Below are positions 1 to 64,000 of a stretch of DNA of 64,000 nucleotides, piece after piece (position 1 is the first letter of the stretch; every line of letters begins with the position of its first letter). Both the position numbers and the translations under genes were made by a program. Under the pieces are notes generated by a model. That model searched no databases. It had not been told where the DNA came from and saw only the letters and a program-made list of their open reading frames with translations. The stretch is taken from sequence record MT446411.1; one strand, 5' to 3'. The stretch is from Escherichia virus TH40.

Positions 1-1
1 C

Positions 2-2542
2 CACGAAGTTAATGTTAATGACGGAATAACCTGGTATTCCGGAGATGGCTTAGACACTTATCTTTGGTCGTTTAACTGGGCCGGTGGATTGAAAGCGGGT
101 CATTCTATTGCTGTTGGCCTTCCTCACGGTTCTAAAAATTATTCAGAAATGGGCACGGCTTCTATTGCTCTTGGTGATAATGACACCGGGTTAAAATGGC
201 ACCAAGATGGATATTTTTTTACGGTAAACAACGGTACAAAAACTTTCCTTTCCGGTCCGGCGGAAACTACTAGTCTTAGAAAAATGGTTATGGGTTATTC
301 TGTAAATGGTACTGATTTGACAACGCCACCAGCAGAAAACTACGCCCTGGCAACTGTAGTTACTTACCATGATAATAACGCTTTTGGTGATGGTCAAACC
401 CTTTTAGGATATTATCAAGGCGGTAATTACCATCACTATTTTCGTGGTAAAGGCACTACAAACGTTAACACCGCAGGCGGATTGTTAGTTACTCCAGGTG
501 ATATTAATGTTACCGGTGGTTCGGTTAATATCGACGGCCGCAACAATGCATCTACTCTGTTGTTCAAAGGATATACTACAGGAAGTAGTTCAGTTGATAA
601 TATGACTATCAGCGTTTGGGGTAATACCTTTACTAATGTCGATGGTGACCGTAAAAATGTAATGGAAATATCTGATGCCACCAGCTGGATTCAATATTAC
701 CAACGTCTGACTTCAGGTTCTATCCAAAGCCATTTAAATGGAACTTTGGGCGTAAATGAAAGTATAAATGTCGGCCAGGAAGTTAACGTCTCTGGCACTA
801 TTGCCGGTAATGCGGTCAATGCACTTCGTATTTGGAACGACGATTATGCCGCTATTTTCCGACGTTCAGAAGGTAGTCTTCATATTATTCCTACCGCCTT
901 TGGTGAAGGTAAAACTGGGGACATCGGTCCACTTCGCCCGTTTAGTTTGGCTTTAGATACTGGTAAAGTTACTATTCCAGATTTACAGTCAAGTTACAAT
1001 ACGTTCGCTGCAAACGGCTATATTAAATTTGTTGGCCATGGTGCAGGCGCAGGTGGATATGATATTCAATACGACCAAGCAGCTCCCATTTTCCAGGAAA
1101 TCGATGATGATGCCGTAAGTAAATATTACCCAATTGTTAAGCAAAAATACCTTCAAGGTAAAGCTGTGTGGTCTTTAGGTACTGAAATTAGCTCAGGTAC
1201 ATTCGTTATTCATCATCTGAAAGAAGATGGAACACAGGGTCATACATCAAGATTTAATGCTGATGGTACAGTTAATTTCCCGGATAACGTGCAGGTTGGC
1301 GGCGGTGAAGCTACTATTGGCAAAAATGGTAACATCTGGTCTGATATCTGGAAAACGTTTACTTCTGCCGGTGATGTAACCAATCTTCTTGGTGCTGTCT
1401 ATAGCCGTGTTTCAAAAGAAGGCGATACGCTGACCGGGCGCTTAACTCTTAATGCAAACTCGGATGCTATTGTTATTAACAGTGCTGCAACCGAATCCGG
1501 TTATGTGAAAGGACAAAAAGCTGGTGTTGATAACTGGTATGTAGGCAATGGCGGCGCTGATAACGCCCTATCGTTTTATAGTTTCCGAACTAATTCAGGC
1601 GTTAATATTCATAATAGTGGGGAAATTGCTTTAGCTCCTCAAGGGTCGGATACTTTTTATTTTAATAGGGACCGTCTTTATATAAAGGGTTCACAATGGG
1701 CTGCACATCAGGCTGGCGATTGGGGAAACCAATGGAAGCAAGAAGCTCCTGTGTTTGTAGATTTTGGTAATGTTGGTAATGATAGTTATTATCCGATTAT
1801 CAAAGGAAAATCTGGTATTACTAACGAAGGATACGTATCCGGTGTAGATTTTGGTATGCGCCGCATCACTAATACATGGGCCCAAGGTATTATTCGTGTA
1901 GGTAACCAGGAAAATGGCTCCGACCCGCAAGCTATCTATGAATTCCACTCTAATGGTACTTTTTATGCTCCGAGCTTACTTAAGAGCAACAGAGTATCGG
2001 CTGGTGGTGGAGACCCTGTATGGACTGGACCATGTATTGTTATCGGCGATAACGACACCGGATTGGTATGGGAAGCAGACGGTATTTTCAACGCATATGC
2101 AAACGGTCAAGGTGTGTTTAGTTTCCGCGCTGGCCTTGCTCAGACATTTGGCAACGTGTCCCTTAACGTTAACGCGGGTATGTATGTTCGCGATAACATT
2201 GACGTTAACGACGTTTATATTCGTTCTGATATTCGTTGTAAGTCGGAAATTAAGCTTATTGATAACGCCCAAGAGAAATCTAAACTCTTAGGCGGTTATA
2301 CTTATTTGCTTAAAAACTCCGTTACTGATGAAGTTAAACCGTCTGCAGGTTTAATTGCTCAGGAAGTTCAAGAAGTATTACCTGAACTTGTGACTGAAGA
2401 TAAAGAGACCGGCTTACTTCGTTTGAACTATAACGGTATTATCGGTTTAAATACTGCTACTATCAATGAGCATACTGACGAAATCAAGGAATTGAAATCT
2501 GAAATTGCTGAATTGAAAGCATTAATTAAATCATTATTATAA
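2..2542 (+). CDS. 37: long tail fibre distal subunit gp37, 5'-truncated by window start; C-terminal intramolecular-chaperone-like segment
   Basis: Frame open from nt 2; internal repeats (GDNDTGL.W..DG, YYPI[IV]K); C-terminal ...[15 protein letters not shown]...coiled coil; followed by gp38 and t as in T-even phages. Confidence 0.8.
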
Positions 2543-2546
2543 GAAA

Positions 2547-2560
2547 GGGCCTTCGGGCCC
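2547..2560 (+). other. intercistronic stem-loop GGGCC-TTCG-GGCCC between 37 and 38
   Basis: Perfect 5-bp stem with UUCG tetraloop immediately after the 37 stop, T-run and SD for 38 follow. Confidence 0.5.
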
Positions 2561-2571
2561 TGGAGGTTTTT

Positions 2572-3360
2572 ATGGCAGTAGTAGGAATTCCCGGTTGGAT
2601 TGGAACATCAGCAGTGGCTGAAACAGGTCAACGTTGGATGACAGCAGCTTCTAGAGAATTGCGTCTTGGTAACCCATCTTGGATGTCGCAATTTGCTGGT
2701 CGGTCCCGTGAGATTATTCACACCCTTGGCGCAGACCACAACTTTAACGGGCAATGGTTTAGAGACCGTTGTTTTGAAGCCGGTGCCGCACCTATTGTGT
2801 TTAATATCACCGGTGATTTAGTATCTTATACTAAAGATGTTCCATTGTTCTTTATGTACGGTGATACCCCTAATGAATACGTTACTTTGAATATTCACGG
2901 CGGGGTCCATATGTGGGGACGTGGTGGTAACGGTGGGACCCGTGTTTGGATAGCAGGTACAAATGGTGGTGATGTAATTCAAAACGACATTGGAGGCCGA
3001 CTCCGTATCTGGAACTATGGCGTTATAGCTTCAGGTGGTGGCGGCGGCGCCGGATGTGCTTCAAATAACTCTTGGCTTGAAGCAGGTACAGCCGGTGGCG
3101 GCGGTGGTAGACCATATGGATTAGGTGGTACTAATGGCGCCGTAATGCCTGGCGGCAACGCTAGTTATACCGGACCAGGTGGCGGTGGTAGCTTTGGCGG
3201 ACAGTGGGGTGGTGGTAATGGTGGCGACGCAGGCGGGGCTGGTGGCGGCGCTTACGGTCGAAACGTTACATACGGCTCGCAAGGCGGAGCCGGGCGCGCG
3301 GTATTCGGAAGTTCTCCTTCATGGGGCGCGACAGGCACTATCTACGGCTCATGGTTATAG
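2572..3360 (+). CDS. 38: gp38 receptor-binding adhesin (T2-type, glycine-rich motifs)
   Basis: 262 aa; conserved N-terminus then poly-Gly blocks ([24 protein letters not shown]...); SD ggagg; sits between 37 and t. Confidence 0.8.
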
Positions 3361-3371
3361 TACATAAGCGC

Positions 3372-3379
3372 TATAAATA
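3372..3379 (+). promoter_or_regulatory. T4-type late promoter TATAAATA for t
   Basis: Exact TATAAATA 18 nt upstream of the t ATG, followed by SD aaggag. Confidence 0.7.
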
Positions 3380-3397
3380 TCTTTAAAGGAGAAAAGT

Positions 3398-4051
3398 ATG
3401 GAACCAAAAGTAGGAATATCAATACCCGACCTACTTTTTGGACTTCTTGATAGAATTTTTAAAGATAATGCGACCGGGAAAGTTGTTTTTTCCCGGGTAC
3501 TAGTTATTGTTCTATTATTTTTAATGGCGGTAATCTGGTATAAAGGTGATGCACTTTTAGATGCGTACAGGGATGCTTCATATGCCTCATACACTGAAAT
3601 GATAAGGCAAGACCAGGATAACAGATTTAAAATTGCAGCTATCGAGCAAATCCAGATAGTCCACTCGTCAAGTGGAGCAGACTTTACAGCAATATATTCC
3701 TTTAGACCAACTAACCTTAACTACTTTGTGGATATGGTGGGATACGAGGGAATATTGCCTGATACAGTCGACGAAAAAAATTTAGGTGGGTTTCCAATAG
3801 ATAAGACTTCAGCGGAATATTTGGCGGGGGTTAATGGTAATTATTTTGAATCCAGTGTGGAATCTGTATTCTTACCAACAAAGAAAAAAAGCAGCTTCAC
3901 ATATATGTTCAGCTGCCCATTCTTTAATTTGGAAAACGTTTATGCAGGCACAGTCTCACTGTACTGGTATAAGCAAAAACCCGACCTTGGTTTTGATAGG
4001 CTTTCTTCTATGTGTGGACAAGCAGGTCGTACGCTCGGGCGTACACGTTAG
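3398..4051 (+). CDS. t: holin t
   Basis: 217 aa; LLFGLLDRIFKDNATGKV... N-terminal TMD matches T4 T holin; late promoter and SD upstream. Confidence 0.9.
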   Translation: MEPKVGISIPDLLFGLLDRIFKDNATGKVVFSRVLVIVLLFLMAVIWYKGDALLDAYRDASYASYTEMIRQDQDNRFKIAAIEQIQIVHSSSGADFTAIYSFRPTNLNYFVDMVGYEGILPDTVDEKNLGGFPIDKTSAEYLAGVNGNYFESSVESVFLPTKKKSSFTYMFSCPFFNLENVYAGTVSLYWYKQKPDLGFDRLSSMCGQAGRTLGRTR

Positions 4052-4323
4052 AATCCGGAGGTATACATCATAAGATAACGGTGTATATCTTCGAATCCTT
4101 CGTTAAATTGTTCAATGATTTGTTCAATTTCATCTTCAGATAAACTTTTAAACAATTTGTTAAACGATACATTGTTTAACTCATTCCCATTCTCATTTCT
4201 CAATCCCAACTCATTCAAAAACGCGATAAACACATCGCGCTTCATCGTAATATCTTCCCGGTCGGTTTTAATCAAAATTGAAGTTATAGTAACAATTTCA
4301 GAAACGATTTCAAATTTAGTCAT
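4048..4323 (-). CDS. asiA: anti-sigma70 protein AsiA
   Basis: 91 aa; ...ITSILIK..REDI...FIAFLNE...FNEGFE..RYL.MYT matches T4 AsiA; adjacent to t. Confidence 0.9.
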   Translation of the reverse strand: MTKFEIVSEIVTITSILIKTDREDITMKRDVFIAFLNELGLRNENGNELNNVSFNKLFKSLSEDEIEQIIEQFNEGFEDIHRYLMMYTSGF

Positions 4324-4372
4324 TTTAATTTACTCAAGTATTCAATAAGACATTCAATTATTCAGTAAGGGT

Positions 4373-4401
4373 ATTATACTATTATTCCTCTGGGTTGTAC
4401 A
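4373..4401 (-). promoter_or_regulatory. early promoter (-35 TGTACA, 17 bp, -10 TATAAT) for asiA
   Basis: TGTACA at 4396-4401 and TATAAT (rc) at 4373-4378 upstream of asiA. Confidence 0.45.
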
Positions 4402-4546
4402 CATGATTTTCCATCTGTACAACATATTCCTGATACATCTGTTCAACTGGTTCCTGGAACTTAAAATCAGCTCCAAGGAATTCCTCAAAGCAAGCCTGCT
4501 CGTGCGTACGTTGACCGGTGATGGTGTTCTCTAAGTTATGACTCAT
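4382..4546 (-). CDS. small acidic hypothetical protein (54 aa)
   Basis: Sub-threshold ORF MSHNLENTITGQ... in the asiA-arn gap. Confidence 0.3.
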   Translation of the reverse strand: MSHNLENTITGQRTHEQACFEEFLGADFKFQEPVEQMYQEYVVQMENHVYNPEE

Positions 4547-4635
4547 AATGATTCCCTTTGTGCTTCTGCTTACGTTTGGACTGCATTTTGGTTTTCTTCT
4601 TGTCCTTATGGACAGACGCCTTATTGAAATCGTGC

Positions 4636-4914
4636 TTAGCTACCAGATTGTTCATGCAATTTCCTTAATTGATATTCAAGAGAACTGATAATTTCTTTAT
4701 TAGTTGCAATATACATATCACGTAGGAAGGGTTTCAGACCTTCTCTAACTCTATACGTGTTATCACTAATATCCTTTATATATTCATGGTCTAAAGCATC
4801 CCAAGCCGGCTGGTTAACATAAGTTCCCCAGTTGTCTTCCATCATAGTGTTCAGACGTTTGATATGATTGATATGGGTTTCGATTGCATCAATCTGGAGT
4901 TGTTTAAGGTTCAT
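4636..4914 (-). CDS. arn: possible Arn (anti-restriction nuclease) homologue
   Basis: 92 aa acidic protein; T4 arn-like length and position next to asiA; sequence identity not verified. Confidence 0.4.
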   Translation of the reverse strand: MNLKQLQIDAIETHINHIKRLNTMMEDNWGTYVNQPAWDALDHEYIKDISDNTYRVREGLKPFLRDMYIATNKEIISSLEYQLRKLHEQSGS

Positions 4915-5525
4915 TAATAAAGGTCCTCTGAATAAAGTTCTTTTTCACTACCGCCACGTTCAATACGCACTTGATTTGCATAAGTCGCAATAATCATTGC
5001 TTCTTCGCGGGTCCAGTAATTGCTGTACTGGTCAATGAATCCTTGATTATCACCACAAACATGGTCTGACACAAGTTTATCACTTACTTGGTCAAGCACT
5101 TCTGCCATATCCTTGGAATAATGTCTGGCACCAGGAATAACCAGAGTCCCACCATCTTTTAACTTAAATCGGTTGGCGGCACATACAATCCGTCGCTGAT
5201 ATTTTTCATTGTTATTCCAATGCGCAATCTGCCAACAGATTTCCGGGACTTCTTCCAGAATATCTTTTTCATCGCATGTGTATCCATGTGCTTTAAATTT
5301 TTCAGCGAGGCTTTTGGGGGTTTCACGCGATTCTGGTGCTGGTAACATTTCTAAACGAGTGATAAACGGATTCATTTCACAATTACCTTCTTCATTATAT
5401 TCGGTGTAATCACCGTATGCATGTAATTTAGCAGCGAGACTTTCAGGAGTCTCCCGAGAAAGAGCTTTATCTAACAAGGCCATACGGTCTTTAAAGGATA
5501 ATGCTTTACCTTTTAATGGATTCAT
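4914..5525 (-). CDS. hypothetical protein with internal duplicated ~25-aa segment
   Basis: 203 aa; [18 protein letters not shown].. repeated as [18 protein letters not shown].. Confidence 0.55.
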
Positions 5526-5869
5526 TTGAAAATCACCTTATAACCGTTATCTTTAGCGAATTCTTGAATTTTAGCGGCGGTTTCAATTAAATCACCTTTA
5601 TAATAGGATGATAATTTAATATCAACTGTTTTGCCTTCGCCATACGAAGTTATATTCACTTTTTCCGTAAAAATAAGCTCAAGAAATCGCAATAGCTGCA
5701 TACCAAATTCAAGAGTAACATTATCAATCTGGAGGTTAAGTTGATAAGTTTTCTTAATACCATTCACCAGGGCACAGCGCTCATCCCAAGCGTTACGTTG
5801 TTCTTCAATCAATTTAAGGGAATGACCTTCGCCATCCCAATTTAGTTCCATAGGAATCATTTGAACCAA
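5522..5869 (-). CDS. hypothetical protein
   Basis: 115-aa ORF, ATGA-type junctions with neighbours. Confidence 0.5.
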
Positions 5870-6189
5870 CCTTTAACACGTTGCCACAGACTTTTCTGTT
5901 GAGCTTTATTAACACCAATTGAGCGAATAACTGGTTGTGATTCCAGGTATTCTTTATAGTCAGCTTTATAGACTTCATATGCTGCTGGAACAAAGGCACC
6001 AATCGCCGCCATGAAGTTCTTGCGAGCACCAAATGGAGCTACTGCATCATCCTGGCGATGGATAAGATACTGACCAGCTTTGACCTTGACAATAGTCCCA
6101 AGGTAAGCGCCATGATACCAAACATCCCAACCCTCTTGAGTGGGTTCTACACAAGCACGCAATTCATTAACAATATTCAGCTTATTCAT
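5857..6189 (-). CDS. hypothetical protein (motA.1 position)
   Basis: 110-aa ORF immediately downstream of motA. Confidence 0.5.
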   Translation of the reverse strand: MNKLNIVNELRACVEPTQEGWDVWYHGAYLGTIVKVKAGQYLIHRQDDAVAPFGARKNFMAAIGAFVPAAYEVYKADYKEYLESQPVIRSIGVNKAQQKSLWQRVKGWFK

Positions 6190-6196
6190 AATTTCC

Positions 6197-6805
6197 TCAC
6201 TTTAAGATGTTAATAACATGTTGAATGTTTTCAGTTGACATATGATTGTCAATGTAGGTATTCAATCCACCTACTTTAACGCTAAATCCCACGTCTGTAA
6301 ACTGTTTTACTATCTTTTGTTCAGTATTATACGCATGCACGCGAATCTGACCATCACGACGAACATCAATCTGTTTTAATGTCTTGACACGCTTGAACTT
6401 CACAATCAGATTGCTGCGGTCTTCTGAAATGCTCTTAAAGTCAATACCAATAGACAACAATTGCTCTTTGATATATTCTGCAGTCGCTTCCATTTCATCA
6501 GTCACACCGCGTTTTGTTCTTGTCTTCTTCACTTCCAGAAGGTCAGGATTATTTTCATTTGCCCAAAGTTCAGCTGCATCCAGAATAAGGTCAACACCTT
6601 TTTCTGTAACCATCAAACCATCACCAGAAGCTTCAACATAGTTGTTATTCAACAATGTCTGCACGCTATCAATTGACGTGTTCTGCTGGCCTAAAACAAC
6701 CTCAGGACGCACGAAGTTGTTTTTGTATACAAACACCAGAGCATTGACATCAGTCTCATGTAGAGCGTTCTGGGAGCATTTAACGATATAATTTAGCTTG
6801 TTCAT
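6197..6805 (-). CDS. motA: middle transcription activator MotA
   Basis: 202 aa; SGDGL...ENNPDLL pattern and position between asiA and 52 as in T4. Confidence 0.75.
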   Translation of the reverse strand: MNKLNYIVKCSQNALHETDVNALVFVYKNNFVRPEVVLGQQNTSIDSVQTLLNNNYVEASGDGLMVTEKGVDLILDAAELWANENNPDLLEVKKTRTKRGVTDEMEATAEYIKEQLLSIGIDFKSISEDRSNLIVKFKRVKTLKQIDVRRDGQIRVHAYNTEQKIVKQFTDVGFSVKVGGLNTYIDNHMSTENIQHVINILK

Positions 6806-6807
6806 AA

Positions 6808-7023
6808 TTATCCCTTAATAGATTTCATGTAATTTGATGCATATGATTGTACCACAGTACGTTTCATATGGGAAGTAGAAACAATAACATCAATCGCTTG
6901 TTTACGTTCTTCTTTAGAATTCGCCAGTTTGAACATATCAAAGTAGTAATAGCAAGCTTCTTTGTTAGATTTGAATTTAGCGTTAATGTATTCTTGACCT
7001 TCATTCTGTTGTGCAGTAAACAT
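6808..7023 (-). CDS. hypothetical protein (52.1 position)
   Basis: ORF trimmed to first ATG (MFTAQQNEG...), SD ggag. Confidence 0.5.
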   Translation of the reverse strand: MFTAQQNEGQEYINAKFKSNKEACYYYFDMFKLANSKEERKQAIDVIVSTSHMKRTVVQSYASNYMKSIKG

Positions 7024-7072
7024 TTTATTCTCCAAAGTTTTTGTGATTCATTGTGTAACTCAGTATGGAATC

Positions 7073-7101
7073 ATTATGCATCAGGTCAAGGGTCATGTAC
7101 A
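7073..7101 (-). promoter_or_regulatory. early promoter cassette (TGTACA-17-CATAAT) with gtaactcagtatgg leader
   Basis: Member of recurring promoter/leader family; drives 6808-7023. Confidence 0.5.
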
Positions 7102-7130
7102 CTACTTTTTTAAATATTTTAAAATAAAAA

Positions 7131-7152
7131 CTAGGACCCCGAAGGGTCCTAG
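7131..7152 (-). terminator. rho-independent terminator (bidirectional-looking)
   Basis: ctaggaccc-cgaa-gggtcctag flanked by A-run and T-run. Confidence 0.7.
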
Positions 7153-7247
7153 TTTTTATCTATCTTATTACCAATAAACATACCAACAATCACACCTGCG
7201 ATTGCCGCGAAAATACAAAGCAATGCAAACTCAACTCCAAAACTCAT
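7149..7247 (-). CDS. small hydrophobic protein (32 aa)
   Basis: MSFGVEFALLCIFAAIAGVIVGMFIGNKIDKN; start overlaps the gp52 stop (ATGA). Confidence 0.4.
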   Translation of the reverse strand: MSFGVEFALLCIFAAIAGVIVGMFIGNKIDKN

Positions 7248-8623
7248 AGAGCCTCCAAATCATTAAGGTACTCAGTTTTAACGTCAGTTGTCTTCCAGTA
7301 CTCATGCTCAGCTTTCTTAGCCTTAGCTTCGTCCGCAAGCTTCTTAGCTTCATCAGAGGTCATATGGTAGATGTTCATTGCCACTAACTTCTCTGCATAA
7401 TCGCCATATATTTCACTCGCCTGGAGCTCCTCAATCAACTTCTTACGAGGTTTCCCCTGGATAACAACCTTACCATCAATCACTTCTTTAATAAAGAAGA
7501 CTTTCGCGCGGGCCAGTTTAAATGCCGCTTCAGTTTCTTTAATCTTACTGTCAATTCGCACTTGGACATAAGTCTTACGGACATCAACGAAATCGCGAAT
7601 CAGGTCAAGCGTGTTGGTGTATTCAGCCAGTTTGCCTTTATGATTAAGCACCGTTAAGTTCTGGGAGAGCTTCTCAATCAGACCAAAGTCTTTCATGATT
7701 TTCTCATGATTTTCTTCTTCAGTGCCATCCAGCTTGTATTCCTTACGGAATTTAATCTTAAACCCAAAACCATGCTCGCCACAGTTATCTTTCCAGGTGA
7801 TAAAACCTTTCTCTTCCAGCGGGTCCAGGATTTTACTTGTATACTTTTCCAGGTTCCATTGGACCGGGATTTCAGTAATTTCCATTTGAGTCCTGGAAGT
7901 CATTTTGTACGTGCCATGAAGCTCATACTTACCAGGCTCTTCCAGCTCAACAACTTTACCACGGAATTCTGGATATTTTACTTTCGGAGCAACCGGCTCA
8001 CGACCTTCCACGATAGCTTTAACAGCTTCCTTGACGTCCTGGAACGAATGAGGAAGGATATCAGTAGCAAAGCCAACAGCAATCCCAGAAGTGGCGTTAA
8101 GTAATACAGTAGGAATAACAGGAAGATAAAAAGCAGGAGGCTTATGTTCTTCATCAGGATGGACCGGAGCATATTCTGTATCCTTAAACAAGTTATAAAA
8201 GTTCTTTGAAACCCTTGCGAATACATAACGAGCTGATGATGCTTCTGGCACCATTCTGGAACCAAAGTTACCTTGCCCATCAAACATAGGATATTCATTT
8301 TTATATGTTGCGACCAAACCAGAAGTTGCTTCTTCCGCTGATGCTTCACCATGGTGATAACCATAATCAGCTACGCCCCCTGCGATGGATGCAACCTTAT
8401 GGAATTTATTCTTATCACCACGTGCCAGGTCTAATGCTCTCGCCATAACAAATCTGTGAACTGGTTTAAAACCATCAATCATGTTTGGGATGGCACGACC
8501 TTCCACAGTGTAGATAGCATATGACAATGCTTCCACATCAATAATGTCTTTTAGACTGCGTGGGTTAAGGGTCCCCATGGAATCACTGAACTGTTTGGAC
8601 ATCATACTTAAAACGTCAGACAT
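7244..8623 (-). CDS. 52: DNA topoisomerase II medium subunit gp52 (GyrA-like)
   Basis: 459 aa; ...AIPNMIDGFKPVHRFVMARA... Confidence 0.9.
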   Translation of the reverse strand: MSDVLSMMSKQFSDSMGTLNPRSLKDIIDVEALSYAIYTVEGRAIPNMIDGFKPVHRFVMARALDLARGDKNKFHKVASIAGGVADYGYHHGEASAEEATSGLVATYKNEYPMFDGQGNFGSRMVPEASSARYVFARVSKNFYNLFKDTEYAPVHPDEEHKPPAFYLPVIPTVLLNATSGIAVGFATDILPHSFQDVKEAVKAIVEGREPVAPKVKYPEFRGKVVELEEPGKYELHGTYKMTSRTQMEITEIPVQWNLEKYTSKILDPLEEKGFITWKDNCGEHGFGFKIKFRKEYKLDGTEEENHEKIMKDFGLIEKLSQNLTVLNHKGKLAEYTNTLDLIRDFVDVRKTYVQVRIDSKIKETEAAFKLARAKVFFIKEVIDGKVVIQGKPRKKLIEELQASEIYGDYAEKLVAMNIYHMTSDEAKKLADEAKAKKAEHEYWKTTDVKTEYLNDLEAL

Positions 8624-8631
8624 ATATCACC

Positions 8632-8772
8632 TTACCAGATTAACGAATGTACTGCCATTATAGCATCAGAAATAAAAAGCACAACCTGCACTAATGCAAA
8701 CACAACTCCATAATATAGCGCTACCAATAAGGCAGCAAGGGCTAACGAGTAGCCCAAGATTTTCTTAATCAT
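8632..8772 (-). CDS. small membrane protein (46 aa)
   Basis: MIKKILGYSLALAALLVALYYGVVFALVQVV...; ATGA overlap with upstream ORF. Confidence 0.45.
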   Translation of the reverse strand: MIKKILGYSLALAALLVALYYGVVFALVQVVLFISDAIMAVHSLIW

Positions 8773-8917
8773 TTTTATCCAATAATTTAAATAGTGTTAA
8801 AGTCGCTAATACACCTTGAGCTGTTGACTGCAGAAATACTGAAGTTTCTCCAGTTATTAATGTTCCAACAAATAAAAATGACCAACAGAAAAAAGCTACG
8901 CCATGAACAAATTTCAT
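8765..8917 (-). CDS. small membrane protein (50 aa)
   Basis: MKFVHGVAFFCWSFLFVGTLITGE...; SD gagg; preceded by hairpin element. Confidence 0.45.
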   Translation of the reverse strand: MKFVHGVAFFCWSFLFVGTLITGETSVFLQSTAQGVLATLTLFKLLDKND

Positions 8918-8919
8918 AT

Positions 8920-8985
8920 TTTCCTCAAGGGCGCCCAAAGACGCCAGTTAATTTCAGATTATGACGATGCCATTGCATCGCTACA
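8920..8985 (-). repeat. ~66-bp repeated intergenic hairpin/SD element, copy 1
   Basis: Near-identical to 9184-9249; contains GGCGCC-CAAA-GACGCC hairpin directly 5' of gaggaaaatATG. Confidence 0.6.
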
Positions 8986-9027
8986 GGCAGCAAGGGCTAA
9001 CGAATAGCCCAAGATTTTCTTAATCAT
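8959..9027 (-). pseudogene. truncated duplicate (22 codons) of the 8632-8772 gene N-terminus
   Basis: MIKKILGYSLALAA then diverges where the repeated hairpin element begins. Confidence 0.3.
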
Positions 9028-9182
9028 TGTTTAGCTAACCTAAGTAAACCAACAAAAGTAGAAATAACCCATGCAATAAACAATGCACCCATGAAGAAGG
9101 TACTTGGAGTCCAGACTCCTAAAAAGAAGCAGGTTGAACAAACAATAGCTATAATAAGTTCAATAAAAACTAGGATAATCAT
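9024..9182 (-). CDS. small membrane protein (52 aa)
   Basis: MIILVFIELIIAIVCSTCFFLGVW...; SD gagg; ATGA overlap downstream. Confidence 0.45.
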   Translation of the reverse strand: MIILVFIELIIAIVCSTCFFLGVWTPSTFFMGALFIAWVISTFVGLLRLAKQ

Positions 9183-9183
9183 A

Positions 9184-9249
9184 TTTTCCTCAAGGGCGTC
9201 CAAAGACGCCAGTTAATTTAAGATTATGGCGATGCCATTGCATCACATG
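9184..9249 (-). repeat. ~66-bp repeated intergenic hairpin/SD element, copy 2
   Basis: GGCGTC-CAAA-GACGCC perfect 6-bp stem; same flanks as copy 1. Confidence 0.6.
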
Positions 9250-9262
9250 TTCATTATGGAAA

Positions 9263-9436
9263 TTACTCATATATACCACACATTTTACATAAACGTTCAA
9301 AACAGATATACCCACCACTAAAGCACATAGTAACAGCAACTTTATCATTAAATGGAGCACCAAAGGCTATAAAGGCTCCTGTAATAACAAATAGTGCTAA
9401 AACAAATAGGTAACCCATTGCGAAGAAATGTCTCAT
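9263..9436 (-). CDS. small membrane protein
   Basis: ORF trimmed to [20 protein letters not shown]... just after the ndd stop. Confidence 0.4.
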
Positions 9437-9437
9437 A

Positions 9438-9887
9438 TTAATAACTCTGCAGAATGAATTTAAAGTTATCAGCAAGCATGCGATTCATTTCTGAAAGGGT
9501 CTGGCAATCAGAACTATGCGAGCGAGTGAACGCCATCGCAATTTGACCTTTACCATAACCAGTTGTCAGAGGTTTCATTTTAGAAACTGGGACAAACAGG
9601 ACTTCATAGATAACCCCATTGTTCGCCATTGTGCGAGACAGTTGAGAACGCTGTTTGCGGATGTGGCTTAATACAGTGTCAAACCCTTGTTGTGAACGTT
9701 GGTTACCAACATAAAACCGTGCAGCAACAATACGTGATTCGCCTTCACCTTTAACCACGAAATAAAAACCTGGTTGAGTGATAGCTTCTTTAGTTGGGCG
9801 ACCTGCAACATAATTACCATTATGAATATAAGCAACAGTGGTAGCGCCAGCATTCAGTACGTCACGACGGGTCATGTAAGTAGTCAT
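9438..9887 (-). CDS. ndd: nucleoid disruption protein Ndd
   Basis: 149 aa; ...[28 protein letters not shown]...[15 protein letters not shown] matches T4 Ndd. Confidence 0.85.
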
Positions 9888-9931
9888 ATTAATTTCCTCA
9901 GTAAGTTAAAGTTTTTTGCTCCAGTGGGGTC

Positions 9932-9960
9932 ATTATACTCTGACCCCAAGAGTTTGTACA
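9932..9960 (-). promoter_or_regulatory. early promoter/stem-loop cassette (TGTACA-17-TATAAT inside GGGGTCA/TGACCCC stem) for ndd
   Basis: -10 lies in the loop of a 7-bp stem; same ~45-bp element repeated at 20558-20598. Confidence 0.55.
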
Positions 9961-10308
9961 CTATTTTTGAAGTTGTTCTAAAATAAATCCGCTCGTATAA
10001 AAGGAAGCATTATACACCTTATTCAGCGGGGTCAAAGCGCGCTTATAGGTATTACGCAATTCTTTGATAACATTTTCATAACTCACGTAGTAAGCACTAT
10101 GATAATAACCTGGCTCCATACTCATACGAAATTTAATGAACCGATAAAAGCCTGTTTCCGGGTCTTGGACGAAAACGAAATCAGCACTCGTCATAACTTT
10201 TGGATGTACGTCAGGAATCATACTTTGATTGAATGCCTCCGACGCCTCCTGAAGGCTAATCTGTTTAAAGAACATAACTTTAGCATTACCAAAAAATACT
10301 TTAGACAT
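9961..10308 (-). CDS. hypothetical protein
   Basis: 115-aa ORF. Confidence 0.5.
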   Translation of the reverse strand: MSKVFFGNAKVMFFKQISLQEASEAFNQSMIPDVHPKVMTSADFVFVQDPETGFYRFIKFRMSMEPGYYHSAYYVSYENVIKELRNTYKRALTPLNKVYNASFYTSGFILEQLQK

Positions 10309-10335
10309 AATATTTTTCCCAGTAAGTAAACCTTT

Positions 10336-10482
10336 TTAAAGAACTTCTTCAATCTGAATGTACTTGCTGTAACCTTCCTCAATGAGGATATCCCGCGCAC
10401 AATTTGCGCTAATATACGCATTAAAACTAAGAGTTTTAATCACTTTACCATGAAGCTTTACTTTATAAATTCTATTGTCCAT
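10336..10482 (-). CDS. small hypothetical protein (48 aa)
   Basis: MDNRIYKVKLHGKV...; SD gaggaaaat; fills gap. Confidence 0.4.
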   Translation of the reverse strand: MDNRIYKVKLHGKVIKTLSFNAYISANCARDILIEEGYSKYIQIEEVL

Positions 10483-10496
10483 AATATTTTCCTCAA

Positions 10497-10742
10497 TTAT
10501 TCAGGGTCTACTGCGCCATCCCACAAGTCAACTTCTTCTGATGATTCCATCAGTTCATCAACTGTGAAGCACTCAGTATTATTTTCAATTGCAAAACGCT
10601 TCTGATAAAAAGGATAATCCAAACAGTTTTCAGTGCGCACGGGGCGCTCGCTGTTATCCATTAAAGGCGAAATGCGAATCAGTTGTTGACCATTACCCAG
10701 GACAAATTTTTCACCAACTGCAATGTCTTTAAAAAGTTTCAT
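10497..10742 (-). CDS. hypothetical protein
   Basis: 81-aa ORF. Confidence 0.5.
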   Translation of the reverse strand: MKLFKDIAVGEKFVLGNGQQLIRISPLMDNSERPVRTENCLDYPFYQKRFAIENNTECFTVDELMESSEEVDLWDGAVDPE

Positions 10743-10945
10743 TGCTTAGCTCCATTCCAAATTACATCAACAACAGACTTCAAACCATTATCCTGGATTT
10801 GTGTGAACACTTCAGCAGCAATCCAGAGCTGGAAACCAATCATTGCAATGGCACCAATGAAAATCAGGATAATCATCGCCACAATAAACTTGAACATAAA
10901 ATCAAAGCGACGATTGGATTTCTGAAATTGTGAATTGTAATTCAT
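10739..10945 (-). CDS. small membrane protein
   Basis: Trimmed to MNYNSQF... with SD gagga; one TM helix. Confidence 0.45.
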   Translation of the reverse strand: MNYNSQFQKSNRRFDFMFKFIVAMIILIFIGAIAMIGFQLWIAAEVFTQIQDNGLKSVVDVIWNGAKQ

Positions 10946-10955
10946 AATATTATCC

Positions 10956-11078
10956 TCAAAAGAAATAGTTAAAGTAAACGCGCACATGGTCAATCATAAA
11001 AACAATTGGGAAAATGCTCAGGACAACAAACAGTACAAACATGTTCCAAATGGCTTTAAGTAACTTTTTCATAATCAT
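10956..11078 (-). CDS. small membrane protein (40 aa)
   Basis: MIMKKLLKAIWNMFVLFVVLSIFPIVF...; downstream of promoter cassette. Confidence 0.4.
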   Translation of the reverse strand: MIMKKLLKAIWNMFVLFVVLSIFPIVFMIDHVRVYFNYFF

Positions 11079-11098
11079 CTCCAGTAGTTGATAGGTTC

Positions 11099-11126
11099 AT
11101 TATACTACAACCACTGGAGATGTACA
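11099..11126 (-). promoter_or_regulatory. early promoter cassette (TGTACA-16-TATAAT) within TCTCCAGT/ACTGGAGA inverted repeat; cagtagttgatagg leader
   Basis: Recurring family. Confidence 0.5.
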
Positions 11127-11217
11127 CTCTTTTATGCAAGTTTCATTAATAATAAACTAAAACAAACGCAAATTACTGGGATACACAACATCCAGATAAG
11201 GCACCAGGTTTTGCTGC

Positions 11218-11484
11218 TCAAAATATCACCTCTTTGATTTCAATCAATCCTCTGTACAATGCGGTGCGAAGGTCATAAAGAATATCTATGCCATCAACAT
11301 TATCCAGCTTGCCATCAATAAGCTTTTTCAAATCTTCCTTTGACGCAACTAGTGGGCGAAGAAATTTACAATCAGAAAGAGACAATTCTGTGGTAACATC
11401 ATCACCATCACCTGACGCATCATACATAGCGGCAACAACCATACCTGTAACTTTGTGTTTGGCGTAGTATAATTTAATATCCAT
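11218..11484 (-). CDS. hypothetical protein
   Basis: Trimmed to MDIKLYYAKHK...; track N-terminal extension is translated leader. Confidence 0.5.
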   Translation of the reverse strand: MDIKLYYAKHKVTGMVVAAMYDASGDGDDVTTELSLSDCKFLRPLVASKEDLKKLIDGKLDNVDGIDILYDLRTALYRGLIEIKEVIF

Positions 11485-11517
11485 TTGTTTCTCCAGTTGG
11501 TAACTCAGTATGGAATC

Positions 11518-11546
11518 ATTATATATAGACTCCATACTGATGTACA
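11518..11546 (-). promoter_or_regulatory. early promoter cassette (TGTACA-17-TATAAT) in CAGTATGGA/TCCATACTG 9-bp stem
   Basis: -10 in hairpin loop; gtaactcagtatgg leader family. Confidence 0.55.
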
Positions 11547-11557
11547 CTACTTTTTGA

Positions 11558-11833
11558 TTAATTGTGCATTTGTTCTTTAACTTCTTTATATGCACCAACT
11601 GCATTCACGACCCCAGTGAAATCTGCTGTTCCGCGATATAGATAGAAAGCGATTTCAGTCAGGTGATAAACTTCAAATTCTGAAAGATAAATGATAACGT
11701 CATAATAGGCAACTTGCCCCTGGACTTCGTTGAATACCACATCAAAAATTTCATGGGTTGGAAAATTGATGTTGTTGTTTTTGAGTGCTTGAATAAGAAT
11801 TTGTTTGATGTGATGAGTAGTAACGTGTTCCAT
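11558..11833 (-). CDS. hypothetical protein
   Basis: Trimmed to MEHVTTHHIKQ...; SD gagga. Confidence 0.45.
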   Translation of the reverse strand: MEHVTTHHIKQILIQALKNNNINFPTHEIFDVVFNEVQGQVAYYDVIIYLSEFEVYHLTEIAFYLYRGTADFTGVVNAVGAYKEVKEQMHN

Positions 11834-11880
11834 GATAATGTCCTCATTTGTTGGTGTGAGGACATTATTACATGGTTGGT

Positions 11881-12474
11881 TCAGCTTGTAAACCGGTGAT
11901 AGGGAAATTTTTCTTCTGAACAAGAACGGAGGTACCAGCCATCCCCTTGTGACTTCTGCACAAGACCAGACTCAGGGACGAAAGCACCAGGTCCAGCAAG
12001 GAATTTTGGTTTAAATCTATAACCTTTGATAGTCTCTTTAACATTAAACATAATCATAAGGTCAGCAAGCTTGTACTGCATAAAGGGTCCAAGATTAACT
12101 CCGTAACCACGTGGATAATCGCCCTGGTGACCAGTATGCACGGATATCCATTTGGAGCCAGATTGGTGAGTCTTAACTTCGATTCTTACCCCTTCCTGGG
12201 AGACTACATCGAATGCAAAAGAGAACGGGTTATTGTAATCTTCATCGCCGCCACATAAGAAACCGGAGGTCCATTTGGCAATAGCTTGTTCAGCCATTGT
12301 AGCCACCATACATCTTTGCATGACTTGCTCACGGTCCTGGGCTGGGTCTTTACGCAATGAATACCTGGCAGTGCCTACAATCTTTTGCATGGATTCGGGT
12401 GTTAAGTCTTCCTTTGTATAAAGAAAGGAGGGCATCTTTTTCAGATGCTCCCATGTTTTACTCTTCTGAATCAT
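11881..12474 (-). CDS. denB: possible endonuclease IV DenB
   Basis: Position between ndd block and rIIB as in T4; sequence not verified. Confidence 0.45.
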   Translation of the reverse strand: MIQKSKTWEHLKKMPSFLYTKEDLTPESMQKIVGTARYSLRKDPAQDREQVMQRCMVATMAEQAIAKWTSGFLCGGDEDYNNPFSFAFDVVSQEGVRIEVKTHQSGSKWISVHTGHQGDYPRGYGVNLGPFMQYKLADLMIMFNVKETIKGYRFKPKFLAGPGAFVPESGLVQKSQGDGWYLRSCSEEKFPYHRFTS

Positions 12475-12478
12475 AATG

Positions 12479-12799
12479 TCATCCTTTAAAATACATATCG
12501 GATTTTTCGACAATATCTAAAGAATTTTGCTCAGCTTGCTCTTGATAATCGCTGCCAATATAAACTTTGTCCACATGAACGACGCCATAATAAATTCTGG
12601 CACTTTCGGCTAGTGTAGAATGGTCCAGACTACGAAGTTCTTCTTTCGTTGCAAGAATGATGTCCCTCGCATATAACCGCCCAGTTGACTTTGTAGAAGC
12701 ATAATGACAATCCACACAATAAACAATATCCGCAACATGATTACCATGCAACCGGATTTCGTTAATAGATTCATCGCCAACGTTCATATAGTTAATCAT
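12479..12799 (-). CDS. hypothetical protein
   Basis: 106-aa ORF. Confidence 0.5.
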   Translation of the reverse strand: MINYMNVGDESINEIRLHGNHVADIVYCVDCHYASTKSTGRLYARDIILATKEELRSLDHSTLAESARIYYGVVHVDKVYIGSDYQEQAEQNSLDIVEKSDMYFKG

Positions 12800-12802
12800 A
12801 AT

Positions 12803-13000
12803 TTATTCACCAAAATAAGAGATACGGATTGCCAGTACATGAGCATATGCGCCCATCGCATCCAGTTGGGCAATCAAAAGACCTTGTTGACGGATATCAA
12901 GAGTTTCAAAAACACCACCTTTAATAAACTCTTCAAGAGCATTGATTTTCAGGACCAGTTGGTCATATTCTTCAAATACACGTGCTTGGAAACCTAACAT
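12803..13000 (-). CDS. hypothetical protein
   Basis: 65-aa ORF. Confidence 0.45.
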   Translation of the reverse strand: MLGFQARVFEEYDQLVLKINALEEFIKGGVFETLDIRQQGLLIAQLDAMGAYAHVLAIRISYFGE

Positions 13001-13012
13001 AAAGCCTCATTA

Positions 13013-13026
13013 GGGGCCGAAGCCCC
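13013..13026 (-). other. stem-loop GGGGC-CGAA-GCCCC downstream of rIIB
   Basis: 5-bp GC stem with tetraloop; no T-run. Confidence 0.4.
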
Positions 13027-13033
13027 GATTAAT

Positions 13034-14008
13034 TTAGAATTGTTCAGTTACATCATCAAGGACCAGGTAACCACAAACCCTCATCTTACTATCCCCATAA
13101 TCCACCGGGATGCTTACAACATCACGCGGGTGAACTTTACAGGATACGATGCGCCCATCACCATGACCAAAACCACTTCCGATATAACCTTTAGAACAAA
13201 CGTGCAGCCCGGTTGAACAGGTCTGTTCGTCATTGTCATTCACACGAGAGCGTGGCATTTTAACATATTGTCCAGGACTGTTGTCGAATGTGTTTGAGTG
13301 ACAATCTTTGTAGGTTGAACGAACCATTTTCCAGGCGATGAAATGACCGTCTTCGGTGATTTCGATATCATTCGCAACCAGGAAGTCAAACAAACGCTGT
13401 ACGGCTTTCTCGCTCGGGTTCTCAAGGAGATTCTCAAGGAATGGCAGATAGAATTCAAAGTCTTCGCCATTTTGCATTGAATCGATGATACGAGTAACCA
13501 GACCAGAGCGCAGTTCAATTCCCTGATAGAACAGACTACCACCTTCGATACGCACATCGCCTTTCACATATTTTTGTACTGCAGCTTTGATTGAGATAAA
13601 CTCGATAGCATCATCAAAACGAGATTCAATCAATGCCTGAATAATATCATTAAAGTGTTTATGGTCTTTTGTTGCGTTCCAGACCGTACGACCTTCAGTG
13701 ATGGAAACGAATTTGCTTGATGCATTCCATACGATTTCTGGACGGCTACCGCCGATTGTATCTTCAACAACCGGGACTTCAACCGTTACTGTCACCGGAG
13801 CATTAATCGCCACACCAACAGCTGCTTTCAGTGATGCAGAAATGGTTTTAGATAATTTTGATTCTTTATCATTTTTCAAAACGCGGCGAATGGTGTCAAC
13901 CGATACACCGAAATTATCTGCTAATTCCTGTTGGGTATAATTACCAGTTTTATAAAGAGAAACTACCTGGTTTTGGTCAAATTTGGATAAAGCTTTAATA
14001 TTAAACAT
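13034..14008 (-). CDS. rIIB: rIIB protein
   Basis: 324 aa; N-terminus ...YTQQELAD..GVSVDTIRRVLKN and C-terminal half match T4 rIIB. Confidence 0.9.
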   Translation of the reverse strand: MFNIKALSKFDQNQVVSLYKTGNYTQQELADNFGVSVDTIRRVLKNDKESKLSKTISASLKAAVGVAINAPVTVTVEVPVVEDTIGGSRPEIVWNASSKFVSITEGRTVWNATKDHKHFNDIIQALIESRFDDAIEFISIKAAVQKYVKGDVRIEGGSLFYQGIELRSGLVTRIIDSMQNGEDFEFYLPFLENLLENPSEKAVQRLFDFLVANDIEITEDGHFIAWKMVRSTYKDCHSNTFDNSPGQYVKMPRSRVNDNDEQTCSTGLHVCSKGYIGSGFGHGDGRIVSCKVHPRDVVSIPVDYGDSKMRVCGYLVLDDVTEQF

Positions 14009-14009
14009 A

Positions 14010-16244
14010 TTATTCCTTATTGGCCGCTTCCACGGCCTTCATGATTTGAGCAACGTTCTGTACTTGTTCAGTTGACATGGCGTTACGGTTATATAAAAAG
14101 TGTGAAACAATCGGGTGATTCTTTTCAAATTCAAAAACCATTTTATCGCTTGTTACCGAAGCGTTTTTGGTCAGGTCGTCATAAATCTTATTACAAAGGA
14201 CCAGAGTTTCCTGCATGGTCTTATCAACTGTCCCACTGTTATATGCGTTATAAGCAAAGAACTTATTGAACTGCATTAGTTCGGCATAGTCAGTGTTAAC
14301 ATCTTTCTGAACATCTTTTGCATAAAAATACTTGAACATAAAATTCAATTCTGCATATTCAGACAGGATAGGAATATAATAACGCGAACGGCTTGAAGCG
14401 GCAATGTACTGGTCCGCATCAACCGCATCAATCAATTCCACATAACGATTGACTGCAGCTTCAATCAGACAATCACACTGTGCCAGCTTGGTAACCTTTT
14501 TCTGAAGCTGTGGACGAATAACACAGAATTCATTGATTTCCAGTAGATTCGCCAGTTTGCACAATGTCTGGGTCCCGAAGGTCGTGGTGCCATATTCTTG
14601 ATTCAACGGGGAAATGCTACTGCGGTTAATGAATACAGCATAACCATCGATTTCCTCTGCATCAGCTGCACATGTAAATTCTTCAACAGCCTGCCAGCGA
14701 CCATTGGTTTTGGTCCAACGAATCACCGATGGAGTCTTTGACTTAACACGCTCTTTCGGGTCCGCAACCGGAATCCAGTCTTTTACAAGGGCGGTCAGTT
14801 CAGACGTACGATAGATATTAACTGTATCGCCTTTAAATCGTTCCTGAAGTTGAACCATCAACCGTGTTTGAATTTCGCTGGTTGGGTCAACGAACAATAG
14901 ACTACTACCTTGTACAGTCGGGACTTTACCAGATGCTTTGAGCTTTTTGGCTTTCGCGCTGGTGTCATACAGCATTGAACTGATACCACGAATCATCGCA
15001 ATTCGCCCTTTAGCATCGTCAATAACAATATTCAAGGTATCATTATGAATACCAAACATGCTTGTCAGGCTTGCAGTATTCGTGTTCGAGCTTGAGTTAC
15101 GCAGACGTTTCAGACGGGTAGTGCTATAGATATCATAGACAACCCCTGCATTAATAAGGTCTTTGTCCAGCTCGAACATTTCGTACATCTGGTTAAAAGT
15201 TAATTGCGATTTTGTAAATTTTGTATCAGCATTACGAGCTTTCAAAAAATTACGAGCTTCATAACTCAGACTCTGTAATTCGCGATACGTATGACGAATA
15301 CATTCTGATTCCTGCCATTTCTTACAATCATCTTCCATGACTTTCTTATCAAGGGTTTCAATACGCTCAACGATATTTGCGACCGTACGTTTGTCCAGTG
15401 ATAATGCTTCGCGAGAAGGTGCGATATCCAGCGAACCCATCGGGAACTTAATAAAGACGACATCATTTTTGGCAGTCATCCAGGTTTTCTTTGTATAACC
15501 ATCGGCAATCGGATAAACAATGCCACCGTAAATTGCGTAAAGACCATAACGCTCTGGGCTGCTATAATCAATACGCTTTGGAGCATAATAATCATCGAAT
15601 TCCGGGAAGTAATTAATTTCGTTCGCGCCTTGCACATCAGCCAGCCCAGCAAACGGACGCATGATATATGCAATCTCATGACGGAACTTGCCGAAATCAT
15701 TACTATCGACCGGGACAACAACTTCAATCCCTGTACGGTCACCAGGTTTCATTGGTTCGCTAAAGGTTGGCTTAATCTGTGGACCATCACCATCCATATA
15801 AGCGACATAACCATTAACTTGACCATCATGATATGAAATCAGGCTAAACGTCTCTGTATAACTAAACGGAGATTTAGAGCCCAGACCAAAGCCACCAATA
15901 AAATCGTTGGATTCAGCCTTGGATGATGCAAAGAAACTGTTATACAGACCTGGAGTATTTTCATCACCACGAATCTGGAAATCGCTCATACCTGGACCAA
16001 AATCACGACATACAAAACGTGGGTCCAGTTCGCCAGGAGCTTGAACAATGAATTTATCCTGACAACCATTGAGCATATGAGCATCAATCATATTGGTAAT
16101 CAGCTCACGAACAACCGCGCGCACTTTGTTTGTGTAAAGGTCGCTGGTCAGAATCTTAAACACCTTTGGAGATGCTTGGATTGTAAATGCAGATGCCTTT
16201 GCACCATTACCAAGGATTGTTTCTTTTTCAGTTTCTAAAATCAT
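14010..16244 (-). CDS. rIIA: rIIA protein
   Basis: 744 aa; ATPase-like N-terminus; immediately upstream of rIIB. Confidence 0.9.
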   Translation of the reverse strand: MILETEKETILGNGAKASAFTIQASPKVFKILTSDLYTNKVRAVVRELITNMIDAHMLNGCQDKFIVQAPGELDPRFVCRDFGPGMSDFQIRGDENTPGLYNSFFASSKAESNDFIGGFGLGSKSPFSYTETFSLISYHDGQVNGYVAYMDGDGPQIKPTFSEPMKPGDRTGIEVVVPVDSNDFGKFRHEIAYIMRPFAGLADVQGANEINYFPEFDDYYAPKRIDYSSPERYGLYAIYGGIVYPIADGYTKKTWMTAKNDVVFIKFPMGSLDIAPSREALSLDKRTVANIVERIETLDKKVMEDDCKKWQESECIRHTYRELQSLSYEARNFLKARNADTKFTKSQLTFNQMYEMFELDKDLINAGVVYDIYSTTRLKRLRNSSSNTNTASLTSMFGIHNDTLNIVIDDAKGRIAMIRGISSMLYDTSAKAKKLKASGKVPTVQGSSLLFVDPTSEIQTRLMVQLQERFKGDTVNIYRTSELTALVKDWIPVADPKERVKSKTPSVIRWTKTNGRWQAVEEFTCAADAEEIDGYAVFINRSSISPLNQEYGTTTFGTQTLCKLANLLEINEFCVIRPQLQKKVTKLAQCDCLIEAAVNRYVELIDAVDADQYIAASSRSRYYIPILSEYAELNFMFKYFYAKDVQKDVNTDYAELMQFNKFFAYNAYNSGTVDKTMQETLVLCNKIYDDLTKNASVTSDKMVFEFEKNHPIVSHFLYNRNAMSTEQVQNVAQIMKAVEAANKE

Positions 16245-16251
16245 GTTTTTC

Positions 16252-16461
16252 TCACTTTATATTACGTTTGAATAAGTCTGCAACTTCAAGAAGTTCATCC
16301 TTTGTTGCGGTGTCTGAAGCTATTTTAATACGGATTTCTTTGAAGCGTTCTTTAAACTCTTCCGCTTCTCTTATATCAAAAAACCGTTGGATAACACGGT
16401 ATTCTTTATGAACGGCCTTGTCAAACAGTTCCAGATTCACTTTGAAGTTTGTCATTTCCAA
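16252..16461 (-). CDS. hypothetical protein
   Basis: 69-aa ORF. Confidence 0.45.
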   Translation of the reverse strand: MEMTNFKVNLELFDKAVHKEYRVIQRFFDIREAEEFKERFKEIRIKIASDTATKDELLEVADLFKRNIK

Positions 16462-16720
16462 TCTCCTGCAATATTTTTCTCATACTACGCATGGTAGCTT
16501 TATGTTCTTGGTCATGGTATATCAATGCAAGGAGTGCTTCAATTCGCTCCTCTGGGACCTTCTGACCATCCTTTATGCTCATGGCTGATGTTCTTACAGC
16601 CAACAAGTAACTTCGCTTCCTGTCGCTATCTGGGAGCTCCTGTACCTTCCTCAAGCCTGCTTCCATAATACAACGAGCAACATTCTGCAGATTAACTAAA
16701 CTTCCGTCAGACATAATCAT
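16421..16720 (-). CDS. hypothetical protein
   Basis: 99-aa ORF. Confidence 0.5.
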   Translation of the reverse strand: MIMSDGSLVNLQNVARCIMEAGLRKVQELPDSDRKRSYLLAVRTSAMSIKDGQKVPEERIEALLALIYHDQEHKATMRSMRKILQEIGNDKLQSESGTV

Positions 16721-16737
16721 ATTTTCACCTCAAGGAC

Positions 16738-16766
16738 ATCTTAACACAATTTTTGTGGTCTGTACA
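16738..16766 (-). promoter_or_regulatory. early promoter (TGTACA-17-TAAGAT)
   Basis: Upstream of 16421-16720. Confidence 0.4.
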
Positions 16767-16776
16767 TAATAAAAAA

Positions 16777-16790
16777 GGACCCGAAGGTCC
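16777..16790 (-). terminator. rho-independent terminator GGACC-CGAA-GGTCC
   Basis: Hairpin followed by TTTTTTATT on - strand. Confidence 0.7.
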
Positions 16791-16795
16791 TTTGA

Positions 16796-16948
16796 CTACT
16801 CAACTTTATAGACTTGCCCATACGCGGTATAGTATTCACCATCCCAGGTCTCACACATAATGGTGACAAAGGATGCAAACAAGGGTTTAGTATCGGCCCA
16901 CAGATAACCGTATTCGCCATTTGACAACGTAACCCACCACTTTTTCAT
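16796..16948 (-). CDS. small protein (50 aa) behind a late promoter
   Basis: MKKWWVTLSNGEYGYLWADTK...; SD aggag. Confidence 0.4.
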   Translation of the reverse strand: MKKWWVTLSNGEYGYLWADTKPLFASFVTIMCETWDGEYYTAYGQVYKVE

Positions 16949-16966
16949 GGACTTCTCCTATAAGAC

Positions 16967-16982
16967 GGGAGAATATTCTCCC
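16967..16982 (-). other. perfect 16-bp palindrome GGGAGAATATTCTCCC in the leader
   Basis: Between late promoter and SD of 16796-16948. Confidence 0.55.
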
Positions 16983-16987
16983 ACATC

Positions 16988-16995
16988 TATTTATA
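16988..16995 (-). promoter_or_regulatory. T4-type late promoter TATAAATA
   Basis: Exact rc TATAAATA overlapping the gene 39 stop. Confidence 0.5.
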
Positions 16996-18823
16996 GCGTC
17001 GCATTCATCCAATCTTTGCGCAGCTTCGGTTCTTTACCGAAAAGCATTTCGAACAGTTCTTTCCAGTTGTCAGGTAATTGAACAACTTCGAATACCGGTT
17101 CGAGCAATACTCGCTTGTACTCGGAATCTTCCAGCGAACCCAGTCCCTTGATATATCTGATGGTATGCTTTGGAAGTTTATCCTTAGCTTCTTCATAATC
17201 AGGGAGAGAATAGAACCATTCTTGTTTATCTTTGAGTTGTGCAATAATAACAGGAGTTTTCACAAAGCGAATACGTCCTTCATGGAACAGCTCCGGCCAG
17301 TTACTGAAAAATGCCAATAACGATGGATAGATACTACCGACACCATCCACATCCGCATCTGTCATGATAGCGATATTTCGGTAATTCATATTCTCGGCTG
17401 GTTGTCCAATCGTTAATCCAGTAATCGCACACACATCAAAGGCTTCTGCGTTTTTCATAACTTCAACAGCTTTCAGACCCCATGTGTTTTTGAACTTACC
17501 GCGCAACGGATAAGCGCCTTGCAATTCACGGTCACGAACCTTGATAAACGGACCCGTTGCAGAATCCCCTTCGGTCAGGAACAAAGTCGTTTCCAGCTTG
17601 TCATTGCCCCATTCGTTGGCCTTGATATGTTTCTGTACCTTGGCCTTTGAAGCTTTCTTATTCGCCTTAGTCTCTGCTGCTTTCTCTGCAGCCAATTTAC
17701 GAGCCAATGCAGCTTCCACAATCGGCATAATCAGCGATTCATTTTTCAGAATAGCTTGAGCAATCTTCTTGGCATCGATTTGGATATGGTTTCGAATTTC
17801 ACCAGCCGGAGAAGTCAATCGCTCTTTAGTCTGGGAATCAAATCGCATGTTGCTCATATCGCGGATGAACATAAGCATGGTGAGGCATTCTTTAACTCGT
17901 GCCTTGGTTACTTCGATGCCTTTATATTTGCGCTTAATGGCTGGTTGGAGGTGTTCACAGATATCATCCATAACACATTCAACGTGGTGCCCGCCATTCT
18001 TTGTATGAATGTTGTTGACATAAGTCAGCTGACGGAAGCCGTCTGGACTGGTCGTGAAAGCCATTGATACTGTATCAGTTTCCTGAATAACAACTTCGGT
18101 ACCGAATTGCTTGGAGAACTTCTTGAAGTTGCCATCAACCTTTTTACCATTAAAGGTGAACTGAATATCCGGGTAAACAACCGCAAGAGTCTGCAGACGG
18201 TCCAATGTAATATCCAGATAAATCTGGGACAAACTATTTTCTTCGAAGTGACTAAAGTCCGGAACAAAGATAACAGTTGTGCCTTTACCCTTAGATTTCT
18301 TGGTAGACCAACCTTTGTTTTCCATACCGTTGGAGCAGTTAACAGTAATTTCATTTGCACCATCAGCGGTAATCCCTGTAAACAATACAGAGAAAATATT
18401 GGTCAGAGAAGACCCGACGCCATTCATCCCACCGGTTTTACGTTCAGCATCATCACCGAAGTTGCCCCCGGCTTTTGGAATAGTCCACGCTGCAACGGGC
18501 CCAGGGATTTGTTCACCGCTTTGGTCGACAACCATTGCTTGTGGAATACCACGACCATTATCAGAAACTGAAATCTGGTTATCTTTAATTTGAACATCAA
18601 TTTTATTGGCAAATTTAAAACTGGTGCGAATTGCTTCATCAACAGAGTTATCGATAATTTCATCAATCAGTTTTACAATACCAGGAACATAGCTTACGGA
18701 CTTATATTCACCAAACAAGAATCGCTCATGCGCTTCATTTGAACTGGAACCAATATACATCCCGGAACGTTTTTTGATATGCTCGACGTCCGAGAGTACT
18801 TTAATTTCATTATTAATCATCAT
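16991..18823 (-). CDS. 39: DNA topoisomerase II large subunit gp39 (GyrB-like), single uninterrupted ORF
   Basis: 610 aa; GHKL ATPase and TOPRIM-like motifs; longer than T4 gp39, consistent with a 39+60 fusion. Confidence 0.9.
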   Translation of the reverse strand: MMINNEIKVLSDVEHIKKRSGMYIGSSSNEAHERFLFGEYKSVSYVPGIVKLIDEIIDNSVDEAIRTSFKFANKIDVQIKDNQISVSDNGRGIPQAMVVDQSGEQIPGPVAAWTIPKAGGNFGDDAERKTGGMNGVGSSLTNIFSVLFTGITADGANEITVNCSNGMENKGWSTKKSKGKGTTVIFVPDFSHFEENSLSQIYLDITLDRLQTLAVVYPDIQFTFNGKKVDGNFKKFSKQFGTEVVIQETDTVSMAFTTSPDGFRQLTYVNNIHTKNGGHHVECVMDDICEHLQPAIKRKYKGIEVTKARVKECLTMLMFIRDMSNMRFDSQTKERLTSPAGEIRNHIQIDAKKIAQAILKNESLIMPIVEAALARKLAAEKAAETKANKKASKAKVQKHIKANEWGNDKLETTLFLTEGDSATGPFIKVRDRELQGAYPLRGKFKNTWGLKAVEVMKNAEAFDVCAITGLTIGQPAENMNYRNIAIMTDADVDGVGSIYPSLLAFFSNWPELFHEGRIRFVKTPVIIAQLKDKQEWFYSLPDYEEAKDKLPKHTIRYIKGLGSLEDSEYKRVLLEPVFEVVQLPDNWKELFEMLFGKEPKLRKDWMNATL

Positions 18824-18845
18824 CTTTCCTCTTGTGTATGGAGGT

Positions 18846-18870
18846 ATTATAAGTCACATATTTTAAAGCA
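18846..18870 (-). promoter_or_regulatory. MotA-dependent middle promoter (TTGCTTTA box, 12 bp, TATAAT) for gene 39
   Basis: rc ...tTTGCTTTAaaatatgtgactTATAAT... Confidence 0.6.
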
Positions 18871-18873
18871 AAA

Positions 18874-18887
18874 AGGCCCGAAGGCCT
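18874..18887 (-). terminator. rho-independent terminator AGGCC-CGAA-GGCCT
   Basis: Hairpin plus TTTTTG on - strand after lipoprotein gene. Confidence 0.65.
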
Positions 18888-19147
18888 TATTCAAATCGGA
18901 TGGTACTGTTCTTGAACAACAAACCAGAACAAACAGTTCCTTCAACTTTCTTACCAGTTGGACCCACGGCCGTAAAGCCTGTATGTTGGAAATCATCTTT
19001 ACCGCAAGAGAACCAGTTATATCCAGTGATTTGGATTTGTTCATAGCCGTTTGCATCTAATACACGAATAGCATTATCTGCATCAGTACAGCCAGCCAAT
19101 GAAACTGCCAGAACCAGCGCTGCAATAGAACGATTAATGTATTTCAT
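18887..19147 (-). CDS. putative lipoprotein
   Basis: 86 aa; signal peptide with lipobox LAGC. Confidence 0.6.
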   Translation of the reverse strand: MKYINRSIAALVLAVSLAGCTDADNAIRVLDANGYEQIQITGYNWFSCGKDDFQHTGFTAVGPTGKKVEGTVCSGLLFKNSTIRFE

Positions 19148-19153
19148 AATTTC

Positions 19154-19330
19154 TCACTTAGTTAGCAGGTCGTAAAAACCGCCATTAACATGTTTAGGGG
19201 CTGAAACTAACCGAACAGCCAGCCGATGGCAATCAGGACAAACATCATTATCTCTTTCAGAGATTTTCTTGATTTTTTCGTATTCTTTTGCGCAGTCATT
19301 GGATTGACATTTGTAATCATAAAGTGGCAT
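19154..19330 (-). CDS. small zinc-ribbon protein (58 aa)
   Basis: MPLYDYKCQSNDC...CPDCH; two Cys pairs; below track threshold. Confidence 0.45.
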   Translation of the reverse strand: MPLYDYKCQSNDCAKEYEKIKKISERDNDVCPDCHRLAVRLVSAPKHVNGGFYDLLTK

Positions 19331-19331
19331 G

Positions 19332-19703
19332 TTATTCCTTAAAGTGTGCTTTCAACATCTGGTAAACGGTCCAGGCTTCAGAATTATTAGAGATGGTGAT
19401 TTTAGTCAAAGGGAATTCGCTTGGCTCAGATGGAGCTGCGTCTTCGCATTCATCTTCAGTATCGTCATCTTTGTCTTCTTCAAAGAAACGGAATTCATCT
19501 TCCTTTATGAATAAGCTCACAAATTCACCAGTTGATAATTCCATTTTATACACATCACCATCTTCAATTCTGACCGGTCTAAATCCCTCGCCATTGATTA
19601 TAGTATCGGCTATATTATCATTATCTGTGCATAACAAACGGAATCTGCTTTCAGCAACATTATCTTTAAAATAATACCACTTATCAGTTTCAAATTTAGA
19701 CAT
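19332..19703 (-). CDS. hypothetical acidic protein
   Basis: Trimmed to MSKFETDKWYYF... with SD ggaaggag. Confidence 0.5.
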   Translation of the reverse strand: MSKFETDKWYYFKDNVAESRFRLLCTDNDNIADTIINGEGFRPVRIEDGDVYKMELSTGEFVSLFIKEDEFRFFEEDKDDDTEDECEDAAPSEPSEFPLTKITISNNSEAWTVYQMLKAHFKE

Positions 19704-19920
19704 TATAAATCTCCTTCCAAAAATCTGTACCATCTTCTGATTCTTCGCGGAACAGCGCATAGCTAGGTAATTCTGCGTCTTTGTCTGCATACACATAAAT
19801 GATATCAGTGGTGCAAAGAAATTCATTGATGTTTTTCTTCACAATCACTTTATCACTTTCGGCAGTGTCCCAAAACTCTTCAGCGGTCAGGGAAGTGGTT
19901 ACACAATCTTCATTAAACAT
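19696..19920 (-). CDS. hypothetical protein
   Basis: Trimmed to MFNEDCVTT...; hairpin 19936-19954 in leader. Confidence 0.45.
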   Translation of the reverse strand: MFNEDCVTTSLTAEEFWDTAESDKVIVKKNINEFLCTTDIIYVYADKDAELPSYALFREESEDGTDFWKEIYNV

Positions 19921-19965
19921 AATATTCTCCTCATTGATAGGGCAAAACCCTATCATTTTTATAAT

Positions 19966-20526
19966 TTAGGCAAAATGAATATCAGCATACTCAACGATAA
20001 AGCTCTCAGGAACAACCTTAAAGGTTCCAAGGAACACGATATTATACAGTTTGACCCCTTCTTCAACCCACTGGTCTGTGATGTAACCAGACATGCTAGT
20101 GGTTTCATAAGTCGGACCATACATGCAATTGTATTCAAACGGTTTAGGTGAAACAAAAAAGACACCTTTGCCCAATTTCCATTTAAAATCAACCCCAACA
20201 TGAGACTGGTCAATGATTTCAACGTCTTGAGCAATTACGCCACGAATATCATTGCTTTCGCACACATATCCATCATGGGATTCAACTTCTTCAACCACAG
20301 GGAGGTTGGCGGCAGTAATAGCAGTTGATTCCAGGAATTTAGCACGCACATAAGCGAATTGAGTTTCAGTCTGACCATTTTTGGGAATGATACGCACCTT
20401 TACTTCATTATCAGGATGGTCAACAAAAATATCAGCACGAATACTGACAACCTCAACAAAACGTCCAGCGGCTCTTGAACGAGATTTTTTGGATACGCGA
20501 ACGATTTCGCCAGCTTCAACTTTCAT
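19966..20526 (-). CDS. hypothetical protein, paralogue of 20606-21358
   Basis: C-terminal ~35 aa (GYITDQWVEEGVKLYNIVFLGTFKVVPESFIVEY) align with the neighbour. Confidence 0.55.
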   Translation of the reverse strand: MKVEAGEIVRVSKKSRSRAAGRFVEVVSIRADIFVDHPDNEVKVRIIPKNGQTETQFAYVRAKFLESTAITAANLPVVEEVESHDGYVCESNDIRGVIAQDVEIIDQSHVGVDFKWKLGKGVFFVSPKPFEYNCMYGPTYETTSMSGYITDQWVEEGVKLYNIVFLGTFKVVPESFIVEYADIHFA

Positions 20527-20568
20527 AATTTTCTCTCTTGGTTAATAAGTTTATTCTCCAGTGGGGTC

Positions 20569-20597
20569 ATTATACTCTGACCCCAAGAGTTTGTACA
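20569..20597 (-). promoter_or_regulatory. early promoter/stem-loop cassette, copy of the ndd element
   Basis: ctccagtggggtcattatactctgaccccaagagtttgtacac. Confidence 0.55.
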
Positions 20598-20605
20598 CTT
20601 TAAAT

Positions 20606-21358
20606 TTAATTAAAAATTTCAACAACCATGGAACGTGGTACAACAGTAAATTCACCAGCATGGACAACGTTCAGGAGTTCAACATCATCTTCAATCCACT
20701 GGTCTGTTACCCAACCACAAATGGAACTGTTAAATGGGCGTTTGATTTGAACTGGTTTACACAGCAAGTCAATAGGGTCACCCAGTTCGCTAACTTCTTC
20801 CAGCAGTACAGATTCACGTGGATAAAGGATAGCTTCAAGATTGTCACCTGATTCATTGACTGCAGTAAATTCAAAGATGCTTTGGTGATTGTGGTACTTA
20901 ACTGTTTTAACGGTAAATGGAGCAAATCCAAAAATACCTTTCAGTACGCGCCAACCGGCATTCAATGCATTAGTATTATCAAAATCACCATATCCAACAA
21001 GTTGATAGGTTTTGTCAACTTTGATAGGAGTTTCTTCAACTTCTTTGAAGAGTTCAATCTCAGCTTCATAAATCATAATTTTTTCTACTTCATTAGTATC
21101 AAGGCGACGTGCATGTAGAATATATGCTTTATCAAACCAGTTACTTTTTACAAAAGTTTCAACAATAAATTCACCTTCACCTAAAGCATCAGTCAGAGTA
21201 TTATACCCAGAAACCATAGCTGCATTTTGAATAATAGGTTCAATCAGTTGATAAGTTTTGTTAATTTCAATAGTCATATTTTGTTTCTCAAGTTTTAATG
21301 GTTTAATTGGGCGAACATACATACTTACAACATCAAAGTCAATAAATTCTGGTTTCAT
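20606..21358 (-). CDS. hypothetical protein with internal duplication, paralogue of 19966-20526
   Basis: 250 aa; KTYQL... segment repeated; C-terminus GWVTDQWIEDDVELLNVVHAGEFTVVPRSMVVE. Confidence 0.55.
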   Translation of the reverse strand: MKPEFIDFDVVSMYVRPIKPLKLEKQNMTIEINKTYQLIEPIIQNAAMVSGYNTLTDALGEGEFIVETFVKSNWFDKAYILHARRLDTNEVEKIMIYEAEIELFKEVEETPIKVDKTYQLVGYGDFDNTNALNAGWRVLKGIFGFAPFTVKTVKYHNHQSIFEFTAVNESGDNLEAILYPRESVLLEEVSELGDPIDLLCKPVQIKRPFNSSICGWVTDQWIEDDVELLNVVHAGEFTVVPRSMVVEIFN

Positions 21359-21615
21359 TATGCAACCTTATTGAACATCGCCAGTTGGTTAGGTTGTACA
21401 ACCATAATTTCACGACGGCCTTTTGCGTTTGACACGTTCAAGTAGATGCCTTTGTTCATGTCTGTTTCTTTATCATATACCGCAATTTTATTGACAGTAA
21501 AGATTTTACCACGAATATTTGTAAATGCACATTCAAACGCTTCAGTCAGACCTGCTTCAGCAGCTTGAAGAGCAGACATTTCATATTGTTGGCCAATTTC
21601 AAAAGAAGTAATCAT
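21358..21615 (-). CDS. hypothetical protein
   Basis: Trimmed to MITSFEIGQQYEM... Confidence 0.5.
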   Translation of the reverse strand: MITSFEIGQQYEMSALQAAEAGLTEAFECAFTNIRGKIFTVNKIAVYDKETDMNKGIYLNVSNAKGRREIMVVQPNQLAMFNKVA

Positions 21616-21646
21616 TTTGTTATCCTCATCAGTAGTTGATGAGATG

Positions 21647-21675
21647 ATTATGTCTCTTTCCATTGGCCTTGTACA
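21647..21675 (-). promoter_or_regulatory. early promoter cassette (TGTACA-17-CATAAT) with catcagtagttgatgag leader
   Basis: Recurring family. Confidence 0.5.
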
Positions 21676-21682
21676 CTACTTT

Positions 21683-22366
21683 TTATCGTTTTTTCGGTAA
21701 AGATAACGGGTCTGCATCTTCTTCGGAAGGAACTTCATCCAAACCAAGAGCATAGCGCTGGGCATACTTAAGCATCAAAATATCTTTCGCGCAGTCATGC
21801 ACCGAATCATGCGCCACAAATCCATCTAAAGTCCCCTTCGGTAATGGAGTTTCACACATCTTACGGACGAGTGATAGGGCTTCAATTGCCGTCCTGATAT
21901 CTCGCTGGTTCCAGAATACAACCGGCTCCAGGCCGTAGGTATTCAATTCACGCTCGGGAATACCCTCATTGCGCTGTAGGTCACGGATAAGGTCAACAAA
22001 CAACGGGAAGTCAAAAGACATTCCACGACACCACATAAGGCTTTCGTATTTGTTAATTCCATTACCATTCAGATAATCAATTGCTTGTTGGATACCAGTC
22101 AGAGTATCAACATCTTGCGCAGAAGGAGCCAAGTTAACACGAGCTTCTGGAGATTGTTTTTTCCACCAACCCATAGTTGTTGTGTCAAACAGACGTTTAC
22201 CTTTCTGGTATTCTAGGCTGAACTTAATGCGTTTACCGCGATTAACCAGAGTTTCAAAAGATTCCACAATAGCAGGGTCAGATTCAAATGTAATCAGAGC
22301 CAGGTCAATAACGGCCCCCTTCGAGCCGTTTCCCAGAGTTTCAAAGTCAATAATAGCATCAATCAT
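21683..22366 (-). CDS. dexA: exonuclease A DexA (DEDD 3'-5' exonuclease)
   Basis: 227 aa; MIDAIIDFETLG...WCRGMSFDFP...GFVAHDSVHDCAKDI matches T4 DexA. Confidence 0.9.
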   Translation of the reverse strand: MIDAIIDFETLGNGSKGAVIDLALITFESDPAIVESFETLVNRGKRIKFSLEYQKGKRLFDTTTMGWWKKQSPEARVNLAPSAQDVDTLTGIQQAIDYLNGNGINKYESLMWCRGMSFDFPLFVDLIRDLQRNEGIPERELNTYGLEPVVFWNQRDIRTAIEALSLVRKMCETPLPKGTLDGFVAHDSVHDCAKDILMLKYAQRYALGLDEVPSEEDADPLSLPKKR

Positions 22367-22598
22367 CGCACATCTCTTTTAATTTCTGAATTTCACCAGC
22401 AACATAGTCGGAGATAAAAATCCCGGGCTCTTCATTGTTAAAATATTCAATCGCAGCCATACGTTTCTGGATAAGGCTCAGTTCCAGTAAAACATAATTG
22501 CCCTGTTGGACGATAGTCGGATTATCTTCGTAAAATTCAACGGCATCATGAATACCGTAGATAAGATTATCTAAATCTTCTTTATATACCTTATACAT
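22359..22598 (-). CDS. hypothetical protein
   Basis: 79-aa ORF between dexA and dda. Confidence 0.5.
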   Translation of the reverse strand: MYKVYKEDLDNLIYGIHDAVEFYEDNPTIVQQGNYVLLELSLIQKRMAAIEYFNNEEPGIFISDYVAGEIQKLKEMCDD

Positions 22599-23919
22599 AA
22601 TATGCGTCGTACCTCGCTCGTGTGATTCCTACATAAGCCAACTGGCTCGCTAATGAAGCTTCAGCCATATGGATGCATGGAGTATAGATGAATGCTTTGT
22701 TTACTGAAACACCCTGCGCCTTGTGGATTGTACTGACTGGAAGAGCGCGAACTTTCAAGAAGGTCCGGCGTGCTTTCCAGAAGTCTTTCCACTCTGGACG
22801 TTTACCAGCAGCTTTCATCTGTTTGTATGTATCAGCAACTTTCGCCAGATATGCCTGGAATTTTGGTTGCTGGTCTTCTGGTAAAACTTTGATACGGTCA
22901 ACCTGATATTCTTCATCTTCATCAATTGACTCAACTTCCAGGTCCCAGTAATTAATTACCAACTGGTGCGATTCCCCTTTACAACGGAGAATAGTGGAAG
23001 TGTATTTGCAATCCTTGATACGAACCAACTGACCATTATTAAAAATGGTTTCGCTGAATTTCTTACCTTCAAATTCCAGCTCTTTCATGTGCGGCTCTTG
23101 CATAACCAGGACTTCATACGGTAAAAATGCTTTATCCGTTTCATAGAGCTTGCGACGAATAATATTGTTCAGTTTTTCAACTGATTTATTCGTGTACGCA
23201 TACATCCTATTTTCCATCAACATATCAGCATCTTTTACATGACTGAAATAGTTTACCATGAAATCCTTTAAAGCGGTTTGTGAGGTAAAACCTTGTACAC
23301 CATGACCTTCGTACATGCAATCACGGAACCAACCACCATTACGAATTTCTGTCGCCACTTCAATGATAGGAGCATTGCTTCGCATGACCTCAGTCAGATG
23401 AATCTGTTTGAACTTAGGATGCGTAAAGAATGGACTTATCTTTTGCTGCGTGCTTCCCGGGTCAACTGGCTGCAGCTGGTGCATATCACCAATCCCAAGA
23501 ATAGTACACCATTCAGGAACAGAATTGCAAATAATCTTAAACAGGGGTCCGTCATACATACTTGCTTCATCACAAATCAGAACATTACATTTTGACATAT
23601 CAGGCATTTCGCGCTGTTCAAAAATGTTTTGGTCTTCATATGTGGTTGGGTTAATCTTCAGGATGCTATGGATTGTATTCGCTGTTTGACCAGACAATTT
23701 GGATAAAACCTTTTTTGCCTGGTGAGTTGGTGCAGCAAGCACAATTCCCAAAACTCCATTACGCACCAGGTGGTCAATGACAAATTTTGTCAGAGTAGTC
23801 TTACCCGTACCAGCTGGACCATTCAGAGTGATACATTCCCCTGAACGTCGCTGAATAGCTTGAGTGATATAATCAAAAGCTTCTTTTTGTCCTGTGTTCA
23901 AGTCTTCAAATTTAATCAT
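22591..23919 (-). CDS. dda: Dda DNA helicase (SF1B)
   Basis: 442 aa; Walker A GPAGTGKTT; strong overall match to T4 Dda. Confidence 0.9.
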   Translation of the reverse strand: MIKFEDLNTGQKEAFDYITQAIQRRSGECITLNGPAGTGKTTLTKFVIDHLVRNGVLGIVLAAPTHQAKKVLSKLSGQTANTIHSILKINPTTYEDQNIFEQREMPDMSKCNVLICDEASMYDGPLFKIICNSVPEWCTILGIGDMHQLQPVDPGSTQQKISPFFTHPKFKQIHLTEVMRSNAPIIEVATEIRNGGWFRDCMYEGHGVQGFTSQTALKDFMVNYFSHVKDADMLMENRMYAYTNKSVEKLNNIIRRKLYETDKAFLPYEVLVMQEPHMKELEFEGKKFSETIFNNGQLVRIKDCKYTSTILRCKGESHQLVINYWDLEVESIDEDEEYQVDRIKVLPEDQQPKFQAYLAKVADTYKQMKAAGKRPEWKDFWKARRTFLKVRALPVSTIHKAQGVSVNKAFIYTPCIHMAEASLASQLAYVGITRARYDAYYV

Positions 23920-24215
23920 GCCAATTTTACTCGCTTAACATTAACAGTATCTAAAACCAATTTCAGTTCTCTTGCACGGTCTTCTGTAGGGAACACAGTT
24001 TTGGATTCCCGCTTATCAAACCACCATTTTCTTGGAATGTACAAAGTTTCAATACGTCCCATACTTAAATATCTTTTTGTGGTGTATGAATAGTTGGCAA
24101 GTTCATAATCCGCGGCAGCCTTTGTGGTATACAAGGTAACCTTCCCATCATACTCCAATGGATGTTCAAATCCATCCTTATCTTTGTAAACCAATACATA
24201 AGCGTAGTACATCAC
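23916..24215 (-). CDS. hypothetical protein
   Basis: 99-aa ORF. Confidence 0.5.
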   Translation of the reverse strand: MMYYAYVLVYKDKDGFEHPLEYDGKVTLYTTKAAADYELANYSYTTKRYLSMGRIETLYIPRKWWFDKRESKTVFPTEDRARELKLVLDTVNVKRVKLA

Positions 24216-24216
24216 A

Positions 24217-24963
24217 TTAACCTCTAATCAGTTTAAAAATTGACGCGTTCAAAGGTAGACCACGTTTCAGTTTTAATTTACCAATAAAACCAATCTTCTC
24301 AAAACGCTCAAGACCTTGAATGATTTTATCATAGCAATCAAAAAGCGTTTCAGCATTAGTTAATTTCTTGGTAACTTTCCAGTCATTACCCTTGAGCAGG
24401 ACATTCAATTTAGTAAGCTCATGACCTTCTGCAATACGGGAACCATCAATGCGAGCCTTCAGAGCAACCATTTTTAATTGGTTTTCTTTTGACTGCTCTG
24501 ATTTACTCATTTGGGCATAATGCTTAACGCGATTCTCACGTTTGTGCTGGATGTTCTTTATATGGTTGTATGACTTTTTAATCTGTTCCCATTTCTCTGA
24601 AGTCAGATTTAACTTTTCAATCTTCTTGGCAGATGGGCGAGCAATTTTTACAGCAACATCATCACGACGTTGTTTAAGCTCACCCAGGGACCAATCAGAA
24701 CGCATGGTATTATATTTCTTTTTAACAGGAATAACATTACCCTTGATATAACCAATATCATTGTTAAAACGTTCTAATGATAACTTCTCGTCTTCAATAG
24801 AGTTATTAAATGCTTCACCAGAATAAGCACAAACTTTTTGGTCAAGAATGTTAACCAGGTAATTGAAATCCAGGTTAAAGTCCTTACCACGACGTTTAGC
24901 AGAAGCTTGAGTGTGGTCCAGACGACGTTTAACTTTCAGCGTTTTGGTTTTTGATAAAGTCAT
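24217..24963 (-). CDS. srd: possible Srd (sigma-like) protein
   Basis: 248 aa basic protein at the T4 srd position between dda and modA; sequence not verified. Confidence 0.4.
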   Translation of the reverse strand: MTLSKTKTLKVKRRLDHTQASAKRRGKDFNLDFNYLVNILDQKVCAYSGEAFNNSIEDEKLSLERFNNDIGYIKGNVIPVKKKYNTMRSDWSLGELKQRRDDVAVKIARPSAKKIEKLNLTSEKWEQIKKSYNHIKNIQHKRENRVKHYAQMSKSEQSKENQLKMVALKARIDGSRIAEGHELTKLNVLLKGNDWKVTKKLTNAETLFDCYDKIIQGLERFEKIGFIGKLKLKRGLPLNASIFKLIRG

Positions 24964-25010
24964 GATATTTTTCTCATCTTACGGACGATTGAATAACTCA
25001 GTACGGAATC

Positions 25011-25038
25011 ATTATACACTATTCATCTTTCATGTACA
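25011..25038 (-). promoter_or_regulatory. early promoter cassette (TGTACA-16-TATAAT)
   Basis: aataactcagtacgg leader family; upstream of srd. Confidence 0.5.
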
Positions 25039-25098
25039 CTACTTTTTTGCCTTTAACGCTTTTATTTTTACCGTGTATAATGGTTCTAAGGTCTTTGG

Positions 25099-25713
25099 TT
25101 AATTCAAAACAGTTAAATGCCAAACAGTATACAGGTTGTTCAATGGGTGTGTCTCAATTAAATCTACGCGAAGCGTAGTCCCAGCGGGAAACATAAACTC
25201 ATCCTCATCATTAACCAGGTGTAAGTTTGACTTCCTGGTTGCTTCTGGATATGCACCATTGAACTCTTCAGGAGGAGCACCGCAAATCATTTTAAAGATT
25301 GCTTCCTGATAGTTATACGCATAAGGTGCATTGTTTATGCAGAAAATATTCCTTGTACCATAGAAGCTATATGATGCGAAATTTCTTGCAACCTGCCAGT
25401 CCCTGGAAAAACTCATCACACGATTGAACTCAATTGTTGCACCAACATATCTTAAATCTTCCAGGTATTCCATGGTTTTCTTTGATATACCACGGAACAA
25501 TGCTGCAGGCGGTGCAGTGTTCAGATTGTTGCGGATAATCCTGGTTAAGTCTTCTTGAATCAGGTCGGGTTTATTTTCCATACACTGCCAGAGTACTGAT
25601 TGCTCATTATCTGTATAAAGGGCATCAATCTCCGCTTGACATTGGTCACGAAAAGACTCACTAGAAGCGGCCGTGTCAATAATTCCATTCAAAACGTCAT
25701 CAGTGTACAGCAT
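25099..25713 (-). CDS. modA: ModA-like ADP-ribosyltransferase
   Basis: Trimmed to MLYTDD...; Arg (LFRGIS), Ser-rich (MSFSRD) and acidic (DEDEF) candidates; position after srd. Confidence 0.5.
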   Translation of the reverse strand: MLYTDDVLNGIIDTAASSESFRDQCQAEIDALYTDNEQSVLWQCMENKPDLIQEDLTRIIRNNLNTAPPAALFRGISKKTMEYLEDLRYVGATIEFNRVMSFSRDWQVARNFASYSFYGTRNIFCINNAPYAYNYQEAIFKMICGAPPEEFNGAYPEATRKSNLHLVNDEDEFMFPAGTTLRVDLIETHPLNNLYTVWHLTVLN

Positions 25714-25744
25714 TTTATTATCCTCATCAGTAGTTGATAGGAAC

Positions 25745-25774
25745 ATCTTAACGTGTCTTATTGCTCTTGTACAC
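25745..25774 (-). promoter_or_regulatory. early promoter (TGTACA, weak -10 TAAGAT) plus catcagtagttgatagg leader
   Basis: Upstream of modA-like gene. Confidence 0.35.
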
Positions 25775-26318
25775 AGTCAAGAACATAATAATCATCAACA
25801 AATCCAGCATCAACTACCACGAATTTCTGGTCAACTGGAACAAACCATTCAAGCTCAGAATCAATCATGTCCATGTATTCTTCACGCCTTAATGTAGCTG
25901 CCTGGGCGGAACCAGAAGCAGTATTGAAGAATTCCAGTGGAACGTCAAGCGCGATTTTGCGCATCGCATCATGGTAACAAAAAGCTTTGGTCCGATTCAA
26001 TCTGACGATAGTCCTAGTCGCATATTCCATTGCAGCAAAATCCCTGGCAATACCATAGTCTTCTGTAAAGGATGTTATCCGTCCAAATTCAAAAGGTTGC
26101 ATTGATTCTTTTGCTTCATCTAACAAATCAATCTCTTGCTGGGTTACCCCGCGCCACAAGACTGTATCGGGTATAGACAACCTTGACTTGATGATTGAGT
26201 TGACATTTGAATGCAAGGTCTTATCAACCTTTGATGTACGACATTCAAATAATGAAGCTATCTCCATTTCACTAAATTTTAACTGGTTGGGTTCGGTATC
26301 AGATTTGATGATGTTCAT
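25758..26318 (-). CDS. modB: ModB-like ADP-ribosyltransferase
   Basis: 186 aa; LWRGV, TSFTEDY, SELEWF motif candidates; tandem to modA-like gene. Confidence 0.45.
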   Translation of the reverse strand: MNIIKSDTEPNQLKFSEMEIASLFECRTSKVDKTLHSNVNSIIKSRLSIPDTVLWRGVTQQEIDLLDEAKESMQPFEFGRITSFTEDYGIARDFAAMEYATRTIVRLNRTKAFCYHDAMRKIALDVPLEFFNTASGSAQAATLRREEYMDMIDSELEWFVPVDQKFVVVDAGFVDDYYVLDCVQEQ

Positions 26319-26374
26319 AATGGCCTCTCTGTTGTAAGAAAGGTCATTATGTCATTAGGAGGGGAGTAAGTAAA

Positions 26375-26623
26375 CTACTTAAACACTCCAAGTGGAACGC
26401 CAAAGACTGCAATGTCTACGGCCATGCCAATCGGAGATTGATATGATGGAGATTGATATGATGAGTAAGAACTTTTCGATTCTGTCGGGCGTTCGACTTT
26501 AATTGTCTTGGATTCAGTCTTAATCCTTTGTAAGCGATTAATTTTTTGTTGCTCGATTTCCTTATGAGCATGTTTACGGTCGATATCCAGCGCCGATGTA
26601 GGAATATTTGTTAACCAGTTCAT
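26375..26623 (-). CDS. hypothetical protein with SYQSP tandem repeat
   Basis: Trimmed to MNWLTNI...; contains the 15-nt x2 tandem repeat. Confidence 0.45.
   Translation of the reverse strand: MNWLTNIPTSALDIDRKHAHKEIEQQKINRLQRIKTESKTIKVERPTESKSSYSSYQSPSYQSPIGMAVDIAVFGVPLGVFK
26432..26461 (-). repeat. 15-nt perfect tandem duplication (x2)
   Basis: (c/t)ggagattgatatga twice in tandem, encoding SYQSP-SYQSP. Confidence 0.7.
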
Positions 26624-26799
26624 TGTTTCACCCATGGTGCCCATGGAGGTGGGTCGTCGTAATATGAGGCCAGGTCGCGTAGAACTTCCAAGGGGAGACT
26701 AAAACCGTGCTTCTGTATAATCGCATCAAGTTCGTCAACTAGGTCCACACGGGCTTCCGTAGGAGCTTTAGGCTCTTCAAAAAGTTCAAATAAATCCAT
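26620..26799 (-). CDS. small acidic protein (59 aa)
   Basis: [13 protein letters not shown]...; stop overlaps next ATG (ATGA). Confidence 0.45.
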   Translation of the reverse strand: MDLFELFEEPKAPTEARVDLVDELDAIIQKHGFSLPLEVLRDLASYYDDPPPWAPWVKQ

Positions 26800-27287
26800 T
26801 AGTAACCACCGATAGGGCCGTAACCATACATACGAGCTCGAACTTTAGTATCGTGCAGAGCTTCTTCTGTTAAAGTAAAACGCAGACCGATATCAAAGTG
26901 TTTCCAAATCTGACGTTCGACTTCAGTAAGGTCTTCAGGTGCAGAAATCAGATATGTGCGACCTTTAAGGCGTTCAGTGGCCATTTTATCTCTATCTTTA
27001 TAGAAAATATCCGCGGTTCCTTCTGCATAATGGTCCGGATAACGATAGCCTTTGATATGCAGAGCTTCGGAAACAGTAAACGGGCACCCTTCGGCAACAT
27101 TAACGTTTTTTCTATGAAATACCTTCAGCATAACGTTTTCTGGCATCGTCAAGTTCATTAATTTTGTTTCCAATGCAGTGACCGAATCCATGCCATTGTA
27201 AACCATGATAAGGCATGCGGTAGCATCGTAAGGTCGTGTCTGTCCAGTGGAATCACGGACATAGAATTCTAATTCATATACTTTCAT
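26799..27287 (-). CDS. hypothetical protein
   Basis: 162-aa ORF. Confidence 0.55.
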
Positions 27288-27433
27288 AATGATTTCCTCT
27301 TACCAACTAATGGACCATCAGGAACTTTATTTTCCTTGATGTACTTTTCGTTTTCTTCCATCATTTTACTGCCAATTTTCAAAAGCAAATCCAGTGCTTC
27401 TTTTGCTCGGCGTTCAGCATCTTCTTGTGTCAT
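27284..27433 (-). CDS. small protein (49 aa)
   Basis: [17 protein letters not shown]...; ATGA overlaps at both ends. Confidence 0.45.
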
Positions 27434-27624
27434 GATTTATCTCCGTAGATATCACGCATCAGTTTAAGCGCTGCTCGTTCAGTCTTCTTTTCCTGCATGG
27501 CTTTAAGCCCGTTAACGGCCCATTCTTCAGCTTCACGTTGCATTTCTTCCTCGGCCCTGGCTACCCAGGAATCATCAATCCCTGGAGTAACCAACCAATC
27601 TTTAAGCCAACTTGTAATTCTCAT
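27430..27624 (-). CDS. hypothetical protein
   Basis: 64 aa; N-terminus resembles that of 27625-27966. Confidence 0.45.
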
Positions 27625-27966
27625 TTAATCACACGAGCTGGAAGACGAATCACAGCTTCCCGAATCATAGGAGGAATAAGACGAATCACCGGTCCACGAA
27701 CTAACTGCGGCAGCGGTGACCACAATCGAAGTAGTATCGATACTGCTTTGCGCTTGGGCTCTTTGTTCTTGCAGTCGAGTTAAACGTTTTTGTAAGTCTT
27801 CTTCTGACATTGTAGAATATAGGTCTTTTGATTTCGATTTGACCACTTCTTCCATCATACCATCACCCATGTAAGCATATTCTCTTAGCTTAACATCTGG
27901 CGGGCTAACTGGAACCACGCCCTCGTTTGGTTTAGTCTTGAATAAATTCTTGAGCCAACTAATCAT
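27625..27966 (-). CDS. hypothetical protein with Ser/Tyr/Cys-rich C-terminal tail
   Basis: 113 aa; ...SSYSSYDSGSCDSSSSSCD. Confidence 0.5.
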   Translation of the reverse strand: MISWLKNLFKTKPNEGVVPVSPPDVKLREYAYMGDGMMEEVVKSKSKDLYSTMSEEDLQKRLTRLQEQRAQAQSSIDTTSIVVTAAAVSSWTGDSSYSSYDSGSCDSSSSSCD

Positions 27967-28160
27967 AGGAAACCTCGTTTAAATTCAACTTGACCATCAT
28001 CATAACGGATTTCAATATTGAATTCTAAAGAGTCATCGTCATGCATCATGAATGAATGTACGATAACTTCATCAAACACACCCAGACCATACTTAAAATG
28101 GACATCATGCGCAATAATTTCATCTAAAGCTTTGTTTGGTTTAATCCAACGGTTTAACAT
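27963..28160 (-). CDS. hypothetical protein
   Basis: 65-aa ORF. Confidence 0.45.
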   Translation of the reverse strand: MLNRWIKPNKALDEIIAHDVHFKYGLGVFDEVIVHSFMMHDDDSLEFNIEIRYDDGQVEFKRGFL

Positions 28161-28213
28161 AGTATTCTCCTCTGTAATTGAAATAATTATACCGCTTCTA
28201 TTAAAAGCAAAAA

Positions 28214-28231
28214 GGGACTCCGAAGAGTCCC
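28214..28231 (-). terminator. rho-independent terminator GGGACTC-CGAA-GAGTCCC
   Basis: 7-bp stem, TTTTTG on - strand, just after soc. Confidence 0.7.
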
Positions 28232-28236
28232 TATAA

Positions 28237-28470
28237 TTAAACTACTGGGGTAGGCGTAAACATCGCCGCGTTCTTAGTTCGCCAATCAGCTGCACTAGAC
28301 GCTACGGTGACATAAGCGGCCTTTTCGGAAGGAAAAGTCTGATAGTGTGCATTCGCAATACGATGCTCATTTGAATAGATTTCAAACGGAACAGATACTT
28401 CAACACCTTTAACTTCTTTACCTTCACCAGCTGGATGCGTAAAGGTTTTGATATTAACGAAACCACCCAT
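28237..28470 (-). CDS. soc: small outer capsid protein Soc
   Basis: 77 aa; ...VNIKTF...HYQTFPSEKAAY matches T4 Soc. Confidence 0.8.
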   Translation of the reverse strand: MGGFVNIKTFTHPAGEGKEVKGVEVSVPFEIYSNEHRIANAHYQTFPSEKAAYVTVASSAADWRTKNAAMFTPTPVV

Positions 28471-28501
28471 AATTAACTCCTTTGTTGTTTAATTACGGGT
28501 G

Positions 28502-28509
28502 TATTTATA
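28502..28509 (-). promoter_or_regulatory. T4-type late promoter TATAAATA for soc
   Basis: Exact rc TATAAATA ~30 nt upstream of soc ATG. Confidence 0.6.
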
Positions 28510-28511
28510 AC

Positions 28512-29030
28512 TTAATAACCCCGGTCCTGACGAGCGAAGTTTTCAGCATTTTTCAGGTAATACAGTTTAAAGATTTCTTCTGCTGACAGACCAAGACCAT
28601 GGAACATGTTCAGAACAAAGTGCAGGATGTCAATCATCTCAAATTTAATTTCGAGCTGGTCTTCAGGAGACAACTCATCAATACGACGATTACGGAATTC
28701 AGCATGTTGGGCTTTCCACGGTTTCCAACAACTTGAGGCTGCTTTCTCGCCATTAGACATACCCCCGAGAGAAGTCAGAAGTTCACGGAATTCATCATCG
28801 ACATAATCTTTCTGGTTGCGAAGCCATGCAACAACATCACCTGCAGTAGCCAATTCATCTGGATGTGAGTTATATTCAGGTTTTTCGGTAGCCAGACGAA
28901 CTTGCAATGATTTCTGCATATCAAGCATAATCTGCAGCGGGTCAATACCTTTTGTAATTGCATTGTCATAAGCCAGAGCAGCTTTATCAACACCGGCAAT
29001 CAGTTGTGAACATTCATTAAAATGAGCCAT
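28512..29030 (-). CDS. 56: dCTP pyrophosphatase gp56 (MazG-like)
   Basis: Trimmed to MAHFNECS...; ...DEFRELLTSLG...EIKFE.IDILHFVLNMF...KLYYLKN.ENFARQDRGY matches T4 gp56. Confidence 0.85.
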   Translation of the reverse strand: MAHFNECSQLIAGVDKAALAYDNAITKGIDPLQIMLDMQKSLQVRLATEKPEYNSHPDELATAGDVVAWLRNQKDYVDDEFRELLTSLGGMSNGEKAASSCWKPWKAQHAEFRNRRIDELSPEDQLEIKFEMIDILHFVLNMFHGLGLSAEEIFKLYYLKNAENFARQDRGY

Positions 29031-29091
29031 TATATTTTTCCTTATCAATTCATGTTGTTTTGTATGTTAATTATATCATATTGGTTTGAAG

Positions 29092-29099
29092 CATAAATA
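29092..29099 (+). promoter_or_regulatory. near-consensus late promoter CATAAATA
   Basis: 16 nt upstream of ATG 29116, followed by SD aaaggagg. Confidence 0.35.
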
Positions 29100-29115
29100 C
29101 AAGAAAGGAGGATAT

Positions 29116-29313
29116 ATGCTAAAACTATCTAGTCTAATTCAAGCCATCAAAGACAGTCGTAAGCGAACAATTCTGGTCCTTTCGATACTCTGTTTAGTTC
29201 TACTCTGGAACTTCGTTGTTGCCCCTGTTGCATTGACACATGGTGTTATATTACCAGTCATTGCACTCGAATCAGTTGTAGATATTTTACTGGCATTAAT
29301 CGGCCTTATATAG
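29116..29313 (+). CDS. small membrane protein (65 aa) on the opposite strand
   Basis: MLKLSSLIQAIKDSRKRTILVLSILCLVLLWNFVV...; strong SD; two hydrophobic helices. Confidence 0.5.
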   Translation: MLKLSSLIQAIKDSRKRTILVLSILCLVLLWNFVVAPVALTHGVILPVIALESVVDILLALIGLI

Positions 29314-29339
29314 ATGGAATAATGTGAATATTATTCCAT
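29314..29339 (+). other. perfect 10-bp inverted repeat ATGGAATAAT/ATTATTCCAT
   Basis: Immediately after the stop of 29116-29313. Confidence 0.55.
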
Positions 29340-29431
29340 CGGATTTGGAAATTAACCAGTAAGAAAGACAAGAAACATCATGGACTTTTTAGCCCATGAT
29401 GTTTTTCTGCGGAACTTACCGGAATTCCTTC

Positions 29432-30460
29432 CTAAACTTTTGCGTACTTCGAAAGTCGCATTCTTGCCATCAACCCTTGAGCAACGTTATCGGCCATATA
29501 TGATTCGATTTGTTCAGGGGTTGCACCCTCCGATTTAACCATCTCATTTATGTCTTTCGTATGCCATGGTGCATTGTCCCAGAACATAACAGCTTCGCCA
29601 GCTTCAACGAGTTTCTTCATACGTTTAATCGTATCCGGATGTCTTGGCTCGTTGTCCATTACCCATACTCGGGTTTCAGCATAAGGAACGGATTCCAATG
29701 CTAATGTTCCGCCGGTTATCGCAATGCTGTTAGGGATAAACAAACTATCAATCGGACCTTCCATTACCCACACGCGCTTGCGCTCATCAATCTTGTCTAC
29801 TCCATAGACTTTTGAAGCTTCTGGGTGAGCTTTGATTGTGATATATTTTTGTGGTGCATCTTTGCGAAGAGCTCGTCCTTGGAAAGATTCGATTTCTTTT
29901 TTGCCGTTGAAGATAGGAATAACCAAGCGTGGTTCATTCGTTTCATTCTTATACGTCCCAGGATTAACGGAGTTAACTAATGCAGGCCATTTGTTTGTAA
30001 ACCATAACCGGTTCCAAACATTGCTCGGAATACACCGACTTTTTACATACTTAACTATCGGATACTCTTCTGGTAAAGTATCGATTCTTTCACAAAAAGC
30101 AAGCTCTTCAATAACCGGAGTTTTTTCTGGTTCTTTCGGAGCTTCTGCAACTTCATTACGTTGTCGACCGAAGGCATTCTCCTTGTACTTCTCGACCATA
30201 TATTCCCGGTGCAAATCCGGCTCAAACTCTTTTATGTATTTGCTTATATGCGTGGAGTAGTCACAGTTAAAACATTTCACGTAAACCGCACCATCAGACG
30301 GATTGGTATACGCCCAGAATCGAGCCTTGTGCGAATCTTTCTGGGAGTCACCACAAACCTTGCAACGACAGTTTGCCTTAAATGTGCTCCCGGTGACTTC
30401 TCTATAACGTGGTTGATACGATAAAGCTCTGACTGCAAATTCTCTATCAATATATGACAT
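29432..30460 (-). CDS. 61: DNA primase gp61
   Basis: 342 aa; N-terminal Cys zinc motif, TOPRIM-like core, same length as T4 gp61. Confidence 0.85.
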   Translation of the reverse strand: MSYIDREFAVRALSYQPRYREVTGSTFKANCRCKVCGDSQKDSHKARFWAYTNPSDGAVYVKCFNCDYSTHISKYIKEFEPDLHREYMVEKYKENAFGRQRNEVAEAPKEPEKTPVIEELAFCERIDTLPEEYPIVKYVKSRCIPSNVWNRLWFTNKWPALVNSVNPGTYKNETNEPRLVIPIFNGKKEIESFQGRALRKDAPQKYITIKAHPEASKVYGVDKIDERKRVWVMEGPIDSLFIPNSIAITGGTLALESVPYAETRVWVMDNEPRHPDTIKRMKKLVEAGEAVMFWDNAPWHTKDINEMVKSEGATPEQIESYMADNVAQGLMARMRLSKYAKV

Positions 30461-30492
30461 AGTTTCCTCATTTCAATGGCCCCGAAGGACCA

Positions 30493-30660
30493 TTATACTG
30501 TAGGTTTATCGTCTTTATTCTTACGCTTTTTTGATGGGATTTGTTCAGGGCCTTTATTGACAACTGCCCCGGAAGTGGTACCTGTTGCGATATTAGTTGG
30601 GTTTCCACCTGCATCACCGGCAACCATATCTTCATTGATAAAATCTTTGAATGTTTTCAT
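30493..30660 (-). CDS. small internal-protein-like peptide with capsid-targeting-like N-terminus
   Basis: 55 aa MKTFKDFINEDMVAGDAGG...SKKRKNKDDKPTV; SD aaagggggg; late promoter upstream. Confidence 0.45.
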   Translation of the reverse strand: MKTFKDFINEDMVAGDAGGNPTNIATGTTSGAVVNKGPEQIPSKKRKNKDDKPTV

Positions 30661-30677
30661 AACACCCCCCTTTCCGC

Positions 30678-30685
30678 TATTTATA
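30678..30685 (-). promoter_or_regulatory. T4-type late promoter TATAAATA
   Basis: Exact rc TATAAATA 17 nt upstream of ATG 30660. Confidence 0.55.
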
Positions 30686-30872
30686 CAACGAAGATAGCTT
30701 TATCGCCATTTGCATCAGTCACTTCATAAGTGTCTTCATGATACAACGGAATAATCCAGGTAACACCATCATCAGCGATAACATGGATTGCTTCTTGGTC
30801 TTGCGACACGATTTCATATTCTTCAAAAATCTGGAAGACCGAAATCTTAGAGCCCGTACACATTGCACTCAT
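30681..30872 (-). CDS. hypothetical protein
   Basis: 63-aa ORF. Confidence 0.45.
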   Translation of the reverse strand: MSAMCTGSKISVFQIFEEYEIVSQDQEAIHVIADDGVTWIIPLYHEDTYEVTDANGDKAIFVV

Positions 30873-31068
30873 ATTGTTCCCTTCTTTTAATCAATTGACG
30901 ATGTGCCTTTTTAAGTTTACGAATCTGACGTTTAGTCGGTCGTGCAACATAAGCTTGAGTAGTTACTCGTCCAAAAACTCCATACTTGGGAGACGGAGTA
31001 TCAATAAAGACTTCCCACTGACAAGAGTAACTATATATTGCTTTAGAGAATTGGGTCAAAACAAACAT
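30847..31068 (-). CDS. hypothetical protein
   Basis: 73-aa ORF. Confidence 0.45.
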   Translation of the reverse strand: MFVLTQFSKAIYSYSCQWEVFIDTPSPKYGVFGRVTTQAYVARPTKRQIRKLKKAHRQLIKRREQYECNVYGL

Positions 31069-31069
31069 A

Positions 31070-31420
31070 TTAACCTCGCTTCATGAAGGCATTAAAAATC
31101 TGGTCGTCGACAGACTGTTCTTGAGCTTTGCCTACCCTATTCAAAATGTCATTCGCTGCATCAGATAACATGACCCCAATTTCAGGGTTTCCAGTTATCC
31201 ATGCTGCACAATCGCGTACATTCTTTTTATCAAATGGATAACCGCGAGTATCTTCATAAGGCCCATTCATTACCAGGAATGAGCGAGCCTTTATGATAAT
31301 ATCATCTTTAACGATAATATAACCAATCGCTTGATTAAACCGAGGGTCGCGGAATTCATAATGAGCATTACCATCATTATTGCTCGCCAGTTCAAAATTC
31401 AGAAAATTGTAATCATTCAT
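31070..31420 (-). CDS. hypothetical protein sharing C-terminal tail with 31422-31859
   Basis: 116 aa; ends ...SVDDQIFNAFMKRG. Confidence 0.5.
   Translation of the reverse strand: MNDYNFLNFELASNNDGNAHYEFRDPRFNQAIGYIIVKDDIIIKARSFLVMNGPYEDTRGYPFDKKNVRDCAAWITGNPEIGVMLSDAANDILNRVGKAQEQSVDDQIFNAFMKRG
31076..31108 (-). repeat. 33-bp near-identical repeat (copy 1)
   Basis: 32/33 identical to 31428-31460. Confidence 0.6.
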
Positions 31421-31421
31421 A

Positions 31422-31859
31422 CTAATCTCGCTTCATGAAGGCATTAAAAATTTGGTCGTCAACTGAATAAACAGGATTTTCCAGAATTTTCAAAAGACTG
31501 TTTTTGATGTACTTGCCAGGGATATCCATATTAATGACACCATTATTCAATTCATTGTCTGGATTGATGTCTTTAAATTCAAACCCTTCAAACTCAACCT
31601 TGTCAGGAATACCATCAGCGAAAAAATAAACCAATTGGTGCATTGTATTGCGCGAAAATAATTTAGACTTGACTGCAATAAGTTCTTGCCAATGGTTTAA
31701 TTCTTTGTTAAGAAGCTTATGAGCAAACGTAATTCTATCATCACTATCAACAAGAAAATAACCCAGGTATTGAATTTCGTCGCTCCAAAACACCCGGTAT
31801 GCCTGTGCATTTGGATTTTTACAGCGAAGTTTTTTGATAACTAAATTTCTGTTAATCAT
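31422..31859 (-). CDS. hypothetical protein sharing C-terminal tail with 31070-31420
   Basis: Trimmed to MINRNLVIKK...; ends ...SVDDQIFNAFMKRD. Confidence 0.5.
   Translation of the reverse strand: MINRNLVIKKLRCKNPNAQAYRVFWSDEIQYLGYFLVDSDDRITFAHKLLNKELNHWQELIAVKSKLFSRNTMHQLVYFFADGIPDKVEFEGFEFKDINPDNELNNGVINMDIPGKYIKNSLLKILENPVYSVDDQIFNAFMKRD
31428..31460 (-). repeat. 33-bp near-identical repeat (copy 2)
   Basis: Encodes the shared DDQIFNAFMKR tail. Confidence 0.6.
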
Positions 31860-31860
31860 T

Positions 31861-32154
31861 TTATTCACCTGTAACCCATTGAACAATTTTGCTATTGTCA
31901 AATGAAGCATCGCAATACAGAACATAGTTATACTGCATAACGTCACCAGAAGTCAATTGGTCAGATACTTCTTTAACCATATCAGGGCGGTCGCGTTTAG
32001 TTATGTTCATGATATCAGCATAAATCTGATGTTCAACATCAGTCTGGTCAGCAGTCATAGACCACTCACAAAGGTCTTTATCAAGTCCAGCAGTAACTGG
32101 AGCTGTACCACATGATGCTACGGTAAGAATTGCCGCGATTAATAACTTTTTCAT
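31861..32154 (-). CDS. sp: Spackle periplasmic superinfection-exclusion protein
   Basis: 97 aa; signal peptide; ...DKDLCEWSMTADQT.VE.QI.ADIMNI.KRDRP.M...VMQYNYVLYCD matches T4 Sp. Confidence 0.85.
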   Translation of the reverse strand: MKKLLIAAILTVASCGTAPVTAGLDKDLCEWSMTADQTDVEHQIYADIMNITKRDRPDMVKEVSDQLTSGDVMQYNYVLYCDASFDNSKIVQWVTGE

Positions 32155-32182
32155 TTCAATCTCCTCAGTAGTTGATAGGGAT

Positions 32183-32211
32183 AATATACAGCATTATCCC
32201 TTTGTTGTACA
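32183..32211 (-). promoter_or_regulatory. early promoter cassette (TGTACA-17-TATATT) in AGGGATAAT/ATTATCCCT stem
   Basis: cctcagtagttgataggg leader; upstream of sp. Confidence 0.5.
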
Positions 32212-32451
32212 CTATTTTAATGCATCTTTCAGATAAATTTTGCGGAATTTGCGTTTTGTCTGACGAATCTGACGCTTAGTAGGTTTCACAGGAAAATCGA
32301 AGAACTCTACGTATTCTTGTTCATAATCATTGTGGCCGACTGAAAGAACTAGTTCCCAGCTGCTTACGGTGCGTTGGATAAACATATTATGCTTACCAAA
32401 AGATTTATTCCAAAAAGAACTAGGGGTAGGTTTCATTAATGCGATATTCAT
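32212..32451 (-). CDS. hypothetical protein
   Basis: 79-aa ORF. Confidence 0.45.
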   Translation of the reverse strand: MNIALMKPTPSSFWNKSFGKHNMFIQRTVSSWELVLSVGHNDYEQEYVEFFDFPVKPTKRQIRQTKRKFRKIYLKDALK

Positions 32452-32655
32452 TTAAATTTCCTCAATGCGGGCATCATATTCAAAAACTTTATTGTCATTA
32501 ACAAAGGCTTTAACCAGCGCATTATTCACTTCTGCATACTGCACTGTAACCCATTCAATCATATTTTGGTCACTAACATCCAGCGCGGTTTCTTTGGTAA
32601 ACATATTACCATTTTCAAACCAACCAATAAACACTACGTTCTCTAATTTATACAT
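32452..32655 (-). CDS. hypothetical protein
   Basis: 67-aa ORF MYKLENVVFIGWFENGNMFTKE... Confidence 0.45.
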   Translation of the reverse strand: MYKLENVVFIGWFENGNMFTKETALDVSDQNMIEWVTVQYAEVNNALVKAFVNDNKVFEYDARIEEI

Positions 32656-32973
32656 TTAGATTTCCTCACAAAACGCCCAGGCGGCGTGATAAACTGTGGC
32701 GCCTTTAGTATCATTTAAACAAACCACGTCAACAGGTGCAATCACACGATAAAGACGGGGTTCTCCTCCATATGAGCGGGCTGCTCTTCCTGCATAGATA
32801 CGGGCCAAACCAATATCTTCAGTAAAAAACACACGCCCTAAATTTTTCTTGCGCCCAACTTCTGACAGAACACCAGTTGCATCAGGAGGGCAAAGCATAT
32901 TTTGGATTCCAGCATTAGAGCTTGAGCCATGATAATAAACTTTGTATTCCGCCTTGCAATCAATAGTTTTCAT
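32656..32973 (-). CDS. hypothetical protein
   Basis: 105-aa ORF. Confidence 0.5.
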   Translation of the reverse strand: MKTIDCKAEYKVYYHGSSSNAGIQNMLCPPDATGVLSEVGRKKNLGRVFFTEDIGLARIYAGRAARSYGGEPRLYRVIAPVDVVCLNDTKGATVYHAAWAFCEEI

Positions 32974-32999
32974 TTTATTCTCCAGTAGTTGATAGGGTC

Positions 33000-33028
33000 A
33001 TTATAACATAAGAAAAAGGGGCTGTAAG
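33000..33028 (-). promoter_or_regulatory. early promoter cassette (-35 variant CTTACA, -10 TATAAT)
   Basis: ctccagtagttgataggg leader; -35 overlaps terminator hairpin. Confidence 0.4.
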
Positions 33029-33032
33029 CCCC
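33018..33032 (-). terminator. rho-independent terminator GGGGC-TGTAA-GCCCC
   Basis: Flanked by A-run and T-run, just downstream of gene 41. Confidence 0.65.
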
Positions 33033-33044
33033 TTTTAAAATATT

Positions 33045-34484
33045 TTAAAATTTCATTTGAGCAGCAAGGTCATCCAGGTCGCTCCTGTTGACCCTGGTTT
33101 GTCGATTCATTTCGGCCTGGCGATTCATCTCACCGGTGGCTTCTTTAACCGTAGGGCCTTGTTTAGGAGCCGAATCATCATCAACCTCATACCAGCGCTG
33201 ATTACCTTTCTTAACACCCATCTTGAATTTATTATAGTAGTTCTTATCACCATAACGAGACTTAAGCTGTTTGATTAACTGCAGCCCCATTTGAGCGAAT
33301 TCTTCGGTCTCAACAACACCCAACATAAAGTCAGCCGTGTGAGCAATACCAAAGGATTCTGCAATGTCAGCCATATCAATCTCAGCTGCAACGTTCGCGC
33401 CTCTGGTCGTCTGTGCCGCAGTCCACAGGACCACATTTTTCTCGACTGCCAGGCCACGAAGTTCTTCTGCAACCATCTTAATCAGACCGTAACTGTTTTC
33501 GGTAAACGTTTTCAGTCTTGAGCTTGCACAGATTGCCAGGTAGTCAACAATAATCACATCCGGCACAAACCCTTGCTTCAGTTTGTACTCGTTCAGTAAT
33601 GCACGGAAAGTATCCGCATGAGCACCACCAGTTGGATATTGTTTTATCTTCAGAGTCCCGAGAGTCCCGGAAGCACGCCATTTTTCCATCTTAGCTTTAT
33701 ATTCTGCCCATGATATATGACCTTCATCAATATCATCCAGAGATACATCCAGCAAGTTGGCATCAATACGTTTGGCACATACTTCTTCGGCCATTTCCAT
33801 GCTTATATAAAGAACATTATGACCAGTCTGAAGATAGTCAGCAGCTAACGAACAAAGTCCAAGGGATTTACCGACATTCGTCCCGGCCAGTAAAACGTTT
33901 TCTGTGCCATACTCAACTCCACCCTTCGTGATTTTATTCAGGATGTTAATGCGGAACGGAACCTTCTTCGATTTGTTCAGATAAGTCTGGAATCGAGCTT
34001 CGTAATCGTTTAACCAGTCATGGCCCAGGGCAGAGTCAAAACAGATAGACAATGCATCACGCATGATGTCAGGGATAGCACCGATATCCGGGATTCGTTT
34101 ATCACGTTTATCTTTAGGAAGTTCGGCATTACTCTGGATTTCGATAATCCGGGATGTGGCATTAAACATCGCAGACTTCTGTACATATTTCTCGGTTTCT
34201 TTAACCAACCATTCCTGGTCTTCTGGAGTATCAACCAGGGCTCCTAAGAGTTTCTTTGTGCCTTCATATTCGACTTCAGAAAGGTCAGAACCGTCGAGCG
34301 CGATATCAAGTGCAGTCTTAGTTGGAACTGCTTGATATTCTTTTACATGTTCGTTAATCGTATTAAAAAGGGTCTTCGCTGGACCCTTTTCAAAATATGT
34401 GCTATTCAGATATGGCCAGACTTTAACAAAATATTCCTTGTTAAAGAGTAGCTGGGATAAAATAGTTTCTACCACTTCCACCAC
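33045..34484 (-). CDS. 41: replicative DNA helicase gp41 (DnaB-like)
   Basis: 479 aa; GTNVGKSLGLCSLAADYLQ...LYISMEMAEEVCAKRIDAN; GTG start. Confidence 0.95.
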   Translation of the reverse strand: MVEVVETILSQLLFNKEYFVKVWPYLNSTYFEKGPAKTLFNTINEHVKEYQAVPTKTALDIALDGSDLSEVEYEGTKKLLGALVDTPEDQEWLVKETEKYVQKSAMFNATSRIIEIQSNAELPKDKRDKRIPDIGAIPDIMRDALSICFDSALGHDWLNDYEARFQTYLNKSKKVPFRINILNKITKGGVEYGTENVLLAGTNVGKSLGLCSLAADYLQTGHNVLYISMEMAEEVCAKRIDANLLDVSLDDIDEGHISWAEYKAKMEKWRASGTLGTLKIKQYPTGGAHADTFRALLNEYKLKQGFVPDVIIVDYLAICASSRLKTFTENSYGLIKMVAEELRGLAVEKNVVLWTAAQTTRGANVAAEIDMADIAESFGIAHTADFMLGVVETEEFAQMGLQLIKQLKSRYGDKNYYNKFKMGVKKGNQRWYEVDDDSAPKQGPTVKEATGEMNRQAEMNRQTRVNRSDLDDLAAQMKF

Positions 34485-34813
34485 CTCTTTTTCATTTTAA
34501 TCTTATCAATTTCATCTTGTATTTGCATTGTAACACACTTTTCTACATGCACTGCAAGCTCCGCTTTGCGGTCTTCAGAAGGGGTGCCGAAATCAACTGA
34601 AACTTTTCCAGATGGTTCAATTTTAATTCCGGTTACGTACACAATGTGATTGGACCCATCAGGGAGTGATAACAGAATTTCCTGCCGTACAGTTCCCATG
34701 GATTGCCGGATAATCTCCAAACTTTTTTCGTAGTAAGGTACAGAAGGAGCCTTAGCTCCCTCCGCATCTTTCTCGAAATTATCTAAATCAGATAAATCGA
34801 TATCATTCATCAA
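34469..34813 (-). CDS. 40: gp40-position protein
   Basis: 114-aa ORF between 41 and uvsX as in T4. Confidence 0.45.
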   Translation of the reverse strand: MMNDIDLSDLDNFEKDAEGAKAPSVPYYEKSLEIIRQSMGTVRQEILLSLPDGSNHIVYVTGIKIEPSGKVSVDFGTPSEDRKAELAVHVEKCVTMQIQDEIDKIKMKKRWWKW

Positions 34814-35981
34814 GGTCTTCCATCATATCTAAATCGTTTTCGATATCTGCCGCAGACGGTTTTGTCTTACCTTCAGGAGCAGAGTATTTTTCAACCTTGG
34901 AGGCAATAAGCGCATCAACTTCGGCGTCAACAACAGCATTGCTATCGATTGCACCCAGCTGGTAATGTCGTTTGATTGCATCACGGAAAGGTTCGTGCTT
35001 GAACAACGGACCCCAGAATTCGGTACAGTTAGTATCTTTTGCGCGCCATGATTTTTCTTCGCGGACCATTTCACCGGTCTCAACATCAAGATATTCACGG
35101 TTATACCAACCAACTTTCGGTTTCACCACAAATCCGATTTCCATTGCCATATCAAGCAGGCCAGAATACGGGTCAATACCACCATCGAATTTTACATCAA
35201 TGAAGAATTTACTTTTCTCTTTGACCATACGAGATTTTTCGGCGTTCAGAACAAATTGGAAACCTTCAAGTTCTTTACCGGTTTCTTTAATCTGGCGTTT
35301 GCCGATAATGAATACGGTGTCCGCAGAATACATAACACCTGTACCACCGGTCATAACGGTTTTGCTGTACATCTCAATCGTCTCGATTGTATGGTTAACC
35401 GCGACACAAGGAATATCCTTGATACTAAAATACGGGGTAACAATACGGAACAGAGATTTCAAGGATTTAGCACGAGTCATATCGCCAACGACTTTTTCGT
35501 TCATCGCATCTTCTGTTTCTTTTTTAGACGCCATGTTACCGATTGAGTCAATAAAGATAATGACTTTTTCACCGCGCTCAATTGCTTCAAGCTGGTTAAC
35601 CATATCAACTTTCAATTGTTCAACCGACTGGATTGGTGTATGGATAACACGCTCCGGGTCTACTTTCATTGCACGAAGATAAGCTTCGGTGATACCAAAT
35701 TCTGAATCATAGAACAAACAGATTGCGTCGGGGTATTTGTTCATATATGCAGAGACCATCGTTAAACCCATATTGGATTTAAAGTGTTTTGACGGACCAG
35801 CAAAAATAGTCAAACCTGACTGCATACCACCATCTAGTGCACCGCTGATTGCAATGTTCAGCATCGGGATTTTTGTACGAACTACATCTTTATCATTAAA
35901 AAACTTGGACTTAGTAAGAGTCGCAGTCATTTTGGATGTAGAAGCTTTAATCAAACGGGATTTCAAATCTGCAATAGACAT
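34803..35981 (-). CDS. uvsX: UvsX recombinase (RecA-like)
   Basis: 392 aa; RecA fold core; position. Confidence 0.9.
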   Translation of the reverse strand: MSIADLKSRLIKASTSKMTATLTKSKFFNDKDVVRTKIPMLNIAISGALDGGMQSGLTIFAGPSKHFKSNMGLTMVSAYMNKYPDAICLFYDSEFGITEAYLRAMKVDPERVIHTPIQSVEQLKVDMVNQLEAIERGEKVIIFIDSIGNMASKKETEDAMNEKVVGDMTRAKSLKSLFRIVTPYFSIKDIPCVAVNHTIETIEMYSKTVMTGGTGVMYSADTVFIIGKRQIKETGKELEGFQFVLNAEKSRMVKEKSKFFIDVKFDGGIDPYSGLLDMAMEIGFVVKPKVGWYNREYLDVETGEMVREEKSWRAKDTNCTEFWGPLFKHEPFRDAIKRHYQLGAIDSNAVVDAEVDALIASKVEKYSAPEGKTKPSAADIENDLDMMEDLDE

Positions 35982-36034
35982 TCATTTTTTCCATAGGCAC
36001 CATTATATTTTTCTCACAGGTTTAAGATAGGATA

Positions 36035-36060
36035 ATTATATCACTGTATTTTTAGAGCAA
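36035..36060 (-). promoter_or_regulatory. MotA-type middle promoter (TTGCTCTA box, 12 bp, TATAAT) upstream of uvsX
   Basis: rc ttgctctaaaaatacagtgaTATAAT. Confidence 0.45.
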
Positions 36061-36189
36061 TTAACGATTGAATCCACGATTAATTGCACGTTCAACAATC
36101 TTCCGGGTCTGACGTTTGTCCCACCAGTACATAAAACCAATACCAAATGCAGACAACAGCCACAGACTAATCAATAGCATACCAATCAT
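36061..36189 (-). CDS. small membrane protein (42 aa)
   Basis: MIGMLLISLWLLSAFGIGFMYWWDKRQ... Confidence 0.4.
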   Translation of the reverse strand: MIGMLLISLWLLSAFGIGFMYWWDKRQTRKIVERAINRGFNR

Positions 36190-36216
36190 AATATTTTTCT
36201 CGCAGTTCGGAGTAAT

Positions 36217-36324
36217 TTAGTAAACGTTTCCGCGTTTCCAGTTTTCTTCAGCCAAATGCTTATTACGCTTTTCTAATAGCAGCAAACCAATTACTGTTCC
36301 AACAATCAGAAGTAATAATAGCAT
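36217..36324 (-). CDS. small membrane protein (35 aa)
   Basis: MLLLLLIVGTVIGLLLLEKRNKHLAEENW...; start overlaps upstream stop. Confidence 0.4.
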   Translation of the reverse strand: MLLLLLIVGTVIGLLLLEKRNKHLAEENWKRGNVY

Positions 36325-36827
36325 CAGTTAATACCTTGGCGTGCTTTCTCTTTAGCTATACATTTATTAATATAGCTCAGACGGTTTTGAGCAGAACGCT
36401 GATACATATCGCGATACTCATTGGCTTTTGGAGAACCCGTCTCTGCTGCCTGATAAGCTTCCGCGCGCATGATGTTTATCTGCATATTGATGTATGACAT
36501 GCAGACCTGTGAAATCTGGTTAACAGTATCCAGGTCATTTTGGCGCTTGGTTTCTGCTTCCAGTTTAGCAATGATTTCGTCATGCTTCGCAGCTTGTTCG
36601 CGTTTGTACTCAATTTCACGTTGAGCATATTTCGCGCAGTTATTTCCACATTGATTGTTGTCGCGTTTGTAGATAAGTCCAGTACCACCTTTGAAATCAA
36701 AGGAACCATTATGCACCTGACGGTCTGCAGCAATTCGCGCTTTACCAATCTCATTGGCATTAACAACATCGCCCTGGTAAGCACAACCAGATAGCAGCAT
36801 AACAGCTGCGATAGCTAACTTTTTCAT
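36324..36827 (-). CDS. putative lipoprotein at the T4 position of beta-gt/42
   Basis: Trimmed to MKKLAIAAVMLLSGC...; lipobox LSGC; coiled-coil-like C-terminus. Confidence 0.55.
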   Translation of the reverse strand: MKKLAIAAVMLLSGCAYQGDVVNANEIGKARIAADRQVHNGSFDFKGGTGLIYKRDNNQCGNNCAKYAQREIEYKREQAAKHDEIIAKLEAETKRQNDLDTVNQISQVCMSYINMQINIMRAEAYQAAETGSPKANEYRDMYQRSAQNRLSYINKCIAKEKARQGIN

Positions 36828-36977
36828 TGTATTTTCCTCAATTAAAACATTCATAACGGGCTTGGAGTCCCAAAAATACCCAACCCAAAATTAAAGTTGG
36901 AATCATATGCGGAGTCATTATTGCCCAATAGATTGACATACTAAAAAATGCAATCAGTACAATAATTGTAATTATCT

Positions 36978-37220
36978 TCATTTGGTTTCCTTGATGATAA
37001 TTACATGTGCATTTGATTTACGCTCAGCAACGAGTGCCCAGATAAATGCAATAAACCATCCGACCATTGTCCAACCTAACAGGAGGTTAACAAAGAAGAT
37101 TCCGCAATTACTTTTGGTTCCTCGCAGTAGCGCGATAATCCACGGCAGAAAATATGCCAGTGCAGCCAGGAAGAAAGAACCAGCACCAAGAACAACAGTA
37201 CCTGCAATTAATGTTTCCAT
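36978..37220 (-). CDS. imm: possible Imm immunity protein (two-TM)
   Basis: 80 aa, two hydrophobic helices, immediately upstream of 43 as in T4; sequence not verified. Confidence 0.45.
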   Translation of the reverse strand: METLIAGTVVLGAGSFFLAALAYFLPWIIALLRGTKSNCGIFFVNLLLGWTMVGWFIAFIWALVAERKSNAHVIIIKETK

Positions 37221-37260
37221 TTTAATATCCTTAATTTAATCATCAGTAGTTGATGGAGTA

Positions 37261-37289
37261 ATCATACGGCAATCCTTTGCCGTTGTAAA
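37261..37289 (-). promoter_or_regulatory. early promoter cassette (-35 TTTACA, -10 TATGAT) with catcagtagttgatgg leader
   Basis: Upstream of imm; stem CGGCAA/TTGCCG. Confidence 0.4.
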
Positions 37290-37292
37290 CAC

Positions 37293-40007
37293 TTAAAAAT
37301 CAAACATATCAAAAAGAGATGCTTTTTTCTCGTAATCAACCTTAGCTGCTTCAGAGAACCCTGTTAACGGTTTGACAAAAGTCTTCTGGAACAGTGTGTT
37401 GTAGTCCATCCACTGCAGAACCTGGTCACGAATTTCAATCGGGAGTTCAATCCCTGATGGCCATGCAATCACGGTTTCGCCAAACGGGTTACCAACTTTA
37501 AGAGGAAGCACATACACCTTTTCCCCTTCCATGATTTGTGGAACAGTCTTCAGCCCTTTAGTTGCACGCATATATGCAAGCACACCTTTGATATGAGCCG
37601 GGCACTTAAATCCAGGGAAACCACCCTCATTATATTTCTGGATGTTGTTAACTGATGATACACCCGCGATGGTCATGTAGTTAAGCTCATTAAATTCCTT
37701 ATTGAATTCCTTGAAGTATGTCTGCAGAGATTCTTCACCTTCTTGCAGCATGCGACGGATACATTCTTTCAGAGCTTTCTGGCATGCTTTTGGGGTGCTC
37801 GACTTTTGAGTTTCCAGACCCATGATTTTAAGTTTCGGAACAGCATATCGTGTGCCTTCCATATCGTACACATTCAGAGCATAACGCTTCTTCGCTGTCC
37901 AGAATCCACCAACACCTTTAGAACCCAGCGGAGGGCATGCAATCGCTTCACGGTCCATAAACATAAGGTGCTGTTTGTTGTTCATGTATTCAGCCAGCTC
38001 ACGGAAAGCTTTATCGATTGCCGGTTCCAGACGGTCTTTCGCAAACTTGTCCATGAAGTCAACCAGGTGGTTTGTATCGCGGAATTTAGATTCGCCACCA
38101 ACCTTTTTAATCAGGTTATCGCACTGAATATAAATGGAGTCAGTATCGCCATAGAATACATATGTTTCACCACTTGTACCACAAACACTATCAAAATATT
38201 CGTTAACTTTACGCTCAATCCACTGCAATGCAAGTTGACCAAAAGATGTAATTGCGGTTGCATTTCGCAGGTCAAAATAACGGAACCAGATATTACCCAG
38301 AGCACCATAACAACTGTTGATAAGCAGTTTACGGTTAATCTGTGCGGTCATGCCTGCAACTTCTTCCATCTGCGCTTTGTACAACATACCATTCAGAACT
38401 GTTTGATTCAGACCATGCAAGGCTGTTTTCATATTGTCATCAAAGTCATAACGATAATCAACTTCAGGCTCGGTTGTACCAACTCCTGGATTACGCAGAG
38501 CTTCCTTAATCAGTTCACCATTACGTTGAGCCGCAAGCATATAACCTTTGTGCTCTTTACGCTGATTAAACACCTTGGTGACTTCTGTCGGAATAATACC
38601 TGCAACATCTTTAAAATACATCATACCGTTTGGAGCACAACTAAATGTATCAGATGGACGGTCAGCAGTTCCTGCGATGTATTCGTACATTGGCGCTGGT
38701 GCAAATGAGCCGGCAATCGTTTCTGGACTGATGTTAATCTGTCGGATGATGCTCGGATACAGAGATGTTAAGTCACAGCTCATAACGTATTTGTATGCGT
38801 TCGGAATCGGTTCCTTAACAAATGCACCAGGGAACGATTGGCGAACATGCGATTTGGTTTCCGGAATGACTTTGTTTTGAGTCTTCAGGCTGTTAAAGAT
38901 AATCGCATCCCAAGTTTTGATTGGGCTGAATACAGACTGAATCTGCATTTTTGCGTAATAACCCATTGACTGGCTAAGGTTAATAAACTGTCGTTTACGG
39001 TCAATCTGTACAACACGATAAACATCGATGATGTTATAAGAAATATACCGTTGGTGATTTGATTCACGCAGTTTAGAAATCGGACCATCATACGGGAGTT
39101 TACCAACACCCAGCTCAGATTCTGCAACATAATCCAACGAATAAGATGGTTGGTTTGTGAAGCTGAACTTTTTGTACAGGTCCAGATAATCCAGAACAGA
39201 GATACCCAGAATCTGAATGATTTCTTGTTCTTCACCGAAACCGTTGTTAATGACCTTAACTTTTGTACGACGATGTGGACTCAGTCGTTTTGCCGTAGCT
39301 TCACCAAATACATTTTTAAGGCGGTTGTAGATATATGGAATATCAAACTTCTCGATGTTCCAACCAGTTAACATAACCGGAGTTTTCTCGTTCCAGAATA
39401 CCAAATACTGCTGGAGCATTTCTTCTTCTGAATCGAAAGCCATATAAACAATTTTTTCCAGGATTTCTTCAGGGACTTCATCGCCGCCATCTTCTTGCAG
39501 CTTAGCAGCAATATCGATAGACCATTGCTCCACAGTGGCGTATGGTGAGCTCAAAAGGTCAAAGACATAGAATTTATCGTCTATCGAATCATAGTGCGTC
39601 AGGGCATCAATAGGGTGACGTGCTTCAGACGGCTCAGGGAACCCATCAGGAGATGTCACCTCGATATCGAAGTTAGCCACACGGATTTTACTTGAATCGT
39701 ATTTGATTTCGTGTGGGTAACGGTCGGACAAGTACGCGAGTTTAAAGTCATCCATACCCATAGCTTCGAGACCCATGTCATTCATTCGCTTCATCCACTG
39801 GGATGCATCACGCATGGAATCGAATTCTTTTTTCACACAACCTTTATTATAGATGTCTGTATACTTTGCAGCCTGGTCTTCGCGGGCATGCATAAACAGG
39901 CATGGAGCATAGGGGATTTCACGAACACGTTCATGACCATTCTTGTCAATGTATCGTTCGAGTAGGTTGTCACCGATTTGTTCGATAGTTAAATAAAATT
40001 CTTGCAT
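37293..40007 (-). CDS. 43: DNA polymerase gp43 (family B)
   Basis: 904 aa; exonuclease motifs and YGDTDS. Confidence 0.95.
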   Translation of the reverse strand: MQEFYLTIEQIGDNLLERYIDKNGHERVREIPYAPCLFMHAREDQAAKYTDIYNKGCVKKEFDSMRDASQWMKRMNDMGLEAMGMDDFKLAYLSDRYPHEIKYDSSKIRVANFDIEVTSPDGFPEPSEARHPIDALTHYDSIDDKFYVFDLLSSPYATVEQWSIDIAAKLQEDGGDEVPEEILEKIVYMAFDSEEEMLQQYLVFWNEKTPVMLTGWNIEKFDIPYIYNRLKNVFGEATAKRLSPHRRTKVKVINNGFGEEQEIIQILGISVLDYLDLYKKFSFTNQPSYSLDYVAESELGVGKLPYDGPISKLRESNHQRYISYNIIDVYRVVQIDRKRQFINLSQSMGYYAKMQIQSVFSPIKTWDAIIFNSLKTQNKVIPETKSHVRQSFPGAFVKEPIPNAYKYVMSCDLTSLYPSIIRQINISPETIAGSFAPAPMYEYIAGTADRPSDTFSCAPNGMMYFKDVAGIIPTEVTKVFNQRKEHKGYMLAAQRNGELIKEALRNPGVGTTEPEVDYRYDFDDNMKTALHGLNQTVLNGMLYKAQMEEVAGMTAQINRKLLINSCYGALGNIWFRYFDLRNATAITSFGQLALQWIERKVNEYFDSVCGTSGETYVFYGDTDSIYIQCDNLIKKVGGESKFRDTNHLVDFMDKFAKDRLEPAIDKAFRELAEYMNNKQHLMFMDREAIACPPLGSKGVGGFWTAKKRYALNVYDMEGTRYAVPKLKIMGLETQKSSTPKACQKALKECIRRMLQEGEESLQTYFKEFNKEFNELNYMTIAGVSSVNNIQKYNEGGFPGFKCPAHIKGVLAYMRATKGLKTVPQIMEGEKVYVLPLKVGNPFGETVIAWPSGIELPIEIRDQVLQWMDYNTLFQKTFVKPLTGFSEAAKVDYEKKASLFDMFDF

Positions 40008-40072
40008 TTGGTTTCCTTTATAGTCGAGTGATTGACTTTTGTTTTATGACTTGATGTTATTATACTACAAAA

Positions 40073-40086
40073 GGGACCGAAGTCCC
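40073..40086 (-). terminator. rho-independent terminator GGGAC-CGAA-GTCCC
   Basis: Hairpin plus TTTTG; followed by TATAAT before gene 43. Confidence 0.6.
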
Positions 40087-40092
40087 TTTGCT

Positions 40093-40320
40093 TTAAATTT
40101 CTATTGTACGTCGTTCGATGGTTGGATTACCCTTTTCATCTTTAGTTCTAACCATAGCCTGGAAGACTCTCTGTCCAGGATGCAATAATTTCTTGAGTTC
40201 CTTTTGAAATTCTATTTGAAGTTCTTCGGAAAGGTCAAAAATGGTTTGAGTTGGGGAAAGTCCATATATTTCTTTAAGGCGTTCGCATGTTTCAATTTCA
40301 TACTTCATATCAATTACCAA
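40093..40320 (-). CDS. hypothetical protein
   Basis: 75-aa ORF between regA and 43. Confidence 0.5.
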   Translation of the reverse strand: MVIDMKYEIETCERLKEIYGLSPTQTIFDLSEELQIEFQKELKKLLHPGQRVFQAMVRTKDEKGNPTIERRTIEI

Positions 40321-40678
40321 TTGTATATTTGGCTACGAGCTTCCAGTCGTCTTTTTGTTTAAAGGAGATAACACGGAAGTTGTTTGTTACTGCGAACAAT
40401 TCATTACGCTCTTCTTCTTTGATAGTGATTAAGCCCCAGTCTTCGAGCAGTTGAGTGATGGAATCACGGCGCTGATAGTCTTCACCATCAATATCCACCT
40501 GGCGACCATCCATACGCAACATTTCTTTGAAGTGAACAATATAATAACGGCCTTGCTTCTGGAGGATGTGGCAGCTCTGGTACAGCACACGGTCTTTATT
40601 ATTTGCGATGCCCATACGGGTCAGAGTTTCTTTAACTTTCAGGAAGTCTTCAGGTTGCTTTAATGTAATTTCAATCAT
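40310..40678 (-). CDS. regA: translational repressor RegA
   Basis: 122 aa; MIEITLKQPEDFLKVKETLTRMGIANNKD.VLYQSCHILQK near-identical to T4 RegA. Confidence 0.9.
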   Translation of the reverse strand: MIEITLKQPEDFLKVKETLTRMGIANNKDRVLYQSCHILQKQGRYYIVHFKEMLRMDGRQVDIDGEDYQRRDSITQLLEDWGLITIKEEERNELFAVTNNFRVISFKQKDDWKLVAKYTIGN

Positions 40679-40679
40679 T

Positions 40680-41258
40680 TTACCATTCCAATATTTGTTT
40701 TTTAATTTCTTTTTGTTCTTTCACATTACTGGTAACTGTCTTTAAGAATTCATCCGTTACCAGACCTTTTGTCTTTTTCAAAACATCTTTAAGACTACCT
40801 TTGACTTTCAATGTTTCCATATACATCAAAGCATCATCAGCATTAATTGTATAATATTTCATTAAAAGCTTTAACACAAGCTGGACGCTGACTACATCCG
40901 GTTCAGCCTTTGCCCATTTACCATAACGTTTGCCTTGTGGAACCGCATGCAGCAAATAATTATAATGCTGCTGGTCTGTTAACCCGGCACCGATTAAGTT
41001 CATCACATTGACCTGCATAATGCAATCGACATGTTGGCTCAATGCGTTTTCTAACCAGAATTTATTGTAGTTTTCCGATTGAATCAGGTTTCGTGGTTTT
41101 TTACTAACGGTTATATCATTAAGAATCGCGAACAATTCATTTTCTGCTTTCTCTTTGTATGAATCGGACAATTCCTGAATTTTGTTAAAGTCGCGTGATT
41201 TCCACGCAACCTCATGTTCGTTTAATTGAACGTCATCATCAAAGAGACTTACAGCCAT
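40680..41258 (-). CDS. 62: clamp loader small subunit gp62
   Basis: 192 aa; position between regA and 44. Confidence 0.75.
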   Translation of the reverse strand: MAVSLFDDDVQLNEHEVAWKSRDFNKIQELSDSYKEKAENELFAILNDITVSKKPRNLIQSENYNKFWLENALSQHVDCIMQVNVMNLIGAGLTDQQHYNYLLHAVPQGKRYGKWAKAEPDVVSVQLVLKLLMKYYTINADDALMYMETLKVKGSLKDVLKKTKGLVTDEFLKTVTSNVKEQKEIKKQILEW

Positions 41259-42208
41259 TTCATTTCCCCAGCCAGTTGAGCAAACAGATAAGTCAAGTGA
41301 ACTTCGGTATTAGCTGCAATGCCATGGTACTGATTATTCTCACCCACAATCTCATACATACGGATGATGCTTGCACCAGTCAGTTTGCCGTACATTTCAT
41401 CAGCCAGCTTTGCAATGAAGTTTGAATAATCATTTGCGTGTTTAGGAGCCAGACCACGAAGAACTTTAAAGTTACGGTCCTTAAGGGCATCAATCACGTC
41501 ATCAATTGGCGTGCGATTGTTTGTCACGATGCTTAGAATACCGGAATCGATAACACCCTTTGCAGAGTAACGGTCAAGCTCATTAATTGTCTTACGCAGG
41601 TCCGGGAAGTTATGCTTAACCAGAGCAGCAACAACTTTCAGGTCTTCGATTTCAACGCCTTCGTTTTTACATATCGCGACTGCACGATGAATCATCTCTT
41701 TCATCATAGTGGTCTGGTCAGCTGGAGTTGCTTCACCAAACTTAATTACGCGACAACGAGACTGCAGCGGAGTGATGATGCCATCGATATTGTTCGCGGT
41801 CATAATGATTGAACAGTTGCTCGAATAAGCTTCCATAAAGCTACGAAGGTGTCGTTGTGATTCAGCCAGACCCGCGCGGTCGAACTCATCGATAACAATT
41901 ACCTTGCGGCGACCTTCGATTGATTTAGATGATGCAAAGCGAGTCAATTCATTACGCACAAAGTCAATTCGGCAATCGGAGCCGTTAACAAACAGCATAT
42001 CAGAATTCGTATCTGCGCACATAGCTTTTGCAACTGTTGTCTTACCAGTACCAGGGGAACTACTGACTAGAATCAAGTTAGGAATTAAACCTTTTTTAAC
42101 AATCGCCTCTAATGTTTCTTTATCATGAGCCGGGAGAATACACTCTGATAATGTACCTGGGCGGTATTTTTGTTCCCACATGAATTCTTTGTCATTAACC
42201 GTTAACAT
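41249..42208 (-). CDS. 44: clamp loader large subunit gp44 (AAA+)
   Basis: 319 aa; Walker A SSPGTGKTT. Confidence 0.9.
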   Translation of the reverse strand: MLTVNDKEFMWEQKYRPGTLSECILPAHDKETLEAIVKKGLIPNLILVSSSPGTGKTTVAKAMCADTNSDMLFVNGSDCRIDFVRNELTRFASSKSIEGRRKVIVIDEFDRAGLAESQRHLRSFMEAYSSNCSIIMTANNIDGIITPLQSRCRVIKFGEATPADQTTMMKEMIHRAVAICKNEGVEIEDLKVVAALVKHNFPDLRKTINELDRYSAKGVIDSGILSIVTNNRTPIDDVIDALKDRNFKVLRGLAPKHANDYSNFIAKLADEMYGKLTGASIIRMYEIVGENNQYHGIAANTEVHLTYLFAQLAGEMKWL

Positions 42209-42244
42209 ATATTTTCCTCATATTAGTTTCTACTTTGTACTCCA

Positions 42245-42260
42245 TGGGGCCGAAGCCCCA
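42245..42260 (-). other. stem-loop TGGGGC-CGAA-GCCCCA in the 45-44 intergenic region
   Basis: 6-bp GC stem with tetraloop; no T-run. Confidence 0.45.
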
Positions 42261-42264
42261 TTTA

Positions 42265-42960
42265 TTAATCTTGGAATTCGTGGCTAGAGCCTTGTTCCAT
42301 TGCAATCACATAGCTTGCTTGTGTGCCTTCAAACTTCGTAGCAAATTTATCATCTTTCGCCCAAAGCATAACACGGTAATCAGCCGGAATCATTTTCATG
42401 TTCAGTTTGTTAATGATAAATTTAAACGCTGCATCACCTTCGTAGTCGCCGCACACCAGGGAATACAATGGACGCGCTAACTCTTTATCTTCGAGCTGAT
42501 TATAACCATGGATAACAATCTTACCGTCTTTGTTGGTGATTGCAAAAGTATCCAGAGACAAACCACCAGCCACACGCAGAAGTTGTTGCAGGTCACTACC
42601 TTTCAGGTCGAAAATAACCTTAGCTACCGGGAAAGGAATCTTCTTAGCAGGGAACACGATAGTGCTCGGGTCTGCTGCAGGCCAGTGAATCGTTGAACGT
42701 TGGTCTTTGATAATGATGTTTGATGCGTCTTCAGCCAGAGATACTTCAGCTTGGTCAGTTACCAGGCCCAGGATACTTAAGAAGCCGTTCAGGTCATAAA
42801 TTGCGGCTTCAAAGTCGATTGTATCATTGATTTCGGCTTCGCCATATGACGCTCCAGTTACGGAACGAGTCAGGATGGTATTACCTGGCTTAAGCATAAT
42901 GCCAGAGTAAATGGAAGTGAAGTTTTTCAGAACTGCGATAGTGTCTTTAGAGAATTTCAT
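42265..42960 (-). CDS. 45: sliding clamp gp45
   Basis: 231 aa; position upstream of 44. Confidence 0.85.
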   Translation of the reverse strand: MKFSKDTIAVLKNFTSIYSGIMLKPGNTILTRSVTGASYGEAEINDTIDFEAAIYDLNGFLSILGLVTDQAEVSLAEDASNIIIKDQRSTIHWPAADPSTIVFPAKKIPFPVAKVIFDLKGSDLQQLLRVAGGLSLDTFAITNKDGKIVIHGYNQLEDKELARPLYSLVCGDYEGDAAFKFIINKLNMKMIPADYRVMLWAKDDKFATKFEGTQASYVIAMEQGSSHEFQD

Positions 42961-42990
42961 TTAATTACCTTTTATTCAAATCAAAATTAA

Positions 42991-43422
42991 TTAAGCAACA
43001 ACTGCCATTTGTTTGCGGATGGCTTCTGGAAGAGATTCAATATACTCTGGAAGTTGTGCAGCAATAATAGAACCAGCTTGCACCAGATGGTCGTCAGAGT
43101 TAACGCAATAATCATCTTCAAGACGTTCGGAACCATCACGGTCGATAACCAGTTTAGCACCAGCAGCTAGTGAATCGTTGTAGTGATTACGCATCAGTTC
43201 AATCCACTTATCAGATACATCAGTATCAATCACACCATACAGCATGAATTTAATTTCTTGCGGCAGAGACTGCAGACGGGTAGCAGATGCTTCATCGCAT
43301 GCCAGGACCCAGGATTTACGAACACGGTTTTGGTTATGCGGGTTAGCGTCAGTGCGGATGGTTTTAACTTGGATATCTTTAGCAGTTACGTTGTTCATAA
43401 TATTCTCTCTATTCATTATCAA
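42991..43422 (-). CDS. rpbA: possible RpbA (RNA polymerase-binding protein)
   Basis: 143 aa at the T4 rpbA position between 45 and 46. Confidence 0.4.
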   Translation of the reverse strand: MIMNRENIMNNVTAKDIQVKTIRTDANPHNQNRVRKSWVLACDEASATRLQSLPQEIKFMLYGVIDTDVSDKWIELMRNHYNDSLAAGAKLVIDRDGSERLEDDYCVNSDDHLVQAGSIIAAQLPEYIESLPEAIRKQMAVVA

Positions 43423-43674
43423 TTAATCAAAGTATTCATATGCGAACCAGGCATTGTGTCTGTTCGCGATTATTTTAACATATTCTTCACCGAAAGCGTT
43501 TTGCAAGTCACGTTCAGTGACAAGGTGTTCATCTTTCGAAAAGGTATTAACTAACACATACCGTTTAATTTCAGGGACAGCCAATAAATGCTGCCCGGTT
43601 AAGAAGTCAGCCATAATAGCCTCTATTATAACATCCTTGTTTAAAGCATTATTCCATAACAGTGAATCGACCAA
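43423..43674 (-). CDS. hypothetical protein
   Basis: 83-aa ORF. Confidence 0.45.
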   Translation of the reverse strand: MVDSLLWNNALNKDVIIEAIMADFLTGQHLLAVPEIKRYVLVNTFSKDEHLVTERDLQNAFGEEYVKIIANRHNAWFAYEYFD

Positions 43675-45331
43675 CTTTTTTCATCTGGAGATGTTGCCCG
43701 TATGCTTCCGGGTCATGGTCTCGGTGACTGATAATAAAGATGTTGGTGTCTTCCAATTTGTTCAGGATGGTAGCAATTGCTTTAACACCCTCTACATCCG
43801 TGGCCGAGTCAAAAACTTCATCCAGAATCAAGGTGTTAATATTAACACCAGATACTTTCGCAGCAATATCACGCCATGTAAACAGCAATGCAATATCGAT
43901 ACGAGCTTTTTCACCCTGGCTAAATGATGCATAGCTGAAGTCTTCACGTCCACGAGATTTAATCGTTTCGTTGAACTCTTCATCTAACGTAAAACTATAA
44001 TCAGCTTCCATAACTTTAAGGTAAGCGTTTATCTGCTTATTAAAGATAGGAATATATTTCTTAATAATCGCGCCTTTGATACCGGAATCTTTCAACATAT
44101 CCGTTAGGATGCCACGTTGATATTTTTCCATCACAAGGTCGGATTTCTGTTTGACTATTTTATCAAGCTGGTCTTGAAGCATTTTAATGTCTGCTGCATG
44201 GTCAATAAATTCTGACTTAGCTTGCTCGATTAATGCTTTAACCTTTTTAGCTTTTTCGACAGTCTGGACTAAGGTTTGTTTCTTAGTTTGAATGTCTTGA
44301 GCTATTGTACGTTGTTTTTGTCTTGCAGCAGAATACGCATCAAATTGCTCCTGAACAGCTTTCTGGCGAGCTTTATGGTTATCAGCTGATACATTACATT
44401 CTTCAATCTTTGACTCAATCCTGGCGACAATAGGGTCTCCTGGATGCAACTGACTGGCACAAGTCTGACAACAACCACCTTTCTCGTACAGACCAACAAC
44501 CTTTCGGTAATCGTCTATCTTCGACTTAATCAGGAATGATTCCTGCTTTAACTTCGTTAGTTCATGCTCAGGGTCTTCTCCCAAGATTATCTCGGTCAGT
44601 CTTGTCGTTGCTTCTTCGATAGTTGTCTTAATTCCACGTGCTTCTGTGGCAAGTTCATCATACATCGTTTGCAGCCGCAACAGATTATCACCTGATAATT
44701 TTCTTTGACGGTCTTCGTTGTCCTGATAGATTTTAATCTGTTGAACAATACCATCATGCTGCACATCCATCACCTGGATTTGACTATTGACTTCGCGGAT
44801 AAGAGATTTGTTCAGCTTATCCATATCGGCCAGTACAGAAACCTCTAAAAGGTCTTCGACAAGTTTTCTTCTTGCAGGAGTGGATAGGCCCATAAAAGGG
44901 GTATATCCAGCTGTGCCGAGTACGACAATTTGTTTGAAACTGGCGTATGACATTCCGATAAGCTGTTCAAATTCCGCTTGGAAGTCTTTACTGCTGGCAG
45001 ATTCATCAAGACGTTTACCGCCACAAGAGATTTCAAAAACATTGGGTTTTTGCCCGCGTTTGATATAGTATTCTTTTCCATCATATTCCATCCACAATTC
45101 AACGAGCATATCTTTTTTGTTGCTCGAGTTAATCAACTGGCCTTTCTTTACATCACGGAAAGGCTTACCGAACATAGCAAAGGTAACCGCTTCAAGGAAC
45201 GTAGATTTACCTGCACCATTCTTACCGGTGACCAGAGTTTTCTGGACTTTATCCAGTTCAACAGTAATCGGTTGAGCACCAACCGACATAATATTTTTAT
45301 AGATAACTTTCTTAAGCTTAAAATTCTTCAC
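43649..45331 (-). CDS. 46: recombination endonuclease subunit gp46 (SbcC/Rad50-like)
   Basis: 560 aa; Walker A GKNGAGKST; extensive match to T4 gp46. Confidence 0.95.
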   Translation of the reverse strand: MKNFKLKKVIYKNIMSVGAQPITVELDKVQKTLVTGKNGAGKSTFLEAVTFAMFGKPFRDVKKGQLINSSNKKDMLVELWMEYDGKEYYIKRGQKPNVFEISCGGKRLDESASSKDFQAEFEQLIGMSYASFKQIVVLGTAGYTPFMGLSTPARRKLVEDLLEVSVLADMDKLNKSLIREVNSQIQVMDVQHDGIVQQIKIYQDNEDRQRKLSGDNLLRLQTMYDELATEARGIKTTIEEATTRLTEIILGEDPEHELTKLKQESFLIKSKIDDYRKVVGLYEKGGCCQTCASQLHPGDPIVARIESKIEECNVSADNHKARQKAVQEQFDAYSAARQKQRTIAQDIQTKKQTLVQTVEKAKKVKALIEQAKSEFIDHAADIKMLQDQLDKIVKQKSDLVMEKYQRGILTDMLKDSGIKGAIIKKYIPIFNKQINAYLKVMEADYSFTLDEEFNETIKSRGREDFSYASFSQGEKARIDIALLFTWRDIAAKVSGVNINTLILDEVFDSATDVEGVKAIATILNKLEDTNIFIISHRDHDPEAYGQHLQMKKVGRFTVME

Positions 45332-45546
45332 AAAAGATTCCTTTTAATGTATCTTTTAGACCATTCTATCATATCATCATAATCTAAAAAGCATTCATCA
45401 AATTCAGCCATGCAAACAACACCTTGTGCTGCTTTTGATGTGATATAAATTATTCCAATATATCTAGAATCTTCTTCGGTATAATCAATATTTGCTACGA
45501 ATTCATCACCAAGATTAAATTCAAAAGTCTTCATCATAATAAGCAT
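45328..45546 (-). CDS. hypothetical protein
   Basis: 72-aa ORF. Confidence 0.45.
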   Translation of the reverse strand: MLIMMKTFEFNLGDEFVANIDYTEEDSRYIGIIYITSKAAQGVVCMAEFDECFLDYDDMIEWSKRYIKRNLL

Positions 45547-45784
45547 CCTTGATGCATGATTCAGCCATATGAATTAATGTCTCTGGAGTATCATCTTCCA
45601 TTACATTAAAGCTAAATTCTACGGCCCAATCGGTGACTACATAGACTTTGATAAGTTGACCGGTTTCCCGGTCAGTGATAGCTTCAAACCAATACTTAAT
45701 AGTATTCGGTTGATTATCGTCGTCAACCACATCACATTCGCGGATATGTTCAAGCCCCGCTTCATTAAAATCATAAAGTCTCAT
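45521..45784 (-). CDS. hypothetical protein
   Basis: 87-aa ORF. Confidence 0.45.
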   Translation of the reverse strand: MRLYDFNEAGLEHIRECDVVDDDNQPNTIKYWFEAITDRETGQLIKVYVVTDWAVEFSFNVMEDDTPETLIHMAESCIKDAYYDEDF

Positions 45785-46800
45785 GGTTGCACCTCAAGAT
45801 ATAATTTGTTAGCCAATGCTTTGAGAGCTTTTGATTCTTTCTCATTGGCATCAGGCAATGCATCGATATATTCTGCCATCATATCAGTTAAGCGTTTTAT
45901 GTCTAACTCTTCTTCGGAGTCAGTCGTATCAACACTGTTATCAACCTTATTGACAACACGCAATTCATGCACACGCTTTTCTAATTCGGATTCGAACTTG
46001 GTCAGGTCTTTATCGACTTTTTCTACAATAACACGGACTGATAAGTCTTTGAAGTCGTCGTAGTTAATAGTTTCGTTTGGATAGAAAATCTTCCGATGCC
46101 AGGTGGTTTCATTCGGAATAAATTTCATCTCTTCGGTTTCGGTATCAAATTCCCAGAACCCACGCGGGTCGTTCTCATCACCCGCTGTTAATGTCCATGG
46201 TGTCCCGATGTACTTAACGTTCGCAGCTTCTGAAATGGTATGGAAGTGCCCAGACCAAACTTGTTTGTACTTCTTAAGGAAATCAGGCTCAAGCCCGTGG
46301 GATTTCAGTCCTTTATAGAAATAAAACCCGGTTAATTCCCAGTGACCGATGCAATATTCAGCCCCAGAAGTTTTGATGTGTTGATGAATGTCAGTCGCGT
46401 TCTCGTCACACATCCATGGAATCATATCAATCTGGCAACCGTCAAAATCAACAGTCGTTGGCTTATCGTAGATTTTAACATGGTCATACTTATTCAGGAG
46501 CTCAGTGATAGCATTAGGATGAATCTTATTCTTCAGATTCATGTCATGGTTCCCGACTATCGTGTGCATAGTAATTCCTGCTTCACGAAGGAGTTCCATA
46601 ATCTCACGGCTGAATTCCATCGTCTTATGCGTTACGGCCTTACGGACGTCAAAAATATCACCATACTGAATCCAGACTTTAATTCCATTCGCTTTGGAAT
46701 ATGCAATCGCCTGTAAAATACCATCACGTTGAATGTTTTGAGCCCATGGGTCGTCAGCTTTGACCCCTAAGTGCCAATCACCTAAATTTAAAATTTTCAT
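45781..46800 (-). CDS. 47: recombination endonuclease subunit gp47 (SbcD/Mre11-like)
   Basis: Trimmed to MKILNLGDWHLG...; phosphoesterase motifs GDIFD, GNHD. Confidence 0.95.
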   Translation of the reverse strand: MKILNLGDWHLGVKADDPWAQNIQRDGILQAIAYSKANGIKVWIQYGDIFDVRKAVTHKTMEFSREIMELLREAGITMHTIVGNHDMNLKNKIHPNAITELLNKYDHVKIYDKPTTVDFDGCQIDMIPWMCDENATDIHQHIKTSGAEYCIGHWELTGFYFYKGLKSHGLEPDFLKKYKQVWSGHFHTISEAANVKYIGTPWTLTAGDENDPRGFWEFDTETEEMKFIPNETTWHRKIFYPNETINYDDFKDLSVRVIVEKVDKDLTKFESELEKRVHELRVVNKVDNSVDTTDSEEELDIKRLTDMMAEYIDALPDANEKESKALKALANKLYLEVQP

Positions 46801-46940
46801 AAGCCAAGCACCGTTATCGCAATGCAAAATAAAATTACTGAAATGAACCCGTCAGGAGTAGAAAAGAATCCTATCCAACAAGCTCTTGTGAATGTGTAGA
46901 ATGCCATGAATAGCACGACATATCCTAAAAATAATTCCAT
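46797..46940 (-). CDS. small membrane protein (47 aa)
   Basis: MELFLGYVVLFMAFYTF...; stop overlaps gp47 ATG. Confidence 0.4.
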   Translation of the reverse strand: MELFLGYVVLFMAFYTFTRACWIGFFSTPDGFISVILFCIAITVLGL

Positions 46941-46990
46941 ATACTCTCCTCAGTTGGTTCATTTTATCATCCCGAATATAAAGCAAAAAA

Positions 46991-47007
46991 GGAAGCACTA
47001 GGCTTCC
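46991..47007 (-). terminator. rho-independent terminator GGAAGC-loop-GCTTCC
   Basis: Hairpin followed by TTTTTTG on - strand. Confidence 0.6.
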
Positions 47008-47252
47008 TTTCCAATTAATACACCGTACAGAGGTTCGTGAGAAGACCTGAACTTGATAGGCTTATAGGTAATAGTACCTTCATTTTCTGCTTTAATACGA
47101 GCAGCTTCAAATTGAAGTATCATCTCATTTTTGTCAGATTTAATCTTATCAAAATCCGTCGAATTCGTCATTCATATAGCCTCTTAAACTTTTTCGTATT
47201 CGTCATTCATAAGTTTAAAAATCCGGGTGTTCGTCTTCAAAGCAACCGATAT

Positions 47253-47453
47253 TCATCGCTGCCACCACTTCTTAAGTTGATGTGAATCCACCCAAACCTT
47301 GGCCACGGGCTCAATCTGAAAAATACCATCAGAATACTGCCCAACCATTTTATATTCGGTTTCGGTCTGCTTGATACAGATATTACCATATGAGCGAAGT
47401 CTGAAAGCGGCTCCAACAAGAAGCCGTTTAAAAGGTTTATTTACTAATGCCAT
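47253..47453 (-). CDS. hypothetical protein
   Basis: 66-aa ORF. Confidence 0.4.
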   Translation of the reverse strand: MALVNKPFKRLLVGAAFRLRSYGNICIKQTETEYKMVGQYSDGIFQIEPVAKVWVDSHQLKKWWQR

Positions 47454-47748
47454 TTACGATTTCCCAAATTTGTTTGCGAGTAGTTTCCCACATCAACTTA
47501 ATCAGGTCTTCCGTAACTGGTTGACGGTAAATTCCACGCAGTTTAACTAAAGCATATTTGTATGCTTCAAAATTGTTTTCCAGCACTGCGCCTTGAGCAT
47601 GTTTATTCAGACGTGCAATTTCACGAGCATTCTTTTTCAGAATCTTCGCTGCTTGACTGGTTGCTTCGAGCGCGTTCGCTTCTTCGAGACGTTCCTGTGC
47701 TTCTTCAATCTGCTTATCGGTCAGTTGAGAAATATCTGGAGCTTGCAT
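47437..47748 (-). CDS. hypothetical protein
   Basis: 103-aa ORF. Confidence 0.5.
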   Translation of the reverse strand: MQAPDISQLTDKQIEEAQERLEEANALEATSQAAKILKKNAREIARLNKHAQGAVLENNFEAYKYALVKLRGIYRQPVTEDLIKLMWETTRKQIWEIVNGISK

Positions 47749-47749
47749 A

Positions 47750-48001
47750 TTAATCCTTGGGAGTTAACTCAATTGTAAAATATAGATTAGCATTATCTAC
47801 ATGATAACGGTAATCAACGTTATTATCCGGTGAAGTAAATTCCAGATTCCGGACGTTTAAAGGGTCGATATCAATTGGAAGACCTTTTATGTCTCGCAGA
47901 TAAAGTTTAATGAAATATGGGAGCGCAGTAAAGTCTTCCTCGATTTTATCTAAAAAATCGGTAATATCAAATTGATGTTCCATATAAAAAATCCAAATCA
48001 C
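47750..48001 (-). CDS. hypothetical protein
   Basis: 83-aa ORF. Confidence 0.45.
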
Positions 48002-48524
48002 CTTCTTTATCTTTGGCGCTCTTATCAGACCCTGGCGCTTTAACTAAAGAGGATTCGTACTGTGTCATTTTGTCATAGATGTCCTGGATAAATGTTTCAT
48101 CAGCCAGAGCCACCATATCGTCGTCACGTGAATCATATACGTTATGGACGAAGTAGCTATATTTCTTTGCCATTTCTTTACGTTCTTTTTTGATACGCTG
48201 AACGAAAGCATTGAAGCAAGCCATTGTTATGTAAGCATGTGGATTATCGTATTTTGTTTCGTCGAAGTTGTGAAGACCTTTTATTGCGGCCTCAATTCCG
48301 TCTGCTATCATTTCTTGCTTCCAGGATTGGGTATATCCGGAGAAGTTGAAACGTTTGCTAAGACCTTCGGCTATAAGCATAATCGCCAGACCAATAACAT
48401 CGTTCTGGCGAATAATTTTGTTCGGGTTGGTGTTCGCATTCAGCTTCTGTTTCCACTCCGAAATAGCTTTCAAAAGCTCTTTATTATTTACATAGTTATT
48501 CTTGGTTAATTTAATTTCGTTCAT
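47967..48524 (-). CDS. 55: late sigma factor gp55
   Basis: 185 aa; ...[12 protein letters not shown]...[38 protein letters not shown] matches T4 gp55. Confidence 0.9.
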
Positions 48525-48547
48525 ATCGCCTCACTTAGTATATGAAT

Positions 48548-48572
48548 ATTATATCATCCTTAATACAAAGCA
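48548..48572 (-). promoter_or_regulatory. MotA-type middle promoter (TGCTTTG box, 12 bp, TATAAT) for gene 55
   Basis: rc aaTGCTTTGtattaaggatgaTATAAT. Confidence 0.45.
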
Positions 48573-48839
48573 TTAGCGAAGTAAACAGTAAGCCTGAAAG
48601 ACCTTCTCCATAATTGCCTTAAATTCATGGATGTCAATATAAGGGATAACCTCGGCATCGCTAATGAATTCCATCAAACGGTCATGCTCGTTGCGGTATT
48701 GTCCTTCATTCAGCATACCGATATGGGACTCCCAAGAGCCATACCCTTCTGCGTGCGGGAAGAATGTTATTTTCATAAATTCATCCACCCAAAACGTTCC
48801 CAGGTCCTGGACGGATATCATTGTATGATTGATGTGCAT
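48573..48839 (-). CDS. hypothetical protein
   Basis: 88-aa ORF. Confidence 0.5.
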   Translation of the reverse strand: MHINHTMISVQDLGTFWVDEFMKITFFPHAEGYGSWESHIGMLNEGQYRNEHDRLMEFISDAEVIPYIDIHEFKAIMEKVFQAYCLLR

Positions 48840-49105
48840 CAGTACACCATCTGGGCAGCTTCTAAAACATCGTCAAGCTTATCAAACTGGTCAACATAAT
48901 CAATCCCACCAACTTCATCTTTGGCATACAACCAATACTGATGGAATTCATATTCAATAATAAAGTGGTCACCTTCAATCTGGAGAACACCAACATCATT
49001 AAATTGAACTGCATAACCCGTCAAGCGGACATCATTCAGGAGTTCTTCTTTCATAGTAATCATTTCCAGGTTTTTATCGTAATTAGAGAGTTTTATTTTA
49101 ATCAT
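48839..49105 (-). CDS. hypothetical protein
   Basis: 88-aa ORF. Confidence 0.5.
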   Translation of the reverse strand: MIKIKLSNYDKNLEMITMKEELLNDVRLTGYAVQFNDVGVLQIEGDHFIIEYEFHQYWLYAKDEVGGIDYVDQFDKLDDVLEAAQMVY

Positions 49106-49361
49106 TTAAGTAGTCCAGGAATTCGTCTAATGTCATGCCTTCCGCCCAAGCTTCCCAAGCATCGATTTTAGTGTACTTGGTTTTAGCACACATAGGATAG
49201 ATTCTGAATTCATATCCCATTGAAATGAAATAATTTAAAGTCCTTTGTAAATAGCAACCGTGACTAATTTTATGAGCTCGGCGAATTCCATTAGCATACT
49301 TATGTTTGTAAGATACTATTACCGCAACACCTTCAGGTAATTCAATAGCAGGGCACATCAT
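49098..49361 (-). CDS. hypothetical protein
   Basis: 87-aa ORF. Confidence 0.5.
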   Translation of the reverse strand: MMCPAIELPEGVAVIVSYKHKYANGIRRAHKISHGCYLQRTLNYFISMGYEFRIYPMCAKTKYTKIDAWEAWAEGMTLDEFLDYLND

Positions 49362-49684
49362 TTCGCACCCTTAACAATTTTTAGGTCAACAAAACCTTTC
49401 TTGCGCTGGGACTTCATACGCTTGATGGCTTTGTCAGAAACTTCTTTGTTTTCACGTGGAAGCGGCAGGCCAAACGCTACTACATCAAATTCATTCAGGA
49501 TATACTGGACAAGGCTTTCACGAATACGCGCTTTACCCATTGTCTGACCTTCTGCAATAATCAGTTTCTGTACATCGCCTTCCCACTGGTCCAGAATCTC
49601 AGGGGTAACAAAACCAGATTTCATCAGAGTGTTAACTTTAGCAAATGCAAAATTAGCGATGATGTTAGTGATAGATGCAGTCAT
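49358..49684 (-). CDS. hypothetical protein
   Basis: 108-aa ORF. Confidence 0.5.
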   Translation of the reverse strand: MTASITNIIANFAFAKVNTLMKSGFVTPEILDQWEGDVQKLIIAEGQTMGKARIRESLVQYILNEFDVVAFGLPLPRENKEVSDKAIKRMKSQRKKGFVDLKIVKGAK

Positions 49685-49727
49685 GATATATTCCTCAGTC
49701 TCATTAAATTAAAATTTTATTATCCTG

Positions 49728-49749
49728 GGGGTCATTATACCATGACCCC
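49728..49749 (-). promoter_or_regulatory. stem-loop GGGGTCA/TGACCCC carrying extended -10 TGGTATAAT
   Basis: Same stem arms as the ndd cassette; no clear -35. Confidence 0.4.
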
Positions 49750-49757
49750 GTTGGTTT

Positions 49758-49955
49758 TTACTGCGCTTTAGCGCCTTTCCAACCTTCGTACATCAATGCG
49801 GCCGATAATAATATTGTTCCTGCACATTTTGAATAATAGAGATTCCAAAACCAGTTCAGAAAAACTTCATCATCAATACCTTGAGCTATCATATTTTCAA
49901 AGAACTGACGACGAGATTCAGCAATTCGCTGTGATAATTTAGATTCAGGATTCAT
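49758..49955 (-). CDS. hypothetical protein
   Basis: 65-aa ORF. Confidence 0.45.
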   Translation of the reverse strand: MNPESKLSQRIAESRRQFFENMIAQGIDDEVFLNWFWNLYYSKCAGTILLSAALMYEGWKGAKAQ

Positions 49956-50087
49956 TTAAATTTTCCAGTTACCGTTTTCATCAATAAATTTAATCCAGTC
50001 ATTTACTGACCACTTAGTCGTATCGCCTTTTGGAGCAGAATTTAAAGCGTATAATCCTTGTTTAAAAAGCATTCGTTTGATATTCAT
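49956..50087 (-). CDS. small hypothetical protein
   Basis: Trimmed to MNIKRMLFKQ... with SD gaggaaaac. Confidence 0.35.
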   Translation of the reverse strand: MNIKRMLFKQGLYALNSAPKGDTTKWSVNDWIKFIDENGNWKI

Positions 50088-50094
50088 GTTTTCC

Positions 50095-50388
50095 TCAGCT
50101 GTAACGATAACATTCGTTTGATTTACGTTTTGCAACACGATGAGAAGTATTGTAATCCAAATCATCCTCAACGTATACATCTTTTTTCAACTGACGAACT
50201 TCTTTACGCAGTTGACGATTCATCTCATTCTTGACTTCTGAATCAACGCCACAAAAACGTTTCCATTTGTCCGAACGGAAGATATTTTTATTCAAAGTTT
50301 CTTCTGATACACCGTCAGGTGCTTTACGTCTAGCTATGCAATTAAAATCTTTAGAAGACAATTCTTTACGACGGATAGTTTTACCCAT
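50095..50388 (-). CDS. hypothetical basic protein
   Basis: 97-aa ORF. Confidence 0.45.
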   Translation of the reverse strand: MGKTIRRKELSSKDFNCIARRKAPDGVSEETLNKNIFRSDKWKRFCGVDSEVKNEMNRQLRKEVRQLKKDVYVEDDLDYNTSHRVAKRKSNECYRYS

Positions 50389-50390
50389 AG

Positions 50391-50645
50391 TTACCTCAAC
50401 AGTTTGTATCCAATAAGATTTTTAATGTACTGGATATCTTTGACATCCAAATCCAACTTAAGGTCTTTCAGACGGTCGCACAGGGTCAAAAAGGTTACAT
50501 GCTTCCAATTCTTCACTGGGCAGCAATAAGTCTTAGGACCATTTGCAATTTCAATATTCTTATCAGTGACGGTGAGAAAAATTAGGCGCTCATCATCCAG
50601 ATTAAGGGTAATGATATTTTTCATTGAGTGTAATTTCAGGCTCAT
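50391..50645 (-). CDS. hypothetical protein
   Basis: 84-aa ORF. Confidence 0.45.
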   Translation of the reverse strand: MSLKLHSMKNIITLNLDDERLIFLTVTDKNIEIANGPKTYCCPVKNWKHVTFLTLCDRLKDLKLDLDVKDIQYIKNLIGYKLLR

Positions 50646-50818
50646 AATTTAATTTCCTTAGCTATCGAACAAAACACTCCACGGTCACAAATCATTTTAA
50701 TACCAAGGTCAATTATGGTATACCACACATCCAGGCTAGATATTTCAGTTACTAAAACAGCTTTGCCGTTGATTGAATAATACTGGTTGACTTTAATTTC
50801 TTTATCTTCAATAACCAT
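50642..50818 (-). CDS. hypothetical protein
   Basis: Trimmed to MVIEDKEIKVNQ...; track extension is translated leader. Confidence 0.45.
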   Translation of the reverse strand: MVIEDKEIKVNQYYSINGKAVLVTEISSLDVWYTIIDLGIKMICDRGVFCSIAKEIKL

Positions 50819-50849
50819 TTTGTTTTCCTCATCAGTAGTTGATGGGATA

Positions 50850-50882
50850 ATGATACACCGTTCAAAGGGGCTTGTACACCCC
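50850..50882 (-). promoter_or_regulatory. early promoter cassette with TGTACA inside GGGG/CCCC hairpin; catcagtagttgatgg leader
   Basis: Hairpin 50867-50882 just after the glutaredoxin-like gene stop. Confidence 0.4.
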
Positions 50883-50885
50883 TTT

Positions 50886-51203
50886 TTAATCTTCAATTAA
50901 GTCCTGGTCATACCCCAGGGATATCAGTTTTGTTTTAAAGGCAGGAATATTTGTCATTTTTTCATCATTGACAAAAATCACTGGGTAACGAATGTTAAGG
51001 GTAGGATATCCAGCACGCTTAGCCAAAGACACGATTAAAGGCCTGTCATAAGCGATTTCAGAGCCTTGTTTGTTAAGGACTGAATAGAATGTATAAGGAA
51101 GGTTTAAGGAGCCCAGAAGGCTCCTGACGTGCATACAACCAGGGCATCGACCGACTTCTTCGGGGATACCATAGATTTCAATCTTAGTCGAGTTTTGGCC
51201 CAC
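50886..51203 (-). CDS. glutaredoxin/thioredoxin-like protein
   Basis: 105 aa; CPGC redox motif near N-terminus; near nrdG/nrdD. Confidence 0.5.
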   Translation of the reverse strand: MGQNSTKIEIYGIPEEVGRCPGCMHVRSLLGSLNLPYTFYSVLNKQGSEIAYDRPLIVSLAKRAGYPTLNIRYPVIFVNDEKMTNIPAFKTKLISLGYDQDLIED

Positions 51204-51483
51204 AGGAAATCACTCCTTGGTAGTTCCAGGTTTTAATAACTTCTTCATCGCTGGCGGTTGCATACGGGACATAAATCTGAATAAGGAAACCTGTGTCATC
51301 GAAAGAGAAATAAACCGTCGGTTTGATTCCATGAATCTCAGATAGAGCATAGATATCTTTAAGGTCTTCTTCTTTATCAGCAAAGAATTTCGGGTCCAGG
51401 TCACAGTCATGGAAGTACCATTCATCACCGAACTTGTCCCATGCGGTCCAATTAGTAGCTACATATTCTTCGAAACGTTTCAT
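51184..51483 (-). CDS. hypothetical protein
   Basis: 99-aa ORF. Confidence 0.45.
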   Translation of the reverse strand: MKRFEEYVATNWTAWDKFGDEWYFHDCDLDPKFFADKEEDLKDIYALSEIHGIKPTVYFSFDDTGFLIQIYVPYATASDEEVIKTWNYQGVISCGPKLD

Positions 51484-51695
51484 TCTTTCACCTTCATCAT
51501 TTTAGCAATAACACTATGGACAGCCTGGATTCGTTTGTCGAACTCAGACCCTTCAAGGCCCTTTTCAGTACTCAGGGCACCAATCATCACAAACAGCAAT
51601 CCAAATGGGATAACCAGGATTAAAAGGCACACAATAAACAGGGCAAATGTAATATTGGCCAGGATATCAGAAACAGCATTACGAAATTTATTCAT
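51480..51695 (-). CDS. small membrane protein
   Basis: Trimmed to MNKFRNAVSDILANITFALFIV... Confidence 0.4.
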   Translation of the reverse strand: MNKFRNAVSDILANITFALFIVCLLILVIPFGLLFVMIGALSTEKGLEGSEFDKRIQAVHSVIAKMMKVKE

Positions 51696-51809
51696 ATTTA
51701 CCCTTAATTGATTAACCAAGCATTGATAAGCACTAAACTATATTGTGAATAAAATTCTGGACCAAAATGAAAAATCATATCATTTATAGTATCCATAATA
51801 TAATTAAAT

Positions 51810-52280
51810 TTAATCATGTTTCCACACCCCATCGGTATTTGACCAAAGTCGCTGATTATCTGACCCTCGCCACAGTTTTTTGGTCGGAAGATTTTTATCA
51901 TACTTCCCATCAATAATAACATCAACATATTTAAGCATTTCTAGTTGTTTAATATCTTCAAACTTATATCCTGTCCACATCCAAATACTTTTATTTGGAT
52001 AAAGATTTTTAACAGTTTGAACCACAGAGTGAATAACCTCTCGGTTATCGGGATAGAGAGGGTCTCCTCCAGTTATAGTTAATCCTTCTATATAATCATT
52101 ATTCAAACATTCAATTAATTGTTCTAGTGTTTCACCAGTGAATGGAACTCCATTTCTAGCATTCCATGTTGATTTATTATAACACCCTTCGCATTTATGC
52201 AAACAACCTGTGACGAAAAGAACGACCCTGCATCCAGGGCCATTAATAAAATCACAAGGATAAATTCTATCATAATTCAT
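51810..52280 (-). CDS. nrdG: anaerobic ribonucleotide reductase activase NrdG (radical SAM)
   Basis: 156 aa; CLHKCEGC cluster motif. Confidence 0.9.
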   Translation of the reverse strand: MNYDRIYPCDFINGPGCRVVLFVTGCLHKCEGCYNKSTWNARNGVPFTGETLEQLIECLNNDYIEGLTITGGDPLYPDNREVIHSVVQTVKNLYPNKSIWMWTGYKFEDIKQLEMLKYVDVIIDGKYDKNLPTKKLWRGSDNQRLWSNTDGVWKHD

Positions 52281-54094
52281 TGGTGTTTAACCCTATGCAT
52301 GATTTCTTTATTTTTGCCGAGATTAAATCCGCGTTCGTTCGGATTTCCCAAATAACCGCAAGTTCTTCTTATTGTGTTCATCTTTTTAGGGTCAGTTTCT
52401 CCACAAATAGAACAAACAAATCCGTTTTCAGTAGGAGTCATTTCATGGGTACTTCCACACGTAAAACATTTATCTACTGGCATGTTAACACCAAAATAAT
52501 CTAAATGTTGCGCAGCATAATCCCATACAGCCTCAAGACCTTTTAAGTTATTTTTCATATCAGGAAGTTCAACATAAGAAATGTGACCACCTGTCGCAAT
52601 GAAATGATATGGAGCTTCGCGGGAAATCTTTTCAAACGGGGTGATATTTTCTTCTACTGAAACATGGAAACTATTAGTGTACCAGCCTTTATCAGTAACA
52701 TCCTTTACACTTCCATATTTTTCAGTATCAAGTTTACAGAAGCGATAACAAAGGTTTTCAGCAGGTGTAGAATACAAACTAAAAGCAAAACCGGTTCTTT
52801 CAGTCCACTGCTTAAGACGAGCATTCATTTTAGTTAAAATTTCTTGCCCAATATCACGACCGGCAAGAATATTCAATTCGTGAATACCAATGTATCCCAA
52901 AGACACTGAACTTCTACCGTTTTTAAATAACTCAATTATATCATCATCAGGTTTAAGACGAACCCCGAATGCACCTTCTTGGTAAAGAATAGGAGCAACA
53001 GTCGCTTTAACTCCTTTTAAAGAACTAATTCTACACATCAAAGCTTCAAAACACAAATCCATTCGCTCATTGAACAATTCGATAAATTTCTGTTCATTGA
53101 ACTGTGTTCCAATATAAGAATCTAACGCAATGCGAGGAAGATTCAGTGTTACAACGCCAAGATTATTACGTCCATCAAGAATTTCATTGCCAGTCGAATC
53201 TTTCCATACGCTCAAGAAACTACGACATCCCATTGGAGAAACAGGAATAGATGAGCCGGTGATAGCTTTATTGTTCTTAGCTGAAATAATATCAGGATAC
53301 ATTCTTTTGCTTGCACACTCTAGAGCAAGCTGCTTAATATCATAGTTCGGGTCGTCTTTATAAAGATTAACACCTTCTTCAACGAACATAACAAGTTTAG
53401 GGAAAATAGGAGTTATCCCATCGCGACCAAGACCTTTGATACGATTTTTCAGAATTGCTTTCTGAATCATTCGTTCAGTCCAGTCAGTTCCCGTGCCAAA
53501 CGTAATTGTCACAAAAGGCGTTTGCCCATTTGAACTAAAGAGCGTATTTACTTCATATTCATAAGCTTGGAATGCATCGTATACGTCTTTTTCTGTTTTA
53601 GATTGGGCATAATTCAATGCATCAGTGATTTGCCATTTTTCTGCATCTTCAATATGTTTTGCGTATGTACGTTTAACATAAGGAGAAAATACTTTGTCTA
53701 CATTAGCAAAAGTCGTTCCACCATATTGGTGAGAAGCAACCTGTGCAGTAATTTGTGCCATAATTGCAGTAGCAACACCAATTGATTTAGGAGTTTCAAT
53801 CTGCGCATTACCGAGCTTAAACCCGTTCTCAAGCATTCCTTTTAAATCTACTAAACAGCAATTAGTAAATGGAAGAGCAGGGGAATAATCAATATCATGG
53901 AAATGAATAATTCCACTTTCATGTGCTTTCATAATAAAAGACGCGACCATATTTTTGGCAATGTGTTTAGATACAATACCAGCCATAAGGTCCCGTTGAG
54001 TTGGAAAAACACGAGAATCTTTATTAGCATTCTCGTTTAAAAGGTCTTTATTAGTTTTATGAATCAATCCTTCAATTTCGTTTTCAATTGTCAT
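52277..54094 (-). CDS. nrdD: anaerobic ribonucleoside-triphosphate reductase NrdD, uninterrupted
   Basis: 605 aa; C-terminal glycyl-radical motif RRTCGYLG; Cys zinc site. Confidence 0.95.
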   Translation of the reverse strand: MTIENEIEGLIHKTNKDLLNENANKDSRVFPTQRDLMAGIVSKHIAKNMVASFIMKAHESGIIHFHDIDYSPALPFTNCCLVDLKGMLENGFKLGNAQIETPKSIGVATAIMAQITAQVASHQYGGTTFANVDKVFSPYVKRTYAKHIEDAEKWQITDALNYAQSKTEKDVYDAFQAYEYEVNTLFSSNGQTPFVTITFGTGTDWTERMIQKAILKNRIKGLGRDGITPIFPKLVMFVEEGVNLYKDDPNYDIKQLALECASKRMYPDIISAKNNKAITGSSIPVSPMGCRSFLSVWKDSTGNEILDGRNNLGVVTLNLPRIALDSYIGTQFNEQKFIELFNERMDLCFEALMCRISSLKGVKATVAPILYQEGAFGVRLKPDDDIIELFKNGRSSVSLGYIGIHELNILAGRDIGQEILTKMNARLKQWTERTGFAFSLYSTPAENLCYRFCKLDTEKYGSVKDVTDKGWYTNSFHVSVEENITPFEKISREAPYHFIATGGHISYVELPDMKNNLKGLEAVWDYAAQHLDYFGVNMPVDKCFTCGSTHEMTPTENGFVCSICGETDPKKMNTIRRTCGYLGNPNERGFNLGKNKEIMHRVKHQ

Positions 54095-54564
54095 TTTAAA
54101 CTCTTTCTAAGCTGCTTCTTAAATGAAGCCATTAATTGTGTTTTTGTGTCAGATTCATTATAAGTCATACCGTTCAAAAGCATTTCCCGAATCATTTCTT
54201 CTTTCCCCAGACGGCCAAACTCTTTGGCTTTGTCTGTTACAAAATTGGGGTGAATATTGTTTTCGGTATAATCAGATTTCAGATAGACAAGCAAACTCTC
54301 CAACCATTCCAGGTAGTCAACATCACGACCTTTCAGACCCGAACGGCTGAACTTATGCTTCATTTGCCCTTCTGTTCCATTGCACAGATTGCATAGTAAC
54401 CCGCGAACCTTACCAGCTTTTGGCCCGTTCAATTCGTGGTCATGGTCAAGATGGTTGGCCTGAACATCAGAGTCCAAATCACGGTGGCAAATTGGACACT
54501 TACCAGCTTGTGCATCATAAAGTTTTTGTTTTTCTTCTTTGTATAATTTGCCAGTCAACAACAT
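54091..54564 (-). CDS. 49: endonuclease VII gp49 (Holliday junction resolvase)
   Basis: 157 aa; MLLTGKLYKEEKQKLYDAQ.GKC.IC...HLDHDHELNGPKAGKVRGLLCNLCN matches T4 gp49. Confidence 0.9.
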   Translation of the reverse strand: MLLTGKLYKEEKQKLYDAQAGKCPICHRDLDSDVQANHLDHDHELNGPKAGKVRGLLCNLCNGTEGQMKHKFSRSGLKGRDVDYLEWLESLLVYLKSDYTENNIHPNFVTDKAKEFGRLGKEEMIREMLLNGMTYNESDTKTQLMASFKKQLRKSLK

Positions 54565-54599
54565 AATAAACCCTTACCATTATTAGATAAGGGTATTTA

Positions 54600-54785
54600 T
54601 TATTTTTCAAATGTGCTATAGAACGAACGATGCAACCGTTTAAATTGACGAATCATCTTTTTGGTAGGACGAGTATACAATCCCACACAGGTGGCCATAA
54701 ACTGGTCAGTAGGGCTTCCTTTGATAAGGAGTTTCCAGACCTTGTCACCGTTTAACTTTTCGGTATAGACTAATGCAGTTTTCAT
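54600..54785 (-). CDS. hypothetical protein
   Basis: 61-aa ORF. Confidence 0.4.
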   Translation of the reverse strand: MKTALVYTEKLNGDKVWKLLIKGSPTDQFMATCVGLYTRPTKKMIRQFKRLHRSFYSTFEK

Positions 54786-55057
54786 TAAACAATCCTAAAA
54801 CAAGGATAATGACATTCAACGTTACCATTATCAATTATCATATACTCAGTGATACAGGTCCATGACCCTTCAATTTCTATGGTATCAAAAAGGTATTCAT
54901 CTGTTTCAACAACGTCCCAAACATTACATTCAACATCAGGGTCAAAACGTTGTCTTAATGCCTGGATAACATCGCCATTTTTAAATCCTGCGTCTTGAAG
55001 CTCTTTCATAAATCCTGATTGAGCAGCCGCATGAATATTAACAATTTCTAAAAACAT
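54785..55057 (-). CDS. hypothetical protein
   Basis: 90-aa ORF. Confidence 0.45.
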   Translation of the reverse strand: MFLEIVNIHAAAQSGFMKELQDAGFKNGDVIQALRQRFDPDVECNVWDVVETDEYLFDTIEIEGSWTCITEYMIIDNGNVECHYPCFRIV

Positions 55058-55248
55058 TAAAAGGCCTCATCAGAAAAGCGGAGTTGAGCTTCAAGCCAAT
55101 GAATATAGTCAGCTGCAGCAAAAATTAAAGCAGATTCTTCATCGGGTAACTTACGAGAATCTGACAATTCGTAAAGTGAATGTTCAATCAAACGGCCTTT
55201 GTGGCGGCCAACTTCAATTTTGGTACTCATATCCAAACTCCATATCAA
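55057..55248 (-). CDS. hypothetical protein
   Basis: 63-aa ORF. Confidence 0.4.
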   Translation of the reverse strand: MIWSLDMSTKIEVGRHKGRLIEHSLYELSDSRKLPDEESALIFAAADYIHWLEAQLRFSDEAF

Positions 55249-55347
55249 TTAACTCATTGTTTGAAGGTTCATTATACTCTATTTCGGAATCGTTGTAAAC
55301 AGGTTCCTCTGGCTCGACGGTTTCCCATCGAGCGGTATACCATGGTT

Positions 55348-55668
55348 TTATAGCGTAATCCATTCTCTGATAGTTTGGGTTACGACACGTTCTTGGGGCT
55401 TAACCAGTTCAACAGTCGGGACCATATGGTCCCAGTCGGTATGATAAGAACCGGTACGAGTTTCGTTTACAGCCACATGCACATTATGTTTTTTGCTGAA
55501 ATAAATTGCCTGGCGATATTGGTATTTGCCGGTTTGTGTCCATTCGCCTAATTCAACCGGAACCAGGTAGTCCGAAAATTCAAACTCGTATGATTCAGTA
55601 AACGCATCATGGTCTTCAATGATTTCGCTTAAAACAGCATCAACATCTAATTCATTTTCAATAGTCAT
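55348..55668 (-). CDS. hypothetical protein
   Basis: 106-aa ORF. Confidence 0.5.
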   Translation of the reverse strand: MTIENELDVDAVLSEIIEDHDAFTESYEFEFSDYLVPVELGEWTQTGKYQYRQAIYFSKKHNVHVAVNETRTGSYHTDWDHMVPTVELVKPQERVVTQTIREWITL

Positions 55669-55973
55669 TGGTCACTCCAATAGCTTGATACTTCAAAATC
55701 AGGCTCGCCGTCGTCCCAGTACCAAGGACCAACCGGATGCCAATCGCCATGCTTATCTTCTTCATATTCTTCAGATTCAAGCCCAACGTATTGCCATTGG
55801 ACTTCATAAGCAGTGCCACCAATTACGACAGTGTTTTCACCATACGGGTTAGCCACAGCAAAGTCAATGCCTTCTTCTTTCGCCAGGGCTACCATGTATT
55901 CATAGAGTTTATATTCCAGGTCGTCTTCGTTACCATCGCCCAGATAAATTGTTTGTCCACTTAATTCACTCAT
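55665..55973 (-). CDS. hypothetical acidic protein
   Basis: 102-aa ORF. Confidence 0.5.
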   Translation of the reverse strand: MSELSGQTIYLGDGNEDDLEYKLYEYMVALAKEEGIDFAVANPYGENTVVIGGTAYEVQWQYVGLESEEYEEDKHGDWHPVGPWYWDDGEPDFEVSSYWSDQ

Positions 55974-55995
55974 AATTCCACCATAAATTCGTCAA

Positions 55996-56163
55996 TCATT
56001 TAAAGTTCCAGAATGAAGCACCGACCAGAAATAAAGGCCAACAAATCATTGACGTCAGCCACCAACAAAAATCACCTGCACCGAAATCATCTAATTTAGC
56101 TAGGGTCTTAGCATAGCCAATACCAATGATAATATACAAAACACCCAACATTAATTCAATCAT
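55996..56163 (-). CDS. small membrane protein (55 aa)
   Basis: MIELMLGVLYIIIGIGYAKTL...; start overlaps nrdC stop. Confidence 0.4.
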   Translation of the reverse strand: MIELMLGVLYIIIGIGYAKTLAKLDDFGAGDFCWWLTSMICWPLFLVGASFWNFK

Positions 56164-56423
56164 TTGAAATATTCTCGCAGTTGGTCGAAGCCACCAATAT
56201 GACTTCCGTCAGGAGCAAACACTTGTGGCATAGTCAAACCAATTTGAGATTCGCGACCAAGTGCAGCCAGGAGTTGGGTAATCTTCTCATCATCAAACAC
56301 ACCTTTTTCTGGCATAACGTTGATGAATTCGTAAGGTTGTTTTTTAACATCCAAAAAACGTTTTGCATTATCACAGAAAACACAGCGATGGATAGATGAA
56401 TCGTAACCATATACTTTAAACAT
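56160..56423 (-). CDS. nrdC: thioredoxin/glutaredoxin NrdC
   Basis: 87 aa; MFKVYGYDS.IH.CV.CDNAKR...GLTMPQVFAPDGSHIGGFDQLREYFK matches T4 NrdC. Confidence 0.9.
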   Translation of the reverse strand: MFKVYGYDSSIHRCVFCDNAKRFLDVKKQPYEFINVMPEKGVFDDEKITQLLAALGRESQIGLTMPQVFAPDGSHIGGFDQLREYFK

Positions 56424-56424
56424 A

Positions 56425-56682
56425 TTATTCCTTAATTCCTAATACTTGTTTGAAGGTCTCAGTATAATCGGGGTATTGACCGGTTTGTTCTTTATGTTTG
56501 ACCATAATACCATAAACTTCTGAACGCATATTATTATATGAACGAGTTAAAGCAGATTTCAATACTGAATAACTATCCGGAAGTTTACCGTGTTCTTTAT
56601 AATAGGCCAGAGTTAATTCACGGACCACTCTTTCAGCGGTCTCAACATATTCTTTACGCTTTGCCATTTTCTTCTCGCTCAA
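56425..56682 (-). CDS. hypothetical protein
   Basis: 85-aa ORF. Confidence 0.45.
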
Positions 56683-56878
56683 ATCGGTGTTTACAATGTC
56701 TGCATTTATATTGAAGCGGAGAGCTACGCCAATAAGTCAATTGGACCTGTTCAGTTCCGCATTCAGGGCAGTTCGGAACGTTTTTAGAAGCTTGTTCACG
56801 TCGTTCGACAATTTTAATAATCGCATTCCAATCAGGAATCCCGTATTCTGCGATATCTTCTCTTAAACGTTGTTTCAT
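56654..56878 (-). CDS. zinc-ribbon protein
   Basis: 74 aa; CPECG...CRHC. Confidence 0.45.
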
Positions 56879-57867
56879 TTCAGCAGCTCCAGAGCCTGTT
56901 CCAGTTTATCCAGACGATTGGTTGATTCTTCCCAAAGTCGCTTGGCTTTTGTATAGTCTTCCGTTGCCTTTTTATTAACAGCAAGAGCTTCATTATACGC
57001 TGTTTCCAGGGCAACAATTTCAGGCGCTTTTTGTTTCACTGGTTCATTATTCAGATTATCAATCAGGTCTTCAAGGGTGGTAACTTCTTGCGGTGTATTC
57101 ATAATTTCCTCATTTTTCTTTTTATAGATTTCTGCAATAGTTGGTTGTTTTGCGCATTTAACTTCGCGTAATGTCACCGCAATTTTCCAACCTTTCCAAC
57201 CATGAGCACTGGTGATAGGGTCTACTTTAATTTTTTCAACAGTGCGCATATAATTAAGGGCACACTGCACCTGATGAGTAAGCGTACAGGCAGCATCAAG
57301 ATACTTTTTAACATTTTCTGGAGTAGCCACCGGCGTAAAGAATTCATACTTAACTGTAATAATTACCTGGTTTTCACCAGACTCTTTAACATTTATCATG
57401 TTCTCAGCTAAATGGGAGATAGTGCGAAAATCACCGCCCATCAATTTTGTCGCTGATTTTATGATAGACATTTTGTTATCTCTGAATTCACGAGACCAGC
57501 AATTTGCGAATTCAGAAACAGCATAGCCTTGCTTATCAAGGTAGTATTTTTCAACATCACCAAACCAATGATATCCAATTGTACCTTTACCGCGTCTGGA
57601 TTCAACACCAAACTTATTAAGAAGGTCCTTATTAACCAGGTATGCCAGGACTCGGGAACCTTTAAAAGTTTTCTTGATATCATCTTTACCTGCACGATTC
57701 GCAATAGCCGCAATGTCTTTCTTGAAGCGGCCAGATGCAACAATCGTCGAGTCAATCTGATTTAACCAGAAATTGATAATTGAAATGATAGCCGATTCAC
57801 CTGTTAATGGTTTTACTTTTGTATCGATAGTGGTGTTAAAAGCCTGGATATATTCGTTACGCGTCAT
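56875..57867 (-). CDS. hypothetical protein with C-terminal coiled coil
   Basis: 330-aa ORF. Confidence 0.55.
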   Translation of the reverse strand: MTRNEYIQAFNTTIDTKVKPLTGESAIISIINFWLNQIDSTIVASGRFKKDIAAIANRAGKDDIKKTFKGSRVLAYLVNKDLLNKFGVESRRGKGTIGYHWFGDVEKYYLDKQGYAVSEFANCWSREFRDNKMSIIKSATKLMGGDFRTISHLAENMINVKESGENQVIITVKYEFFTPVATPENVKKYLDAACTLTHQVQCALNYMRTVEKIKVDPITSAHGWKGWKIAVTLREVKCAKQPTIAEIYKKKNEEIMNTPQEVTTLEDLIDNLNNEPVKQKAPEIVALETAYNEALAVNKKATEDYTKAKRLWEESTNRLDKLEQALELLK

Positions 57868-57925
57868 AGTGTTCTCCTCATAAAGTAGGAATTCATTATA
57901 CTCCCTCCATCCTTGGAAGTAAACA

Positions 57926-58882
57926 TTATTTTAATGCTTTGATTGCAGCTTGCAATTTATTGCGTTGTTTTTCCATGTTCTTGATGCGATTCAGGACGTC
58001 CTGAATACCCTTTTTCTCATCTTCAATCAGACCATTTAAGCGGTTGACTGATTCCTGGATAGCATCAGCATGATGGCTCTCAATAGGTTTCATTGATGGG
58101 TTAAAGATTCCAAGAGAGCTGGATGGCTGGACATTCCATTTGTACATATTTTTAACGTCATGCGGTGAAATTTTAGTCTGGTCATAAGATTTAAACTGGC
58201 CTGCAAATGCTGGGCCATATGAGGCAGATGATGCAGTAGGGTTTTCCATTTCTGGTTCCTTTTTCTCTTCTGGTTCATTTTTCTCTTGATAAGGAGCATA
58301 AGACAAAAGATATTCTTTAGTTAATTTAATATCAATAGCTATAGTTTTGAAGAATTTTTCAGTCTGATGAATATAATTGGTATCTTCATCAAATGTATAT
58401 CCTTCAACGGCGTGCCGCATATAAAACAGTGCAATACCCATAACCTCTTTAAAGTTATGACAAAGAGCAACATCGCCCTTGGTAGTTGGTTTGAACTTAA
58501 TCTGTACACCATCATTCTTAATATTGATAATCAAGTTGTCAGAGTTAAAATTATAGTTCTTGATGTTAACCGGAGCTTTGCGAATACGAAATCCGCCGGC
58601 CAGAATTTCCTTGATACTCTTACGAACCGTGGCACCAAACAAAAACGCTGGGCGGCGGCAGTAATCATTCAGAGAGTTAATTCTTACAATACGTTGACCA
58701 TACCCCTGGGTAGCAGAACCTGATTTGATTTTGCCAAAGTTAACCAAAGAATTCATTGCGATAAGACGAGTCACACGACCGTCATGTGGTTCATAACTAC
58801 TAGCATATTCTTTACGTGTTTTAATTTTCATATCATAGTCCAAATAATTTTTCATAGAATTTAGCAATTGGCCAAAACACAA
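57926..58882 (-). CDS. hypothetical protein with C-terminal coiled coil (start uncertain)
   Basis: 318-aa ORF; 5' end overlaps upstream gene, so true start is probably an internal Met. Confidence 0.5.
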   Translation of the reverse strand: MCFGQLLNSMKNYLDYDMKIKTRKEYASSYEPHDGRVTRLIAMNSLVNFGKIKSGSATQGYGQRIVRINSLNDYCRRPAFLFGATVRKSIKEILAGGFRIRKAPVNIKNYNFNSDNLIINIKNDGVQIKFKPTTKGDVALCHNFKEVMGIALFYMRHAVEGYTFDEDTNYIHQTEKFFKTIAIDIKLTKEYLLSYAPYQEKNEPEEKKEPEMENPTASSASYGPAFAGQFKSYDQTKISPHDVKNMYKWNVQPSSSLGIFNPSMKPIESHHADAIQESVNRLNGLIEDEKKGIQDVLNRIKNMEKQRNKLQAAIKALK

Positions 58883-59048
58883 TCATAATTGCCAAAGCAA
58901 ACCAAAGCAGAGGCCATACTAGTGTAATGAATACTGCATCATAGCTTGATTCAATTTCGATTGGATTCCAATCACCCGATTTATGAATGATAATGGTCGT
59001 CATGAATCCTAGCACAAAGTAAAGGAGAATAAAACCTACAATTTCCAT
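58833..59048 (-). CDS. small membrane protein
   Basis: 71 aa, two hydrophobic helices. Confidence 0.45.
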   Translation of the reverse strand: MEIVGFILLYFVLGFMTTIIIHKSGDWNPIEIESSYDAVFITLVWPLLWFALAIMIVFWPIAKFYEKLFGL

Positions 59049-59049
59049 A

Positions 59050-59130
59050 TTAACCTACAATATTTGAGAATATAAGCCACAGAATACCTGTGGCAACGAA
59101 TACATAACCAAGAACGGCGAGCCATTCCAT
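59050..59130 (-). CDS. tiny hydrophobic peptide (26 aa)
   Basis: MEWLAVLGYVFVATGILWLIFSNIVG. Confidence 0.25.
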   Translation of the reverse strand: MEWLAVLGYVFVATGILWLIFSNIVG

Positions 59131-59132
59131 AA

Positions 59133-59981
59133 TTAATCCTTAAGCAATTTAATAACGTTCATCAGTTTATGACGTTCAGCTTTTGCTGCACTGTTCAGTC
59201 CTGACAGGCGGAAAATTTCATCATCTTGTTGCTGGATGGTGATGTTAAGTTCTTCAATCTGTTTAGTGAAAAGCTCAATTTGCTCTGAATATTTTTCATT
59301 GCTTCGCACTGGAACAGGTTCCATTTTAGGAGCTTGTTCTGAAGGACTCTCAACTACAACTCGGTCTTTAATTTGGCATAATTTAATACGCTGGACGCCT
59401 CCAGTTTTAACATCATAGAAGGTAAGAACCCCATGATGTTCGAGTTCAGACAAAGCCAAACGGAGGTGGAATTTCCAGTTTTCGTATTGACATCCGCTAA
59501 AAGAAGAAATACTGTATTCGCCTTCATTTTGACCTTTAATAACATTAAATAGTTTGTAATCTAAAGAATTATTGGTTTTAAAGGTCATTTGTTTATCTTG
59601 ACCGCTTGCCAGACGAGCACCAAGAGCTAATAAACGTCGTTGGTTAGTATGAAGGTCTTTGACCACTTCATCAAATGTCATGGTGCTAATCGCACGACCA
59701 TAAAGGTCATAACCTTTATTATAATTTTTAAGTAAAATTTTGGCATTAGCACGAGACAACATACCCGAACGTTGAAGAGATTTCATGACTCGGTCTTCTA
59801 ATGTAAGCAAGCCCGTTGTTTTATTAAAGATTTTAGTGAATTCAGCAGAATTAGTACAAACATTGAACTTATTCCACATCATATATAAAACATTTAAAAC
59901 CACATCTTTAGTGCTCGGAATACTGTTAAATTTAACAACTTTTTTAACTTCAGAACGAATTTCATTAATTGCTTGTGACAT
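59133..59981 (-). CDS. hypothetical protein with C-terminal coiled coil
   Basis: 282-aa ORF. Confidence 0.55.
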   Translation of the reverse strand: MSQAINEIRSEVKKVVKFNSIPSTKDVVLNVLYMMWNKFNVCTNSAEFTKIFNKTTGLLTLEDRVMKSLQRSGMLSRANAKILLKNYNKGYDLYGRAISTMTFDEVVKDLHTNQRRLLALGARLASGQDKQMTFKTNNSLDYKLFNVIKGQNEGEYSISSFSGCQYENWKFHLRLALSELEHHGVLTFYDVKTGGVQRIKLCQIKDRVVVESPSEQAPKMEPVPVRSNEKYSEQIELFTKQIEELNITIQQQDDEIFRLSGLNSAAKAERHKLMNVIKLLKD

Positions 59982-60043
59982 ATTATTTTCCTCAATAGAT
60001 TATCAAAGGTCAGAACCATTATACCATCCTTGGTATAAAGCGT

Positions 60044-60568
60044 TTATGCGAGAACCGTCTTTAAACGCTCTTCAAACTTCTGAAGGAGTACCTGGCGCTC
60101 TACTCTTTGTTTGGTATAGGTTTCAATACGCTCTGAAGTGAGATTGTATTGTTCATTAACTGATTCCCGCATGAATTCAGGAATCTCTTTACATGCTTTG
60201 ATTTCATTAAACTTATCAAGCACTGCTTGTTGTTCAGCAATCAGACCATCATAATATTGGATATCTGATTTGATGTTTTGTACATCAGATTCAGTAGGCA
60301 TATTTTTCTTTGCTCTTGCCGCCTGGTACTCAGCATTAGTCTCTCTTGACCAGAACAAAGAGCGGTTTTTGTTGGTGTTTTTATACACATCAACAATACC
60401 AACTGAATCAACATTCACAATCCAGTTCCAGGCGTTTTTATAAGTTTGACCACCTGATACTGTAATCTCACCCGCACAAGCAACATCATTAAAGAACTTG
60501 CTTTGTGCTTCTGATTTAAAATTACCATTATTGTAATTAATCAGATTAAAGATTGATTTAGCTTCCAT
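60044..60568 (-). CDS. hypothetical protein
   Basis: 174-aa ORF. Confidence 0.5.
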   Translation of the reverse strand: MEAKSIFNLINYNNGNFKSEAQSKFFNDVACAGEITVSGGQTYKNAWNWIVNVDSVGIVDVYKNTNKNRSLFWSRETNAEYQAARAKKNMPTESDVQNIKSDIQYYDGLIAEQQAVLDKFNEIKACKEIPEFMRESVNEQYNLTSERIETYTKQRVERQVLLQKFEERLKTVLA

Positions 60569-60603
60569 TTTATTCTCCAGTATTTGGTAACTCAGTATGG
60601 GAA

Positions 60604-60632
60604 CATTATACGTCTATCCCCATACCATGTAC
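60604..60632 (-). promoter_or_regulatory. early promoter cassette (TGTACA-17-TATAAT), gtaactcagtatggg leader
   Basis: Recurring family. Confidence 0.5.
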
Positions 60633-60636
60633 ACAT

Positions 60637-60939
60637 TTAATTAAAAGTTCTTTCAGTATTTTCACCACTGAACCAGGCGCTCTTAACGGCTTGCTGTGCG
60701 CGTTGTAGCTGTTCTGCCATGTAAACACTAAGGGCTTCTGCTTTTCTTGTTCTGTGAGCTTCTGCGGCGACTATTTGCAACTTATCCATCATGATAAGAG
60801 CTTTACATTTCTCCTTCAGAGCATATCGCTTCTTCTCTTCTGGGGTTTTGACCATCCCTCTTAACTTGTGCATTTTCAACTTAAAATGGTCAGCAGATTT
60901 CAGACATGCCTCAATCATGTCAAGTTCATACTTTTTCAT
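60637..60939 (-). CDS. hypothetical protein
   Basis: 100-aa ORF. Confidence 0.5.
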   Translation of the reverse strand: MKKYELDMIEACLKSADHFKLKMHKLRGMVKTPEEKKRYALKEKCKALIMMDKLQIVAAEAHRTRKAEALSVYMAEQLQRAQQAVKSAWFSGENTERTFN

Positions 60940-60945
60940 AATTCC

Positions 60946-61152
60946 TCACTTGCGACGACGTTTTGGTAATGGTTTAGGGAAGAACATTGCTTTACCTGCA
61001 GGGGTCAAAGTCACATGCAAAGCATTACCAATACCAAGGGATGCTTTAACCAGACCTTTAGCTTTTAACTCACCAAATGCTTGACGTTGTTCAGGGTCAC
61101 GAGTGTTAACCATCAGACCTTTTTCACCAGCAGCTTTGATTAATTCTAACAT
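60946..61152 (-). CDS. hypothetical basic protein
   Basis: 68-aa ORF. Confidence 0.45.
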   Translation of the reverse strand: MLELIKAAGEKGLMVNTRDPEQRQAFGELKAKGLVKASLGIGNALHVTLTPAGKAMFFPKPLPKRRRK

Positions 61153-61193
61153 TTTATTCTCCGTTTGTTTATTTGGTAACTCAGTATGGAATC

Positions 61194-61222
61194 ATTATGC
61201 ATCATGACCATCTGGTTGTACA
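61194..61222 (-). promoter_or_regulatory. early promoter cassette (TGTACA-17-CATAAT), gtaactcagtatgg leader
   Basis: Nearly identical to the 7073-7101 element. Confidence 0.5.
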
Positions 61223-61269
61223 CATATACTAAATAAAAATACTTAATAAAACCATAAAGGAGAAAGTTT

Positions 61270-62016
61270 ATGATTTTATCCGGAAGAACTGTTGATGAAC
61301 TCAATGAAAAAGTCCAGGCTGCCTTGGCTGATAATTGGTATTTGTTTGGTTCTACTATGGTGTTGCCGAATACCCCTACAGATAGCAAAGAGCGTTTTTT
61401 CCAAACTATGTCCAGCTCGGAAACTCAGATACCGGGTCCGCCTGGTCCCAAAGGAGAACCGGGTGTACCAGGACCAAAAGGAGACCCAGGTGGGGATGGA
61501 AAATCTTCTTATCAGATATGGCTTGACTTGGGAAATACAGGAACTGTTGATGATTTTTTAACTGATACAGCAGGAAAGAGGGAAAAATCCGAGGTGTTTT
61601 GGAGTGGTATAAACGTTCTATTAACTAATGGTACGACTTCAAACATAATTAGTGTTTTAAAGGGGATTCCACCGACTGCAGGGACTCTATCTCCGTTTTT
61701 TAGAACCACTGATGATAAGTTGTGGCCATATAACCAAGACAGAAGCCTAATGTTTAAACTCAACCTTATTGGTAATTTTGCAGGAGCCTCGCAAGCTCGA
61801 AGTATAACATTAAATTTCGTTGGAACCAACGGAAACACTTATATACAGAATCGTCCGGAAAATGCTACAGATATTTTGTCTTTTACAACGTTCTTTAGCA
61901 TTGATAAAGATGGGGCAATGGCAACCAATGGTACAGCTATAACTGTTATGCCAAATGGCGGCAACTTTACAATAACCTCTGCATTGTTAGTAGCCGAACA
62001 AACAGCGACTTCATAA
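61270..62016 (+). CDS. collagen-like repeat protein
   Basis: 248 aa; SD aaaggag; G-x-y run GPPGPKGEPGVPGPKGDPGGDG then Asn/Thr-rich domain. Confidence 0.55.
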   Translation: MILSGRTVDELNEKVQAALADNWYLFGSTMVLPNTPTDSKERFFQTMSSSETQIPGPPGPKGEPGVPGPKGDPGGDGKSSYQIWLDLGNTGTVDDFLTDTAGKREKSEVFWSGINVLLTNGTTSNIISVLKGIPPTAGTLSPFFRTTDDKLWPYNQDRSLMFKLNLIGNFAGASQARSITLNFVGTNGNTYIQNRPENATDILSFTTFFSIDKDGAMATNGTAITVMPNGGNFTITSALLVAEQTATS

Positions 62017-62024
62017 ACAAAAAA

Positions 62025-62038
62025 GGGCCGTATGGCCC
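62025..62038 (-). terminator. rho-independent terminator GGGCC-GTAT-GGCCC
   Basis: A-run upstream and TTTTTTG on - strand; sits between convergent genes. Confidence 0.65.
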
Positions 62039-62281
62039 TTAGATTGCACTCCAAAAATTATGGAATCTTATAGTATTGATAGCCCAGTTAACAAACCTGC
62101 GAGTTTGCTTGGGAGTTGGTTTGCATGTGTACTTGATATTGTCCCGACGACCAGTTTCACGACAGACTGCTTCGAGATACCAGCGGCGACCTTTATGAGG
62201 TCTTCCATACGATAAGAAGACCTTGATTTCCTGGTTATCGATAATAGGAATTGTGGTTGTCAAGATATACCTCCTCAACAA
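62039..62281 (-). CDS. hypothetical basic protein
   Basis: 80-aa ORF. Confidence 0.45.
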   Translation of the reverse strand: MLRRYILTTTIPIIDNQEIKVFLSYGRPHKGRRWYLEAVCRETGRRDNIKYTCKPTPKQTRRFVNWAINTIRFHNFWSAI

Positions 62282-63245
62282 ACTTGTCCCAGAACTTCAT
62301 GTCCACCTTCGCAGGCATACCGTTCTTATGAGCCCAGATGGCATTAGTTTCGACTTCATCAACGATAGCTTCAAGTTCAGCCTGTACATCTTTAAAAGCA
62401 TGTAGCCCTTGTTTGATTTCAAGGATAAACGGTGCTGTTCGTAAAGGATATTGAAGGTCACCGGTCATATAAATTTCCTTCAGCTGATATCCAGCACGAT
62501 AAGCATGGCTCAGAGCTTTCCAATCAATGCCTTCATTAGCTTCGGCCTTACGAGCACGTTCACCATATTCAGCATCAAGTTTATTCAGAGATTGCTTGAG
62601 CTCGATTAAGGACAAAGTGGTTTGGTATTTACGACCGAGGACAGTATAGAACGTTTGAGGACCTGTTTTCTCATGGTTATGGAATACCCATTCACAGAAC
62701 TCGTTTTCGGGGAGTCGGTGCTTAATATCTTCTACCTTAGTTCGACGTTGCTTAACAGAACCATCTTCTTGATAATCGACCCACTGTTCAGGAATCTGGT
62801 TAACTATAGCTAGTACACCACGCAGTGCAGCCAGACGAGAACCTTTAACACCATATTTGGAAGCTTGCTTACGGACGTACCCTAAATAGGCTTTCATGTT
62901 AGTTGTATAGAACCGCGAACGGTTGTCTTGAATAAACTTCCATACATCTGGTAAATCGGATTTGACTACCAGGTCAGCCGGTGTGTGAATCATATCCAGG
63001 GCAACGGTTTCACCTTCGGCTGCCAGTTTAAAGAAATATTTCAGGCTATAAAGTTCATGGTCAACATCGTCTTTTGTGTTCTTTGATGCAGTGTTATTCG
63101 TGCTCAGGTTTGTATGGTTCATCGCGGTTCCGAGCAGGATATCTCGCGGATGTGGAACAAAGATTTCTTTAAAATCGACATCAGATTCTGGAGTACTTGT
63201 TCCATAAAGGTGGGAGCCAAAATATCCCTTCATAACTGTTTTCAT
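62235..63245 (-). CDS. predicted nucleotidyltransferase-fold protein
   Basis: 336 aa; N-terminal FGSHLYGTSTPESDVDF fits the pol-beta-type hG[GS]x9-13Dh[DE]h signature. Confidence 0.5.
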   Translation of the reverse strand: MKTVMKGYFGSHLYGTSTPESDVDFKEIFVPHPRDILLGTAMNHTNLSTNNTASKNTKDDVDHELYSLKYFFKLAAEGETVALDMIHTPADLVVKSDLPDVWKFIQDNRSRFYTTNMKAYLGYVRKQASKYGVKGSRLAALRGVLAIVNQIPEQWVDYQEDGSVKQRRTKVEDIKHRLPENEFCEWVFHNHEKTGPQTFYTVLGRKYQTTLSLIELKQSLNKLDAEYGERARKAEANEGIDWKALSHAYRAGYQLKEIYMTGDLQYPLRTAPFILEIKQGLHAFKDVQAELEAIVDEVETNAIWAHKNGMPAKVDMKFWDKFVEEVYLDNHNSYYR

Positions 63246-64000
63246 TATTCACCTCTTTCATAGTCTTCAATAAATTGCATAATTAAACGCTGATAATTGG
63301 ATTTAGGGTATCCTAATTTACTAATATGAGTACCAAAAGCTCCACGCTTTGGCCTATTTAATTTAAGCCATAACGAGTAAAGCAAATCATAATCTTGCCA
63401 CTGTTTTCCTATTCTTTGTTTTGCTTTAGAAGCATCAGATTGTCTCTTTTTAGTCTCTGGATTATTTAAAGATTTCTTAACAGCATTCGAATGACGTTCT
63501 CTAACATCTGGCCGTTTAAATGCTTCTTTAATCGCTTTAGAAATTTTCTCTTTAACTTCAGGACGGTTTTGGGCTTCTATTTGAACAGCCGACATTTTAT
63601 CCTTTATTTTGGGCAGACTCATAGTTATAGAGCGTTTGTTTCTATATTCTTTGGTCTTCCATATTTCTTTCATTGTATTCGAATGAATTTCTGAAAATTT
63701 TTCTCTAACTAATTGGTATCCCCTAGAAGTTAATTTAAGGTTTCTTCCCAGAGAATCTTCGCCGAAGTTATAAAATGACCACCAGGCATAAATTAATCCA
63801 GAAGAATCGGAATGAATTCTAGCTAGAAGCCAGTGTGCTATAAAATGTTCTCTAGCTGTCAACAGAACCAAATTATTAGGTTCATCACTCCCGCCAATAC
63901 ATGACGGGATTATATGATGGGACTCTGTATAAAAATTTAATTTGGATTTGTCTAATCCTCTAAGTTTACCTCTTTGGATTAGACTATCATAAAGCTTGAT
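63245..64000 (-). CDS. HNH homing endonuclease (Mob-like), N-terminus beyond window end
   Basis: Frame open to nt 64000; ...ESHHIIPSCIGGSDEPNNLVLLTAREHFIAH... HNH motif; Lys-rich C-terminal region. Confidence 0.7.
   Translation of the reverse strand: MKLYDSLIQRGKLRGLDKSKLNFYTESHHIIPSCIGGSDEPNNLVLLTAREHFIAHWLLARIHSDSSGLIYAWWSFYNFGEDSLGRNLKLTSRGYQLVREKFSEIHSNTMKEIWKTKEYRNKRSITMSLPKIKDKMSAVQIEAQNRPEVKEKISKAIKEAFKRPDVRERHSNAVKKSLNNPETKKRQSDASKAKQRIGKQWQDYDLLYSLWLKLNRPKRGAFGTHISKLGYPKSNYQRLIMQFIEDYERGE

Follow-up and report, generated by a model that had tools for sequence, protein, structure and literature searches.

Gene content of the locus

The window analyzed in the present study is a 64-kb stretch of DNA from a Gaprivervirus-like relative of T4, and the locus is its ndd-stp-ac-52.1-52 early-gene cluster. 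On the - strand, the order here is stp, A, a 52.1'::stp' scar, B, 52.1 and 52 (Table 1). A preliminary description of this DNA had listed four small - strand ORFs of 46, 50, 22 and 52 codons, all of which were recovered, and had regarded them as chained by ATGA overlaps. It was observed that such an overlap links A to the 22-codon ORF; B and 52.1 overlap by 8 nt (ATGATTAA), and the 22-codon ORF and B are separated by a 41-nt gap with no overlap. The main gain of the analysis is correction and annotation, in that the four tiny ORFs resolve into A, the scar, Ac and 52.1.

Table 1. Features of the locus, in the order of the - strand
Feature	Coordinates	Strand	Description
ndd	9438..9887	-	Nucleoid disruption protein, 149 aa, upstream anchor; 99-100% identity to annotated Ndd of UPEC07, UPEC01 and MN01
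orf57	9263..9436	-	Small hydrophobic ORF, 57 aa, phrog_5941, between ndd and stp
stp (intact)	9190..9270	-	26 aa; PF08133, phrog_6763; T4 position
Repeat copy 1 (66 nt)	9179..9244	-	stp codons 10-26 and stop, SD GAGG (9188-9191), ATGA of A
Cassette gene A	9024..9182	-	52 aa, phrog_9347
52.1' remnant	8980..9027	-	Opens the 22-codon ORF (8959-9027, MIKKILGYSLALAACSDAMASS)
stp' remnant, repeat copy 2 (66 nt)	8914..8979	-	stp codons 10-26 and stop (8925-8978), SD GAGG (8923-8926), ATGA of B
Cassette gene B	8765..8917	-	50 aa, T4 Ac homologue, phrog_2501
52.1 (intact)	8632..8772	-	46 aa membrane protein, PF24129 DUF7396
52	7244..8623	-	Topoisomerase II medium subunit, downstream anchor

The ndd product is 61% identical to T4 Ndd, and the 52.1 product is 87% identical to T4 gp52.1. 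At the nucleotide level, the identity between the window and T4 is 79% in stp and 85% in 52.1, compared with 64% in ndd and 61% at the 5' end of gene 52. Judged by these identities, the flanks of the slot (stp and 52.1) are conserved islands. The small ORF orf57 is optional, being missing in EAWsc9, DCP80 and MN01, and the motif ATATGAG flanks the indel at either end.

Stp is a 26-aa anti-restriction peptide that inhibits type Ic restriction (EcoprrI, EcoR124I) and, as an activator of PrrC, triggers the PrrC abortive-infection system. The intact copy in the window scored 55.3 bits against PF08133 (cutoff 25; profile positions 1-25) and matched phrog_6763 with E = 2e-19. It shares 20 of 26 residues (77%) with T4 Stp, including all of residues 1-11 and 15 of the 18 N-proximal residues. 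The gene follows ndd and precedes ac and 52.1, as in T-even phages, with orf57 intervening after ndd here. By profile and alignment, this ORF belongs to the Stp / anticodon nuclease activator family. The second, partial copy (stp') lacks residues 1-9; it matched PF08133 positions 10-25 with 24.8 bits, just below the cutoff, and is therefore not a family member. Its reading frame is interrupted by stop codons in EAWsc9 and DCP80, which ruled out a truncated Stp' as a conserved product. The stp' remnant would supply the translation-initiation region of B.

Cassette gene A encodes a very hydrophobic product (GRAVY 1.81). It is the sole occupant of the slot in UPEC07 and is present in 76 phage records. 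The amino-acid identity of A among the window, UPEC07, EAWsc9 and DCP80 is 72-79%, and the gene itself is evidently mosaic. The B product is 100% identical to an MN01 protein, and its homologues in UPEC01 and other phages are annotated as acridine resistance. In a global alignment with T4 Ac, B gave z = 9.7, and none of 500 shuffles reached its score. These results identify B, at the level of sequence, as a homologue of T4 Ac, the 'acridine resistance' membrane protein (about 51 aa, hydrophobic). The same comparison of A with T4 Ac gave z = 1.8 and an hhalign probability of 1.4%, indicating that A is not an Ac member. We also considered whether A and B might have diverged from a single gene as alleles and rejected this possibility (pairwise z 0.4-1.8; hhalign 1.4%). 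Their sole common feature is a C-terminal KND, which is found in both because the overlapping 52.1 start imposes it. Thus, the duplicated module of the preliminary description is doubled as a module, but the two tiny genes between the repeats are unrelated and are not duplicates of each other. Ac confers acriflavine sensitivity on infection and has been proposed to block AcrAB-TolC efflux (bioRxiv 10.1101/2025.06.30.662393). The locus is suited to distinguishing redundancy between the A and Ac families from complementary or host-specific roles.

Repeats and hairpins

A repeat search revealed two direct repeats, one of 66 nt (8914-8979 and 9179-9244, 95% identity) and one of 47 nt (8730-8776 and 8985-9031, 96% identity). 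Within the 64-kb window, neither repeat matched anywhere beyond its two listed sites, so that no dispersed copies exist there, and 100 shuffles gave no match. The segment of about 40 bp that had been reported to occur twice corresponds to the 47-nt repeat, of which the first 43 nt of 52.1 form copy 1, with a hairpin (GGGCTA-N5-TAGCCC, 8739-8755) inside. The doubling of a 66-bp element was likewise borne out, with boundaries about 5-6 nt from those first given: the homology ends at 8979 and 9244, not at 8985 and 9249. The nature of this element was misread. It had been taken for an inserted hairpin/SD element, and it consists of stp codons 10-26, the stop codon, and the SD and ATG of the next gene; the supposed element is thus an unannotated or mis-annotated 26-codon stp gene. 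The repeats are duplicated conserved flanks of the slot, namely the stp 3' end with the cassette SD and the 52.1 5' end, because the crossover product proposed below has the order stp-A-[52.1'::stp']-B-52.1.

Two small hairpins within the 66-nt element are real. Hairpin 1 (9229-9246) has a 7-bp stem and an AAUG loop, and hairpin 2 (GGCGUC-UUUG-GRCGCC) lies at 9195-9210 and 8930-8945. The folding energies of the two 72-nt element copies were -21.9 and -21.7 kcal/mol (z = -3.3 and -2.3). Downstream of hairpin 2 comes GAGG-N5-ATG, so that the 3' end of the element presents a stem-loop, an SD and a start codon. All six pairs of hairpin 2 are retained in 7 of 7 T-even variants; siphovirus-type stp genes encoding nearly the same peptide do not keep them all. 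Hairpin 1 (GUGAUGC-AAUG-GCAUCGC) was rejected as a conserved structure, since T4-type stp (MQFYR codons) cannot form it. No sigma-70-like promoter site was found within 8914-8985 or 9179-9250, and Rfam gave no credible family match for the 66-nt element. A terminator search picked up nothing but these hairpins, which it placed on the antisense strand and which have no real T-run.

The joint between 52.1' and stp'

The second MIKK copy had been described as cut short where the hairpin element begins. The copy is indeed a truncated version of the downstream gene (T4 52.1): the 22-codon ORF is homologous to 52.1 through codon 14, as far as 8985, and the second element begins at 8979. The two are bridged by GTAGC (8984-8980). 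The 52.1' remnant is made up of the first 43 nt of 52.1, which constitute copy 2 of the 47-nt repeat (8985-9031), and the GTAGC stretch, which can be aligned to 52.1 if a 5-nt deletion is assumed. The architecture and the joint of the window recur in EAWsc9 and DCP80, including the 5-nt deletion. The joint in these two phages reads GTAGCGCTGTA followed directly by ATGG; therefore, the 52.1 homology extends to about codon 20, with the crossover at or adjoining the shared ATGG. The window joint GCGATGCAATGGCATC differs from that of EAWsc9 (GCGCTGTAATGGTATC) at 3 positions and from that of DCP80 (GCGCTGTAATGACATC) at 4 positions, which calls for one of two explanations: a subsequent gene conversion towards the intact stp, or an ancestral joint that was not quite the same.

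The joint TTAGCCCTTGCTGCCTGTAGCG was found only in the window, EAWsc9 and DCP80, with zero matches in the IMG/VR and JGI metagenomes. IMG/VR yielded 15-18 relative loci, and the GenBank phage collection was more informative. The occurrence of the same joint with the same 5-nt deletion in EAWsc9 and DCP80 indicated one real inherited event rather than an assembly error. The analogous scar of phage NC-G carries a further 31-nt deletion. This deletion, together with the stop codons of stp' in EAWsc9 and DCP80, shows that the scar decays, and the scar looks non-functional.

Origin of the doubled locus

The single-copy relatives carry one cassette gene each, the arrangement being stp-A-52.1 in UPEC07 and stp-B-52.1 in UPEC01 and MN01. 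The window was found to be colinear with UPEC07 from 10016 to 8985 (94.5% identity) and with MN01 from 8979 to 7000 (98.0% identity). The doubled unit is bounded by direct repeats, its joint is absent from the single-copy relatives, and each side of the joint is colinear with one parental type. As far as sequence can tell, these are the marks of a tandem doubling by illegitimate (microhomology) recombination.

Based on these observations, we propose the following model. The T-even slot between stp and 52.1 holds one small membrane-protein gene, of either the A family or the unrelated Ac family, and the genome of the window has both. In a mixed infection, a stp-A-52.1 genome and a stp-B(Ac)-52.1 genome would have recombined illegitimately, the crossover joining the 5' part of 52.1 from the A-type genome to stp codon 10 of the B-type genome. 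The product would be stp-A-[52.1'::stp']-B-52.1, with both genes stacked in tandem and the joint left as a scar, in which the frameshifted 52.1' would yield the 22-codon ORF as a by-product. The stp' in this scar is devoid of the N-terminal nine residues, which lie within the N-proximal 18 implicated in Stp activity (PMC3014915). We infer that the phage tolerates the scar owing to the position of the joint, which lies after the start of 52.1 and ahead of the SD of the following cassette. With the joint at this position, neither cassette gene has lost its native RBS on the upstream side or the native stop/restart overlap on the downstream side. The series of coupled small ORFs that leads into gene 52 should therefore still work, and each ORF is presumably translated.

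We consider it very probable that an unequal crossover of this kind, between A-type and B-type genomes, stacked both genes and left the scar. The case is one of ordinary phage mosaicism. The closest relative on the left side, UPEC07, is only 94.5% identical and no exact parents are available; with A itself mosaic, the order of events is reconstructed rather than observed. The doubled state has been kept in three diverged genomes despite the deletion-prone 47- and 66-nt direct repeats. This persistence, which a pure scar account leaves unexplained, suggests possible selection for both genes, and carrying A and Ac together may bring some benefit. Since the 47- and 66-nt repeats bound the doubled locus, it could in principle resolve to either single-gene state, which makes it convenient for measuring repeat-mediated deletion. 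The locus also offers a clean natural example of T4-like phages stacking alternative accessory genes, with both parental states as well as the joint identifiable.

Alternative explanations

The preliminary description had proposed that a hairpin/SD element of about 66 bp, considered here as a discrete mobile or regulatory unit resembling PeSLs, inserted into a duplicated MIKK gene. PeSLs are linkers composed of a short conserved stem-loop, an SD and an ATG, which flank small variable ORFs (Arbiol et al. 2010, PMC2839356; Comeau et al. 2014, PMC4122927). The two hairpins, the terminal SD and ATG (PMC2839356) and the stop of the truncated MIKK copy where the element begins agree with this idea. 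However, the element belongs to the stp coding region, covering PF08133 positions 10-25 in colinearity with the intact gene; it carries no sigma-70-like promoter, and it is confined to one locus in 64 kb. In every relative, it lies within stp, directly upstream of a cassette gene. Past the joint, the window follows a whole B-type genome colinearly, unlike what an insertion would give. Single-copy relatives, which the preliminary description had itself named as evidence that would overturn its reading, exist (UPEC07, UPEC01, MN01 and T4) and represent two parental states. Insertion is thus highly improbable, and the truncation of 52.1' is better read as the novel junction of the unequal A-type x B-type crossover. 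A route within one genome was also weighed, in which a tandem duplication from the stp 3' end through A to the 52.1 5' end gave A-A, and one A was later replaced by B through the flanks. T4-type phages do form tandem duplications, and precise cassette swaps between conserved flanks are seen between UPEC07 and UPEC01. Cassettes have also been exchanged after the doubling, as the window, EAWsc9 and DCP80 have a common joint and yet differ in their A and B genes. This route needs two events instead of one, however, and the two repeat copies are not identical (95-96%). The B-type phage MN01 matches at 98% from the first base past the joint. Among 740 stp-bearing records, no A-A or B-B arrangement with the window joint was found, and all 12 double-stp records were otherwise explained. 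We regard this route as quite unlikely.

A functional joint would encode either a 22-codon mini-lipoprotein (MIKKILGYSLALAA followed by C, mature CSDAMASS) or a 17-aa Stp' acting as a modulator or decoy. The 22-codon ORF retains its native ATGA coupling to A and has equal length in three genomes, and the 5-nt deletion creates the lipobox-like motif LAAC, a reading that follows the general lipobox motif rule. In NC-G, deletions restore the second stp frame to give a 35-codon ORF (PF08133, 61 bits); therefore, a second Stp can be regained. Against this, the tail of the 22-aa product varies at 3 of 8 positions in close relatives (CSDAMASS, CSAVMVSS, CSAVMTSS), and a stop codon within conserved stp sequence fixes the ORF length passively. 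The Stp' product would be missing residues 1-9 of the activity-implicated region, its frame has stops in EAWsc9 and DCP80, and the analogous JS98 scar encodes merely a 9-codon ORF. A function for the joint is accordingly very unlikely. The collapse of an A-type and B-type read mixture into a chimeric contig has some precedent, because the DCP80 record contains a single-copy A locus, the doubled locus and runs of N, and so shows that mixed assemblies occur in this group. The two DCP80 loci were rejected as segregants of one doubled locus, since they are only 96-97% identical; they represent two haplotypes or a mis-scaffold. A chimeric assembly creates no novel gene-internal joint with a 5-nt deletion, and the same joint is present in three independently sequenced, diverged genomes, which leaves an artefact with hardly any probability.

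The unequal crossover between A-type and B-type genomes might also be placed in a broader setting, in which the stp-52.1 interval is a dedicated micro-hotspot, its hairpin-bearing coding flanks act as promoterless PeSL analogues, and the two cassettes are selected. The flanks of such a hotspot may be the stp 3' end (C(UUYG)G hairpin and SD) and the 52.1 5' end (GGGC...GCCC hairpin). If this were true, these flanks would let T-even phages exchange small membrane-protein cassettes (A, Ac and others), stack them and segregate them again. Carriage of two cassettes, and the recovery of a second Stp in NC-G, would then be under selection, for instance in the face of host variation related to efflux or type Ic restriction/PrrC. 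A micro-hotspot would be compatible with the stackings, of which at least three are independent, and with the survival of the doubled state; these observations do not show one, however, and we hold this proposal to be unlikely.

Comparison with known systems

The T4 locus (NC_000866, 165209-165585) has the same order of ndd, stp, one small membrane-protein gene, 52.1 and 52. Hairpin 2 at the stp 3' end is also present in T4, as C(UUCG)G, where the window has the loop UUUG instead. The T4 slot holds one gene, whereas the window holds two unrelated genes, the 52.1'::stp' scar and orf57. As in the classical T4 duplications (rII region), the novel joint lies at very short homology and direct repeats flank the doubled unit. 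T4 deletion endpoints at GGGC/GCCC inverted repeats have been described (Mosig et al. 1998, as cited in PMC2839356), and the 52.1 flank in the window carries a GGGC...GCCC inverted repeat. Unlike the classical duplications, the two units in the window carry different cargo, suggesting that the partners were probably two different genomes.

PeSL linkers mediate cassette replacement, insertion and deletion in T4-type phages (PMC2839356; PMC4122927). The comparison of UPEC07 and UPEC01 indicates that the stp 3' end and the 52.1 5' end play this linker role in the window. The 66-nt element has the stem-loop, SD and start codon of a PeSL; it has no promoter and is neither intergenic nor multicopy. 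The flanks in the window are coding, promoterless, not terminators, and restricted to one locus in 64 kb. The element lies inside the stp frame, whereas PeSLs are intergenic, with many copies across hyperplastic regions. In addition, homologous exchange between linkers does not account for the doubling joint, which was formed by illegitimate recombination at a microhomology of 1-7 nt.

Stacking itself has independent precedents in Tequatrovirus tandem Ac loci and JS98-like Dhakaviruses. In Tequatrovirus (Aplg8, SHBML-50-1, PhiZZ6, ESh29 and others), two cassette genes are likewise stacked between stp and 52.1. The tandem two-Ac arrangement was found in contigs L048 and L049 and in 51 Tequatrovirus records, and 51 of 557 matching records cover the L049 arrangement. 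Some of these tandem-ac records are annotated 'acridine resistance (x2)'. In contrast to the window, both genes belong to the Ac family, and the joint has left hardly any scar: about 20 nt resembling the SD region of the stp end are all that remains, and coding remnants of stp' or 52.1' are absent. JS98-type Dhakaviruses (JS98, IME281, EcWhh-1, UP19, Esco_phi_B-01 and NC-G) share with the window the slot, the two families and a 52.1'::stp' scar. Theirs is an independent event with the reversed order stp-Ac-like-[52.1'::stp']-A-52.1. Seven nucleotides of microhomology (GAGTAAT) mark their joint, where 52.1 codons 22-24 meet stp codons 1-3. Their stp' is consequently almost complete, and their 52.1' carries a 1-nt frameshift. 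The two stp copies in these phages differ in type, one encoding the same protein as the Stp of the window and the other being T4-like.

Gene content and repeats of the locus

The top DNA matches of the region were Gapriverviruses (Tevenvirinae), and the T4 gene order (ndd, stp, ac, 52.1, 52) served as the reference. All four small minus-strand ORFs of the preliminary description were present (see table below). The ORF at 9190-9270 scored 55 bits against PF08133 ("anticodon nuclease activator"; cutoff 25). The homologues of B, the 50-aa ORF, were annotated as acridine resistance; A, the 52-aa ORF, showed no significant similarity to Ac or B (hhalign probability 1.4%). The proposed chaining by ATGA overlaps held only for A and the 22-codon ORF and not for the other pairs: B and 52.1 overlapped by 8 nt, and 41 nt separated the 22-codon ORF from B.

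Features of the stp-52.1 region (window positions)
Feature	Position	Strand	Remarks
gp52 (topoisomerase subunit) gene	7244-8623		downstream neighbour
ORF, 46 aa	8632-8772	-	gp52.1; 87% identical to T4; PF24129
ORF, 50 aa (B)	8765-8917	-	Ac homologue; z = 9.7 vs T4 Ac; phrog_2501
ORF, 22 aa	8959-9027	-	starts in 52.1' (partial 52.1) and runs across the joint
ORF, 52 aa (A)	9024-9182	-	phrog_9347
Stp ORF, 26 aa	9190-9270	-	20/26 identical to T4 Stp; PF08133; phrog_6763
Extended stp-frame ORF	9190-9348	-	equivalent of the UPEC07/UPEC01 annotation
orf57, 57 aa	9263-9436	-	hydrophobic; phrog_5941
Ndd gene	9438-9887		upstream neighbour
66-nt direct repeat	8914-8979 / 9179-9244		95% identical
47-nt direct repeat	8730-8776 / 8985-9031		96% identical
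52.1 hairpin	8739-8755 / 8994-9010		GGGCTA-N5-TAGCCC

Both direct repeats were recovered by a repeat search. In a pattern search of the 64-kb window allowing ≤3 mismatches, each occurred only at its two places, with no further copies elsewhere, and neither was matched in 100 shuffles used as control. The repetition is real and not due to chance. The 66-nt unit existed as described, but its coordinates had been off by about 5 nt. It had been interpreted as a hairpin/Shine-Dalgarno element inserted into a duplicated gene. From the T4-based gene identities, it is therefore the 3' part of stp (codons 10-26 and the stop codon) followed by the Shine-Dalgarno sequence (GAGG) and ATG with which the next gene begins, and the insertion was rejected. 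The repeated "MIKK" segment corresponded to the first 14 codons of 52.1.

The stp gene was usually unannotated in Gaprivervirus records, with no annotated CDS under the match. In two single-copy relatives, UPEC07 (A-type) and UPEC01 (B-type), it was annotated as a 52-codon hypothetical protein in the stp frame starting inside orf57 (locus 753-911). Comparison with homologous sequence in T4 and in genomes without orf57 sets the true start at the ATG inside this frame (9270). Between ndd and stp, orf57 was an optional insert: the window, UPEC07, UPEC01, and JS98 carried it, whereas T4, the B-type MN01, and EAWsc9 and DCP80 (both doubled like the window) lacked it. This indel was bounded by the direct repeat ATATGAG, with one copy where ndd stops and orf57 starts and the other where orf57 ends and stp starts; orf57 is another microhomology-bounded cassette.

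Origin of the doubled arrangement

UPEC07 was arranged as ndd-orf57-stp-A-52.1-52, UPEC01 as ndd-orf57-stp-B-52.1-52, and MN01 as ndd-stp-B-52.1-52. The sole difference between the A-type and B-type states was the ORF between the SD/ATG after stp and the start of 52.1. The window read stp-A-(52.1'::stp')-B-52.1-52, where 52.1' and stp' are partial copies and their joint is the scar. Pairwise BLAST revealed that window 10016-8985 was colinear with UPEC07 (94.5%) and window 8979-7000 with MN01 (98.0%), with five bases (GTAGC) between the breakpoints. EAWsc9 and DCP80 had the same architecture and joint, and all three genomes shared the loss of 5 nt (TATTG) within 52.1'. Because this derived deletion is common to three diverged genomes, the joint goes back to one real ancestral event, and an assembly chimera was ruled out.

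The most economical origin is one illegitimate crossover during mixed infection by A-type and B-type genomes, in which 52.1 of the former would have recombined with stp codon 10 of the latter. A two-step origin, by tandem duplication and then cassette replacement, is a less probable alternative. In EAWsc9 and DCP80, the 52.1 homology ran on via GTAGCGCTGTA to a shared ATGG, from which stp sequence followed. The window joint showed three differences from EAWsc9 and four from DCP80, all of which matched the window to intact stp; later gene conversion is the simplest explanation, and a slightly different ancestral joint is a conceivable one.

The DCP80 record (PQ671644; 140,978 bp, with runs of N) contained the ndd-to-52 region twice, doubled (A+B) at ~137 kb (L004) and single (A only) at ~33 kb (L041). 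Since these copies were only 96-97% identical, either two haplotypes were probably combined in the record or its scaffolding is wrong.

Recurrence of stacking between stp and 52.1

A tblastn search with Stp matched 740 phage records, only 12 of which had two matches. EAWsc9 and DCP80 were of the window type, and the Dhakavirus double matches were JS98 (two records), IME281 (two records), EcWhh-1, UP19, Esco_phi_B-01, and NC-G. Shigella phage KNP5 (KX452698, NC_055713; 193,624 bp) also gave two matches, one at 218-292, which probably reflect terminal redundancy left in the assembly and not a doubled locus. The window-type joint sequence was absent from the IMG/VR and JGI metagenomes.

The JS98-type order, stp, Ac-like, (52.1'::stp'), A, 52.1, was the reverse of that in the window. 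Its joint fell on the 7 nt GAGTAAT, a microhomology between codons 22-24 of 52.1 and codons 1-3 of stp, and its 52.1' piece carried a 1-nt frameshift. The JS98-type doubling is an independent event. In NC-G (MK310184; L039:1535-1642), a further 31 nt were missing from the 52.1' remnant, and the 1-nt and 31-nt deletions together brought the 52.1' start in frame with the second stp. The resulting unannotated 35-codon ORF (MIKKSWATVLR plus 24 further residues; PF08133, 61 bits) was ATGA-coupled to the upstream Ac-like gene, and NC-G may express two different Stp variants.

A third stacking consisted of two Ac-family genes (metagenome contigs L048, 161-703, and L049, 4433-4978; records H251-H265). 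Such tandem genes, one B-like and one T4-like, lay between stp and 52.1 in 51 of 557 matching Tequatrovirus records (about 9%), some annotated "acridine resistance (x2)", and their joint was almost scarless (AAAAATAGTTGAGGAGAATATTATG). Stacking at this slot has arisen independently at least three times. The A family was represented in 76 phage records and the Ac/B family in at least 250; the VR20, VR25, and VR26 group had a diverged A-like gene. The slot flanks are conserved islands: at the nucleotide level the window and T4 were 79% identical over stp and 85% over 52.1, compared with 64% over ndd and 61% over the 5' end of gene 52.

Hairpins in stp and 52.1

The 66-nt unit contained two small hairpins, and the surrounding 72-nt stretch had a minimum free energy of -21.9 kcal/mol (z = -3.3) in one copy and -21.7 kcal/mol (z = -2.3) in the other. 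Hairpin 1 was found only in MQWHR-type stp and was not conserved. Hairpin 2 (GGCGUC-UUYG-GRCGYC) lay over the GVFGR codons, with all six pairs kept in 7/7 T-even sequence variants, including T4. All changes were one-sided transitions to a G·U pair; because no double compensatory changes were seen among these seven variants, the evidence for selection on hairpin 2 is suggestive only. As a control, siphovirus-like contigs of ~44 kb encoding a nearly identical Stp peptide (...KGVFGK) paired at only 2/6 positions, so hairpin 2 is a T-even nucleotide-level feature that the peptide does not force. In T4, JS98, and UPEC07 it was a C(UUCG)G hairpin, a class first noticed in T4 mRNA (PMC4371310), and in the window its loop was UUUG. 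Hairpin 2 might serve to stabilise the mRNA or to organise the region of initiation.

In T4, JS98, and the Gapriverviruses alike, the hairpin at the 5' end of 52.1 kept its stem and varied in its loop. The GGGC...GCCC arms of this hairpin agree with the motif reported at T4 deletion endpoints (Mosig et al. 1998, cited via PMC2839356), and the extra NC-G deletion started 3 nt past GGGC. A tie between this hairpin and such endpoints is a lead.

Function of the scar

The joint is probably non-functional, as indicated by the stop codons and partial PF08133 match of stp', its missing residues, and the variable tail of the 22-codon ORF. The stp' frame had Met10 and an open 17-codon ORF in the window and stop codons in EAWsc9 and DCP80. 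The remnant matched only PF08133 positions 10-25 (24.8 bits). Of the 18 N-proximal residues that have been implicated in the activity of Stp (PMC3014915), it lacked residues 1-9. The 5-nt deletion turned the 52.1 N-terminus into MIKKILGYSLALAA followed by CS, with a lipobox-like LAAC and an 8-residue mature part. A lipoprotein-like product with this signal-like segment, from an ORF kept with equal length and ATGA coupling to A in the window, EAWsc9, and DCP80, has a low probability: the 8-residue tail varied (CSDAMASS, CSAVMVSS, CSAVMTSS), and the constant length is passive because the stop codon sits in conserved stp sequence. The role of the scar is plausibly structural. The stp' piece would give B its native hairpin-SD-ATG context and the 52.1' piece would give A its native stop/restart context, so that the small-ORF coupling chain into gene 52 would be preserved.

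Stp outside T-even phages

Stp-like peptides were also encoded on contigs and in phage genomes that look like siphoviruses and measure about 42-48 kb, including vB_EcoS-Ro145clw, BEK6, and Salmonella seszw (L030, L032, L033, L035, L036, L044, L046, L047, L050, L058; H128-H140, H183-H185). These genes lay outside the T-even ndd/ac context and were without the hairpin-forming codons, which points to horizontal spread of the anti-restriction peptide.

Comparison with known systems

Collectively, an unequal crossover between two alleles of a slot already known to be polymorphic produced the stacked order stp-A-scar-Ac-52.1. The locus is a tidy yet ordinary example of T4-type mosaicism. Two points retain interest, namely the at least three independent stackings and the persistence of the doubled state despite deletion-prone repeats; the latter may reflect selection for carrying two cassettes. 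Stp inhibits type Ic restriction and triggers PrrC (PMC3014915), and Ac has been proposed to block AcrAB-TolC efflux (bioRxiv 10.1101/2025.06.30.662393). PeSL linkers are conserved stem-loop and SD/ATG units around shuffled small ORFs (Arbiol et al., PMC2839356). The stp/52.1 flanks resemble them by function, with a stem-loop and SD/ATG beside shuffled small ORFs, but they are not true PeSLs on three counts: no promoter, a PeSL criterion, was found in the flanks; they are coding and not intergenic; and they are confined to one locus in the 64-kb window. The doubling itself is a classical case of illegitimate recombination, with short homology at the joint, in a phage that is highly recombinogenic.

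Follow-up and report, generated by a model that had tools for sequence, protein, structure and literature searches.

A duplicated early-promoter/hairpin cassette upstream of ndd and motB in Escherichia virus TH40 and its relatives

Two early genes of Escherichia virus TH40 (sequence record MT446411.1), separated by gene 39, rIIA, rIIB, denB and small ORFs, are preceded by what looks like one and the same piece of DNA, which raises the question of what this element is, how it came to stand in two places and why the two copies have stayed alike. We analysed a stretch of 64,000 nucleotides of this record, referred to below as the window. A preliminary description of this DNA had reported a near-identical element of ~45 bp at 9918-9961 and 20558-20598. 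The duplication itself is real, but these positions were off by 1-2 nt and "near" understates the likeness: the element is an exact direct repeat of 44 nt, fully identical in its two copies, which are spaced 10,637 bp apart (Table 1). The 43-mer given in the preliminary description has exactly two matches on the plus strand of the window, 9919-9961 and 20556-20598, with identity running one base further, whereas no match was expected by chance (100 dinucleotide-preserving shuffles). Comparing the window with itself, as that description had proposed and as we did with k-mers, identified the repeat as the longest exact direct repeat present, the runners-up being 29 and 26 nt long. The flanks of the two copies are unrelated on the upstream side and loosely similar on the downstream side, where identity ends directly after GGAG.

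All genes of the region are on the minus strand, and on this strand both copies contain TGTACA, 17 nt and TATAAT, a 10/12 match to the sigma-70 consensus that was among the top matches of a promoter scan. About 19 promoters of the window, all on the minus strand, form the family to which they belong. Its members share GTGTAC/GTTTAC, a spacing of 17-18 nt and TATAAT, and each lies directly upstream of an ORF; the family consensus around the -35 hexamer, GTGTACA, is present in copy 1. The stop codon of the ORF upstream of copy 1 touches the -35 box and is preceded by ttattttagaacaacttcaaaaa; for copy 2 the upstream stop codon is TAA at 20606-20608, preceded by aatttttaattaaatttaaa. On the downstream side copy 1 lies 31 nt from the ndd ATG, and the distance to motB is similar. 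Both genes have an SD of their own (GAGG for ndd, GAGAGA for motB) and the terminal GGAG of the repeat is neither of these, whereas in other members of the promoter family in the window the equivalent GGAG serves as the SD. The earlier reading of a promoter/hairpin element upstream of both ndd and the gene now recognised as motB is supported.

Table 1. Coordinates of the two cassettes, their predicted parts and the neighbouring features in the window
Feature	Position	Strand	Remarks
Copy 1 of the 44-nt repeat	9919..9962	-	sense strand AGTGTACAAACTCTTGGGGTCAGAGTATAATGACCCCACTGGAG; early-promoter/hairpin cassette upstream of ndd
Copy 2 of the 44-nt repeat	20556..20599	-	cassette upstream of motB; orthologous to the early promoter of T4 motB
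-35 hexamer TGTACA, copy 1	9955..9960	-	abutted by the stop codon TAG (9961-9963) of the upstream ORF
-35 hexamer TGTACA, copy 2	20592..20597	-	
-10 hexamer TATAAT, copy 1	9932..9937	-	hairpin loop and first base(s) of the 3' arm
-10 hexamer TATAAT, copy 2	20569..20574	-	
Hairpin 5' arm TGGGGTCA, copy 1	9941..9948	-	in the promoter spacer
Hairpin 5' arm TGGGGTCA, copy 2	20578..20585	-	
Hairpin 3' arm TGACCCCA, copy 1	9925..9932	-	discriminator region
Hairpin 3' arm TGACCCCA, copy 2	20562..20569	-	
Predicted transcription start (A), copy 1	9925		7 nt past the -10 box
Predicted transcription start (A), copy 2	20562		
RegB-like site GGAGCAAAAAA, copy 1	9912..9922	-	9/11 to GGAGRAYARAA; disfavoured C at position 5
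RegB-like site GGAGAATAAAC, copy 2	20549..20559	-	10/11; orthologous to the cleaved T4 site GGAGUAUAAAA
RegB-like site GGATAATAAAA, 55.2 member			10/11; GGAU as accepted variant; A-rich tract perfect
ndd (nucleoid disruption protein), driven by copy 1	9438..9887	-	Pfam Phage_T4_Ndd, E=1e-68
motB, driven by copy 2	19966..20526	-	Pfam motB, E=3e-56
Upstream ORF of copy 1, 115 aa	9961..10308	-	in EAWsc9, a relative, annotated as 'KTSC domain'
Upstream ORF of copy 2, 250 aa	20606..21358	-	MotB-like C-terminus
Third, looser family member	49715..49764	-	precedes the gene 55.2 homolog (49358-49684)

We compared the 19 early promoters of the window with one another in all 171 pairs. The ndd and motB cassettes were 100% identical across the 43-nt stretch that runs from the -35 box as far as GGAG, the next best pair reached 79% and the median was 49%; over the 31 positions that lie outside both hexamers, the corresponding values were 100%, 71% and 39%. 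The alignment that the preliminary description had named as a possible refutation of its claim therefore came out in favour of it, i.e. the pair is more alike than other members of the family.

Each copy contains an 8-bp G/C-rich inverted repeat, TGGGGTCA/TGACCCCA, with the 5' arm in the promoter spacer, the 3' arm in the discriminator and the -10 box enclosed between them; GGAG follows the stem on the sense strand. The sense-strand RNAs of the two copies were predicted to fold at -18.6 and -19.3 kcal/mol (z ~ -3.3). A U-tract after the hairpin was absent on both strands, as the sense strand continues with CTGGAG and the plus strand with AGAGTTTGT, and a terminator scan did not call the hairpin on either strand, so that classical intrinsic termination is doubtful. 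A search of the whole window against Rfam at the gathering threshold gave no matches. A third, looser member of the family, upstream of the gene 55.2 homolog, has the stem GGGGTCAT/ATGACCCC around TATAAT, followed by GGATAATAAAA.

Elements of similar build have been described in T4-type phages as PeSLs (promoter-early stem-loops), which are defined by an upstream stop codon in AT-rich DNA, sigma-70-like -35 and -10 boxes, a stable stem-loop, and an SD plus ATG at the 3' end (Arbiol et al. 2010, PMC2839356). The stem-loop is often polyG...polyC with G-T pairs and occurs in five positions, with overlap of the -10 box among the two commonest (PMC2839356). In reporter constructs PeSLs showed both promoter activity and terminator-like attenuation, and mini-circles produced by recombination between neighbouring PeSLs were detected (PMC2839356); PeSLs were subsequently extended to PST/T4 and nt-1/KVP40 (Comeau et al. 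2014, PMC4122927). Both copies in the window have the sigma-70-like early promoter with ~17-nt spacing, the upstream stop codon in AT-rich DNA and the stable stem-loop at the -10 box, and the PeSL hallmark of insertion, deletion or replacement of ORFs among close relatives is seen as well (a 48-aa ORF, a mosaic ORF and swapped cores, described below). Judged by its sequence, the element is a PeSL of the -10-overlapping subclass and agrees with the sequence-level definition in all but the SD. In the literature that we searched we found no promoter analyses of VR7 and no previous description of PeSLs in Gaprivervirus.

The window is that of a Gaprivervirus (VR7/SP18-like, a relative of T4), with EAWsc9 and pEC-M719-6WT.2 as the best matches at ~95% identity. 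Both copies were present in every Gaprivervirus genome sampled, and an element matching the cassette was found in 3-4 places per Gaprivervirus record as against one per T4-like record. The two copies are identical to each other in the window, EAWsc9, VR20 and pEC-M719, and they are 1-4 changes apart in DK-13, MN01, VR25/VR26 and phage 212, with a single change in the last of these. In MN01 the motB site reads GGGGTCG and the ndd site GGGGTCT; in VR25/VR26 the motB stem is GGGGCCA/TGGTCCC; in DK-13 it is GGGGCCG/TGGCCCC, and the ndd copy has an extra C. A further variant, GGGGTCG/TGGCCCC, was found on a metagenomic contig. Overall the cassette has changed far less than the genus as a whole, in which divergence is ~5-8%. 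Since the copies occur in all sampled members of the genus and have since drifted apart by 1-4 changes, the copying was not very recent. The earlier explanation of the identity by recent copying or strong selection is therefore retained as regards copying and purifying selection and given up as regards "recent". Scans for the cassette core in IMG/VR (6 and 8 stretches) and in metagenome contigs (3) returned only known contexts, i.e. they yielded variants but no new loci beyond ndd, motB, 55.2 and the position upstream of the KTSC-like ORF.

The sole place in T4, AGTTTACAAACTCTTGGGACCAGAGTATAATGGTCCCGTGGAG, is upstream of motB. Copy 2 aligned with T4 7155-7206 at 83% identity over 52 nt, between a motB.1-like ORF and motB with synteny kept, and the T4 stem (GGGACCA/TGGTCCC) is two fully compensated pairs apart from that of the window (GGGGTCA/TGACCCC). 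By alignment and position, copy 2 is orthologous to the early promoter of T4 motB; primer extension has revealed a motB promoter in T4 (PMC1702504). The region upstream of T4 ndd contains no promoter, so copy 1 is without a T4 ortholog; at this position T4 and its close relatives have a promoter-less hairpin, GGCCG...CGGCC, which in T4 is followed by TTGGAG.

If the stem matters as a structure, it is of interest whether it has been kept in DNA or in RNA. We aligned 20 distinct cassettes from three genera (Gaprivervirus, Dhakavirus and T4). Stem pairing was 89.7% across these cassettes, compared with 40-50% when the partner columns were slid as a control. Double-sided changes were present in 4/9 stem pairs, one pair was seen as CG, UA, GC, GU and UG, and the observed covariation score was reached by 0/500 shuffles. 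About 9 or more stem changes affected one side only; read on the sense strand, each of them left a G·U pair, against 0 that left A·C. A palindrome acting in double-stranded DNA, as operator or cruciform, predicts G·U and A·C equally, and the finding of G·U alone therefore indicates selection on the sense-strand RNA. The -10 box keeps one register inside the stem across the three genera. The transcript that starts at the cassette itself is predicted to begin inside the 3' arm, which means that the hairpin could form only in RNA reading through from the upstream gene. Read-through RNA from either of the two upstream ORFs (9961..10308 for copy 1, 20606..21358 for copy 2) would carry the respective hairpin entire, placed 8-15 nt past the stop codon of that ORF. 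Taken together, the pattern points to selection for a hairpin that the sense-strand RNA forms when transcription reads through.

Comparison with other genera revealed that the core of the cassette is not tied to one gene. In JS98-like Dhakavirus, the promoter of ndd and that of motB have another stem, GAGARYCAT/ATGGYTCTC, whose register is unchanged, and it is the region upstream of 55.2 that carries a core of the T4/Gaprivervirus type, TAGTTTACAAACTCTTGGGACCAGAGTATAATGGTCCC, with an exact run of 40 nt shared with the T4 motB site. In AR1, which is T4-like, 55.2 is preceded by no promoter but by an ordinary terminator, GGGCTTCGGCCC with TTTTT after it. We computed an identity matrix over the 37-nt core for the Gaprivervirus, Dhakavirus and T4 sites. 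Gaprivervirus ndd, Gaprivervirus motB, Dhakavirus 55.2 and T4 motB shared 31-37 of the 37 positions with one another. Within a genus, the ndd and motB cores agreed at 37/37 (Gaprivervirus) and 30/37 (Dhakavirus) positions; between the two genera, the orthologous sites agreed at only 16/37 (ndd) and 14/37 (motB). The type of cassette thus tracks neither the gene nor the phylogeny across genera.

The flanks of the orthologous sites can still be aligned, with ggatttattttagaaca...caaaaaTAGT upstream and CTGGA...ACTGAGGAAATTRATATG downstream. As the cassettes cluster by type and not by locus while these orthologous flanks align, it is the core that has been swapped between promoter sites, and the cores have evidently been exchanged as patches of ~35-40 bp bounded by the -35/stop-codon block on one side and the GGAG/GGAU block on the other. 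Since the core is shared with T4 at motB, the motB site is probably its ancestral home, although the genomes sampled do not fix the direction and number of swaps; the ndd copy would have been acquired before the last common ancestor of Gaprivervirus. Replacement is also visible next to the ndd cassette: in MN01 and DK-13 an extra cassette of this type takes the place of the 48-aa ORF (10336-10482), VR26 has the same extra cassette, and the 115-aa ORF beside the ndd cassette is mosaic among genus members, with identity resuming at the cassette.

The GGAG that ends the repeat has a known counterpart in T4. The RegB consensus is GGAGRAYARAA, i.e. GGAG/U followed by an A-rich tract of 7 nt, unpaired, with C at position 5 counter-selected (Durand et al. 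2006, PMC1702504). RegB cuts the GGAG in the leader of T4 motB mRNA efficiently, with cleavage of this site by RegB/S1 seen both in vivo and in vitro, and the GGAU of T4 orf 55.2 is also cut (PMC1702504). By the published description of its positions 5-11, the T4 cut site is GGAGUAUAAAA, which is the GGAG two nt past the T4 stem. Both copies in the window and the 55.2 member have RegB-like sites at the corresponding place (Table 1), and most members of the genus have GGAGCACAAAA there. The motif is not the SD of the downstream gene in any of the three cases (motB, 55.2 and ndd); for ndd, the SD GAGG lies ~25 nt beyond the copy-1 site. In the type species VR7, regB is annotated (VR7_gp120) beyond tk, and for this reason it probably lies outside the window in TH40; a Pfam scan of ten proteins from the window did not turn up RegB.

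RNA structure shields sites from RegB (PMC1702504; PMC3014915), and in the predicted fold of the read-through RNA the CUCU of the spacer pairs with GGAG, which lengthens the stem and leaves the RegB-like site of the copies paired. Hairpin masking of the site in read-through RNA is accordingly suggested with modest strength, as this outer CUCU:GGAG helix was paired in just 70% across the family; one of its pairs is lost where GGAU replaces GGAG.

We consider it likely that both copies represent a single subtype of PeSL-type early-promoter cassette, which has been swapped between sites and kept by purifying selection, and whose hairpin acts in read-through RNA. Each copy would be a strong sigma-70 promoter that fires immediately after infection, copy 1 for ndd and copy 2 for motB. 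The RNA started at the cassette would begin in the 3' arm, would lack the hairpin and would present, at about +4, an unpaired GGAG with its A-rich RegB site. RegB cleaves the orthologous motB site in T4, with rapid inactivation of the early mRNA as the outcome, and the same may hold for TH40. Read-through RNA would instead contain both arms and form the hairpin of -18 to -19 kcal/mol just past the upstream stop codon, a structure that selection appears to have kept. The hairpin would most likely serve as an attenuator, as in PeSLs, or as a structure protecting the 3' end, and in this subtype the CUCU:GGAG pairing may also hide the RegB site. As to origin, the copy at motB would be the ancestral one, and short-patch recombination would have placed the ~35-40-bp core at ndd, between the anchors formed by the -35 box and GGAG; purifying selection since then would account for the identity of the two cores in most genomes.

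A more far-reaching version of this scheme, which we regard as speculative and rather doubtful, is that the cassette works as a switch that depends on where a transcript originates. RNA with its start at the cassette would have GGAG exposed and survive for minutes only, while read-through RNA would hide the site and gain a hairpin protecting the 3' end of the upstream cistron, and the module of promoter, hairpin and RegB site would have been swapped as one patch of 35-40 bp among ndd, motB and 55.2.

Several other explanations account for parts of these observations. The 100% identity of the copies could be due to ongoing gene conversion that homogenises them rather than to selection on each; this would fit paralogs being closer than orthologs in two genera (37/37 and 30/37 vs 14-16/37), and T4-type recombination is reported to work on patches of <50 bp (PMC2839356). 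However, the copies are 1-4 changes apart in DK-13, MN01, VR25/VR26 and phage 212, and in MN01 the same position has different substitutions in the two copies. Homogenisation has therefore not been continuous, the identity seen elsewhere amounts to retention of the inferred ancestral sequence, and we think gene conversion an unlikely reason for the identity. That the two sites arrived independently at an optimal promoter, with no copying involved, is almost certainly wrong. T4-type early promoters do share an extended consensus past the hexamers (PMC2988021), but identity at all 31 non-hexamer positions, against a median of 39% and a maximum of 71% among the other pairs, effectively refutes convergence, the more so as the stem is free to vary and does so in T4, DK-13 and VR25/26.

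The remaining explanations concern the inverted repeat. It could be a rho-independent terminator on one strand that overlaps the promoter incidentally, given that the stem-loops of PeSLs terminate or attenuate in a reporter assay (PMC2839356) and that -35 boxes at other places of the window (33013-33036 and 50864-50885) are overlapped by GGGG...CCCC hairpins with T-runs. Against this, the stem is not followed by a T-run on either strand, and the constant register of the -10 box across three genera means that the overlap with the promoter is not incidental. Owing to the silence of the terminator scan on both strands we dropped the classical intrinsic terminator, and the explanation as a whole seems to us quite improbable. 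Alternatively, the palindrome TGGGGTCA...TGACCCCA could be a DNA operator through which a dimeric phage or host regulator controls a regulon of ndd, motB and 55.2. Three promoters of the window do have the same inverted repeat with the -10 box at its centre, the immediate-early genes ndd and motB both act on the nucleoid, and the cassette type switches jointly at these two genes between genera. The half-compensated stems (about 9 or more events), however, all have G·T on the sense strand, against 0 with A·C, an asymmetry not expected of double-stranded DNA, and it was on this ground that we rejected the operator. In addition, the stem varies among very close relatives where a protein-binding site would be expected to be fixed, no candidate regulator is known, and MotB is reported to be a non-specific DNA binder (PMC7827196), all of which makes an operator very improbable.

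The preliminary description had also seen in the repeat a substrate for homologous recombination between the two sites. This is plausible, being in effect the PeSL model, and a 44-bp repeat lies within the size of the homology patches (<50 bp) that T4-type recombination needs (PMC2839356). We constructed the predicted deletion junction, ...TTTTTAATTAAATTTAA-[44-mer]-CAAAAAACTTTAACTTACTGAGG..., as well as the reciprocal one, and searched for both by BLAST with chimeric queries; neither was found in one piece in any of 50,697 phage records (0/50,697). DCP80, a 141-kb record that at first seemed a candidate deletion variant, lacks the junction. Recombinants of this kind, if they arise, are not fixed in any sequenced isolate. 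With 10.6 kb of early genes between its copies, the 44-bp direct repeat is thus a possible but so far unobserved substrate for deletions that could matter for engineering and phage therapy.

How far, then, does the element differ from known systems? PeSLs likewise occur as similar copies in many places across plastic early regions, have been proposed to act as homology patches for recombination, and have copies linked to ORF replacement, as is the case here (Arbiol et al. 2010, PMC2839356; Comeau et al. 2014, PMC4122927). They were described in RB49/phi1, PST/T4 and nt-1/KVP40, whereas the present element is from Gaprivervirus. It differs from them in that the terminal GGAG is a RegB-type site in the leader and not the SD of the downstream gene, and in that the distance between the copies is 10.6 kb and the genes they flank are core early ones (39, rIIA, rIIB and denB) rather than a single ORFan. 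The promoter of T4 motB and the RegB site in its leader (Durand et al. 2006, PMC1702504) match copy 2 in position, spacer and stem register, but T4 has one copy only, with the two compensated pairs of difference in the stem noted above. The origin-dependent RNA hairpins of T4 (gene e and others, PMC3014915) provide a further parallel, with a promoter inside hairpin-coding DNA: there, too, the read-through RNA folds, and internal starts lose the 5' arm and so expose a downstream signal (PMC3014915). In the gene e-type cases the internal promoter is late and the masked signal is an RBS, whereas the cassette has an early promoter, with a RegB site as the candidate for masking.

These results extend the PeSL concept to another genus of the Tevenvirinae, and in other respects the element is largely an ordinary one of an already known kind. 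Going beyond the PeSL papers, the compensatory changes, with G·U as the only intermediates, provide comparative evidence for selection on the sense-strand RNA, and a single core of ~40 nt has been traced to motB in T4, to motB and ndd in Gaprivervirus and to 55.2 in Dhakavirus. If the switch by transcript origin were true, the cassette would be more than a mere promoter, i.e. it would be a portable unit of temporal mRNA control across genera of the Tevenvirinae. The cassettes are moreover tied to RegB sites known from experiment, which suggests that the site at which a transcript starts and the speed with which it is destroyed may be coupled.

Inverted repeats lying across the -10 box, as in the 44-nt early-promoter cassette upstream of ndd and motB, were also present at three further minus-strand promoters (see table). 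These further promoters show that placing the -10 box in a hairpin loop is a common design in this genome. In other early promoters a GGGG...CCCC hairpin was placed around the -35 box and not the -10 box. The loop of the hairpin at 33013-33036 holds a -35-like hexamer and there is a T-run 3' of the stem; in sequence, this element is a true terminator-promoter composite. In the hairpin at 50864-50885 the stem is followed by TTTTT on the complementary (+) strand.

Repeats and other features of the window
Feature	Position	Strand	Remarks
13-bp stem, CAGTATGGAGTC.../...GATTCCATACTG	at 11523, within 11500-11547	-	register as in the ndd/motB stem
Shorter stem over -10 box	at 60610, within 60590-60634	-	register off by 1-3 nt
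Shorter stem over -10 box	at 32188, within 32170-32212	-	register off by 1-3 nt
-35 hairpin	33013-33036	-	AAAAGGGG-CTTACA-GCCCCTTTTT
-35 hairpin	50864-50885	-	AAAGGGG-TGTACAAG-CCCCTTT
Second-longest exact direct repeat, 29 nt	7055-7083 / 61176-61204		promoter-leader cassettes
Third-longest exact direct repeat, 26 nt	11497-11522 / 61173-61198		promoter-leader cassettes
Direct repeat, 95-96% identical	8730-8776 / 8985-9031		just downstream of ndd; spacing within 255-265 bp
Direct repeat, 95-96% identical	8914-8979 / 9179-9244		just downstream of ndd; spacing within 255-265 bp
48-aa ORF	10336-10482	-	in window and pEC-M719

The 29- and 26-nt repeats belong to a cassette subtype other than that of ndd/motB, with the leader TATAATGATTCCATACTGAGTTACC and five members. 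A third subtype (...CCATCAACTACTGATGAGG; seven members) bears a short leader hairpin, TCATCA/TGATGA.

The repeats downstream of ndd indicate a tandem duplication of a ~260-bp unit with small ORFs (ac/52.1 region). On the upstream side, the relatives MN01 and DK-13 have a 66-nt promoter cassette in place of the 48-aa ORF, and VR26 has the same extra cassette; the next ORF (115 aa, 9961-10308) occurs as two allelic variants that have diverged strongly. Upstream of motB (19966-20526, minus strand) lies an ORF (20606-21358, minus strand) whose C-terminus is MotB-like (Pfam motB, E=1e-7), and a 48-nt stretch is 75% identical between the two (20048-20095 in motB, 20676-20723 in the upstream ORF). 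The two genes form a pair of tandem motB paralogs. Elsewhere in the window, a 56-nt direct repeat (31059-31114 / 31411-31466; 86% identical, 352-bp spacing) contains an exact 25-nt core at 31075/31427.

In T4-like phages a hairpin without a promoter is found about 60 nt upstream of ndd, in both orientations (T4-like contigs L022 vs L023): reverse-complementing GGCCGCGTATTCATGCGGCC from one contig gives exactly the GGCCGCATGAATACGCGGCC of another. The hairpin is thereby inverted, which is consistent with a purely structural role.

Follow-up and report, generated by a model that had tools for sequence, protein, structure and literature searches.

The motif repeated through the stretch of Escherichia virus TH40 analysed here (64,000 nt of record MT446411.1, hereafter the window) is the early-promoter set of a T4-like phage, and a lineage-specific example of the known layout of promoter-early stem-loops (PeSLs). 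Each element is very probably a compact minus-strand cassette for expression of an early gene, equipped with a conserved leader and often with an RNA hairpin. At 11088-11127 on the minus strand, for example, the element reads GTGTACA-TCTCCAGTGGTTGTAG-TATAAT-GAACCT-ATCAACTACTGGAGATGATTATG. A full cassette would run, in order, from an intrinsic terminator (present only sometimes) through an A-rich, UP-like tract (AAAAAGTAG), the -35 hexamer TGTACA, a spacer of 16-17 bp, the -10 hexamer TATAAT, a GAYYCY discriminator and a start at the A 7 nt downstream, to a conserved leader of 11-14 nt (three types), a Shine-Dalgarno (SD) sequence that fits the RegB/S1 pattern (GGAGAATAAAATG or GAGGATAAYAAAATG) and the ATG.

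By megablast, the window groups with the T4-like coliphages VR7, SP18, VR20, VR25 and VR26 (genus Gaprivervirus), and its closest relatives are 92-97% identical to it, none being identical. Bases 1-4051 hold plus-strand tail-fibre genes and a holin gene, and the remainder is a minus-strand early region, in which asiA, motA, ndd, rIIB, rIIA, gene 39, motB, dexA and dda are followed by srd, modA/B, genes 61 and 41, uvsX, gene 43, genes 46/47, gene 55 and the nrdC cluster (gene names were taken from the annotated VR7 record and Pfam). An Rfam scan of the whole 64-kb window at gathering thresholds gave no match.

The exact promoter motif is strand-specific and far above chance in the window, and likewise in seven relatives. 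TGTACA-N15-19-TATAAT occurs seven times (0.12 expected from shuffles) and TGTACA-N15-19-CATAAT three times (0.11 expected), all on the minus strand; with the spacer set to 16 or 17 bp, TGTACA-N16/17-[T/C]ATAAT has ten occurrences, 10/10 on the minus strand, against about 0.2 expected. The earlier note had ascribed these hexamers to at least 16 minus-strand intergenic sites, which holds exactly for ten of the 16 listed, the other six being one-hexamer variants: the -10 is TAAGAT at 16738 and 25745, TATATT at 32183 and TATCAT at 50850, while 33000 has CTTACA and 37261 has TTTACA/TATGAT. All 16 lie on the minus strand before ORFs, but not all are wholly intergenic, since those at 4373 and 25745 reach into the 3' end of the preceding ORF. 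TGTACA agrees with the sigma-70 -35 consensus at only 4/6 positions, and TGTACA-N16/17-TATAAT, with 10/12, is among the top-scoring minus-strand matches of a generic sigma-70 scan, whose background is high (75 found vs 56 expected). A loose one-mismatch scan also had too high a background (27 and 13 matches vs about 11 per strand in shuffles), which is why the analysis was based on exact motif matches and on the leaders. A-rich tracts of the AAAAAGTAG type lie upstream of promoters, the SD and start codon of the downstream gene form the 3' end of the cassettes, and the genes so fronted include members of the classical immediate-early set of T4, namely asiA, ndd, motB, srd, modA, sp and imm, as well as small ORFs. 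The individual cassettes, with L1 to L3 denoting the three leader types, are as follows.

4321-4413, minus strand: asiA cassette (site 4373), TGTACA-N17-TATAAT, own leader ACCCTTACTGAAT, no stem-loop; -35 within the end of the upstream small ORF; AsiA Pfam match at 1.7e-20.
7021-7148, minus strand: cassette (7073) before a 71-aa ORF upstream of motA, TGTACA-N17-CATAAT, L2 leader CCATACTGAGTTAC ending in GGAGAATAAAATG; an intrinsic terminator at 7124-7159, about 25 nt upstream of the -35, is followed by an A-rich tract.
9885-9972, minus strand: ndd cassette (9932), TGTACA-N17-TATAAT, L3 leader; a GGGGTCA/TGACCCC hairpin encloses the -10 (z -3.7); the gene behind it matches Ndd in Pfam at 9.6e-69.
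11070-11138, minus strand: cassette (11099) before a 38-aa ORF (10956-11072), TGTACA-N16-TATAAT, L1 leader; a 13-bp stem, TCTCCAGTGGTTG/CAACTACTGGAGA, encloses the -10 (-25.5 kcal/mol, z -5.9).
11482-11558, minus strand: cassette (11518) before an 88-aa ORF, L2 leader; a 13-bp stem, CAGTATGGAGTC/GATTCCATACTG, encloses the -10 (z -4.9).
16718-16793, minus strand: cassette (16738) before a DUF7367 ORF, TGTACA-N17-TAAGAT, no family leader; an intrinsic terminator at 16774-16793 adjoins the -35.
20524-20609, minus strand: motB cassette (20569), L3 leader, -10-enclosing hairpin; orthologous to the T4 motB early promoter.
21613-21687, minus strand: cassette (21647) before an 85-aa ORF downstream of dexA, TGTACA-N17-CATAAT, L1 leader that folds into an internal hairpin (CUCAUCA-ACUAC-UGAUGAG); SD GAGGATAACAAAATG, in agreement with the RegB consensus.
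24961-25050, minus strand: srd cassette (25011), TGTACA-N16-TATAAT, L2 leader in its G variant, no significant stem.
25711-25785, minus strand: modA cassette (25745), TGTACA-N17-TAAGAT, L1 leader, RegB-type SD GAGGATAATAAAATG; overlaps the end of modB.
32152-32223, minus strand: sp (spackle) cassette (32183), TGTACA-N17-TATATT, L1 leader; the stem GGGATAAT/ATTATCCC overlaps the -10.
32971-33042, minus strand: cassette (33000) just downstream of gene 41, TATAAT, L1 leader, GGAGAATAAAATG; terminator AAAAGGGGC-TTACA-GCCCCTTTTT with the -35 in its loop and a T run after the stem.
37218-37301, minus strand: imm cassette (37261), TTTACA-N17-TATGAT, L1 leader; stem CGGCAA/TTGCCG within the spacer (z -3.6).
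50816-50890, minus strand: 55.6 cassette (50850), stem AAAGGGG/CCCCTTT with the -35 TGTACA in its loop (z -3.4), then TATCAT; its L1 leader also forms a leader hairpin.
60566-60645, minus strand: nrdC.8 cassette (60605), TGTACA-N17-TATAAT, L2 leader ending in GGAGAATAAAATG; the stem GTATGGGGA/TTCCCATAC encloses the -10.
61150-61234, minus strand: cassette (61194), TGTACA-N17-CATAAT, L2 leader, GGAGAATAAAATG; in the window phage, insertion of a plus-strand ORF at 61223 has displaced the A-rich tract and terminator that would lie upstream.
49685-49757, minus strand: related element outside the 16, GGGGTCA-TGGTATAA-TGACCCC around an extended -10 TGGTATAAT, then GGATAATAAAA; no TGTACA -35, and the same hairpin arms as the ndd and motB cassettes.
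8918-9023 and 9183-9262, minus strand: two copies of a fourth cassette type, also outside the 16, each before a small ORF; spacer hairpin GATGC-AATG-GCATC, CATAAT, leader hairpin GGCGTC-TTTG-GRCGCC, then GAGGAAAATATG; the 60-nt upstream regions of the two copies are nearly identical (GATGCAATGGCATCG-CATAAT-...GGCGTCTTTGGRCGCC-CTTGAGGAAAATATG).

The three conserved leaders described in the earlier note are indeed present and restricted to cassettes: L1 (ATCAACTACTG) has seven copies, L2 ([A/G]TACTGAGTTA) five and L3 (CCCCACTGGAG) two, all 14 on the minus strand and none elsewhere in the 64 kb, with sites 4373 and 16738 carrying none of the three. L1 and L2 start exactly 6 nt past the -10 hexamer, and the 5' parts of the leaders (ATCAACTACTG and others) would be the first transcribed bases. 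The note's further remark that the leader creates false N-terminal extensions (...STTDEDNKM) was also correct: because the leader reads in frame, two listed ORFs are overlong, 21358-21663 being given as 101 aa instead of the real 85 aa and 25099-25746 as 215 aa instead of 204 aa. In other T4-like lineages, a leader of their own, ATCAAATC(T/A)AA, is conserved at the same position, so that a conserved leader is a general trait of such promoters. Another lineage with its own, very uniform cassettes was observed among T4-like contigs of IMG/VR (L061-L065, 164-170 kb), in which a terminator with TTTACA in its loop is followed by TATAAT-GGTCTT-ATCAAATCTAATAACGGATTTGAAAC, with up to nine copies of the ATCAAATC leader per 20 kb and 11-16 promoter-pattern matches in all. 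Separately, the L1 leader together with its ribosome-binding site (about 40 nt, 21610-21650) gave matches of 85-87% identity in Asteriusvirus-type jumbo phages of the 121Q/PBECO4 kind (E = 4e-4 to 5e-3, one place per genome); the similarity is probably due to chance or to generic features of ribosome-binding sites.

The 3' parts of the leaders, GGAGAATAAAATG and GAGGATAAYAAAATG, fit the 11-nt RegB/S1 consensus and double as the SD sequences of early genes. In T4, strong intergenic RegB sites follow the consensus GG*A(G/U)RAYARAA (PMC3014915), and the RegB/S1 consensus GG*AGRAYARAA was given by Durand et al. 2006 (as reviewed in PMC3014915). In the window, GGA[G/U]RAYARAA has eight minus-strand matches where 0.58 would be expected, and an ATG follows directly in six of them; only about 6/16 cassettes match the full RegB/S1 consensus. 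Like T4 RegB/S1 sites, leader 3' ends of the types GGAGAATAAAA and GGATAAYAAAA match the 11-nt consensus and are predicted targets. The regB gene is annotated in the congeneric VR7, at a locus that lies outside the window, and is preceded there by a TGTACA-type promoter and a GGAG SD; for T4 regB itself, a typical early promoter drives transcription (PMC3014915). From such orthology and consensus we infer that RegB cleaves the SDs of the leaders. A RegB-like element, GGAG(A/T)ATAAA(C/A), was also noticed in the 5' UTR of motB (20566-20540); it is conserved between T4 and the window phage, is not followed by a start codon and could be a decoy or a processing site in the leader.

Comparison across relatives showed that the hexamers and the leader are more conserved than their surroundings, with identities of 98.7% for the -35, 97.9% for the -10 and 97.5% for the leader (first 14 transcribed bases), whereas the spacer reaches 92.4% and the neighbouring coding sequence 93.6%. 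In VR7 and six unannotated relatives, the strict motif and the leaders again occur only on the gene strand, and in all seven the cassettes occupy orthologous places with the same leader type. Among 31 T4-like early regions, 101 promoter matches were found on the gene strand and four on the other. The same design exists in T4 at motB, cef and motB.2, including a ATCAACTACTGA leader: the T4 motB promoter reads GTTTACA-AACTCTTGGGACCAGAG-TATAAT-GGTCCC, in that of cef the -10 lies between the arms of a perfect 13-bp inverted repeat, ATCAGTAGTTGAT...ATCAACTACTGAT, and the motB.2 leader is CCATAGCTACTGAGGATAATAAAATG. The motB promoter can be aligned from T4 through JS98-like phages to the window phage, and the JS98-like sister genus has TAGTTTACA-N-TATAAT, with hairpins at the same places and of different sequence. 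Together with the regB promoter of VR7, this orthology identifies TGTACA as the form that the T4 early -35, GTTTAC(A), takes in this clade. Sequence, strand, position, conservation and orthology together lend good support to the promoter and leader part of the reading. The literature searched yielded nothing usable on a published early-promoter consensus for VR7 or JS98, and the MotB paper holds nothing on the motB promoter.

A stem-loop is present in 12/16 cassettes, at variable positions: around the -10 at five to six sites, as a terminator around or abutting the -35 at three, in the spacer at one and in the leader only at two. When -45..+20 was folded, the -10 was found in the loop of a strong stem at 9932, 20569, 11099, 11518 and 60605, and a stem overlaps it at 32183, so that the frequent enclosure of the -10 proposed earlier was recovered, with stems of 8-13 bp (z -1.9 to -5.9) instead of 7-9 bp. 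At 33000 and 50850 it is the -35 that lies in the loop of a GC stem, and leader-internal hairpins were seen at 21647 and 25745. Fold z-scores are -1.4 or lower at 11/16 sites and -1.85 or lower at 10/16; the same fold showed no structure beyond shuffled controls at 4373, 7073, 16738 and 25011 and only weak structure at 61194, and since four or five of the 16 sites thus have no significant stem, the hairpin is not obligatory. The look of an intrinsic terminator (GC stem plus T run) is seen at only three sites, 16738, 33000 and 50850; the -10-enclosing hairpins have no U-tract and therefore are not canonical intrinsic terminators.

Evidence on the nature of these hairpins was obtained by aligning the motB promoter in 11 distinct sequences, drawn from T4-like, JS98-like and Gaprivervirus phages. 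In the 8-bp stem that surrounds the -10, 98.9% of cells are paired and five of the eight pairs have both-sided, compensatory changes, with a covariation score of 0.655 against at most 0.21 in controls whose partner was slid by 1-3 columns. On the sense strand, all 12 paired cells other than Watson-Crick ones hold G·U or U·G, and the sole unpaired cell is a U·U mismatch in TH44, whose -35 is also mutated. Because nearly all one-sided changes lead to G·U on the sense strand, RNA is favoured over duplex DNA. With its 5' arm upstream of the start site, the hairpin can form only in RNA read through from an upstream promoter. In a wider set of 91 unique early promoters from the 31 early regions (sampled via Dda with 10-kb flanks; an IMG/VR search with MotB gave only 14 loci), the mean fold z-score was -1.8, and at least five spacer-leader pairs enclose the -10 in 48/91, with the -35 enclosed in 31/91. 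The picture in this set is the one drawn for the stem-loops of RB49/phi1 (PMC2839356). The covariation indicates that the -10-enclosing hairpin has been selected as a sense-strand RNA structure from T4 to Gaprivervirus.

In the proposed mechanism, host sigma-70 RNA polymerase would fire the cassette promoters immediately after infection, and later cleavage of the SD by the phage nuclease RegB would shut the genes off; from orthology and consensus we also infer the start sites and the early timing. Where the -10 lies in the loop, the 5' arm is promoter spacer and the 3' arm leader, so that folding is limited to read-through RNA. There the hairpin might terminate, attenuate or process/stabilise upstream transcripts, as proposed for PeSLs, with the outcome that each gene would be driven mainly by its own promoter. 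Termination, attenuation or processing of upstream transcripts is the most likely role that we would assign to the hairpin.

A different role for the same RNA structure would be that of a translational gate, in which the stem of the read-through RNA hides the ribosome-binding site and translation proceeds only from the transcript of the gene's own promoter. In the T4 genes e, soc, 49 and I-TevI, a late promoter lies inside a hairpin that exerts translational control, with the stem known to hide the ribosome-binding site in each case. The arrangement here is similar, in that the loop holds the promoter, the proximal transcript lacks the 5' arm and only upstream-initiated RNA can fold the promoter-containing stem; at 11099, moreover, the SD GGAGA, located 7 nt before the ATG, is part of the 3' arm CAACTACTGGAGA. 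Unlike the T4 late cases, however, these are early promoters, and 11099 is the only listed site with the ribosome-binding site in the stem, the real SD being free, 15-40 nt past the stem, at 9932, 20569, 11518, 60605 and T4 cef. The free SD at these places means that gating can apply to only a minority of sites, and as an account of the -10-enclosing hairpins it is rather unlikely.

It is also unlikely that these hairpins are conserved signals for RNA processing or insulation rather than terminators. If they were, a cut or a block to decay would fall at the promoter position in read-through RNA, and every mRNA of an early gene, wherever initiated, would receive the same leader and RegB-sensitive ribosome-binding site. 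Such a role would account both for a leader conserved to the same degree as the hexamers and for the co-evolution of spacer and leader from T4 to the window phage.

The earlier note had further likened the cassettes to mobile ones proposed to shuffle modules in T4-type genomes, and had named coincidence with synteny breakpoints as a check. In its strong form, the PeSL reading would make them mobile recombination modules and the main driver of regional change in gene content, with recombination between cassettes excising or inserting mini-circles of an ORF plus cassette, perhaps with the help of a protein that recognises GGGG...CCCC stems. Mini-circles have been shown for RB49/phi1 (PMC2839356), and several loci fit the idea. 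Downstream of gp41, extra ORFs number none in the window, one in VR7 and two in TH44, and each of them comes with a terminator/promoter/leader cassette of its own (in TH54 the ORF found there is a different one, preceded by GTTTACA promoters). Four to five relatives have a replacement for the ORF upstream of sp, and homology resumes at the stop codon/GTGTACA of 32183, so that the swap terminates exactly at the cassette; in TH44, the ndd cassette (9932) is a conserved island between diverged flanks. In addition, 9932 and 20569 share a core of 44 identical nt, and their JS98-like counterparts are closer to each other than to the orthologues here.

Against this reading, blastn alignments of the window with the seven relatives, chained into indel or replacement events, gave 51 distinct events, 47 of them in the early region, and about 41 of these 47 have no endpoint in a cassette. 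Indel endpoints fall in 5/16 intergenic regions with a cassette and in 16/30 without one (odds ratio 0.4, Fisher p = 0.22), i.e., no enrichment, although these counts are approximate because the intergenic regions (at least 25 nt) came from a gene map curated by hand. Only one locus has relative-specific insertions that bring a family cassette, and position and leader type are constant in all relatives. Other events are indels of small ORFs between repeats of ribosome-binding sites or involve an unrelated plus-strand ORF: at 11518, an extra 48-aa ORF lies in five relatives between the leader ribosome-binding site and the next one (11482-11490), and at 61223 a plus-strand ORF was inserted beside the -35, which is one of the five cassette-associated events; neither fits the PeSL picture. 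The lack of breakpoint enrichment and the fixed orthologous positions indicate stable regulatory elements that sometimes lie at module borders. The repeated 45-60 nt provides short homology for recombination, which is here an occasional by-product and not a demonstrated function. Nothing shows the cassettes to be mobile, the shuffling part of the proposal is weak, and the strong form is improbable as an explanation of the family.

It is highly improbable that the inverted repeats act as DNA, whether by binding a dimeric protein as operators or by forming cruciforms that influence how the promoter opens. Their centre is the -10, a frequent position for repressor binding, and GGGGTCA/TGACCCC arms recur at 9932, 20569 and 49685, but from site to site and from genus to genus the arms have completely different sequences and yet stay complementary, and each sense-strand G·U would be an A·C mismatch on the other strand; this reading was rejected on arm diversity and G·U asymmetry. 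The chance that the similarity is a functionless by-product of composition or of a few recent duplications, to which the 44-nt identity of 9932 and 20569 might point, is practically negligible, being effectively refuted by the counts (about 0.1 matches in shuffles vs 7 and 3 observed), by the strict placement on one strand and at gene fronts, by orthologous positions kept with covariation from T4 onward and by hexamers and leader more conserved than coding DNA.

The preferred reading, an early-gene expression cassette, agrees well with two systems described previously. PeSLs were reported in RB49/phi1 by Arbiol et al. 2010, in which the stem-loops lie mostly between the -35 and -10 or overlap the -10 and were proposed, and partly shown, to be terminators or attenuators (PMC2839356), and the description was extended to T4/PST and KVP40/nt-1 by Comeau et al. 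2014 (PMC4122927). The resemblance to them that the earlier note had pointed out is real, in that an A-rich tract, -35, -10, a variable stem-loop, SD and ATG all recur here. As in PeSLs, the elements are composite and intergenic and lie in a variable early region, with an AT-rich tract, sigma-70-like -35 and -10 boxes about 17 bp apart, a stem-loop whose position varies (around the -35, in the spacer, overlapping the -10 or downstream) and which is frequent without being universal (12/16 here), and the SD and ATG of a small gene at the end; modules of an ORF plus cassette also vary between close relatives at some loci. The -35 consensus differs, being TGTACA here, TTGACA in RB49/phi1 and TTTACW in PST/T4, and unlike in PeSLs there are three discrete conserved leaders, the spacer is often complementary to the leader, and breakpoints are not enriched at cassettes in the seven-genome comparison. 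Terminator activity and mini-circles are experimental results for RB49/phi1. The second system comprises the T4 early promoters (Pe), reviewed in Hinton 2010 (PMC2988021), with which the cassettes described here share strong sigma-70-type promoters, UP-like A tracts, the early-gene strand and the same genes and, with regard to motB, cef and motB.2, -10-enclosing hairpins and a ATCAACTACTGA-type leader. They differ from Pe in one -35 base (GTGTACA here vs GTTTACA) and in being predicted computationally.

Several other features were observed in the window. Between the terminator and the -35 of cassette 61194, a plus-strand ORF of 248 aa (61270-62016) lies within the early region and encodes an Sf6-type tail needle knob domain (PF16532, 2.6e-32), with a weak, sub-threshold match to collagen repeats (PF01391, E = 0.0026, 17.9 bits vs 27.2 cutoff); among the relatives, TH54 has it, and TH22, TH44, TH55, TH15, TH57 and VR7 lack it. 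Some 2.4 kb of sequence (51696-54095) is missing in VR7, TH44 and TH15 but present in TH22, TH54, TH55 and TH57; this block contains a 605-aa ORF (52277-54094), putatively nrdD, and its neighbour. In addition, a MotA-box-like TGCTT lies about 12-13 nt upstream of a TATAAT-type -10 in six intergenic regions, several of them directly after GC-stem terminators, and these regions are probably middle promoters of the T4 type:

18824-18886, minus strand: MotA-box-like region.
28161-28236, minus strand: MotA-box-like region.
43615-43648, minus strand: MotA-box-like region.
46941-46997, minus strand: MotA-box-like region.
48525-48572, minus strand: MotA-box-like region.
59982-60043, minus strand: MotA-box-like region.

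For the annotation of such phages, the cassettes give reliable gene starts, mark early transcription units and remove extensions of the ...STTDEDNKM type. The breakpoint count calls for caution against assuming that cassettes are preferred sites of module exchange, and the covariation result narrows the possible roles of PeSL stem-loops, while the established picture of T4 early gene expression is unchanged.
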